From an uncultured Alphaproteobacteria bacterium (lineage in GTDB: Bacteria > Pseudomonadota > Alphaproteobacteria > CAAHEQ01 > UBA3637): a DNA stretch of 33,651 bases. Shown piece after piece: positions 1 to 33,651 of the stretch. The stretch is from the NCBI GenBank assembly GCA_947629595.1, contig CANREI010000003.1, positions 1 to 33,651 of the forward strand. The letters run 5' to 3'. The position numbers and the translations under genes are program-made. Numbering within the stretch: the stretch's first letter is position 1; the number at the start of each line of letters is the position of its first letter. The notes under the pieces are model-generated. The model was given only the letters and a program-made list of their open reading frames with translations, did no database searches and was not told where the DNA came from.

Positions 1-42
1 GAACCCTCTTCTCGGGTTCTTATCCCCTCCCCTCCGCTCATT

Positions 43-71
43 AAAAAAACCACCTCTTCGGTGGTTTTTTT
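43..71 (-). terminator. Rho-independent terminator downstream of tRNA-Gly
   Basis: aaaaaaaccacc-tcttc-ggtggttttttt inverted repeat with A/T tails, directly abutting the tRNA CCA end. Confidence 0.8.
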
Positions 72-145
72 GGAGCGGGTGAAGGGATTCGAACCCTCGA
101 CATCAACCTTGGCAAGGTTGCGCTCTACCCCTGAGCTACGCCCGC
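71..145 (-). tRNA. tRNA-Gly (GCC)
   Basis: Reverse complement GCGGGCGTAGCTCAGGGGTAGAGCGCAACCTTGCCAAGGTTGATGTCGAGGGTTCGAATCCCTTCACCCGCTCCA: cloverleaf, anticodon arm CAACC-TTGCCAA-GGTTG, T-loop TTCGAAT, encoded CCA. Confidence 0.98.
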
Positions 146-160
146 ATTCAATATTTTTCT

Positions 161-188
161 TTTATACCACTTTTTCCCCATTTTGCAA
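161..188 (-). promoter_or_regulatory. Putative sigma70 promoter of tRNA-Gly
   Basis: Minus strand TTGCAA-16 bp-TATAAA with TGG extended -10, just upstream of the tRNA 5' end. Confidence 0.55.
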
Positions 189-274
189 GAAAAATTTTCA
201 TTTTATTTTATTTTTTTTATAAATAATTGAAATATATTATATTTTTTTATTCACTTTTTACCGGAAATTTTAAA

Positions 275-1537
275 TTACAATGTTGGCGGAACCACTTCCA
301 CGCCTAAAATGCGATTCCTTTCTTTCTCCGTAACCGTAAAAGAATAACCGTTCAGCACAAAAGTTTCCCCGACTTGCGGAATTTTTTCGGTTTCATACAT
401 TAAATAACCGGCAATGGTTGCCGCATGCTCATCGGACAGATTCCATTTGAAATGGCGGTTAATATCACGAATGGTTGCTGCCCCTTCCAACAAATAACCG
501 CCGGCATCTGTTTTTTTCACCTGCAAAATCGATTCTTCCGGCCGATCATTTTCATCGGAAATATCGCCGACAATTTCTTCCAACACGTCTTCCAACGTGA
601 CAACGCCTTCAATACTGCCGTATTCATCAACCACCAATGCAAAATGTTCCCGCCGTTTTTTAAACGCATGCAACTGATCCAATAACGAGGTGGTATTCAA
701 CACAAACCACGGCTTTGTAATATAATCGGCTATATGAATGTTTTTTTTGCCGTGATAATATAAATTCATCACTTTCAACAAGGCCTTTGCATGCAAAATG
801 CCGATAATATTATCCGGCGTTCCTTTCCACAACGGCAATCGACTGTACGGCGACCGACTGACAAAATCAAAAATTTCCGCTAATCCGGCAGTAATGTTTA
901 ACGACACCAACTGACTGCGATGCACCATAATATCTTCCACCGTTACTTCGCCCAAATCAAGCACGCTTTTGAGCATACCTTTTTCCTGACTCATCACGGC
1001 ATCATCCGTGGGCATCAGTAATGCGCCGCGAATTTCGGCTTTCACCTCTTCCGCCGTTGTTTGACTATTCTCTTTTGCCGGAAACAGGCGCATTAACATT
1101 TTTGAAATCCAATTTAAAGCTTTGACAAACGGCGAAAAGCACACCGTCATCACCGATAAAATCGGTGCTACCTTTAACGTAAAACTCGTGGCATTGTTAA
1201 TGGCGTATGTTTTCGGCAAAATTTCGGAAAAAACAAGCACGACGAAACTCACGCCGAACGTGGCAATCAACACGCCGTATTTATCGCCGAACAATTCAAT
1301 TAACAAGCCGGTTGCCAAAGCGGTAATGGCAATATTAACAATATTATTGCCGAATAACAACGTTCCCAACAAGCAAGATGAATCCTGCTTTAACTGATTG
1401 ACTTTTTTAGCGCGCGCATTTCCGTTTTTTTCCAACTCGCACAATAAGGGGCGTGAAACCGCCGTCATAGCCGTTTCCGTTCCCGAAAAGAAAAAGGATA
1501 ACATCAATAAAATAAGTAACAAGCCGTATTCAATCAT
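275..1537 (-). CDS. HlyC/CorC (CNNM/DUF21 + 2 CBS + CorC_HlyC) family transporter
   Basis: SFFFSGTETAM N-terminus, SEILPK, SRLP, HFALVVDEYG...VTLEDVLEEIVGDISDE, TIAG motifs. Confidence 0.93.
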   Translation of the reverse strand: MIEYGLLLILLMLSFFFSGTETAMTAVSRPLLCELEKNGNARAKKVNQLKQDSSCLLGTLLFGNNIVNIAITALATGLLIELFGDKYGVLIATFGVSFVVLVFSEILPKTYAINNATSFTLKVAPILSVMTVCFSPFVKALNWISKMLMRLFPAKENSQTTAEEVKAEIRGALLMPTDDAVMSQEKGMLKSVLDLGEVTVEDIMVHRSQLVSLNITAGLAEIFDFVSRSPYSRLPLWKGTPDNIIGILHAKALLKVMNLYYHGKKNIHIADYITKPWFVLNTTSLLDQLHAFKKRREHFALVVDEYGSIEGVVTLEDVLEEIVGDISDENDRPEESILQVKKTDAGGYLLEGAATIRDINRHFKWNLSDEHAATIAGYLMYETEKIPQVGETFVLNGYSFTVTEKERNRILGVEVVPPTL

Positions 1538-2223
1538 TTTTTCTCATCCGTTGATTTAGAAGTGTTTAAATTTGATTCGAAACGATGCCGATATCGATGA
1601 AAAAAACGCCGCTTTATTTTTGTTTGCTTATAGCGAAACGATTTTTTAAACTCCGATTTTTGTTCCGATTCGTCATCAAAAACAACCGTAACCAATCCGC
1701 GCTTTTCCAATTCGTTCAGCAATCTGCCGACGGTTCTGTACGGCGATTCGCGAAACGATTCAATCATTAAATCGGCTTTTTCATAATACGGATATCGCTC
1801 GGCAATTAACTGTTCAACCACTTTTTTGTTATCGGCAGCCGGAACAAGCGGCCGATGCGTACGCCCCTGCGTGCGCCGACTGATCACTTCACTGCCGGCT
1901 TTCAGCCAAACGGATACCGCTTTTTCTTTGGCAAGCGCCCGTGTTTTTTCCGACAAAAACGCATCGCCGCCCGAAGATAACACGCAAGGCGCCCCGTTTA
2001 ACAGCCGATTCATCACGCGTTCTTCGCCCAATCGAAACTCATCAATTCCGAACTTGGCAAACAACTCATTGATTGAAAAACCGGTGCTTTTTTCAATTTC
2101 TTTATCACTGTCCACAAACGGCAATTGCAGTTTGCGCGATAAGATTCGTCCTAAACTTGTCTTACCGACACCCATCATACCGACAAGTAAAATAATTTTG
2201 GGTTGTAATAATTTTCGTTTCAT
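1534..2223 (-). CDS. aroK: Shikimate kinase with basic C-terminal extension
   Basis: LVGMMGVGKTSLGR Walker A, DSDKEIE, FRLGE, SSGG, RPL, RYPYY motifs. Confidence 0.92.
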   Translation of the reverse strand: MKRKLLQPKIILLVGMMGVGKTSLGRILSRKLQLPFVDSDKEIEKSTGFSINELFAKFGIDEFRLGEERVMNRLLNGAPCVLSSGGDAFLSEKTRALAKEKAVSVWLKAGSEVISRRTQGRTHRPLVPAADNKKVVEQLIAERYPYYEKADLMIESFRESPYRTVGRLLNELEKRGLVTVVFDDESEQKSEFKKSFRYKQTKIKRRFFHRYRHRFESNLNTSKSTDEKK

Positions 2224-2226
2224 TTC

Positions 2227-2256
2227 TTGACAATTCCGGTTAAATTATTGTATAGT
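2227..2256 (+). promoter_or_regulatory. Putative sigma70 promoter for the small ORF-xerD-lptF/D operon
   Basis: TTGACA-18 bp-TATAGT. Confidence 0.55.
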
Positions 2257-2265
2257 GTTATTCAC

Positions 2266-2294
2266 ATCATATCAATAAATATTTCATTTGTCTA
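2266..2294 (-). promoter_or_regulatory. Putative sigma70 promoter for aroK-corC
   Basis: Minus strand TAGACA-17 bp-TATGAT with TGn extended -10. Confidence 0.5.
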
Positions 2295-2309
2295 GTGAGG
2301 GATGAAAAA

Positions 2310-2459
2310 ATGTTTAATAAATCCGAAAAAAAATATTATTTGGCTAAAATTTTAGCCGTTTTGGTCGTGGCCGCATTCGTTGCTTTGGCGTTTGTGAACC
2401 CCAAACCCGCCGTTCAGCATATTGAAAAACCTTATACAAATATAACGCATGCCCAATAA
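2310..2459 (+). CDS. Small single-pass membrane protein (49 aa), not in ORF track
   Basis: MFNKSEKKYYLAKILAVLVVAAFVALAFVNPKPAVQHIEKPYTNITHAQ; GAGGG RBS upstream; one TM helix; overlaps the start of the next gene. Confidence 0.75.
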   Translation: MFNKSEKKYYLAKILAVLVVAAFVALAFVNPKPAVQHIEKPYTNITHAQ

Positions 2460-3969
2460 TTTTTTTCAATTTTTAATGCTGATTATCGGCTTTTTCAGCC
2501 TGCTTCCCGCATGGGCGCAAGATTTTAAATCGGAAGTGGCCGTTGAATCGCTGCCCGAGTTATCGGCCAACGTTTTAGGCACGATTCCAACAAAAAATCC
2601 GCGCTTGTGGTCCGGCACACCGGCAGATAAGCTGTTGGAAACACTTGAAAAAACAGGAAAAGCAAATTTATCGCCCGCTGCACGCGCGCTGGTGACTTAT
2701 TTATTGCAATTAGACATAACGGGCGCCGGTTTTAACGATTCTCAAAATATTTTGCAATCGGATCAGTTTTTCGTTGCCCGATTAAAAACACTCGAACGCC
2801 AAGGTGAATGGGATATTGTTTTAAACCTGATTGAAAAAGTGCCCGAAACGGAAATAACAAACGAAATAAAGCAAATAAAAGCAACGGTTTTGTTAATGAA
2901 AGGGCTTGTGAAAGAAGCGTGTCAATTACAGGAAGAATTAGCCGAAACAAAAAATGAAAACGGAGAAGCCGTTTCAAATATTGAGGCCGATAAAATGCTG
3001 ATCAGCTGTTTTTTGGCAAAAGAGGAAAAAGACAAGGCCGTTTTGGCGTATGATGTGTTTCAAGACGCGCACCCCGATGCCGATTCGGATTTTACGGCAC
3101 TGGCCGATATGACGTTACGGGAACTACCGGTCGAATTGCCCGAAAATCTTGTTTTATCACCGAGTAATGTTTATTTGTATGCGTCGGTTAAAAATCCGAC
3201 ATTGAATATTGCCCTGCAAACACGGGAAGTGAAAAAAATATTGTCGGATTTACCCGCAACCGATATTATTTTACGCATTCGTCTCGGGGAACAAATCGGA
3301 TTGGATTTGACTGAATTACAACGACTTTATCGCTTGCCGCTCCTCAATTTACCGACGGATAATGCCGTTGCCCAAAGAGTGCAAACTTATCAACAAATTC
3401 AAGCCGAAACCGATGCATCGAAAAAAGCAGCCCTTATTTCAAAATGGCTGAACCTTATTCAAAAAGACAACTTGTTTGTGCCGCTGGCGCCCCTGATTGC
3501 CGAAACATTTCACCAACTGGAAGCCGATGAAAAATATATTGACTTGGCGTTATATGCCGTTCAAGCGTTTGCCTTAACAAAAAATCCGGCAGCGGCAGAA
3601 CCGTGGTTTGAGTTATTGGAAGATAACGATCTGTATCAGCAACATTACTTAACGGCCTCTTTATTACTGCAAACCCTCGGCAGCGGCCCGCGGGATTTTC
3701 AAGAACGGCTCGATTATTATTGCTCCTATGCCAAACCGATTGACTGCGCGCGTTTAAAAAGATTTCTGCCCGAAGAAAACGACGATGAAATTTCTTCTTC
3801 CGAAAAAGAAAAAACGAACCTCACAACACAACTCGGCGAATCGCTTTTGAATGCCGTTTTAAATATTGCCGACGGAAAAGACGTCAAAGACTCTTACACT
3901 TTTATTCAAAAAGCGGCGCGACCCGTCCAAGGTCGTGCCTTATTAAGAGAGGGGATTATTTCACAATGA
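2449..3969 (+). CDS. Secreted alpha-helical hypothetical protein of the type found upstream of xerD in Alphaproteobacteria
   Basis: 506-aa ORF, signal peptide (LLPAWA/QD), RLWSGT motif, ATGA overlap with xerD. Confidence 0.75.
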   Translation: MPNNFFQFLMLIIGFFSLLPAWAQDFKSEVAVESLPELSANVLGTIPTKNPRLWSGTPADKLLETLEKTGKANLSPAARALVTYLLQLDITGAGFNDSQNILQSDQFFVARLKTLERQGEWDIVLNLIEKVPETEITNEIKQIKATVLLMKGLVKEACQLQEELAETKNENGEAVSNIEADKMLISCFLAKEEKDKAVLAYDVFQDAHPDADSDFTALADMTLRELPVELPENLVLSPSNVYLYASVKNPTLNIALQTREVKKILSDLPATDIILRIRLGEQIGLDLTELQRLYRLPLLNLPTDNAVAQRVQTYQQIQAETDASKKAALISKWLNLIQKDNLFVPLAPLIAETFHQLEADEKYIDLALYAVQAFALTKNPAAAEPWFELLEDNDLYQQHYLTASLLLQTLGSGPRDFQERLDYYCSYAKPIDCARLKRFLPEENDDEISSSEKEKTNLTTQLGESLLNAVLNIADGKDVKDSYTFIQKAARPVQGRALLREGIISQ

Positions 3970-4871
3970 AGCAGGCGCAAATCGAGGCTTTTTTGGAAAT
4001 GATGATTGCCGAACGCGGCGCATCACCCCGCACCATTGCTTCTTATCGGCATGATTTGGAAGATTTAAACGCGTTTTTATCGGCGCGTCACATTCAGGCA
4101 ACAAAAGCCGAACAGATTGATTTACAAACATATATGCGCTCTTTAACCAAGCAAGGATTAAGCCCGAAAACGTGTACACGACGGCTGTCGGCCATTCACG
4201 AATTTTATCGGTTTTTATTTTCGGAAAATATCATTAAAAAAAATCCCGCCGATTATTTGGAGGCACCGAAAACAGGGAAATCTCTGCCGAAATATTTAAC
4301 GGAACGGGAAGTTGCAACACTTATTCAAACGGCTGCACAAAAAAACACGCGTATGCGGGCTTTATTGGAAATTTTATATGCCTCCGGTATGCGCGTGAGT
4401 GAATTGGTTTCGCTGTCCGTGCAAGCCGTCACGAAAGATAATCGTACCGTTTCGGTTGTCGGAAAAGGCAATAAGGAGCGCCTTGTCCCTTTAAACGAAG
4501 CAGCGCGGTTGGCGCTCAATGATTGGTTAACGGAACGGGAGCTGACTTTAAAAAAAGGGCGCTATTCCAAATGGCTGTTTCCGTCAAGCGGCGCATCGGG
4601 CCATTTAACCCGAGACGGTTTTTTTAAAGCCTTAAAAGAAATTGCTTTAACCGCCGGTATTATGCCCGATAAAGTTTCGCCGCATGTTTTTCGACATTCG
4701 TTCGCCAGTCATTTAATTGCGCATAACGCCGATTTGCGCACCGTTCAGCAAATGCTCGGGCATGCCAACATTGCCACAACGGAAATTTATACGCACATTT
4801 TGCAGGACCGATTAAAAAACACGGTTGAAAAATCACATCCTTTGGCGTATAGTAGAAAAAAGGATTTATAA
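3966..4871 (+). CDS. xerD: Site-specific tyrosine recombinase XerD
   Basis: AERGASPRTIASY, LYASGMRVSEL, GKGNKERLVP, SPHVFRHSFASHL, DLRTVQQMLGH, TTEIYTH. Confidence 0.93.
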   Translation: MKQAQIEAFLEMMIAERGASPRTIASYRHDLEDLNAFLSARHIQATKAEQIDLQTYMRSLTKQGLSPKTCTRRLSAIHEFYRFLFSENIIKKNPADYLEAPKTGKSLPKYLTEREVATLIQTAAQKNTRMRALLEILYASGMRVSELVSLSVQAVTKDNRTVSVVGKGNKERLVPLNEAARLALNDWLTERELTLKKGRYSKWLFPSSGASGHLTRDGFFKALKEIALTAGIMPDKVSPHVFRHSFASHLIAHNADLRTVQQMLGHANIATTEIYTHILQDRLKNTVEKSHPLAYSRKKDL

Positions 4872-7800
4872 ATGAAAATTTTGAACAGATACATTTTAAA
4901 ACAACTGATTGTTGCTTTCTTGTTGATTTTACTGGGATTAACAACGCTTGTTTGGTTAACTCAATCCCTGCGTATGATTGATATGATTGTAACCCAAGGC
5001 GTTTCGGTGCGTATTTTTATTCAAATGACTTTATTGGTTTTGCCGAATTTTTTACAAATTCTGTCACCGCTGACGTTGTTTGCCGTTATTTTATTTATTT
5101 TCTCCCGCATGCAGAGCGATAAAGAAATTACGGTTATGCAGGCCATCGGTATGTCCAACGGGCAAATTACCCGACCGGTTCTTTTACTGGCCCTGCTCTT
5201 AACGGTTTTCGGTTATATCATGACGCTGGATTTAATTCCGGCTTCCTATGCCAAACTGAATAAACTGCGTTGGCAGGTTCGGAACGATTTATCGCATCTT
5301 CTTTTACAGGAGGGGCAATTTAATTCGTTCAAAAACGGCTTAACGCTTTACATTCGCGAACGCTTATCCGACGGAACGGTTCGCGGCGTGATGGCGTATG
5401 ATGCAAAAGATCCGGAAAAAATTGCCGTGTTGGTTGCCGAAAACGGTTTGATTTTTCAGGAAGATGACGGTTTTCAACTGATTTTTCATAAAGGAACGCG
5501 TCAAGAATATAATCCGAGCACACAGAATTTTTCCATTTTAAAATTTGATAAATATACCATGTTTTTTAATGATAAAACCAATGCGGACAGTGCCAAAAAT
5601 TCAAGTGCTTCCGAATATTCTTTATCTTATTTGGCGGCGGCAACACCCGAAAGCGCACCGACACCTGCCATGTATCGCAAATATAAAGTAGAAATCATTA
5701 AACGATTGACAAAACCTTTATATAACTTAACGTTTGCCTTTTTGGCATTGTTCGGTGTGTTGGCTCCGTTTTATAATCGGCGCGGACAAATCGGACGCAT
5801 TTATTTCGTGATTTTTTGCACTTTATTGGTACAATCCGCCAACTTGGGATTGGAAAATCTGGCAACCAAAAATCTTGTTTTTTCACCTTTGTTGTTTATC
5901 AATATTTTTCTGCCCGTTATTTTGGTGTGGTTCTTTTCGAAACAACGTTCATTTAAATTTTTCCGTTTTAAAAAAGCCGTCGTTATTGCCGGATTAACCG
6001 GTGCCGTTCTCGGCAGTGCCGTGCCGGCAGAAGCACAAATTAAAATTGATCCGCAAATTAAAATTGAAAAAGATCAACCGATTGATTTTGAAGCCGATAC
6101 GTTTTCATACGATGAAAAAAACGATATCGTAACGGCTTCGGGCGATGTTATCGTTTCGCAAAACGGCACAACCGTTAAAACCGATACATTTTCTTTTTAT
6201 CGACAAAAAAACGTGGTGGTCATGCCGAATAAAGTGCGTATTTACACCAAAGACGGTACCGTAACCGATGCCGAAAACGTTTCTTTTTCCGCCGATATGA
6301 ATGATGTGTTGGGTGAGGCGGTTTTTATGCGTTTATACGAAGGATCGCTGTTAACGGCAAATCGGTTGAAACGCAAAAATGAAGGACAGGCCCTTTATTT
6401 AAAAAAAGCCGCCTACACCCCTTGCACAACCTGTGACGGCGATTCGCCTTTATGGCAAATTACCGCGCGCAATTTCAAACATGACGTTCCCGAAAAAGAA
6501 ATGATTTTTACGCACTCCTTTTTGGAGGTGAAAGACATTCCCGTTTTTTATGTGCCGTATTTAAATATTCCCGATTTTACGGTGAAACGGAAAACCGGCT
6601 TATTGGCGCCCAGCTTTTCACACGGCTCCGAAATGAAACAAGGGGTCAATCTGCCGTTTTTCGTGAATATTGCCGATAATCAAAACTTAATTTTACAACC
6701 AACCTTTGCCATCGATCATGATCCGTTGGGGGTGTTTGATTATTCGGCACTGTTTTCCCATGCCCAAGTGAATTTACAAGGCAGCGGCACACGCGATAAT
6801 GACGGCACAAATCAAGGGCATATTAAAGCCGATATGCGCTATGATTTGAACGATAATTGGCGATTCAGCGGACAATATTATCGCGCTTCAAGCGATACCT
6901 ATTTCCGGCGTTACCGTTTGCCGAATGTTAATACTTCACAGGCCTTTTTACGGTCATTCATCACCACCGAACGATTTGGCGAACAAAATTACTTTAACCT
7001 GACAGGGCTTTCTTTTCAAAGTCTTTATCGAAACGCCGATCCCAAAGCTTTGCCCGTATTGATTCCCATCTTGAATTATTCCTTGCAAACCGATCCGCTC
7101 ACGGATAACGGCTTATATGCTTTTTCGGATATTAACGGCGCCATGTATAACAACCGTTTACGGTTTAAGTCGGATCGCATTTCCTTAAATCAAGGTATTG
7201 CATTGCCCGTTGTAACAAACTGGGGTGCCAATGTTGATTTAAAAGCACAAGTGCGCGGCGATGCCTATCATGTCGATACGGGAAAAAACAGCTTTGATCA
7301 TCGCCCCAAAGACGATACGTATTCTGCCGGACGCCTGTTCCCGATTGCCTCGGCAAAAATCAGTTATCCGTTTATCAATGCCGGCACGCAAACAACGCAG
7401 GTTTTGGAGCCGATTATTATGTTAATTACGTCACCCGTCAGCGGCAATTCTTCCAAAATTCCCAACATTGACAGTACCGATGTTGATTTCGATGATACAA
7501 ATTTATTTACCGAGAACCGATTCGTCGGCTATGATCGCGTGGAAAACGGATCGCGCGCCAATTACGGCGTTCAGTGGTCTTTATATGACTATAAAAATCG
7601 CTCTTTATCCGCTTTATTCGGACAATCCTATCGTTTTTCGGGGGATGACGAATATGATCATATTGTCGGGTTAAAATCAAACTTTTCCGATTATGTCGGA
7701 CGCATGAAAATTGATTACAAAAATCTGTCTCTTGCCTATCGCTTTCGGTTAGATGAAAATACTTGGGAAGCCAAAAAGAATGAAATTTCCTTATCCGGCC

Positions 7801-8123
7801 GCGGCGGCCCCTTGCGTTTAGGGATGAGTTATACCCAACTGAAAGCGGTACGACTTGCCAATACTTTTTACAACGAAAGGGAAGAAATTTTGTTTTACGG
7901 CGCTTCAAAACTCACGCAAAAGTGGAATTTATCCGGCTTTTATCGATATAATTTGGCCAAAAACGATAAAGGACCCACGGAATACGGCGTTGTTTTACAA
8001 TATGATAACGATTGCACCGCTGTTGAGTTTGATTTAAATCGTTCTTTCACAAAAGATCGGGATTACGAAGGGGACACCTCCTTTGTCGTGAAATTTATTT
8101 TAAAAACATTGGGACAAATGTAA
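4872..8123 (+). CDS. Fused LPS export permease LptF (YjgP/Q family, aa ~1-355) and LPS assembly outer-membrane barrel LptD (aa ~389-1083)
   Basis: N-half: ILNRYILKQL, WLTQSLR, DKEITVMQAIGMS, EGQFN, six TM helices. C-half: FEADTFSYD, YTPCTTC, PLWQI, KRKTGLLAPS, NRFVGYDRVENG, YDNDC. No stop codon between the halves. Confidence 0.9.
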   Translation: MKILNRYILKQLIVAFLLILLGLTTLVWLTQSLRMIDMIVTQGVSVRIFIQMTLLVLPNFLQILSPLTLFAVILFIFSRMQSDKEITVMQAIGMSNGQITRPVLLLALLLTVFGYIMTLDLIPASYAKLNKLRWQVRNDLSHLLLQEGQFNSFKNGLTLYIRERLSDGTVRGVMAYDAKDPEKIAVLVAENGLIFQEDDGFQLIFHKGTRQEYNPSTQNFSILKFDKYTMFFNDKTNADSAKNSSASEYSLSYLAAATPESAPTPAMYRKYKVEIIKRLTKPLYNLTFAFLALFGVLAPFYNRRGQIGRIYFVIFCTLLVQSANLGLENLATKNLVFSPLLFINIFLPVILVWFFSKQRSFKFFRFKKAVVIAGLTGAVLGSAVPAEAQIKIDPQIKIEKDQPIDFEADTFSYDEKNDIVTASGDVIVSQNGTTVKTDTFSFYRQKNVVVMPNKVRIYTKDGTVTDAENVSFSADMNDVLGEAVFMRLYEGSLLTANRLKRKNEGQALYLKKAAYTPCTTCDGDSPLWQITARNFKHDVPEKEMIFTHSFLEVKDIPVFYVPYLNIPDFTVKRKTGLLAPSFSHGSEMKQGVNLPFFVNIADNQNLILQPTFAIDHDPLGVFDYSALFSHAQVNLQGSGTRDNDGTNQGHIKADMRYDLNDNWRFSGQYYRASSDTYFRRYRLPNVNTSQAFLRSFITTERFGEQNYFNLTGLSFQSLYRNADPKALPVLIPILNYSLQTDPLTDNGLYAFSDINGAMYNNRLRFKSDRISLNQGIALPVVTNWGANVDLKAQVRGDAYHVDTGKNSFDHRPKDDTYSAGRLFPIASAKISYPFINAGTQTTQVLEPIIMLITSPVSGNSSKIPNIDSTDVDFDDTNLFTENRFVGYDRVENGSRANYGVQWSLYDYKNRSLSALFGQSYRFSGDDEYDHIVGLKSNFSDYVGRMKIDYKNLSLAYRFRLDENTWEAKKNEISLSGRGGPLRLGMSYTQLKAVRLANTFYNEREEILFYGASKLTQKWNLSGFYRYNLAKNDKGPTEYGVVLQYDNDCTAVEFDLNRSFTKDRDYEGDTSFVVKFILKTLGQM

Positions 8124-8133
8124 AGGGGAAAAA

Positions 8134-9312
8134 ATGTTAAAATACGGATTGATTTTATTGATGTTATTATTCGGTTACACGGCACAAGCCGGGCAAATTG
8201 TGGCAACGGTGAATGATGAACCGATTTCCAGCTTTGATGTGGAAGCGCGCGCCAAACTTATTGCCGTTCAACGAGCGGAATATTTAAACAACAAACGAAA
8301 AGCACAATACATTAAAGAGGCGCTTGATTTAATCATTGATGAAAAAGTGAAAAACATTGAAGCCAAAAAATACGGCTTTACGGTCAGTGACGCCGATGTT
8401 GCCCAAGCTATCGCGCATCTTGAAAAGCAAAACAATTTAAAACCGGGTGAAATGAAAACAATGCTGGCCAAAAACGGTGTGCCGATTGAAGTGTTGCAAA
8501 ATCAGCTGAAAACCGATTTGTTGTGGTTACAGGTCATTCAAAAACAATATGATGCCGGTATGACGGCACTGCCGGCCGAAATTGAAAAGAAAAAACAGGA
8601 ATTACGGGCAAAACTGAGAGAAGAAGAATTTTATGTGTTTGAAATTCTCATTTCCGGCAAAAAAGAGGCCGAACAATGCTATAAAGAATTGCGCAGCGGC
8701 ACGCCTTTCGATCAAGTTGTTGCCAAATATTCCAAAGCGCCCACAAAAGATGTCGGCGGTGAAGTCGGTTGGATAAAACCCGGCCATTATTCCAAAGAAA
8801 TCACAGCTGTTTTACGGCAATTAAACATTGGTGATTTATCGGCACCGTTAAAAACCAAAAACGGTTATTTAATTTTGTTACTGCAAGAGAAAAAAACACC
8901 CCTTTATTCCGATTCCGTCACGTTATGGGAATTGGCACAAATGGCTATGCCGACAAAAGAGGCCGTTCAATTTGAAAAAGAATTAACCGCTTTAAACGGA
9001 TGTGAGTCGTTTTTAAATTTTGCCGATACGCACGCCATTAAAGAATCCGTTAAATCCGGATTGGTGGCCCCCGATCAATTACCGAACGAGCTGAAAGAAA
9101 TTTTATCCGAAGAACCCGTTAAAACAGCCATCGGCCCCGTTCGCACGCAAGATGCCGACGTATTTTTTATGAAATGTGCCATCCGAACAAAAAAAGTTTT
9201 GCCGGATGATGATATCATTAAAGCACAAATTGAAAATGACAAAATGGAAGCACTTTCCGATAAATTGTTAAGAAACGCCAAACGGTTTGTCGTGATTGAA
9301 CGGAAAAAATAA
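8134..9312 (+). CDS. surA: SurA-like periplasmic chaperone / PPIase
   Basis: Signal peptide, IVATVNDEPISSFDV, parvulin F..V.AKYS...GGEVGW motif; canonical position after lptD. Confidence 0.88.
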   Translation: MLKYGLILLMLLFGYTAQAGQIVATVNDEPISSFDVEARAKLIAVQRAEYLNNKRKAQYIKEALDLIIDEKVKNIEAKKYGFTVSDADVAQAIAHLEKQNNLKPGEMKTMLAKNGVPIEVLQNQLKTDLLWLQVIQKQYDAGMTALPAEIEKKKQELRAKLREEEFYVFEILISGKKEAEQCYKELRSGTPFDQVVAKYSKAPTKDVGGEVGWIKPGHYSKEITAVLRQLNIGDLSAPLKTKNGYLILLLQEKKTPLYSDSVTLWELAQMAMPTKEAVQFEKELTALNGCESFLNFADTHAIKESVKSGLVAPDQLPNELKEILSEEPVKTAIGPVRTQDADVFFMKCAIRTKKVLPDDDIIKAQIENDKMEALSDKLLRNAKRFVVIERKK

Positions 9313-9325
9313 AAAAAGAGGGCTT

Positions 9326-10189
9326 ATGAAAACAAAAAAAATGAAAACAAGGCTGATTGACGGTAAAAAAGCCGCCGCCGAAATTGAAAAAACTTTAAAA
9401 CAGGAAATTGCCTCTTTTTCCAAAAAGCCCGGGTTGGCCGTTATTTTAGTCGGAGATAATCCCGCCAGTTTGATTTATGTGACGCATAAGAAAAAAACGG
9501 CCGAAAGAATCGGGATTGATGCTCAAATATACCACTTATCCCCCGTTATCACGCAAGATGCGTTAATTGCGTTTATTGAAGAGTTGAATCAAAACGCATC
9601 CGTTCACGGCATTATCGTTCAATTGCCTTTACCGGCACACATCAATGAAAACGCCGTATTGGAAGCCATTTGCCCCGAAAAAGATGTTGACGGTCTTCAC
9701 CCTCAAAATTTGGGACGCTTATTTATCGGGCAACCGACACTGATTCCCTGTACACCGCTGGCGTGTTTAACGCTCCTTAAAAGCGTTTGCAAAAATCTGA
9801 CGGGAAAAACGGCCGTTGTTGTGGGTCGTTCCCGCCTGGTCGGGAAACCGACGGCACAATTATTGCTGAATGAGCAATGTACGGTGATTCAGGCACATTC
9901 GAAAACAAAGAATTTGAAAAAAATATGTCGCACGGCCGATATTATTGTTTCGGCAACGGGACACGCCGGGTTAATTCGAAAATCTTATGTGAAAAAGGGA
10001 GCCGTTTTAATTGATGTGGGAATTATTCGTCTGGCTGATAAAAAAATAACGGGAGATATGGCTTTTGATGAAATGATCGGACATGCCAAAGCCATAACGC
10101 CGGTCCCGGGCGGTGTGGGTCCGATGACCGTTATTACTTTAATGCAAAATCTGGTGACAGCCTATTATCAAAACGAAAAAAATATCTGA
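9326..10189 (+). CDS. folD: Bifunctional methylenetetrahydrofolate dehydrogenase/cyclohydrolase
   Basis: IDGK, PGLAVILVGDNPAS, GIIVQLPLP, KDVDG, PCTP, VGRSRLVGKP, ITPVPGGVGPMT; start placed at ATG 9326 (9341 also possible). Confidence 0.96.
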   Translation: MKTKKMKTRLIDGKKAAAEIEKTLKQEIASFSKKPGLAVILVGDNPASLIYVTHKKKTAERIGIDAQIYHLSPVITQDALIAFIEELNQNASVHGIIVQLPLPAHINENAVLEAICPEKDVDGLHPQNLGRLFIGQPTLIPCTPLACLTLLKSVCKNLTGKTAVVVGRSRLVGKPTAQLLLNEQCTVIQAHSKTKNLKKICRTADIIVSATGHAGLIRKSYVKKGAVLIDVGIIRLADKKITGDMAFDEMIGHAKAITPVPGGVGPMTVITLMQNLVTAYYQNEKNI

Positions 10190-10234
10190 AAAATATTCTT
10201 ATCCGATTTTTTGCGTCAATATCTAAAAAAATAC

Positions 10235-10262
10235 TTGCAATTTTTCATAAACGGTGTAAAAT
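10235..10262 (+). promoter_or_regulatory. Putative sigma70 promoter of the secreted-protein/T4SS cluster
   Basis: TTGCAA-16 bp-TAAAAT followed by a strong RBS AGGAGG at 10291. Confidence 0.5.
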
Positions 10263-10300
10263 GAGAATATAAAGGGTATTGTATTTTTTGAGGAGGGTAA

Positions 10301-11236
10301 ATGATAAAAGGATATCAATATTTATTTTTATCATTGGCAGGGTTTCTGCTTTGTTTTTTTATAACAACACCCGGTTTCGGACAGATGCTGATTTATGGTA
10401 TGGGTGTGGCTGCCGAAAGTGCCGAAGCCGCAACAGAAGATATGAAAACGGTTCGAAAACCCATTTCTTTGGTTAACCAGCAAACACAAGCTCTTGTCAG
10501 CGGTTTTACCGAACAACTCAACAGTTTAACCGAATCCATACAAGGGAATGTGATGGATACGGTTAATGAATATAAAGACAAAGCTAACGAGGCCATTACG
10601 GACAAATTTCAACAAGCAAACGACTGGATGGATAAGAAAAAACAAGCTGCCGATTCGTGGATGGAAGATCAGGCACACAGTGCCGGTGATTGGATCAGTG
10701 ATCAATTTTCTTCATCAAGTCCCGGATCGGGTTTCAGTTTAAGCAGCGGCACCATGAAAAATGTGAAAGGCGCCTTTACCGCCATGGGAAAATTAGCCGC
10801 GCCCGCAGCAGCTTTGGCTTCCGGCAATCTTATAGGCGGTTCGGCGGAATTGGGCAAAACGTTATTCTTGGGCAAAACAAATACGGAAGATAAACTGTCT
10901 TCTTACGACGCAACCTCCGTTCAAAAAAATGTGAAACAATACATACAAGATGCCACCGCAACAACCCTGGGCGATGCAACAAAAATCATTAACGTATCTG
11001 CTCAATACGACGGAAAAGACGGAACGGCCAAAGCAGCAAGTACGGCTGCCAACAAAGCCATTAACATTCGGGAAGATATTAAAAACGCAACGGAAATGGG
11101 CATTTCCATGAATGTTATGACGAATACGTTACTTTCTATGGATATTACCGATTTATCCATTCAAAGCGCTTTAATTTACGGAGAATTAAACAATATGAAA
11201 AACATGACCATCAAAGCTATGGGTTTGGGAGGATAA
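10301..11236 (+). CDS. Secreted helical protein, VirB5/TrbJ-like paralog 1
   Basis: N-terminal hydrophobic/signal segment, helical composition, C-terminal helical block resembling neighbours, position upstream of virB8; family call is inference. Confidence 0.55.
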   Translation: MIKGYQYLFLSLAGFLLCFFITTPGFGQMLIYGMGVAAESAEAATEDMKTVRKPISLVNQQTQALVSGFTEQLNSLTESIQGNVMDTVNEYKDKANEAITDKFQQANDWMDKKKQAADSWMEDQAHSAGDWISDQFSSSSPGSGFSLSSGTMKNVKGAFTAMGKLAAPAAALASGNLIGGSAELGKTLFLGKTNTEDKLSSYDATSVQKNVKQYIQDATATTLGDATKIINVSAQYDGKDGTAKAASTAANKAINIREDIKNATEMGISMNVMTNTLLSMDITDLSIQSALIYGELNNMKNMTIKAMGLGG

Positions 11237-11238
11237 TC

Positions 11239-12165
11239 ATGAAAGTGAGATTTTTCTTCCTAACTCTTTTTATGGCATTTTTTTCATTTAAAGTATCCGC
11301 ACAAGTACCGGCAATGGATCCGCATGAGTTGGCTCAATCGGCCAAAACATTATCAACCAGCGTTGAAGATTTGAACAAAGAAATTGATCAAACTCAAAAA
11401 GAAATTAAGCAATTGACGGATTTTGGCTCTCTCACATCGGGATTGATGTCGAGTATTCAAGGGTTTGCCGGTTTGCCGGGAACACTTTTAGATCAAGTTT
11501 TAGATGTAAACTTTTTGTTTCCGAAAAAAATCAGCGATGATGCCAAAGAAGCTTTACCGCAACAAACACAACAAAGTCAGGCCGATAAATTAACGGGGGG
11601 TGCCGCCAGTGCCGCAACAGGATTGTTAGGCGGAAGCAACAATGACAAACTTCCCGAAGGGGAAGAAGCCAAAAGCATTGCTAAATCTATGCAAACAGAA
11701 GACAGTGAAGGTTGTGTCGAGACCGGTTCCGATATTGCCGGCGCGGCACAAGATATCATCGGATCCGTTACCGGCGGTTCCGGAACAAAAAAATGTCCGA
11801 CCGGCACGGAAATAGCTGCCAAACGGCAACAACTCGGAAATTCAAAGCAGGCCTTTGCCCGATTTACGTTGGCAACCGGTTTGGTTAACCGAACATTGGC
11901 TTATCGTACAATCATTAACAACAAAAAAGAAACGCAGTCATCAACCGGCTCCGCCAACACCATTCGACAAGCGCATACCACTAAAACAACCGGCATTACC
12001 GCCATGGCGGATACTTACAATCGTTTACTTTTTTCACAGGCGGTCGGAAACGGATTACAAGCATTCAAAGCAATGGATCAAATTGAAGGCCGAATCAATC
12101 TCAGCATTCCGGTACCAACGGGCTCAGGTGATGCCTTGGGAACATTGAAAGGATTTATGAAATGA
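11239..12165 (+). CDS. Secreted helical protein, VirB5/TrbJ-like paralog 2
   Basis: Signal peptide then AQVPAMDPHELAQ (resembles the VirB5/TrbJ mature N-terminus, xPVxDxxNLxQ), followed by a coiled coil. Confidence 0.62.
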   Translation: MKVRFFFLTLFMAFFSFKVSAQVPAMDPHELAQSAKTLSTSVEDLNKEIDQTQKEIKQLTDFGSLTSGLMSSIQGFAGLPGTLLDQVLDVNFLFPKKISDDAKEALPQQTQQSQADKLTGGAASAATGLLGGSNNDKLPEGEEAKSIAKSMQTEDSEGCVETGSDIAGAAQDIIGSVTGGSGTKKCPTGTEIAAKRQQLGNSKQAFARFTLATGLVNRTLAYRTIINNKKETQSSTGSANTIRQAHTTKTTGITAMADTYNRLLFSQAVGNGLQAFKAMDQIEGRINLSIPVPTGSGDALGTLKGFMK

Positions 12166-12980
12166 AAAAACATCTGTTACTCTTATTGATCAGTTTGAGC
12201 ATTTCATCTTCCGCAATGGCGCAAGGATATGTCATTACCGAATGGATGAGTTTTGTGGAGCGAACATTACAACAGGTCACCGAAGATATTTCAAACATTG
12301 ATTTCGATGATATTCTGGGTACCAAAAAAGAAGAACAAAAATCGCAAGATCCTTCCGCCGACGGCAATCCTGCCGTTAATGAAAACGTCAGCAGCGTTCC
12401 GGTTTCCGAATTTCCGCCGTATGCCGATGCCAGTTTAAGAGCGGAATTATCAAAAGAAAACCCCTCCATTCCGACTGTTAACACACTGATTAAAGATTCT
12501 TTAACTTTTAAATCCAAAACAACGGAAAAAGAAGGCGATGCTTATTTAAAAAGCGGTGACTTTGAAGTGAAAGAAGGAACTTTAGGAACCGGCAACTATA
12601 AAACAAAGGCAAATATAACGGTAACGCCCGAAAAAACCGAAAACAATAAAAACACATTGGAAAAACAACAGGCACAAGCCATTGTTGTTTATGCCAATGC
12701 ACGGGCATTAGCACGGCGTACACTTGATTTAATTGATAAGGTTGAAGATGATACCCAAGTTATGACAAATGAAAAAAATCAAAAATCATCAACGGGGTCA
12801 TTATATAAAACAACGGCAGCGTCTTTAATTTTCAGAACGCACATGCTTTTAAATGAAATTGCAACGTTACGCAACAGCTATATTGAAATTTTATCCATCG
12901 ATACCATTCAAGGCGAAGAAGCAGCGCCTTCGGCAACGGATCAACTCACGGGAATGGTGAAAGGCGTACTGGGAAAATAA
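12162..12980 (+). CDS. Secreted helical protein, VirB5/TrbJ-like paralog 3
   Basis: Signal peptide (AMA/QG), shared C-terminal helical block, ATGA coupling to the previous gene. Confidence 0.55.
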   Translation: MKKHLLLLLISLSISSSAMAQGYVITEWMSFVERTLQQVTEDISNIDFDDILGTKKEEQKSQDPSADGNPAVNENVSSVPVSEFPPYADASLRAELSKENPSIPTVNTLIKDSLTFKSKTTEKEGDAYLKSGDFEVKEGTLGTGNYKTKANITVTPEKTENNKNTLEKQQAQAIVVYANARALARRTLDLIDKVEDDTQVMTNEKNQKSSTGSLYKTTAASLIFRTHMLLNEIATLRNSYIEILSIDTIQGEEAAPSATDQLTGMVKGVLGK

Positions 12981-12992
12981 GGAGAAAATAAC

Positions 12993-13805
12993 ATGAAAAA
13001 AACAGGATTTCTTTTAGGTCTTTTCTTATTTATTCCGACAATTGCCATGGCCGTTTGTCCGGCAATGACAACCAATCCGCCGCGAACCGTTAAAGGAACA
13101 ATGAAACAAGTTAAAAATTTCATTGTTGAAAAATACGAAGAGTTATCGGAAACGGCAGAAGAACAGAAAAAAGAAGCCAAGTCCGGCAATCAAGGGTGTA
13201 GCGCCAGTCCGCAAAACACGGCAGATCAATCCATAAAAATCAAAGTTTATGAATATTTGGCAGATAAAGTCATCGGACATGATGATGAAACGGAAGAATT
13301 TTTAACACCGACAAAAGACTTTACGGAAGCGCGGAAACAAGTTAAGGAAAAATTGTTTCAACCGGCGCCGCCGCAACTAACGGAAAGAGGCGAAAAATTA
13401 CAAGAATACACCGGTTTCAATACGCAAGTGGTCGGGCAAGTCGGAAATACGATTGATCAGGTGCGCGCCCTGCTTCGGCGAGATGAATATGCCAACGCCG
13501 TTGCTTCCAAAAACTTGGAAATTGCAACCGAATTACGTAAAAAAATATTGGAAGATATTTCTTCCACGCAACAAGCCGCAACAGACGGATGTAATCAATT
13601 GCAGGGATTAGTTTTGGAAAACAGAAATTTAGGTGCGTTGGTGGCCGAAACGGCTTCCGATATTACCATTCAAATTTTAACACTTGAATCTATGGCTGCC
13701 CGAAACCTGCAAAAGGAAGAAATTTCTTTGGTGCCGGTACCAAAGGTACCCAAAGCAAACAAAAACGGCGATCAAACGACAAAACTCGGCGGAATAGTAA
13801 AATGA
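12993..13805 (+). CDS. Secreted helical protein, VirB5/TrbJ-like paralog 4
   Basis: AGGAG RBS, signal peptide (AMA/VC), shared C-terminal helical block. Confidence 0.55.
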   Translation: MKKTGFLLGLFLFIPTIAMAVCPAMTTNPPRTVKGTMKQVKNFIVEKYEELSETAEEQKKEAKSGNQGCSASPQNTADQSIKIKVYEYLADKVIGHDDETEEFLTPTKDFTEARKQVKEKLFQPAPPQLTERGEKLQEYTGFNTQVVGQVGNTIDQVRALLRRDEYANAVASKNLEIATELRKKILEDISSTQQAATDGCNQLQGLVLENRNLGALVAETASDITIQILTLESMAARNLQKEEISLVPVPKVPKANKNGDQTTKLGGIVK

Positions 13806-14647
13806 AACCGAAGGAGAACAAAAAAATGAAACAAATGAAAAAAGGGCTTTTTTATGTATCGACAGCTTGTTTTCTTGTGTTTTCGAGCTTGACGGCTTAT
13901 GGCGAATGTCTTGTTTTCCCGCCGGTTTGTCCGATTGAAATGTGCGGATATCAAACACAGGATAATCCGGGCGAACAAATGCTTCAAAAAACGGTTTCCA
14001 CCTATAAACAAACCAAAAAGGTCATTAAAACCGCCCGAAAATCAATCGATCATATTGTCAGTATGGCAACTTCTTTACCGGGTACCATATCCAGTTTGGT
14101 TTTAAAAGCCATGACATGGCCGTTTAAAAAACTCGGTGACTGGTTCGGATTGACCGAAGATGCCGTTGATGAAGATACCCAAGGCATTACGCAAGATAAT
14201 TCTCATGGCGACATCAGTATCAGCGAACGGATTACCCGCGATTTAAAAGCTTATGCCACCGAACCGCAAACAGCTGTTGAAGTGAAAGAATTCAATCAAC
14301 AACGGCGGAAATATATTCGGCAGCAGGCAACCATTACGTTAATGGCGCGCGTTTTAACGCTTAAAGCAAGGCTTAACGATATTAAAGATGTTATGGAGGA
14401 AACAAAAGCACAAGTTCAAAAGAATGTGTCTGCTTCCGGCGGGGATCCGAGCAAAACATACAACGAATCTGCCTTAATTAAAACCAATTACGAATTAAGA
14501 CAAGCGTGGTTTAAATTATTGGCTATTCAACGGCATATCGAAGCCGTAAAATTGGAGTATGCCGCCAATCAGGCCATGGCGGGTATGAAAATGATTAAAA
14601 CAGTGCCGACAGTTGCCGGTAATGACAAAAACAGCAAAACAAAATAA
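13802..14647 (+). CDS. Secreted helical protein, VirB5/TrbJ-like paralog 5 (start may be ATG 13826 after AAGGAG)
   Basis: Signal peptide (AYG/EC), Cys-containing mature N-terminus, shared C-terminal helical block. Confidence 0.55.
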   Translation: MKPKENKKMKQMKKGLFYVSTACFLVFSSLTAYGECLVFPPVCPIEMCGYQTQDNPGEQMLQKTVSTYKQTKKVIKTARKSIDHIVSMATSLPGTISSLVLKAMTWPFKKLGDWFGLTEDAVDEDTQGITQDNSHGDISISERITRDLKAYATEPQTAVEVKEFNQQRRKYIRQQATITLMARVLTLKARLNDIKDVMEETKAQVQKNVSASGGDPSKTYNESALIKTNYELRQAWFKLLAIQRHIEAVKLEYAANQAMAGMKMIKTVPTVAGNDKNSKTK

Positions 14648-14656
14648 GGGGGTTAC

Positions 14657-16324
14657 ATGAAGTACTCAACACTTTTATTAACAGGATTTTCACTCTTCGG
14701 GTTTATCACGGGTCTGCCGCAAACGGCATCGGCACAGTTTTCACAGGTAGAACCGTATATTGAAGAAGCAAAACCGGTTAAACCGGTTGAAAATTACAAA
14801 AATTCAATGATTCGGGCAATGGCACTTCATAACATTCAGTTTCAAATTAACTATATGTTAAATTCACTGATTCCCTCTTTAAAAGAAGAACAAGAAAAAC
14901 GGGATTTATCCGCAGCGCAAAACAAAGCGTTAAAAGAGTGCACAATTTTATCGTTATCAAATGTTTACTCTAATGCGGAAGAAGCCTATAACAACATTCA
15001 GTCCGCATTTAACGACAAAGTGAAAACCATAACGGTTTATATTAACGAAACCGGCGATACAACGGCCGATACGGATAACGCCGAAGCCTATCCTTACTGG
15101 CGGGTTGGTCGCGAAGTATTAACAGATGTTTATGAAAATCCGGAAAAATACGGGCAAAAGAAAGCAGATTTCCCGTTGTGGACAGATCAAAAATATCTTT
15201 ACACACAAGGGGTGAATGCTATTTTATCGGATATTCATAATAAGTTTACATTGCCCGAATCAAACGGAAGAACGCAAATTCCCCAAAATAAAGCCTTTAA
15301 TGACAAATTGGCGGAATACTTAAACGCTTTTTCACAACAAAACGGTATTTTAAACACGTTGGATTATACCCAAAACAGCAAAAAATACTCCGACCTGTTA
15401 AATTATTTAAAAGAACACCCGAAATATGAAGCATTAAAACAGAATGTAATGCCTGCTTTACCGCCATTGCCGAAACCCTTACCGCCGTTCTATGAAATGA
15501 TTCAATTAACCGAAGATCCGGCACAAAGCGGCACCATTTTCCCCGAATGGCCGGCACCGTGGGCAGAATATATCCGTCGGGGGTTGGATAAACGCGCGGT
15601 CGGCGGTGAAATGGATACCTGTTTCCTGCCCAAGTCCATTACGTTACGACCCGATGTCAGAAACTGGGATAAAACAAAAATTAACAACCGTCTTTCTTTG
15701 ACAAAAGAAAAAGAGGAAGAATTAGCCAATTTCCAAGCAACCGTTGCCTCGGCACAAGAAAGTTTGTTTAAAACCGTTGACAGCATTAACCAGGCTTTAA
15801 CCGAAAACGGCTTTACGCAACAACTTGATTTGGAAAAAATCTATCTCGACAACAAGTTTGATAGAATCAGCCAACTTGATTTGGAAAACACAAACACGAC
15901 AGAAATTCAAAAAATTGTAAAAGAAGCCAAAATGGAAGCCATTCAAAAAGGGTTGACTTTGTTTAAGCAAACGCCTCAAACCGTTAATGCAAACAATCCT
16001 TCCGTTGAATTATCATTGAATATGTTGGGCGATATGGATCCTAATTCCGAAGAATATAAAGACATGATGGATAAAATGAATGCCGCTCAATCGGCTTCCG
16101 ATGAAAAGTTTTTGAATGATATGGCACAAGACAGTGACGGTATCGGCTTACAAAGCAATTTATCAACAAATGATGCCGCTCAAAATATTGAAAGCCAAGA
16201 ATCTCAATATGCTTTACAAAAAGAAACCTTTGAAGAAGCCAAAAAAGAAAGAGTTGTATTGTGGCAAACGCCTATTGATAATGAAACGTGTATTAACGGT
16301 GGCGTAGCTTCGGCAAAGCCTTAG
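14657..16324 (+). CDS. Secreted hypothetical protein (555 aa), T4SS-associated
   Basis: Signal peptide (ASA/QF), helical, Pro-rich hinge PALPPLPKPLPP, 18 bp upstream of virB8. Confidence 0.75.
   Translation: MKYSTLLLTGFSLFGFITGLPQTASAQFSQVEPYIEEAKPVKPVENYKNSMIRAMALHNIQFQINYMLNSLIPSLKEEQEKRDLSAAQNKALKECTILSLSNVYSNAEEAYNNIQSAFNDKVKTITVYINETGDTTADTDNAEAYPYWRVGREVLTDVYENPEKYGQKKADFPLWTDQKYLYTQGVNAILSDIHNKFTLPESNGRTQIPQNKAFNDKLAEYLNAFSQQNGILNTLDYTQNSKKYSDLLNYLKEHPKYEALKQNVMPALPPLPKPLPPFYEMIQLTEDPAQSGTIFPEWPAPWAEYIRRGLDKRAVGGEMDTCFLPKSITLRPDVRNWDKTKINNRLSLTKEKEEELANFQATVASAQESLFKTVDSINQALTENGFTQQLDLEKIYLDNKFDRISQLDLENTNTTEIQKIVKEAKMEAIQKGLTLFKQTPQTVNANNPSVELSLNMLGDMDPNSEEYKDMMDKMNAAQSASDEKFLNDMAQDSDGIGLQSNLSTNDAAQNIESQESQYALQKETFEEAKKERVVLWQTPIDNETCINGGVASAKP
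15821..15888 (+). repeat. 17-bp exact direct repeat within the 555-aa gene
   Basis: caacttgatttggaaaa at 15821 and 15872 (QLDLE twice, 51 bp apart). Confidence 0.7.
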
Positions 16325-16342
16325 AAAAATCGGAAAGAAAGA

Positions 16343-16984
16343 ATGTCTTTTTTCAATTTCAGTTCCCAAGGATTGATTTACGGGTTAAGTGAAAAATTAG
16401 CCAAGTTTTGGATGATTGTTACTTCAATTATCATCGGAATAAACTTGTTTTTAATTTTAACACTGCTGCAAATGGCACCGAAACTGCAAGTTGTGGCGCA
16501 GGTGTTAACATCTTCCCCGATGACGTCTGTTCAGCTGTTGCAAACGGAACCGTTTTCACAAAGCACCAGTGATAAGAAACTGATTGATGAAACCATTTTA
16601 CGTTTTTATCTTGATTCGCGCTATAATACCTTTCAAGATAAAGATGAAATGAATTATCGGTGGGGACCGAGCGGACCGGTTGCCTTTTTTTCATCACCCG
16701 CTGTTTACCGAGCATTTACCACCGGATTAAGCGATAAAATTACGGCCATTTCTCACAATAAATCTTCAACCAGTATCGATATTATTTCCGTTTCCCGCAT
16801 TGATAACATTTATACGGTTGAGTTTGATGTCTATACATATATTCGCGGGCAAGTTTCAAAAAAACGCCGAATTGCCGTTGTGGAAGTCGCTTACAGTCCG
16901 GCACGACGGTCATTTAACACCATTCATTCCAACCCGTTCGGTATGTATATTCAAAAATTCACGGAAACAATAAAAAAAGAATAA
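16343..16984 (+). CDS. virB8: Type IV secretion inner-membrane protein VirB8 (copy 1)
   Basis: Single N-terminal TM, FYLDSRY, SSPAVYRAF, terminal NPFG motif. Confidence 0.8.
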   Translation: MSFFNFSSQGLIYGLSEKLAKFWMIVTSIIIGINLFLILTLLQMAPKLQVVAQVLTSSPMTSVQLLQTEPFSQSTSDKKLIDETILRFYLDSRYNTFQDKDEMNYRWGPSGPVAFFSSPAVYRAFTTGLSDKITAISHNKSSTSIDIISVSRIDNIYTVEFDVYTYIRGQVSKKRRIAVVEVAYSPARRSFNTIHSNPFGMYIQKFTETIKKE

Positions 16985-17048
16985 TTGCAATTTTTTGCTT
17001 GATTCTTTATTTTTCTGTGCTAATGTAAAAGAGTGAAAGGAAAATTGA

Positions 17049-17225
17049 ATGAAAAAATATATTTTAACGTTTGCCGTTTTAAGTTTAATTGCGCTTGTGG
17101 CCGCCTGCGGTTCCGTTTATGAAAAAGAGCCTGTCGGAATCGGCGCAGATTATTCCGAATTGAAAAAATCACCTTGTGCCTGTTTACAAATTGAAAAAGC
17201 ACCGGTATCCGATCTGTTTTTATAA
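17049..17225 (+). CDS. virB7: VirB7-like small lipoprotein (58 aa), not in ORF track
   Basis: MKKYILTFAVLSLIALVAA/CGSVYEKEPVGIGADYSELKKSPCACLQIEKAPVSDLFL; lipobox Cys20, KSPC motif, AAGGA RBS, located between two virB8 genes. Confidence 0.8.
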   Translation: MKKYILTFAVLSLIALVAACGSVYEKEPVGIGADYSELKKSPCACLQIEKAPVSDLFL

Positions 17226-17247
17226 AACCGTATAATCGGGGATTATA

Positions 17248-17952
17248 ATGCCAAATCAGGATCAACCCATCGAGCAAAATTCTCAAATCGTCTATGAAGG
17301 CGATATTTCGGAAGAAGCCGTTACGGAACGTCGCTATTTATGGATGGCGCGAACGTTTGCGTTGGTTGCGGTTGTTTCTTTTTTAAGCACGCTGATTTTA
17401 TTGATTGCTCTTTTTTCGCTGTTACCCATTGTGCGTGTGCAACCGTTTTATTTAACAACGCTGAACAAAGAACAGCAGGTTATTCGGGTGGTGCGTCCGA
17501 ATTTTAATAATATCAATATGCAAATGTTAAGCGAATCGCTGATTCGGCAATATTTGTTGGCGCGAATGACGGTTAATTCCAATATTTCCGAAATGGAACA
17601 ACGTTGGGGCATTGACGGCATTATTAACTGGATGAGTTCACCTGTTGTGTTCGAAGAATTCGGTCGAACGGCAGAAGCCGCACTGAATCAGGCACGAAAC
17701 GACGGATTAACTCGTGCCGTTAAAATTTTGAACATTACACCCTACCGAACGGAAAAAAACGGAACGGCCATTTGGCGGGCGGAAATTGAATTAACCGATT
17801 TAAAATACGGTGATTCCGAACCCGTGCGCTCTTTATGGCAAATTACATTGCGTATTCGTTTCAAACCGACTCGGCAGGGGTTAAAATGGGAACAACGGCT
17901 TAAAAATCCGCTCGGATTTACGGTTGAAAATTTCGGTATTCAACGAAAATAA
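17248..17952 (+). CDS. virB8: Type IV secretion inner-membrane protein VirB8 (copy 2)
   Basis: TM followed by LLPIVRVQPF, IRQYLLAR, MSSPVVFEEF, KNPLGFTV. Confidence 0.88.
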   Translation: MPNQDQPIEQNSQIVYEGDISEEAVTERRYLWMARTFALVAVVSFLSTLILLIALFSLLPIVRVQPFYLTTLNKEQQVIRVVRPNFNNINMQMLSESLIRQYLLARMTVNSNISEMEQRWGIDGIINWMSSPVVFEEFGRTAEAALNQARNDGLTRAVKILNITPYRTEKNGTAIWRAEIELTDLKYGDSEPVRSLWQITLRIRFKPTRQGLKWEQRLKNPLGFTVENFGIQRK

Positions 17953-18059
17953 GTGCTTTACATAAAAAAATAACGGCAAATTGCATTTTTTTCTAGACTT
18001 TTCATCTCATTTTGGTCTATTTTATATACAGGATTGTAATTTTTACGAGGAGAAGGCTT

Positions 18060-19733
18060 ATGCTGAAACAAAAATCAAACAAATTCCGTTGGCTGACCGG
18101 TGTTGCATTGGCAACATTTTTTGCAACAAGCGCAACGGCCCAATCAATCTTACCCGCCAACACACAGGCCGAACAATTAAGCGATGCCATTGCGCAAACA
18201 AACGGCGAATTTGATTCGGTGAATTTGGATTACATCCATTCACTGGGTATGCAACAAAAAGCATGGAACGATCCGTTATCACACATGGGCGAAGGACAAT
18301 CCAAACCGGGCTACTCAAAATACACCTGGACGCCTGATGTGATTTTACCCATTCGGCTGCGGGAAGGAATGATGACATTGATTAACCTGCCCACCTGGGA
18401 ATTGATTGAAAAAGTGCATATCGGCTCGCCCGAATCTTTCGGCGGAGAAATTGCTGCCCCCAACTCTTTATTGGTGTATGCCGATCCGTCTTACTTAGGT
18501 GTTGACAGTAATATGATTATTTTCGGACGGTCGGGCAATCGCTACGTTTTCTATTTGCGTTCGGAAACATACAACACGGATAAAATCACGCAATCCGTTG
18601 TTGATGTGTTGGTCGGCCCGCGCTATACGCCCGTTGAAAACGGCGGAAAACTCGGAAATTTTAACGGCGCCTCGATTACGGCTGCCGGTTCAAGCGGATT
18701 GGGCGGTACCGGTTCTGCCAACTGGGCCAGCGGAAATCGAGGTAATGCAAGCACGCCGCCCTCTTCTTCCGGCGGTTCAACCGGCCCCAAAGATTGGTTA
18801 AAAACAATTCCCGTTGATCCGGAAAGTTTCCATTTTGATATTGATATGTATTTACCGAATCCGGAAGATGTTGACATTGCGCCCGATAATATTTGGCGCG
18901 ACAACATTTTCACCTATATTGATTTAGGGCCGAAAGCCTTAACCATGACGCAACGCCCGATTGTTAATCTGGTTGTGCAAGATACGGAAGTACCCGTCGG
19001 ATTTCGCACCAGCGGCCCGAACAGCCGTCTCATTATTGTTGAAGGCATCGGCGATATGGTGTTAAGGAACGGAAAAAAACTGATTTGTTTAAAACTGCGT
19101 CGTGATCCGGCTTCCGGTTTGGAATACACCGATTACAGCGGTGCGCAAAGCAACTCGATTACACATCCTTCTACCATCAGTAAAGAACCGGCAGATATTA
19201 TTCCGTCCAACGTGATGGCCCCGTCGCAAAGCAGTCTTGCCATGGCGAATAATAATGCCACTCAAATTGAAAAATACTTTAACAGCGGCGCTGTCGCCAC
19301 ACCCGCGGTTGCCAATGCACCGCAAAGTGCGGCCGTTATTTATGATCAAAATATGGCACCCCTGCCTTCCATTCCGGCCAATGTCATGAAATCGCCGGCA
19401 GCATCGGCAAACATTGTGGGAGTCATTAAAGATGTGGCTACTCCCGGCCCGTCAACCTCGGCCGCAACCGACAAAGAAACTATTTCCATTGAATTGGGCA
19501 CAAATCCCGATATTTCCGAATTAGAAAGTATTTGGGAATCTATTTATGCGCAAAACAAAGACACATTAAACGGTTATGAACCTTATTATTCGGTCGATAC
19601 AACCGCTGACGGCAACGTTCGGGAGTTATTCCGGTTACGGGTCGGTCCGGTTAAAGATATTCAAACAGCCGATAAGCTCTGTAAAAAATTGGGACGTAAA
19701 GGTTTTTCGTGTTCTGTTATCCGTGTTCAATAA
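18060..19733 (+). CDS. virB9: VirB9/TrbG outer-membrane core protein with C-terminal SPOR domain
   Basis: ATG 18060 after GAGGAG; signal peptide; PIRLREGMMTLI, SNMII..RYVFYL, PDNIWRDNIFTYID, MVLRNG..ICL; C-terminal FRLRVGP..ADKLCKKL...GFSCSV. Confidence 0.85.
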   Translation: MLKQKSNKFRWLTGVALATFFATSATAQSILPANTQAEQLSDAIAQTNGEFDSVNLDYIHSLGMQQKAWNDPLSHMGEGQSKPGYSKYTWTPDVILPIRLREGMMTLINLPTWELIEKVHIGSPESFGGEIAAPNSLLVYADPSYLGVDSNMIIFGRSGNRYVFYLRSETYNTDKITQSVVDVLVGPRYTPVENGGKLGNFNGASITAAGSSGLGGTGSANWASGNRGNASTPPSSSGGSTGPKDWLKTIPVDPESFHFDIDMYLPNPEDVDIAPDNIWRDNIFTYIDLGPKALTMTQRPIVNLVVQDTEVPVGFRTSGPNSRLIIVEGIGDMVLRNGKKLICLKLRRDPASGLEYTDYSGAQSNSITHPSTISKEPADIIPSNVMAPSQSSLAMANNNATQIEKYFNSGAVATPAVANAPQSAAVIYDQNMAPLPSIPANVMKSPAASANIVGVIKDVATPGPSTSAATDKETISIELGTNPDISELESIWESIYAQNKDTLNGYEPYYSVDTTADGNVRELFRLRVGPVKDIQTADKLCKKLGRKGFSCSVIRVQ

Positions 19734-19736
19734 GAA

Positions 19737-19754
19737 AACGGGCTTTTGCCTGTT
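19737..19754 (+). other. Intergenic stem-loop between virB9 and virB10
   Basis: aacgggc-tttt-gcctgtt, no U-tract directly after. Confidence 0.4.
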
Positions 19755-19787
19755 CGGATAGGATCTTTTTTATGAAGTAGGATAAAA

Positions 19788-22700
19788 ATGCAAGGAAACA
19801 AAAGAACAAGCTCGTCAGAGCAATATACAAAAAAAAGCAACCGTACACTCTTATTCGGTGGCATCATTTTACTGCTCGTTTTTTTAACGATGCTTGTTTT
19901 AATGTCGAACGGCAAAAAAGTTCAGGAAGAAGAGCAAGAACCGGATTGGACAAATACTCAAATTGAAGAACGGGAACAAGAAATTCAAAACGGTGATCCC
20001 TTTTCCAGCGGTGATGCCCAATTAAAAGCGGAACCGGCTCAAATTGAAATGAATAATGTTGTGTTGGGCTCCAAAGTGGAAGCTATTTTAACCTTAACGG
20101 CGGAAAAAGCGCCCATCCAATTCAAAAAACTTGAATTTGCCCAACAACAGGCCGACGGGTTTACAACGGAAACAACCTGTTCGCCCGATACACCGATTGA
20201 AGTCGGCAAAAATTGTATTGTGAAAGTGTTATGGAATCCCATTGCCTTGCAACAACTTCAAAATAACCTGGTTATCACGTGGAAAGAAAATTCAACACGT
20301 GTGATTACCGAACAAACAACAACCGTTGTTGTTAAGGGGCAATCCACCGATTCAAAAGATTGCGTTATTTGCGAAGATATTCGGAAAAAAGAAGCCGTTG
20401 AACCGAAAATGGCCATGGGTTTAAACGGAGAGATGTATCCCATTAACGCGGACGACAACACCATTACCATTGACGGGAAAAAGGTTCACATGACCGAAAA
20501 CGGTGTCTTTATTGATGAAGAAGGGAACATTGTTGCCATTGCTCCGCCGGAATATATTGCTTTAAATATGCAAAATGAGCTGATGGGAACGGTTTCCGAC
20601 ACAAATGAAGTGATTGATGCCAACGGTGAAAACGTGGGAAAAACATTGGGTGATAAAACCATTGTCGATTCCAAATTAACCGTTTTAGGGGCGGCGGTTC
20701 CCGTTTTGTCCGTTATGGATACCCAAGGGAAAGTCATCGGTAAAATGACAAAAGAAGGAACGGTTGTTGACGGATCCGGCACCGTTATCGGCAAAGTTTG
20801 GGTTGATCATCAGGTGTTTTCCATCGACGGGCAATTTATGGGCTATATTCGCCCGTGGGGATTGGTTGCCGATTTTTCGGGAAAAATTCTCGGTGCCATT
20901 ATTCCGGACGGAACCGTTATTAACGGTAAAAACGAAACCATCGCCAATATTACGCCGAACGGTTTTGCCATCAATGCCCAAGGAGAGCTGATCGGTGCAA
21001 CCATTCCGGAAGGCGTGGCGGTCGGCCCGGGTTGTCAATCGTTGGGAAAAGTGTTGCAAAACGGTGATGTACGGGATTCTTACGAACAAGTCATCGGAAA
21101 AGCTTTAATTGACGGCACAATCGTCAACACGGCAAACGAAGAAATCGGTTCCGTTATTTCACAAGGGTTGGTTATTAACGAAAAAGGCGAAGTCATCGGT
21201 TATGTCAATTCCGAAGGAAAAGCCGTCAGCAATGCCGGAAAAGTCATCGGTTGTATCAATCCCGACGGCACCATTTCTGCCGGTAAAAAGTTTATCGGTG
21301 CCGTTTTAAGCAAAGGGCATGTCATCGGCTATTCCTGCGGAACAATCGGAACGGTTTTCCCTTCCGGTGAAGTGTTTAATAATGCCTTGCATCCGGTGGG
21401 ACGTGTTATGCCGGACGGACTTGTTAAAAGCGCCGAAAATAAAATTATCGGTATGGTGGTAACGCGGGCGGCTGCCGTGGCCGACGGTTGTCGGTTATTG
21501 GGACTTGTTTCCGTTAACGGGCAAGTGTTGGATTTGGCCAATCAGCCCGTCGGTTGTGTTACACCGGAAAAAACGGTTATCAATGATAAAGGCGACGTGT
21601 TGGGCAGTTTGGCACCGCGCGGCGTTGTTCATAAAGATGACGGAACAGTGCTGGGACGTATTCGTTTAGACGGTAAAGTTATGGATATGGAAGGCAAGGT
21701 TATCGGTTGTGTGAATGCGGACGGCTCCGTTACTTCTTTAACGGGTGAAATTCTGGCACAAGCCCCGACCAAAGACGGTATTATTATGGGAGATGACGGG
21801 AATCCGACCGGTTGGACAAGAGTCGGAAACGATATTATTGATCAATACGGGAATAAAATCGGAACGGTTAACAAAAATAATGCTATTGTCGATGCAACAG
21901 GCAAATATATCGGCTTTATTCCGCCCGACGGCTCTATTTTCTCTCCGGACGGATTGATTTTAGGTCGCTATTCCTCCAAAGTCGGATATGCGACCAATCA
22001 GGCAAACGAACGATTCGGAAAAGTGTTGTCGAATATGGTTGTTGTCAGTGCCGAAACGGGGGAAGTTGTCGGCGGTCTCATTAAAGATAAAACAACCTTT
22101 ATCAATCAAGCCGGACAAATTATCGGCACGTTAACGGCGGAAGGTATTTTAAAGAACACCGCCGGTGAAGTGGCGGGAGCGGTTCGCGGTGACGGAACGG
22201 TTATTGACAAAGACGGCAATATTATCGGCTGGCAAGTGCCGACGGGTGATGTGTTTTCAACAACCGGAAAATTTGTGGGAACGGCCATGGAATCGGGCGA
22301 AGTGTTTTCAACCGGTCACACAAAAATCGGAACAATTCTCGGAAACGGCATTGCTATTTCGACGGACGGAAAAATTTTAGGCGGTGTCTTGCCCAAAATG
22401 GCGCTGGCTATGGATGCCGACGGACTTGTCGGTTATTTGGCGCCCGACGGAAAAGTAACAAACACAACGGGTGCCGTTGTCGGACAAGGATCACCGTTCG
22501 GGCCGGTTATTTCTCCGGAAGGAGCGGTTATTGCCAAACTGGTCGGTTTAAATGTGTATGTTGATGCCCACAACAAAACCGTCGGCTGGGTATCGTTTGA
22601 GGGAACACTTAAAAACAAAGAAAATCGTGATATCGGTTTCGTAACCCCGAACAGAATGGCTTTCGATAAATCAAATCAATTGTTGGGATCCGAAATTCAA

Positions 22701-25700
22701 ACCGGTGTTGTGATTGATGAAACGGGACAAATGGTCTCGGTGATGGCCGTTAACAATAAAGTGTTGCAAAAAGACAGATTCTTGGGTGCCGGTTCCGCTT
22801 CACCTTATGTTTATGCCACCGATGACCGACCGATGGGACGTGTTTTACAACCCGGTGTCGGTATCGGAAACGACGGCTTGTTAATCGGTTGGACAAGAAC
22901 GGACGGTTCTATCGGAACACAAAGCGATTCGCTCGGAAACGTGTTGTTTGATAATCATATTATTAACGAAAAAGGAATGATTATCGGAACTTATGTGCCG
23001 TTCGGTGCCGTTGCTTTTTCCGATGAAGGGAAAACAATCGGCGTGATTGGCAAAAACGGGGAATTGGTAAACGATAACGATATTTCCAAAGGCAAAATCC
23101 ACGCGGCGGATTTAGTGGTTCAAAACGGTGAGATTTCAGGCAAACTCATGTGCGAACTGCCCTTTGTCAGCAATAATTTACTGGGCAAAATGTCGGGGCT
23201 TTCTCAATATACCGGCGAAGTGATCAGTCTGGCGAATAAAAAGAATATCGGAAACTTATTACCGAATGATTATGTCACAAGTATGAACGGACAAATCAGT
23301 GCCGGTTTAACGGCGCAGGGAACACCCGTCACAAACTCTTATACCTCATTGGGACAAGCTTATGTAAACGGTACAACGGCGTTAAAAAACAATCCGACGG
23401 GAGAAGTCAGCGGCATTAAAGTTATTTATGACAATACCGGCAAAGTTATCGGCAGCATTTTACCGGCGGCAACCTTTATCAGCAGAACGGGAAATTTCAT
23501 CGGTAAAACAGCTGCAAGTCGAATTGTGACAGACCGAAAAGGAAAGCAAGCGGCTTTGCAAATGAACTTCGGCTATGCCTTAACAAGTGATAATATTTGG
23601 GCGGGCGGTATTTTACCGAAAGGATTGGCCGTGAATGATGACGCCGAAGCCATCGGTACAATTATGCCGGACGGTATTGTTTTAGACAGTGCCGATTCGA
23701 TTGTCGGCCGCGTTTTGGCTGACAGTGCCGTCATTGAAGTAACCGATAAAGAACTCTTTAATACCATGCCTTATGCCGGTTCCGTTGTGGCACAGGGTAT
23801 GCCGTTCAGCTATCGGGGTAAAGTATTGGGTGTGACAACTTTAAACGGTGCTGTTAAAGACACATCGGGCAACAAGATTTTCAAAATATTGGATGACGGA
23901 ACAATTTTAGGCAAAGATGAACCGTTGGCCGGTGCCGTTTTACCGTTTACAACCGCGACCGGATATAAAGGCGAAGTGTTGGGAGCTTTGGCCGGCGACG
24001 GTAAAGTTTTATCACCGGACGGTGATTCGAAAGGAACAATTGCCGTGAATGAAACGGTCAAAGCATCCGAATTAAAAATTGTCGGTGCATTGGTTCCGTC
24101 ACGGTTAATCACCAACGATTGTAAAGTTGTGGGCGTAACCAGTTATAACGGACAGGTCGTTGATGCCAACGGAACGGTTGTCGGTTATGTTAAACCCGAT
24201 AAATGGGCCGTTAATGCGGCCGGGCAACAAATCGGCCGCGTGACCCGTTCCGGTTTGGTGATTGCCGAAAACGGCGATTATCTCGGCAGAACGCTGCCCG
24301 ATTCCACAGTGGTTGATTTAGCCGGCGTCAATATGGGTTGCGCAAAAAATGACGGTTCGGTTGTTGACAATAACGGAAATGTTATCGGAAATATTGTTGA
24401 ACGCGGTCTTGTTTTAGGTAAAGACGGAAAGCCTATCGGTCGAATTAAAGCGACCGGCCAAGTTGTGAATAAAGACGGCGAAGTCATCGGTAAAGTTTTA
24501 GCCAACGGTGATGTGGTTGATAACGAGGGCAATGTTATCGGACATAATGTTTCCCGTGATCAAGAATTGTTGTTTGACGAAAAAGGGAATATTAAAGGAA
24601 CTTTCGGAACGGACGGCACTTTCTATGATCCGAAAACAGGGAAAGCCGTTTTCAAAGTTGACGGCGAAACGGGCAATGTTTATGATCCGCAAGGAAATCT
24701 CATCGGAAAGTTGGATGAAAAAACCGGTAATATTACCACATTAGACGGAGAAACACTTGACAATCTCACCATGTTGGTTGATAAAGACGGGCATGTGTTC
24801 GGTATTGTTTCGGGTTGTGATGTTAAAAACAATCTGGGTGAAAAAATCGGCTCCATTTTGGCCAACGGAAACGTGGTGGATTTAAACGGTGATGTTTTTG
24901 CCAAAATTTTGGGTGACGGTACCATTTTGGATAAAGACGGAAACGAAATGGGGCGTGTTGCCGGAACTGATACCCGCTTAGATAAATGCGGCATTAAATC
25001 GGTTGATTCCATTGACAGTATTGATAAGAGCGATATCGGCGGTAGCGGTACCGAAATAGCGGGACGGAAAATCATTATCGGCAACCAAAAATATAACGTT
25101 TCCGAAAAAGGCTCCATCATCAGCGATGACGGAACAATTATCGGTTATATGGGTGAAGACGGCAAGCCTTATACGTTGGATAATCGGATATTAACGACCA
25201 GCGGCGATGTGGCAGGACGTTCGCGTCCGGATGTGAAGCAAACACAGAAGTTAACACCGGAACAAGTGCAACAAATTAAAGATTTATTGACACAAAAACG
25301 GGAAAGTATGCGTGCCGGCATTACCGAACGCGGCAAAATTACGGCAAACGGACAAATTCAAGCCATGAGTCGTCCCAAAAAAGACAAAAAATGGAAAGGC
25401 GTGGGCGCTATTGTTTCCTCATGGCCGGTTGATATGTCTCGCGTGATTTTAAAGGATAAAGCCATTCCTGCCGTTATTGTTCGATCGGTGGATTCGCGGT
25501 TCTCCGATGTGCCGGTTACGGCTATTGTGGAACGACATGTCTATGCCGAACAAGGACGCAACATTCTCATTCCGGCCGGCAGCCGTGTCATCGGTAAAAT
25601 GTCGCAAGGCGATAACGGCGGTAAAGTGGCCAAAATGGAAATCACTTGGGAGCGTCTTATTCGTCCCGACGGCGGTGCATTCAGCTTTGCGGCAACCTCG

Positions 25701-26393
25701 GGTGATGCGCAGGGACGCGGCGGCGTTGCGGCTTATTTGGATGATCAGCTGATTAACAAATACGGTAAGCCGGTTATGACGTCTGTCGTTACATCGGCCA
25801 TTTCATATATGATGGCTGCCAACGATGACTATCAGGCGGATTTAGAATCGGGAACAACATCGCAATCTTCCAAATCGCAAGCTGCGAATGATGCCCGTCA
25901 GAACTTTATTGATGCCATGGATCGAATCTTTAATAACTTAATTCAGGAAGCAACGGAAATTCCGAATGTTGTCTTTGTGCCGTCCGGCACACGGGTGACT
26001 ATTTTCTCCGATCAGGATTTGTGGCTCCGTTCGGAAGATGATGATGTGGAGGAATATCAAAACTCGGAAGATTTTGTTGATACAACACAAATGCAAAAAC
26101 CGCAAACGGGTTCGTGGGTTGATAAACGAAATCAAGAAAGTTCTTCCGAAGAAGATAGTAACAACACGTCTGCCAATAAAACGGAAAGTAATAACAGCGA
26201 GGCCGAACAACAAAAAGAAGAACTGCCGAATTATTACGCACCGAATAATGCTTATAAAGAAGGCAGTAATTCTTCTGCCATACCGTCCAATCCCGTTTAT
26301 GACGGCAGTACGCCAACGGAAAACGTACCGCTTAAAGACAGAACCGTTGCGCCGGTCTTGCCGAAAACAGGATCAACAGGTTCTTTATTTTGA
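19788..26393 (+). CDS. virB10: Giant VirB10/TrbI (2201 aa): TM anchor, Ig-like domain, ~30 x 51-aa repeats, TrbI domain, acidic tail
   Basis: C-terminal IPAVI..VDS..VTAIVERHVY..GRNILIPAGSRVIG..ITWERLIRPDG..DAQGRGG..VPSGTRVTIF..DL; between virB9 and virB11. Confidence 0.92.
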   Translation: MQGNKRTSSSEQYTKKSNRTLLFGGIILLLVFLTMLVLMSNGKKVQEEEQEPDWTNTQIEEREQEIQNGDPFSSGDAQLKAEPAQIEMNNVVLGSKVEAILTLTAEKAPIQFKKLEFAQQQADGFTTETTCSPDTPIEVGKNCIVKVLWNPIALQQLQNNLVITWKENSTRVITEQTTTVVVKGQSTDSKDCVICEDIRKKEAVEPKMAMGLNGEMYPINADDNTITIDGKKVHMTENGVFIDEEGNIVAIAPPEYIALNMQNELMGTVSDTNEVIDANGENVGKTLGDKTIVDSKLTVLGAAVPVLSVMDTQGKVIGKMTKEGTVVDGSGTVIGKVWVDHQVFSIDGQFMGYIRPWGLVADFSGKILGAIIPDGTVINGKNETIANITPNGFAINAQGELIGATIPEGVAVGPGCQSLGKVLQNGDVRDSYEQVIGKALIDGTIVNTANEEIGSVISQGLVINEKGEVIGYVNSEGKAVSNAGKVIGCINPDGTISAGKKFIGAVLSKGHVIGYSCGTIGTVFPSGEVFNNALHPVGRVMPDGLVKSAENKIIGMVVTRAAAVADGCRLLGLVSVNGQVLDLANQPVGCVTPEKTVINDKGDVLGSLAPRGVVHKDDGTVLGRIRLDGKVMDMEGKVIGCVNADGSVTSLTGEILAQAPTKDGIIMGDDGNPTGWTRVGNDIIDQYGNKIGTVNKNNAIVDATGKYIGFIPPDGSIFSPDGLILGRYSSKVGYATNQANERFGKVLSNMVVVSAETGEVVGGLIKDKTTFINQAGQIIGTLTAEGILKNTAGEVAGAVRGDGTVIDKDGNIIGWQVPTGDVFSTTGKFVGTAMESGEVFSTGHTKIGTILGNGIAISTDGKILGGVLPKMALAMDADGLVGYLAPDGKVTNTTGAVVGQGSPFGPVISPEGAVIAKLVGLNVYVDAHNKTVGWVSFEGTLKNKENRDIGFVTPNRMAFDKSNQLLGSEIQTGVVIDETGQMVSVMAVNNKVLQKDRFLGAGSASPYVYATDDRPMGRVLQPGVGIGNDGLLIGWTRTDGSIGTQSDSLGNVLFDNHIINEKGMIIGTYVPFGAVAFSDEGKTIGVIGKNGELVNDNDISKGKIHAADLVVQNGEISGKLMCELPFVSNNLLGKMSGLSQYTGEVISLANKKNIGNLLPNDYVTSMNGQISAGLTAQGTPVTNSYTSLGQAYVNGTTALKNNPTGEVSGIKVIYDNTGKVIGSILPAATFISRTGNFIGKTAASRIVTDRKGKQAALQMNFGYALTSDNIWAGGILPKGLAVNDDAEAIGTIMPDGIVLDSADSIVGRVLADSAVIEVTDKELFNTMPYAGSVVAQGMPFSYRGKVLGVTTLNGAVKDTSGNKIFKILDDGTILGKDEPLAGAVLPFTTATGYKGEVLGALAGDGKVLSPDGDSKGTIAVNETVKASELKIVGALVPSRLITNDCKVVGVTSYNGQVVDANGTVVGYVKPDKWAVNAAGQQIGRVTRSGLVIAENGDYLGRTLPDSTVVDLAGVNMGCAKNDGSVVDNNGNVIGNIVERGLVLGKDGKPIGRIKATGQVVNKDGEVIGKVLANGDVVDNEGNVIGHNVSRDQELLFDEKGNIKGTFGTDGTFYDPKTGKAVFKVDGETGNVYDPQGNLIGKLDEKTGNITTLDGETLDNLTMLVDKDGHVFGIVSGCDVKNNLGEKIGSILANGNVVDLNGDVFAKILGDGTILDKDGNEMGRVAGTDTRLDKCGIKSVDSIDSIDKSDIGGSGTEIAGRKIIIGNQKYNVSEKGSIISDDGTIIGYMGEDGKPYTLDNRILTTSGDVAGRSRPDVKQTQKLTPEQVQQIKDLLTQKRESMRAGITERGKITANGQIQAMSRPKKDKKWKGVGAIVSSWPVDMSRVILKDKAIPAVIVRSVDSRFSDVPVTAIVERHVYAEQGRNILIPAGSRVIGKMSQGDNGGKVAKMEITWERLIRPDGGAFSFAATSGDAQGRGGVAAYLDDQLINKYGKPVMTSVVTSAISYMMAANDDYQADLESGTTSQSSKSQAANDARQNFIDAMDRIFNNLIQEATEIPNVVFVPSGTRVTIFSDQDLWLRSEDDDVEEYQNSEDFVDTTQMQKPQTGSWVDKRNQESSSEEDSNNTSANKTESNNSEAEQQKEELPNYYAPNNAYKEGSNSSAIPSNPVYDGSTPTENVPLKDRTVAPVLPKTGSTGSLF
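20553..25200 (+). repeat. Protein-level tandem repeat, ~153-bp (51-aa) period built from three ~17-aa DGxVxDxxGxVIG units
   Basis: Equivalent positions at 20553, 20706, 20859, 21012, 21165, 21315, 21468, 21621, 21777, 21930, 22245, 22398; DNA copies are diverged. Confidence 0.85.
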
Positions 26394-26419
26394 CAACGGG
26401 GAAAAAGTTATTATATAAA
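26390..26419 (+). promoter_or_regulatory. Putative internal promoter for virB11 overlapping the virB10 stop codon
   Basis: TTGACA-18 bp-TATAAA. Confidence 0.45.
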
Positions 26420-26434
26420 AGAAAGGGATATTGA

Positions 26435-27424
26435 ATGGGCGAGTTATCAATTTCAGATACATATCGGGTATTAGAATCCGCACTGCGTCCGCTTTCTTAT
26501 TGGTATAATCAAGATAACGTGGAAGAAGTGGCGGTTGATTCGCCGGGCGGCATTTGGCTGCGTCTGCGCGGCAAACACACCTATCCGTGGCACTATTATG
26601 AAGATCCGAAACTCACACGAGAATATTTGAACAATATTTTATATATTATTGCCAACTCTTACGATTATGCTTTTGATCCCGATCAAGGCACGCCTGTTGT
26701 TTACGCAACGCTTCCCGGCGGACACCGTTTTACGGGCATTGCCGGACGAAACGTGATGTATGATAATAACGATTTAACGGGCGGTATTGCCTTGGCCATT
26801 CGTATTTATCGGGAAGACTTATCCATTTCCATGAGTGATTTCGGTATTCAGCAAGGCGCACGGCTTCGGCCGTTAAACCGATTAAAACAGGTTGAAGATC
26901 CGGATGATCCGTTCGATCGATTATTGCTCTCCATTAAACGCGGCGATCACGTTTTGGTCAGCGGGGCAACGGCAACCGGTAAAACAACGTTTTTAAATAA
27001 CCTGATTAAACTGTTGGATCCGCATAAGCGCATTTTAACCATTGAAGATACGCGCGAATTAATTGTGCCGCATAAAAATCGGGTGCATATTGTGTTACCG
27101 CGTACGGAACTCACGAACAAGTTTGACTATAAACGCGTGATTGACTTGGCGGTACGCTTTACGCCCGATGCCATCATCGGCGGTGAAATTTCCACTTCGA
27201 ATGCCGGTGCTTTGTGGGAATTGATGGGATCCGGTCACGATAACTGCTTTGCCACCATTCACGCCGAAAGCCCCGAAGCGGCCTATAAGGCGTTTATCGG
27301 GCGTATTTTACACTCTTATCCCACAACCGATCGGGAAAAAACCTATCGGGAAATGAAAGAGAAATTGCGTGTTGTTCAAATCAATCGTGACGGCAACATT
27401 CGGGCGGTTACGGAAGTAACTTAA
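26435..27424 (+). CDS. virB11: Type IV secretion ATPase VirB11
   Basis: Walker A VSGATATGKTT, Asp box ILTIEDTREL, Walker B PDAIIGGE, His box SGH...ATIHA. Confidence 0.9.
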   Translation: MGELSISDTYRVLESALRPLSYWYNQDNVEEVAVDSPGGIWLRLRGKHTYPWHYYEDPKLTREYLNNILYIIANSYDYAFDPDQGTPVVYATLPGGHRFTGIAGRNVMYDNNDLTGGIALAIRIYREDLSISMSDFGIQQGARLRPLNRLKQVEDPDDPFDRLLLSIKRGDHVLVSGATATGKTTFLNNLIKLLDPHKRILTIEDTRELIVPHKNRVHIVLPRTELTNKFDYKRVIDLAVRFTPDAIIGGEISTSNAGALWELMGSGHDNCFATIHAESPEAAYKAFIGRILHSYPTTDREKTYREMKEKLRVVQINRDGNIRAVTEVT

Positions 27425-27427
27425 TGC

Positions 27428-27466
27428 TTGTTTTTCAAACCCCGTTACGGGGTTTCTTAAAAACAA
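27428..27466. terminator. Bidirectional terminator between convergent virB11 and the Lon-like gene
   Basis: aaaccccg-tta-cggggttt core, extended by ttgttttt...aaaaacaa. Confidence 0.7.
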
Positions 27467-27493
27467 CGGCTCTTTCCGTCATTTTTTAAAAAA

Positions 27494-29881
27494 TTATTTC
27501 TTTTTTTGCCGAATATCCGTTTCCTGCGCTTTTTGGAAAAATTCACGCATCCGACGCGTAATAATGCCGTTGACGGAATTGCTCGGATATTGCCCGTTTT
27601 TATCAAGCGTACCCGCGGGTAATCCCGTTAAAATTTCCATACCTTCATCAATGGTATTCACGGCATAGATGTGGAATTTTCCTTGCTCGACGGCCGAAAC
27701 AACATCAGGCGCCAACATTAAATTATGAACGGTACTGGCCGGAATAATCACCCCTTGATGAGAAGTTAACCCTTGCTTTTGACACACGGCAAAATAGCCT
27801 TCAATTTTTTCGTTAACGGCGCCGACAGCCTGTACCTGTCCTAACTGATTGACCGATCCCGTTACGGCAATAGCCTGATTAAGCGGTAAATTACCGATGG
27901 CGGAAAGCAAACAATAAAGCTCGGTTGATGAAGCCGAATCGCCGTCCAACTCACTGTAAGATTGCTCAAACACCAAAGAGGCATCCAGTGAAAGCGGCAT
28001 TCCCTGCGAAAAACGCGCCGCCAAAAACGAAGAGAGAATTAAAACACCCTTTGAATGCAAAGCCCCGCCCAATTCCACTTCTCTTTCAACATCAATTAAA
28101 TCACCGTGTCCCAAGTGAACCTGACACGTTACCCGATTCGGACGCCCGAATGAAAACGAACCGTAATCGTGAACCACCAACGCATTTAATTGCCCGACTT
28201 TTTGTCCGCTCGTTTCAATGGCAATAATACCGCGTTGCACCATTTCCAAAATTTCGTTTTGCATAGCGCCTGACCGCTTGCGTTTGGCCTGCAAAGCTTC
28301 TTCAATATGCACGGGCAACACCTGCTTTGATTTATGCAGCGTTGCAAAAAAACTGGATTCGCGCATCACATCATTCACATGTGTCATAAACGTGCTTAAA
28401 TGCGCGCAATCCCCCGACAAACGGGACGCATATTCCAAAATGCGTCGCAAGGCATCATTGGAAAAGGCCTTTAATTTTTCATGACGGGCAAAATTCACCA
28501 AAATTTGCGCATAAATGCGTTCGGTTTCTTTTGTGCGCTCCGTTTTTTGCGCAAATCGCGATTGAATTTTAAACAATTCACCGAATTCATCGTCTTTTTC
28601 CATTAAAGCATAATATAAACCGGCCTCTCCGATTAAAATCACTTTAACCGATAAGGGAATCACCGCCGGCATTAACGAAACAACACCGGAAATGGAATTA
28701 TCGTCGGTACCCGATTCCATTTTAATTTCTTTGGAAAATAACGAGCGTTTTAACGCATTCCACACATATTCGTTTTCAATCAATTCGCGCGCTTCAATAA
28801 TTAAATAACCGCCGTTGGCCTGATGCAATGCACCGGATCGAATCAATGAAAAATCGGTAATTAAAGAGCCTAAATGTTGTTGGCGCTCGATTTTACCGAC
28901 CAAATTCGAGAGTGTCGGGTGGTTTAAATGAACAACGGGCGCACCGGAACCCGCTTTGTGCGAAACAAACAGATTAACGGCATAGCGTGACCACATTTCG
29001 CTGACTTGTTCGGCAACCGCTTCCCAATTCGCCTCGTTCGGTTGAACGGTAAAAAGAGCAATATTATCCAAAATATCTTGCTTAATGGCTTCCAAATAGG
29101 CCATAATAACGGCCGATTTCGCATACGTTTTTAAAACGGGCTTCATAACGGTTTTTAACAATTTTGTTGCCATTTCCGTATGCAGTTGCTTTAACATTTC
29201 CAGTTGCGCCGATTCCCAATTCGGTATTTCCTTAATGGTTTCCTCCAACCGTTGCTGCGCGCTTTTTAATTGTTCCAAAATATCTTTTCTTTCTTCTTTC
29301 GGCAGCTTATTAAATGTTTTCGGCGTTAAAATCTTGCCGTTTTTAACCGGCCCCACGGCCACACCCGTCGGCATACGCATTAACGTCACGTTATCGGTTT
29401 CCACCGCTTTTTGCAATTGATTAAAATAATCATCTTTGGCACGGGTACATTGCTGTTCAATATGCGCCACCTGAATTTTATAGGCTTCATCGGCAAACAA
29501 CGCCGGTAAATTCAATTTCAGCGCGTTTACCGTTTTTTTCATATCTTTGGCAAAAACTTTACCGCCGCCGGCGGGAAAATTAAGCGCTATCGGCTGATGC
29601 GGTGTTTCAAAATTATGCACGAAACACCAATCATCGGGCGTTTTTTGCGAGGCGGCATACTCTTTCACCGTTTGAATGGTTAAAACCGTTCGGCCGACCC
29701 CTTTGGGACCCGTACAAAAAATATTATAACCGGTGGCTTTCATTTGAATGCCGAAATTGATGGCTTCAAGCGCATCATCTTGCCCCAAAATGGGACTTGT
29801 TTTCGGTAAAGAAGCAATGTCGCTGTCTTTTAGCAGACTTTTGGTGTAAATTTGTTTGGATTTTAATTCATATTTTTTCAT
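27494..29881 (-). CDS. Lon-like (LonC/YcbZ type, AAA_32 + Lon_C) protease
   Basis: ILGQDDA, GPKGVGRT, GALHQANGGYLI, DVEREVELGGALHSKG, FEQSY..DGDSAS (catalytic Ser), VGAVNEKIEG (Lys). Confidence 0.92.
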   Translation of the reverse strand: MKKYELKSKQIYTKSLLKDSDIASLPKTSPILGQDDALEAINFGIQMKATGYNIFCTGPKGVGRTVLTIQTVKEYAASQKTPDDWCFVHNFETPHQPIALNFPAGGGKVFAKDMKKTVNALKLNLPALFADEAYKIQVAHIEQQCTRAKDDYFNQLQKAVETDNVTLMRMPTGVAVGPVKNGKILTPKTFNKLPKEERKDILEQLKSAQQRLEETIKEIPNWESAQLEMLKQLHTEMATKLLKTVMKPVLKTYAKSAVIMAYLEAIKQDILDNIALFTVQPNEANWEAVAEQVSEMWSRYAVNLFVSHKAGSGAPVVHLNHPTLSNLVGKIERQQHLGSLITDFSLIRSGALHQANGGYLIIEARELIENEYVWNALKRSLFSKEIKMESGTDDNSISGVVSLMPAVIPLSVKVILIGEAGLYYALMEKDDEFGELFKIQSRFAQKTERTKETERIYAQILVNFARHEKLKAFSNDALRRILEYASRLSGDCAHLSTFMTHVNDVMRESSFFATLHKSKQVLPVHIEEALQAKRKRSGAMQNEILEMVQRGIIAIETSGQKVGQLNALVVHDYGSFSFGRPNRVTCQVHLGHGDLIDVEREVELGGALHSKGVLILSSFLAARFSQGMPLSLDASLVFEQSYSELDGDSASSTELYCLLSAIGNLPLNQAIAVTGSVNQLGQVQAVGAVNEKIEGYFAVCQKQGLTSHQGVIIPASTVHNLMLAPDVVSAVEQGKFHIYAVNTIDEGMEILTGLPAGTLDKNGQYPSNSVNGIITRRMREFFQKAQETDIRQKKK

Positions 29882-30057
29882 TTTTTACTCCGTGTTTGTT
29901 TTCTTATAACCTTTTTTTGATTGAAATAAAAGATTTTTTATAAAAAAGACGAAAAAAAGTTTGTGAAACGCATTTTTTTGTGTCTTTTTTTAAAAAAATA
30001 TTCTATACTGTCACCAAGTAAAAATTTAAATCAACCATCATCGGAAGGAATCAAAAA

Positions 30058-31173
30058 ATGATGAAATTAACAATTGAACGTTCACTGTTATTAAAAGCGC
30101 TTTCACACGTACAAAACATTGTCGAGCGACGGCAAACCATTCCCGTTTTATCCAATGTTTTAATTGAAACAAACGGCGATGAAGTTTCGCTTCGGGCAAC
30201 CGATAATGAAATTGAAATCATCGAAAAATTACCGGCCAATGTTGAAACACAGGGAGCCGTTACCATTCCGGCGCATAAGCTTTACGATATTGTTAAAAAA
30301 TTGGCTGACGGTTCTCAAATTCAAATGAGTGCCATGGAAGAAACAGGCCAAGTTTCTTTGGTTTGCGGGCGCGCTAAATTTGCGTTGGCCAGTTTGCCTG
30401 CCGCTAATTTCCCCTCCATGATGCGGGAAACAATGCCCTTTTCTTTCACCGTTTCCGCAACGGATTTGTTAGACTTAATGAGCAAAACGGGCTTTGCCGT
30501 TTCCATGGAAGAAACACGGTATAATTTAAACGGTATTTATATGCATGAAAAACAAGGGGCGGAATCAAAATTAACCGCCGTTGCCACAGACGGCCATCGG
30601 CTGGCTTGTGCCGGCGTTCCGTTACCTGCCGGTGCTGCCGGTATGCCGGGCATTATCATTCCGCGCAAAACCATCGGTGAGCTTTCAAAACTGCTCGCGG
30701 AAACGGAAAATGAAGTATCGGTTTCTTTGTCTGCCAATCAAATTTGTTTTACGATTGACGATGTTGTTTTATCTTCCCGCCTGATTGACGGAACATATCC
30801 GGAATATGAAAAAGTGATTCCCACAAATAACGATAAAAAATTACAGGCCGATGCCAAAACATTAAGCGATGTGATTGAACGCGTTTCCGTTGTTTCCGAA
30901 AAATCGCGCGGCATTAAACTTTCTTTGCAATCGGGACTGATTCAAGTTTTTGCCGCTTCCGCCGATGAAGGGTCGGCCGAAGATGAAATGGATGCCGTTT
31001 ATGACGGCGAACCCATGGAAATCGGCTTTAACTTCCGTTATTTATTGGATATTTTGGCCCAAGTGAAAAGCGAAACGGTGCAATTATATTTGCAAGACGG
31101 CATTTCTCCCGTTATTTTGCAAGATGAAGCCGATAACAATGCTTTATATGTTTTAATGCCGATGCGCGTTTAA
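30058..31173 (+). CDS. dnaN: DNA polymerase III beta sliding clamp
   Basis: VERRQTIPVLSNV, EETRYNLNG, AVATDGHRL, LIDGTYPEY, YVLMPMRV. Confidence 0.98.
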   Translation: MMKLTIERSLLLKALSHVQNIVERRQTIPVLSNVLIETNGDEVSLRATDNEIEIIEKLPANVETQGAVTIPAHKLYDIVKKLADGSQIQMSAMEETGQVSLVCGRAKFALASLPAANFPSMMRETMPFSFTVSATDLLDLMSKTGFAVSMEETRYNLNGIYMHEKQGAESKLTAVATDGHRLACAGVPLPAGAAGMPGIIIPRKTIGELSKLLAETENEVSVSLSANQICFTIDDVVLSSRLIDGTYPEYEKVIPTNNDKKLQADAKTLSDVIERVSVVSEKSRGIKLSLQSGLIQVFAASADEGSAEDEMDAVYDGEPMEIGFNFRYLLDILAQVKSETVQLYLQDGISPVILQDEADNNALYVLMPMRV

Positions 31174-31200
31174 CGTTTTAAGTCAAGAAAAGTCAAGTTA

Positions 31201-33651
<2,451 letters not shown>

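What the first reader, a model, noticed from the sequence alone, without database searches (positions are those of the whole stretch)
4872..8123. LptF-LptD polyprotein with an internal signal-peptidase-like linker
Seen: one uninterrupted ORF joins an inner-membrane LptF-type permease to the outer-membrane barrel LptD. After the last LptF helix comes KQRSFKFFRFKK-AVVIAGLTGAVLGSAV-PAEA/QIK (about nt 5940-6038). This has basic n-, hydrophobic h- and A-x-A c-regions but no Met. Known: LptF has six TM helices with a cytoplasmic C-terminus, and LptD must be exported by Sec and inserted by BAM in a different membrane. Inference: the polyprotein is cleaved by signal peptidase I at AEA/Q389, giving LptF and LptD at 1:1. 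Alternatively it stays joined as a covalent trans-envelope LPS bridge.
Basis: partly seen in the sequence, partly recalled or inferred. Interest (0 to 1): 0.85.

Follow-up and report, generated by a model that had tools for sequence, protein, structure and literature searches.

The report
LptF–LptD polyprotein with internal signal peptide
In a whole order of small-genome gut alphaproteobacteria, the inner-membrane LPS permease LptF and the outer-membrane LPS insertase LptD are encoded as one protein joined by what looks like LptD's old signal peptide, so the cell most likely makes both by cutting one precursor.

Summary
ORF 4872..8123 (+), 1083 aa, carries LptF (aa 6-355), then a basic stretch, a short hydrophobic stretch and A-E-A388/Q389, then the LptD jellyroll and barrel. 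It is not an assembly error. Contigs from two other studies bridge the junction without indels. In the order, 72 of 73 genomes with a readable junction keep one frame.

The junction sits where unfused LptD proteins carry their N-terminal signal peptide. In 117 fused proteins the -1 column is Ala in 114. The -3 column is A/V/S/T in 116, and -2 is free. The hydrophobic core has diverged.

No start codon is conserved in the junction, and 3 of 71 genomes have none there. Signal peptidase I is present.

Best reading (0.75): a polyprotein cut by signal peptidase I, giving free LptD and an LptF that keeps a seventh helix. Cleavage is inferred, not shown.

I found no paper describing this fusion. The same order also fuses LptC to LptA. 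I rate it a new variant of a known kind, interest about 0.7.

The parts
4872..8123 (+). Whole fused lptF-lptD ORF, 1083 aa plus stop
   Evidence: the same frame is kept in relatives
4872..5936 (+). LptF permease domain (aa 1-355): six TM helices and a periplasmic beta-jellyroll
   Evidence: Pfam PF03739 aa 6-355; TIGR04407 above cut-off; AF2 helices 2-42, 46-82, 96-142, 265-297, 306-333, 339-357 and strands 150-232
5874..5930 (+). TM6 of LptF (aa 335-353), ending on the cytoplasmic side by the known LptF topology
   Evidence: hydropathy peak 2.37; AF2 helix 339-357; topology taken from established LptF/G structures (recalled)
5931..5975 (+). Basic n-region (aa 354-368; 6 K/R, no acidic residue)
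   Evidence: net charge of the 18 aa before the core has median +5 over the 133 sequences in which the script placed a site (of 138 distinct)
5976..6023 (+). Hydrophobic h-region (aa 369-384), a putative seventh membrane helix
   Evidence: weakest hydropathy peak, 1.58; AF2 helix 364-381 with pLDDT about 50-57; core columns are variable L/V/I/A/F
6024..6035 (+). c-region P-A-E-A (aa 385-388), with the predicted signal peptidase I cut after A388 (between nt 6035 and 6036)
   Evidence: alignment columns: -1 is A in 114/117; -3 is A 70, V 22, S 16, T 8, G 1; -2 is free; AF2 pLDDT <50 over aa 380-402
6036..8120 (+). Predicted mature LptD (aa 389-1083, 695 aa)
   Evidence: aligns with unfused LptD from about its mature N-terminus
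6090..6326 (+). LptD N-terminal beta-jellyroll (aa 407-485 by Pfam)
   Evidence: PF03968; AF2 strands from aa 405
6810..7925 (+). LptD beta-barrel core (aa 647-1018)
   Evidence: PF04453 3.5e-55
8134..9312 (+). surA-like periplasmic chaperone gene 10 nt downstream, with its own N-terminal signal-peptide-like start
   Evidence: Pfam SurA_N and Rotamase; weak NCBIfam SurA hit
3966..4871 (+). xerD, ending directly before the lptF start codon
   Evidence: TIGR02225 330.2 bits, cut-off 329.6

Best explanation
The ORF encodes a polyprotein precursor. LptF inserts into the inner membrane co-translationally (six helices, C-terminus in the cytoplasm). The basic stretch (aa 354-368) stays inside. The short hydrophobic stretch (aa 369-384) inserts N-in/C-out and starts export of the 695-aa LptD moiety through Sec. 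Signal peptidase I then cuts after A-E-A388. That releases mature LptD (from Q389) into the periplasm for SurA/BAM assembly into the outer membrane. It leaves LptF with an extra C-terminal seventh helix. The junction is LptD's ancestral signal peptide. It lost its own start when a frame change of about one nucleotide joined an lptF gene to an lptD gene lying next to or overlapping it. The result is obligatory 1:1 synthesis of LptF and LptD. Shown here: the fusion, its conservation, the signal-peptide anatomy, and the presence of signal peptidase I. Inferred: insertion order, the cleavage itself and its exact site, and the fate of helix 7.
For: 1) The fusion is real and under selection.
- In the order, 72 of 73 informative genomes (16 genera) keep one frame.
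- 119 of the 120 listed database clusters carry both Pfam domains.
- Junction length takes at least 15 values across 137 proteins, all in frame.
- Independent contigs bridge the junction.

2) Because there is no stop, every ribosome that makes LptF must run on into LptD.

3) The junction aligns with the N-terminal signal peptide of unfused LptD.

4) Alignment columns that my site rule did not choose show -1 = A in 114/117, -3 = A/V/S/T in 116/117, -2 free and -4..-6 rich in P/S/T, while the core varies. Mean column identity is 0.26 in the h-region against 0.69 in LptF.

5) The n-region net charge has median +5 and h+c length has median 16 aa. The hydropathy peak is weaker than any LptF helix.

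6) AF2 predicts a helix at 364-381, then the least confident stretch of the protein (380-402, pLDDT <50) around the site.

7) No own start is conserved. Of 71 genomes, 3 have no ATG/GTG/TTG in the needed window, 28 have no ATG, and only 13 have any SD-like 4-mer there. By contrast, 15 of 21 window genes have one.

8) Signal peptidase I is present (164 bits, next to an RNase III-like ORF that I named by recall), and surA lies directly downstream.

9) Only a median of 17 residues separate the site from the jellyroll anchor, which is too short a tether for a barrel in the other membrane.
Against: - No cleavage product has been observed, and the organisms are uncultured.
- No dedicated predictor (SignalP, DeepTMHMM) was available.
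- A small-x-small motif alone is not specific. My loose rule hits 109-117 of 117 sequences at three other helix ends. My strict rule hits 90/117 at the outer end of TM5, a conserved LptF motif that is surely not cut.
- 43 of 71 genomes keep at least one in-frame ATG in the junction, often right after TM6, so extra internal initiation is possible there.
- One genome (G084) has split genes with an ATGA overlap and an AAGGAG upstream.
- I know of no demonstration of signal peptidase I acting on a signal peptide placed after six helices in this family.
Confidence: 0.75

Rival explanations
1. LptD is made mainly by independent internal initiation just upstream of the hydrophobic stretch (TTG351/GTG352 in the window, a retained Met in many relatives). 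The read-through LptF-LptD product would then be a tolerated by-product.
For: 43 of 71 genomes have an in-frame ATG in the junction. In much of genus g1 it sits right after TM6, before the basic stretch. G084 shows that a split form with an ATGA overlap and an SD-like AAGGAG can exist.
Against: No position of a start is conserved across the order. Three of 71 genomes, including G011 at 92% identity to the window, have no ATG/GTG/TTG in the window. No SD-like motif precedes TTG351/GTG352. Without a stop, LptF synthesis still yields the fusion, which would need the same cleavage or be wasteful. An internally started precursor would be cut at the same site, so this rival does not remove the polyprotein.
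Confidence: 0.08
2. The protein stays uncleaved. A single polypeptide would be anchored in the inner membrane by seven helices and in the outer membrane by the LptD barrel, forming a covalent trans-envelope link.
For: Nothing here shows cleavage directly. The N-terminal edge of the LptD jellyroll points towards the inner membrane in known Lpt bridges (recalled), so a tether is not topologically absurd.
Against: Near-invariant -1 Ala and small -3 over a diverged core would have no reason to persist in a permanent anchor. The core is short and weakly hydrophobic. The tether is only about 8-26 residues. The same genomes encode an LptC-LptA chain of one to several jellyroll modules (625 aa here), which implies a periplasm much wider than tether plus one jellyroll. 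This geometry is an inference and no distances were measured.
Confidence: 0.07
3. The precursor is cut, but at another site or by another protease (for example a periplasmic or intramembrane protease) rather than by signal peptidase I after A388.
For: The site was assigned by rule and alignment only. Several relatives offer two neighbouring small-x-small options (rows).
Against: The column pattern matches signal peptidase I specificity closely. The site coincides with the cleavage region of unfused LptD signal peptides.
Confidence: 0.07
4. The fused frame is an assembly or sequencing artefact, or a pseudogene.
For: The genome is a fragmented MAG (151 contigs, 76.9% complete).
Against: The same frame occurs in 72 of 73 informative genomes of the order and in more than 100 database clusters. 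Contigs from two other studies cross the junction with no gaps. Both domains score strongly and many columns are invariant.
Confidence: 0.01

Closest known systems
Canonical Lpt machine (LptB2FG, LptC, LptA, LptD/E of E. coli and other Proteobacteria)
   Same: The same domains are present: the LptF permease with its jellyroll, and LptD with its jellyroll and barrel. LptG, LptB and a SurA-like chaperone are also in the genome.
   Different: There, LptF and LptD are separate genes and LptD has its own start and N-terminal signal peptide. Here they form one ORF and the signal peptide is internal. LptC and LptA are also fused. LptE was not found in this 76.9% complete genome.
Unfused lptF-lptG-lptD or lptF-lptD gene neighbourhoods of other Alphaproteobacteria
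   Same: lptD lies directly downstream of an lptF/G-family gene. The LptD N-terminus has the same n-h-c build.
   Different: A stop and a start separate the genes. All 14 long frames (>=1000 aa) checked outside the order lie in GC-rich stretches (0.64-0.69) and are not fusions: where LptF or LptG was found it lay in another frame, two loci showed neither upstream, and in G251 an N-run masks the LptG stop.
Cytochrome b-c1 fusion (FbcH type) of Bradyrhizobiaceae
   Same: A polytopic inner-membrane protein is fused to an exported partner of the same complex, in Alphaproteobacteria. The fusion is described in passages of PMC4986455. By my recall only, the precursor is cut at an internal signal peptide.
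   Different: Both products stay at the inner membrane. Here the released part must cross the periplasm and fold into the outer membrane. The cleavage claim for FbcH was not seen in any text I read.
Viral glycoprotein polyproteins cut by host signal peptidase at internal signal sequences
   Same: A membrane-spanning upstream part is followed by an internal signal peptide and cut by signal peptidase on the far side of the membrane. For bunyavirus I saw only the listing and abstract start of PMC7926653.
   Different: Those are eukaryotic ER systems and viral proteins. This is a bacterial housekeeping machine.

Membership tests
LptF (TIGR04407 / PF03739) | Sequence match above the curated cut-off, and better to LptF than to LptG | tested here: met
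   TIGR04407 235.1 bits (cut-off 230); LptG model 82.2 bits
LptF (TIGR04407 / PF03739) | Six TM helices with a periplasmic beta-jellyroll between TM3 and TM4 | tested here: met
   AF2 helices and strands 150-232; hydropathy peaks
LptF (TIGR04407 / PF03739) | Partner genes lptG and lptB in the genome | tested here: met
   LptG on C134: best model TIGR04408, 222.8 bits, below its 240 cut-off, against 77.4 for LptF. LptB on C98: TIGR04406, 264.6 bits
LptF (TIGR04407 / PF03739) | Extracts LPS from the inner membrane | not testable with these tools
   needs biochemistry
LptD (PF04453 + PF03968) | C-terminal barrel domain and N-terminal jellyroll | tested here: met
   PF04453 3.5e-55, PF03968 3.7e-06; AF2 all-beta from aa 405
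LptD (PF04453 + PF03968) | Own start codon and N-terminal Sec signal peptide | tested here: not met
   The signal-peptide-like stretch is internal (aa 354-388) and has no Met
LptD (PF04453 + PF03968) | LptE plug partner | tested here: inconclusive
   PF04390 was not found, but the genome is 76.9% complete
Sec-type signal peptide cleaved by signal peptidase I | Positively charged n-region | tested here: met
   6 K/R in aa 354-368; median net +5 over the 133 sequences in which the script placed a site
Sec-type signal peptide cleaved by signal peptidase I | Short hydrophobic core followed by a helix-breaking c-region | tested here: met
   h+c median 16 aa; P/S/T-rich columns at -4..-6
Sec-type signal peptide cleaved by signal peptidase I | Small residues at -1 and -3, no Pro at +1 | tested here: met
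   -1 is A in 114/117; -3 is A/V/S/T in 116/117; Pro is not among the eight commonest +1 residues. Caveat: the motif alone is not specific
Sec-type signal peptide cleaved by signal peptidase I | Lies at the N-terminus of the precursor | tested here: not met
   It follows 353 residues of LptF
Sec-type signal peptide cleaved by signal peptidase I | Is actually cleaved | not testable with these tools
   needs expression and N-terminal mapping
Bacterial polyprotein processed at an internal signal peptide (FbcH type) | One ORF joining a polytopic inner-membrane subunit and an exported subunit of one machine through a signal-peptide-like linker | tested here: met
Bacterial polyprotein processed at an internal signal peptide (FbcH type) | Two mature products in vivo | not testable with these tools
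   no proteomic data at hand

The most novel reading that the evidence does not exclude
The link is not merely a way to make two proteins. Either the polypeptide stays joined, or it stays joined until the barrel is folded. Each LptB2FG complex would then build its own outer-membrane exit in cis as a covalent trans-envelope protein. After any cut, the retained LptD signal peptide would serve LptF as a functional seventh helix, for example at the lateral gate where the LptC helix binds in E. coli (recalled). Together with the LptC-LptA fusion, the whole LPS bridge would be laid down from two polypeptide chains of fixed length.
Probability: 0.08. Interest if true: 0.95.

Novelty: new variant of a known kind. 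Interest (0 to 1): 0.7.

Why it matters
As far as I could find, no outer-membrane beta-barrel protein is known to be made as the C-terminal part of a polytopic inner-membrane protein. If the reading is right, an essential OMP is exported co-translationally behind a membrane protein. It would be released by signal peptidase I at an internal site and made in fixed 1:1 ratio with its inner-membrane partner.

That gives the LPS-transport field a natural experiment on stoichiometry and on the spatial coupling of the two ends of the bridge. It also provides a natural substrate for studying internal signal-peptide cleavage in bacteria. In addition, it warns annotators: public records name these proteins either 'LptF' or 'LptD', so one of the two looks missing.

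The parallel LptC-LptA fusion, with a variable number of LptA-like modules, suggests that this lineage has condensed the whole machine.

Tried and rejected
**Fusions elsewhere in the class.** searched 401 genomes and listed only the best 150 of 371 matches, so 221 went unseen. Outside the order, 14 listed frames of >=1000 aa looked like fusions. All lie in GC-rich stretches (0.64-0.69). Where LptF or LptG was found it lay in a separate frame. Two loci (G245, G384) showed neither upstream. G251 looked like an LptG-LptD fusion, but a run of N sits exactly where the LptG stop should be, so I rejected it as evidence.

**My first site rule.** It was partly circular, because it picks small residues. 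It also failed on 5 of 138 sequences for technical reasons. The control showed that the loose rule is uninformative and that the strict rule also hits a conserved TM5 motif. I therefore rely on the rule-free column counts.

**Pfam LptC and LptE.** Pfam LptC found nothing in the own genome. LptC-like sequence appears only weakly inside the 625-aa ORF (TIGR04409, 27.8 bits, below its cut-off). LptE was not found. The genome is 76.9% complete, so this is no evidence of absence.

**Read laying.** The runs are contigs only, so they show neither starts, ends nor expression. The RNA-library contig X9 record 24 (5771-6016) is not proof of transcription.

**AF2.** No coordinates were returned, so I could not see where helix 7 packs.

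**Literature.**
- Searches found no paper on an LptF-LptD fusion. The 'lptfd' hits are unrelated peptide strings.
- In one search, 'LptCA' hits are E. coli operon or complex names, judged from the listing only.
- Searches found no text containing 'fbcH'. The statement that FbcH is cut at an internal signal peptide is my recall.
- The library lacks most subscription journals, and supplements were closed.

**Other points.**
- The LptD tree was a quick search using one in three of the unfused hits of 680-800 aa. P0147 was dropped because my cut failed. The tree neither shows nor excludes a single origin for the distant fused proteins P0126 and P0159.
- Genomes G318 and G119 (unpublished) were part of the tallies only. 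No specific claim rests on them.
- The guess that the order is GTDB RF32 is recall and was not tested.
Full report
**What is there**

The window holds one open frame, 4872..8123 on the + strand, of 1083 codons.
- Pfam places LptF_LptG at aa 6-355 (3.2e-70), LptD_N at 407-485 and LptD at 647-1018.
- NCBIfam scores the N-terminal part as LptF (TIGR04407, 235.1 bits, cut-off 230) and much lower as LptG (82.2 bits). The C-terminal part matches LptD models.
- Between the two parts lies the stretch WFFSKQRSFKFFRFKKAVVIAGLTGAVLGSAVPAEAQIKIDPQ (aa 353-395). It has six K/R and no acidic residue in aa 354-368, an uncharged core at aa 369-384, then P-A-E-A388 and Q389.
- Hydropathy shows the LptF helices and a seventh, weakest peak at aa 369-387 (1.58, against 2.2-2.6 for the strongest LptF helices).

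**Is it real?**

The genome is a MAG of 1.34 Mb in 151 contigs, 76.9% complete, so I checked for an artefact.
- Contigs of public runs from two other studies cross the junction without gaps: X6 record 11 (5525-6216) and X7 record 19 (5543-7490). No insertion or deletion is listed in any of the four runs laid.
- More telling is the comparative picture. In the window's order, which holds a single family, I searched 80 genomes of 16 genera, the window's included. Of these, 78 have an LptD match and 69 of those have one open frame of 1071-1101 aa.
- I looked at the other nine. G074, G068 and G090 have the fused junction but are broken further on by a frameshift, a contig end and a run of N. G016, G060, G065, G066 and G076 are cut by contig ends before the junction. 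Only G084 is split.
- So 72 of 73 informative genomes are fused.
- A word-based search of 5.8 billion proteins gave 157 clusters of at least 595 aa that match the LptF part. The best 120 were listed, and 119 of these carry both Pfam domains. Public names are 'LptF' or 'LptD' of uncultured Alphaproteobacteria MAGs. Record titles point to animal-gut MAGs.

**How far does it reach?**
- Among 401 genomes of the class, the listed matches (150 of 371) gave 14 frames of at least 1000 aa outside the order. All lie in GC-rich stretches (0.64-0.69). In 11 of them LptF or LptG lies in another frame. Two (G245, G384) showed neither upstream. In G251 a run of N masks the LptG stop. None is a fusion.
- A full HMMER scan of 1.84 billion representatives found the order's own clusters plus three distant fused proteins. 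These are P0126 (1103 aa, 30% identity, aligned end to end), P0147 (1175 aa) and the partial P0159 (761 aa). All three carry both Pfam domains and a basic-hydrophobic-small-x-small junction.
- P0159 is named as an Alphaproteobacteria MAG protein.
- In a quick LptD tree the order's fused proteins form one starred clade. P0126 and P0159 sit just outside it among three unfused proteins, on weakly supported branches. One origin is therefore neither shown nor excluded.

**What the junction is**

It lines up with the N-terminal signal peptide of unfused LptD (for G027; N-termini of unfused relatives). It is therefore LptD's own signal peptide without its start codon.

In a MAFFT alignment of 117 full-length fused proteins, column counts not chosen by any rule of mine give:

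| Position | Residues |
|---|---|
| -1 | A 114, S 2, gap 1 |
| -3 | A 70, V 22, S 16, T 8, G 1 |
| -2 | almost anything (Q, Y, M, F, S, W, L, N ...) |
| -4 to -6 | rich in P, S, T, G |
| +1 | Q, A, M, F, V ...; Pro not among the eight commonest |
| +2 | often Pro |

- The hydrophobic core is variable L/V/I/A/F. Mean column identity is 0.26 in the core, against 0.69 in LptF and 0.63 in the barrel.
- The core plus c-region is 16 residues at the median. The preceding 18 residues carry a median net charge of +5.
- This is the classical pattern of a signal peptidase I substrate, kept while the rest of the linker drifted.
- A caution from my own control: a small-x-small motif alone is not specific. 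The loose rule fires at nearly every helix end. The strict rule fires in 90 of 117 sequences at the outer end of TM5, where it is part of an otherwise invariant LptF motif.
- The argument therefore rests on the combination of positional homology to a true signal peptide, conservation of -1/-3 amid divergence, the charge pattern and the short core.

**Structure**

AlphaFold2 with 76 aligned relatives models both domains well (mean pLDDT 81). The low pTM of 0.55 may reflect two bodies without a fixed mutual position, though no coordinates were returned to check this. It predicts TM6 at 339-357 and a helix at 364-381 with pLDDT about 50-57. The least confident stretch of the protein follows at 380-402 (pLDDT <50), around the proposed site. 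LptD strands start at aa 405.

**Own start codon?**

The window has TTG351 and GTG352 inside the end of TM6, with no SD-like motif before them.
- Across 71 genomes with junction DNA, no start position is conserved.
- Three genomes have no ATG, GTG or TTG anywhere a start would have to lie: G011 (92% identical to the window), G052 and G059.
- 28 have no ATG.
- 13 have some SD-like 4-mer before a candidate. By contrast, 15 of 21 crude gene calls in the window have one.
- Many members of the window's genus do keep a Met right after TM6, probably the old LptD start.
- G084, the single split case, has the lptF stop overlapping an lptD ATG (ATGA) with AAGGAG upstream. A change of about one nucleotide separates that state from the fused one. 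It may be the ancestral arrangement, a reversion or a MAG error.
- Whatever happens internally, there is no stop after LptF. Every LptF chain therefore continues into LptD.

**The rest of the machine**
- Signal peptidase I is present (TIGR02227, 164 bits; a 265-aa ORF next to an RNase III-like ORF that I named by recall).
- LptG is a separate gene on C134. Its best model is TIGR04408 at 222.8 bits, below the 240 cut-off, against 77.4 bits for LptF.
- LptB lies on C98.
- Directly upstream of lptB, where lptC and lptA usually lie (gene order recalled), is one 625-aa ORF. It has an N-terminal hydrophobic helix, a weak LptC match (aa 21-192) and repeated LptA-like modules.
- In 79 of 80 genomes of the order this query finds a match. 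In the listed rows, the LptC-like start and the last LptA-like module share one frame of 334-714 aa. Frames are longest and most variable in the window's genus.
- A surA-like gene follows the fused ORF by 10 nt.

**Most likely mechanism (0.75)**

LptF inserts co-translationally. The basic stretch stays in the cytoplasm. The short core inserts N-in/C-out and starts export of the LptD part. Signal peptidase I cuts after A388. LptD (695 aa) goes by SurA and BAM to the outer membrane. LptF keeps a seventh helix, because the 'signal peptide' remains attached to it. The gain would be a fixed 1:1 output and one gene fewer in genomes of about 0.7-2.0 Mb (rounded sizes). The fusion, its conservation and the anatomy are shown. 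The insertion order, the cut and the fate of helix 7 are inferred.

**Rivals**
- Internal initiation as the main source of LptD (0.08) fails to explain genomes without any start, and it does not remove the fused product.
- An uncleaved trans-envelope protein (0.07) does not explain the conserved -1/-3 and the short, weak core. It also leaves only about 8-26 residues of tether, while the same cells encode a multi-module LptC-LptA chain.
- Cleavage elsewhere or by another enzyme (0.07) cannot be excluded without N-terminal data.
- An artefact (0.01) is excluded for practical purposes.

**Comparison with what is known**

The domains are ordinary members of the LptF and LptD families. The departure is the architecture.
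- The nearest bacterial precedent I know is the cytochrome b-c1 fusion of Bradyrhizobiaceae. The fusion is described in passages of PMC4986455. Its cleavage at an internal signal peptide is my recall.
- Viral glycoprotein polyproteins are cut by host signal peptidase in the same logic (listing of PMC7926653).
- I found no paper on an LptF-LptD fusion in the held library. The library lacks most subscription journals.

**Verdict**

I rate it a new variant of a known kind, interest about 0.7.

Noticed in passing
own genome G000:C98:1969-3840 (-) = L052:541-2418 (not in the window): A 625-aa ORF lies between a KdsD/KpsF-like gene and lptB. It joins an N-terminal membrane helix, a weak LptC match and repeated LptA-like modules. 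In 79 of 80 genomes of the order this query finds a match, and in the listed rows the LptC-like and last LptA-like parts share one frame of 334-714 aa. Length varies most within the window's genus. This would be a natural LptC-LptA fusion with a variable number of bridge modules.
   Followed up: partly
L055:2400-2580 (-) (genome G084): This is the only split junction found in the order. The lptF stop TGA overlaps an lptD ATG (ATGA), with AAGGAG upstream. It is about one nucleotide away from the fused state. It could be ancestral, a reversion or a MAG indel error.
   Followed up: partly
proteins P0126, P0147, P0159 (representative library): Three LptF-LptD fusions at only 28-30% identity to the window's protein. 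All carry a basic-hydrophobic-small-x-small junction. They may come from other alphaproteobacterial lineages. The number of origins is unresolved.
   Followed up: partly
window 19788-26393 (+): A 2201-aa ORF, the longest in the window, seen only in a crude ORF list. I did not examine it.
   Followed up: no
window 2449-3969 (+): A 506-aa ORF with an N-terminal signal-peptide-like start and no Pfam family at E <= 0.01. It overlaps the xerD start by 4 nt. Together with xerD ending right before the lptF ATG, this suggests one tightly packed operon.
   Followed up: no
window 9296-10189 (+): The listed TTG start of folD overlaps the end of surA by 17 nt, while FolD models match only from about residue 16-20. 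The true start is probably a later ATG.
   Followed up: no
L073 (genome G124): In this GC-rich member of another family, an lptF-type gene lies directly upstream of lptD with no lptG between, in a different frame. The lptF-lptD adjacency therefore also occurs without fusion.
   Followed up: partly

Follow-up and report, generated by a model that had tools for sequence, protein, structure and literature searches.

VirB5 of type IV secretion systems (T4SS) is currently regarded as the product of a single gene. Its homopentamer starts the growth of the pilus on VirB6, comes to lie at the tip and makes contact with the target cell. In the rvh T4SS of Rickettsiales, VirB6 is multiplied and VirB8 and VirB9 are duplicated; rvh is not known to contain VirB5, whose absence is also stated in the initial annotation. 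Small tandem paralogous exported subunits are found in the minor pseudopilins and pilins (GspH-I-J-K), where they form a heteromeric tip that primes fibre assembly. For R388, the published description places a VirB5 pentamer atop a VirB6 pentamer, and known systems have a single VirB5, assembled as a homopentamer (PMC9259494). Several VirB5 genes for one T4SS are present in the Trw system of Bartonella, as at the present locus; the Trw copies, of trwJ (VirB5) and trwL (VirB2), are described as sequence-variable duplicates thought to yield variant pili, in a system that lacks VirD4 (PMC12857230). CagL, CagI and CagH of Helicobacter pylori, finally, are exported proteins of neighbouring genes that are jointly needed for pilus biogenesis and have a short C-terminal motif in common (PMC3164655).

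We analysed a window of 33,651 nucleotides (contig CANREI010000003.1, positions 1 to 33,651) of an uncultured alphaproteobacterium that carries five ancient VirB5-like paralogs, here designated W1 to W5; unlike the known systems, the T4SS of its clade has four to five of them. The host clade comprises small-genome, uncultured Alphaproteobacteria that are widespread and known from MAGs only, several of which are gut-derived according to their records. The ORF calls bear out the initial annotation of five tightly coupled plus-strand frames of 270-311 aa between 10301 and 14647 (Table 1). W1 and W2 are separated by 2 nt and W3 and W4 by 12 nt, while W2/W3 and W4/W5 each overlap by 4 nt; this spacing suggests that the five genes are translationally coupled. 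Since 9/9 ortholog alignments begin at ORF residues 4-16 of W5, translation of this gene more likely starts at M9. The array lies directly 5′ of W6, which follows W5 after 9 nt, and of virB8-virB8-virB9-virB10-virB11, and takes the place of virB5 in a T4SS that is chromosomal. Location upstream of virB8 in a virB-type operon, a length of about 230-310 aa and a C-terminal helical hairpin are common to VirB5/TrbJ proteins and the array. Homologs of VirD4 are encoded in the genome, and three tandem VirB6-like polytopic paralogs are located on another contig. The T4SS resembles rvh in being chromosomal and scattered, in belonging to an alphaproteobacterium with a small genome, and in having two genes for VirB8 and several for VirB6-like proteins in tandem; the difference is that here VirB5 is the multiplied component.

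Table 1 Features of the VirB5-like array and of the T4SS genes downstream of it.
Feature	Position	Strand	Description
W1	10301..11236	+	311 aa; VirB5-like recognisable in C-terminal two-helix domain only
W2	11239..12165	+	308 aa; diverged VirB5/TrbJ homolog, full-length
W3	12162..12980	+	272 aa; VirB5-like paralog, nearest to W4
W4	12993..13805	+	270 aa; VirB5-like paralog, mature start 'VCPAMT' W2-like
W5	13802..14647 (probable start 13826)	+	281 aa; most diverged member; C-terminal ~100-120 residues VirB5-like
W6	14657..16324	+	555 aa secreted protein, family unassigned, non-VirB5
VirB8 (two genes)	16343-16984 and 17248-17952	+	PF04335, E 2e-13 and 4e-15
VirB9 with SPOR domain	18012-19733	+	Pfam and NCBIfam matches
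VirB10	19788-26393	+	2201 aa, beta-flower repeats; Pfam and NCBIfam matches
VirB11	26435-27424	+	Pfam and NCBIfam matches

Searches with single sequences and curated families recovered little of this relationship. Pairwise similarity among W1 to W5 was not above chance (all-vs-all blastp in a six-sequence database, best E 0.02), and no Pfam or NCBIfam cut-off, including those for VirB5/TrbJ (PF07996, TIGR02791 and TIGR02780), was reached by any of the five; PF07996 gave no match among them and none genome-wide at E<=1. With NCBIfam only W2 was matched, by TrbJ_Ti, which has a cut-off of 100.55 bits; the match scored 20.1 bits. VirB5 (TIGR02791) and TrbJ_Ti were the commonest NCBIfam models in the W2 family (3/27 each, sub-threshold, best E 1.9e-5), and direct matches to VirB5 or TrbJ were found for 0/37 members of the W3 family. 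Relatives of W5 beyond the lineage were not found.

The link to VirB5 is clearest for W2. When its profile was compared with the PDB sequences, the top match was TrwJ/VirB5 of R388 (7o3v_A, E 6.3e-4), and 158 matches at E<=1e-3 were obtained among 1.84 billion representatives. PF07996 was carried by 20 of 150 scanned sequences (149 matches of the W2 profile plus W2). Four proteins, P0167, P0168, P0180 and P0177, exceed the PF07996 cut-off along their whole length and match the W2 profile with E values of 1.6e-13 to 3.9e-10, covering positions 2-237 (P0167 and P0177), 16-237 (P0168) and 21-237 (P0180) of 260. Judged by these PF07996-positive intermediates, which span it end to end, W2 is a full-length relative of VirB5. 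A narrow profile of roseobacter-type VirB5 (Neff 2.5) matched W2 over 36 N-terminal columns only and left W1 unmatched. W2 also combines the features of VirB5/TrbJ proteins such as TrwJ of R388 and TraC of pKM101, namely a Sec signal, the mature N-terminal motif (Q/G)-(V/I)-P-x-x-D and a long first helix; its start QVPAMD, which had been likened to VirB5, is this conserved motif. The starts of W4 and W5 (VCPIEM) resemble it by eye, and those of W1 and W3 in the window have diverged from it. A signal-like N-terminus, with a basic stretch, a hydrophobic stretch and a small-residue site, was confirmed for each of the five proteins; in a Kyte-Doolittle scan W1, W2 and W4 were above the threshold of 1.6, and W3 and W5 were less hydrophobic.

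Structure modelling covered W2. The AF2 model (mean pLDDT 69.5) consists of a helix at residues 28-61, a low-complexity middle part and helices at 189-238 and 242-283. The proposed check by AlphaFold and Foldseek did not single out VirB5 from generic hairpins: no match at E<=0.001 was obtained, TrwJ was tied with many unrelated helical hairpins in this non-discriminating search, and CagL appeared at rank 46 (E 1.8).

The relationship of all five proteins became apparent at the level of profiles, which were built without signal peptides from the orthologs at some 50 syntenic loci of the order and compared by HHalign. The reference consisted of 21 PF07996-positive proteins and may be biased to W2-like VirB5s, since it was drawn from matches of the W2 profile. 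Against this set we obtained HHalign probabilities of 97.8% over 209 columns for W2, 94.8% over 204 columns for W3, 94.5% for W4 (P 8e-8), 85.1% for W1 (P 6e-6, 109 columns) and 75.8% for W5 (P 2e-5), compared with 0.9% for W6 and P>=0.19 for reversed profiles. With 88 remote VirB5-like proteins the values were 98.1% for W4 and 95.3% for W5; W5 fell to 15.7% with 13 remote proteins that are missed by the family HMMs of W1, W3, W4 and W5. Among the families themselves, W1-W2 reached 96% (97.8% in a second hhalign run, E 8e-13, 126 columns) and W3-W4 95.3% (P 2e-8, 208 columns), followed by W1-W3 (83%), W2-W3 (80%), W2-W4 (72%) and W1-W4 (68%). W5 was linked more weakly to the four other families (P 4e-4 to 7e-3), with W2 at 35.9% (P 4e-4), and every pair of W6 with a W family had P>=0.3. 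All inter-family matches are collinear and fall within the last 100-130 residues, which corroborates the two-helix C-terminal layout that had been noticed by eye. W2, W3 and W4 align with VirB5 near full length; W1 and W5 do so over the C-terminal ~100-130 residues only, and their N-terminal halves are unrelated to known VirB5. The initial annotation as five highly diverged, secreted VirB5/TrbJ-like paralogs is therefore upheld, and these profile matches make it very probable that all five are VirB5 homologs.

The array is a stable feature of its lineage. The six genes W1 to W6 occur in the same order in 9 loci of the same genus and in one truncated locus, and each paralog forms a 1:1 ortholog group with fixed order across the order-level clade. 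Of 47 loci, 28 have an array of five VirB5-like ORFs; four were counted at 12 loci, three at 3 and six at 2, and 2 loci had none. W4 was represented by 47 ORFs over 50 loci, and W6, which has neither a Pfam nor a PDB sequence match, follows the array throughout (46 ORFs over 50 loci). Each paralog is much closer to its orthologs in other genera than to its neighbours in the array. The duplications are ancient. The dN/dS values of the five genes are alike and lie between 0.10 and 0.27, compared with 0.02-0.04 for VirB8b and VirB9; in this check, which the initial annotation had proposed, gene-wide selection is purifying; identities in the same genomes are 33-89% and 57-99%, respectively. The similar amphipathic tails that had been pointed out are present in the window, where W1 to W4 end in similar short, Gly-rich, basic sequences; the Cag subassembly has a C-terminal hexapeptide in common. 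The tails of the array are conserved within the genus only, as seen among same-genus orthologs of W1 to W3, and do not extend to the whole family. Neither a sequence nor a fold link between the Cag proteins and the array was found; homology among the five array proteins, unlike in the Cag comparison, could be demonstrated directly.

The best overall explanation, for which we consider the chances to be about even, is that ancient VirB5 paralogs form one mixed stalk/tip. W1 to W5 are most probably all Sec-exported, mostly helical descendants of VirB5/TrbJ; the ancestral array probably consisted of four genes, and a later split of W1 and W2 would have given five. The paralogs would be non-interchangeable, would be produced together and would assemble into a single VirB5 stalk/tip, for which the VirB6 platform may be mixed as well. 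In such an arrangement W2 to W4 may have kept the N-terminal helix that docks to VirB6, while the N-terminal halves of W1 and W5 diverged. The three VirB6-like paralogs in tandem on the other contig fit a heteromeric stalk/tip; the one of 509 aa has matches in 41/41 genomes of the family that were searched and, in the genomes inspected, at several neighbouring sites each. Heteromeric assembly is the mechanism we prefer, although as a prediction from gene and protein sequences it falls somewhat short of an even chance. More tentative still is the putative asymmetric stalk, with four to five VirB5 paralogs at set positions of the pentamer on at least three different VirB6 paralogs. A strict one-of-each pentamer is disfavoured, since a number of loci have four members or only three detected ones.

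Alternatively, there may be one working VirB5, W2, perhaps together with W3 and W4, with the other paralogs being separate pilus-associated, surface or secreted proteins. We regard this as rather unlikely; such specialised derivatives would be, for example, adhesins or assembly regulators and would resemble CagL, CagI and CagH of the Helicobacter cag system. The restriction of near-full-length alignments to W2, W3 and W4 and the retention of just the C-terminal hairpin in W1 and W5 would suit such derivatives, as would the 12 four-membered loci, by which five members are not obligatory. There is also a precedent in CagH, CagI and CagL, operon neighbours of one pilus-biogenesis subassembly that have differing mutant phenotypes (PMC3164655). 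However, retention, fixed order and tight spacing throughout the order suit subunits of a single complex, and no paralog has gained a recognisable Pfam domain or differs in dN/dS from the others. An interchangeable tip repertoire, antigenic or host-range variable as proposed for TrwJ of Bartonella Trw and also considered in the initial annotation, is improbable. The five genes do exceed VirB8b and VirB9 several-fold in their rate of evolution, and multiple sequence-variable copies of VirB2 and VirB5 are described for Trw (PMC12857230). Recent, variable tandem copies of the Trw type were nevertheless not found; the array paralogs are related at the profile level only, are 1:1 orthologous across genera in fixed order, are under gene-wide purifying selection and coexist with VirD4, and neither lineage-specific bursts nor homogenisation were seen among the syntenic loci. 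That the five are unrelated exported helical proteins, matched through their helical, low-complexity composition, would agree with the missed curated thresholds, the noise-level pairwise similarity and the generic hairpins of the fold search, but is highly improbable given that reversed profiles and the helical, secreted W6 gave P>=0.06 across the W families and VirB5 sets against 1e-5 to 1e-13 for real pairs, that the matches are collinear and that the W2 profile finds PF07996 proteins with whole-library E values down to 1.6e-13.

If the asymmetric stalk is correct, it would be the first obligate hetero-oligomer in place of the symmetric stalk that VirB5 and VirB6 build in the R388 paradigm. 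No paper combining 'VirB5' with 'heteropentamer' was found in our literature search, and no such VirB5 array is described in the papers listed there, as judged by titles and the beginnings of abstracts. The asymmetric stalk would have a counterpart in the heteromeric tips that minor pilins form in type II secretion and in type IV pili; with GspH-I-J-K this is an analogy only, as fold and machine are different and no homology is claimed. A clade that has retained four to five diverged VirB5 and several VirB6 paralogs at the evolutionary depth of an order offers a natural test of a heteromeric stalk/tip. It can also reveal the VirB5 surfaces that cannot be dispensed with and the way in which the tip diversifies. 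A 'missing VirB5' in diverged T4SSs can be an artefact of threshold-based annotation, and the present analysis supplies names for genes that had no Pfam family or informative source name in these searches.

The five tandem genes W1-W5 on contig C3, which stems from a MAG of 1.34 Mb (77% complete), are separated by only 2, -4, 12 and -4 nt, and a signal-like segment stands at the N-terminus of all six proteins W1-W6, where W6 is the next gene on the same strand. The five-ORF array with signal-like N-termini described in the initial annotation is thus borne out by ORF coordinates, gaps and N-termini. The more likely start of W5 is its ninth codon, where the alignments of its orthologs begin. A scan for promoters and terminators gave no difference from shuffled sequence.

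Features of the locus on contig C3 around the VirB5-like genes
Feature	Position	Strand	Remark
ORF, 1083 aa	4872-8123		by eye, LptF/G-type permease half and LptD-like outer-membrane half, fused
folD	9296-10189	+	111 nt before W1
W1	10301-11236	+	ORF
W2	11239-12165	+	ORF
W3	12162-12980	+	ORF
W4	12993-13805	+	ORF
W5	13802-14647	+	ORF
W6, 555 aa	14657-16324	+	ORF, first gene after array
Two VirB8 genes		+	3' of W6; Pfam / NCBIfam
VirB9 (CagX domain)	18012-19733	+	C-terminal SPOR peptidoglycan-binding domain
VirB10, 2201 aa	19788-26393	+	beta-flower repeats: long run of PF21785, PF21784 and DUF3659 ahead of TrbI domain
VirB11		+	after VirB10; Pfam / NCBIfam

Pfam gave nothing for W1, W2, W3, W5 and W6 and one sub-threshold chance match for W4, and all-vs-all blastp and phmmer comparisons of the single sequences remained at noise level throughout. 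Because single sequences gave no answer on paralogy, orthologs were collected, and 40 further upstream regions were retrieved to deepen the sets. Shallow profiles of 10 orthologs matched mostly through their signal peptides, which were therefore cut while the alignments were deepened. An unconstrained iterative HMM search, in which the families recruited each other, was set aside as evidence since signal peptides and drift could drive such recruitment; it was replaced by best-family assignment and controlled HHalign runs. These runs, on the deeper alignments (A6, A3, A7, A4, A5) with signal peptides off and reversed profiles as controls, gave 96% for W1-W2 (P 3e-9), 95% for W3-W4 (P 2e-8, 208 columns), 83% for W1-W3, 80% for W2-W3, 72% for W2-W4 and 68% for W1-W4. 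W5 was weaker, with 36% for W2-W5 (P 4e-4) and P 0.002-0.007 for its remaining pairs, as against P of at least 0.04 for all reversed controls. All matches among the W families were collinear, and a separate hhalign implementation returned 97.8% (E 8e-13) for W1-W2. Judged from the pair scores, a C-terminal domain of at least about 110-130 residues is common to W1-W4, and W5 probably has the same domain. The proposal of the initial annotation that the five are paralogs therefore stands for W1-W4 and is less firm for W5.

W6 gave P of at least 0.3 against each W family once signal peptides were removed and, by this comparison, is not part of the W1-W5 family. Its profile had no sequence match in the PDB. 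This secreted protein is always encoded 3' of the VirB5-like array; Cys95 and Cys545 are invariant and its core is rich in Pro and Trp.

Several independent lines of sequence comparison point the same way, to a VirB5 identity of the array. The best PDB sequence match of the W2 profile was TrwJ, the VirB5 of plasmid R388 (E 6.3e-4), in an alignment that spans the signal peptide, a 'Q-(V/I)-P-x-x-D' motif and helix 1. Run in full with HMMER against 1.84 billion representatives, the W2 profile retrieved 158 proteins at E<=1e-3; among 150 sequences scanned (149 matches of the profile plus W2), 20 carried PF07996, the VirB5/TrbJ family, and five DUF4141. Four library proteins (P0167, P0168, P0180 and P0177) scored above the PF07996 cut-off along their whole length and matched the W2 profile nearly end to end, with whole-library E values of 1.6e-13 to 3.9e-10. 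VirB5 and TrbJ were also the commonest NCBIfam families among the W2 orthologs (3/27 each, below cut-off). Against a VirB5 test set of 21 proteins, PF07996-positive or taken from a VirB5 alignment and drawn from the W2-profile matches, HHalign with signal-less profiles gave 97.8% for W2 (209 columns), 94.8% for W3 (204), 94.5% for W4 (117), 85.1% for W1 (109) and 75.8% for W5 (100), and 0.9% for W6; reversed controls stayed at P of at least 0.19. Against all 88 remote proteins, W1-W5 reached 95-99% and W6 0.5%. The VirB5-likeness noted initially thus extends to all five proteins but is weaker for W5, which falls to 15.7% once remote proteins matched by the W1, W3, W4 or W5 family HMMs are excluded.

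Other searches were less informative. A narrow profile of roseobacter-type plasmid VirB5s reached W2 at the N-terminus only and W1 not at all, searches of PDB sequences with the W4 and W5 profiles gave nothing meaningful, and an NCBIfam scan found VirB5 or TrbJ in 0/37 members of the W3 family. ESM Atlas look-ups linked W5 and W3 to clusters of DUF4141 and PF07996, at values of 0.86-0.90 that are too low to be more than leads. With the W5 profile as query, a word-indexed search returned 25 proteins, none with a Pfam family or an informative source name, and a class-wide search for PF07996 found it in 2/201 genomes only. The predicted model of W2 (pLDDT 69.5, pTM 0.52) shows three long helices (28-61, 189-238 and 242-283), with a middle part of low definition; the modelled helix layout is that expected of VirB5, and fold searches do not discriminate, with Foldseek returning nothing at E<=0.001 for W2, the sole paralog modelled. 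A predicted complex of W3, W5 and W4 scored high, but one control was equally high.

Relatives of W2 were present in 11/41 related genomes, every one in the same genus, and the six genes W1-W6 were all present and in the same order in nine of these loci, plus one truncated locus. VirB8b was found in 77/80 genomes of the order. Iterative best-family assignment over 50 loci yielded 47 ORFs each for W4 and W5 and 46 for W6. Of 47 loci, 28 have an array of five VirB5-like ORFs, 12 of four, three of three and two of six, and two have none; in one of the six-member arrays W5 is divided over two ORFs. In L062 of genome G008 (oriented 5617-6503), the W5 ortholog is broken into ORFs 105 and 190 aa long, through a frameshift or an error of assembly. 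Since a single gene stands for the W1/W2 pair in four-member arrays, W1 and W2 seem to have separated later than the other paralogs. The Gly-rich amphipathic tails noted initially are present but conserved solely within the genus. Comparison of the window with its three closest relatives gave dN/dS of 0.10-0.27 for W1-W5, 0.18-0.25 for W6, 0.07-0.10 for folD and 0.02-0.04 for VirB8b and VirB9; the array genes are real, and selection on them is purifying, though relaxed.

The VirB5 pentamer of R388 rests on a pentamer of VirB6 and is driven outwards to become the tip of the pilus (PMC9259494; PMC12857230). In the array studied here the paralogy is ancient, retention is strict, the order is fixed and the genes are tightly spaced, which suggests non-redundant subunits produced together. 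We therefore tentatively favour, at somewhat less than even confidence, a cap in which different VirB5 paralogs would be combined, possibly mounted on a VirB6 base that is likewise mixed. The main rival, by analogy with CagL, CagI and CagH of Helicobacter pylori as portrayed in sections of PMC3164655, is that one true VirB5 would be accompanied by specialised derivatives. A variable repertoire of the kind suspected for the several VirB5 copies of Bartonella Trw, raised initially as interchangeable adhesins, is unlikely, being disfavoured by the ortholog assignment, the dN/dS of W1-W5 and the array counts. Our literature search found no paper with both 'VirB5' and 'heteropentamer' and, among the papers it listed, none whose title or opening abstract lines describe such an array. 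Cryptic VirB5s are topical, because a 2026 preprint (10.64898/2026.07.31.741991) reports even TraH of the F plasmid to be a hidden VirB5.

VirB4, a VirB2-type pilin and VirD4 are encoded on other contigs of the same genome. A remote VirB5-like profile weakly matched a site outside the array (G000:C19:18964-19701, E 2.7e-4), which may be the VirB5/TrbJ of a second system. In an unrelated alphaproteobacterial T4SS (L096, 2196-3629, - strand), a VirB1-like lytic transglycosylase beside VirB5 has an internal VirB5-type motif, 'AQGVPTQD'. Contig C13 of the window's genome (G000:C13:9924-14887, locus L094) encodes three VirB6-like paralogs in tandem, polytopic membrane proteins with lengths of 509, 444 and 685 aa; the 685-aa protein has a weak TrbL/VirB6 match, and a search of 41 genomes of the family matched the 509-aa protein in all 41, with several neighbouring matches in each genome inspected.
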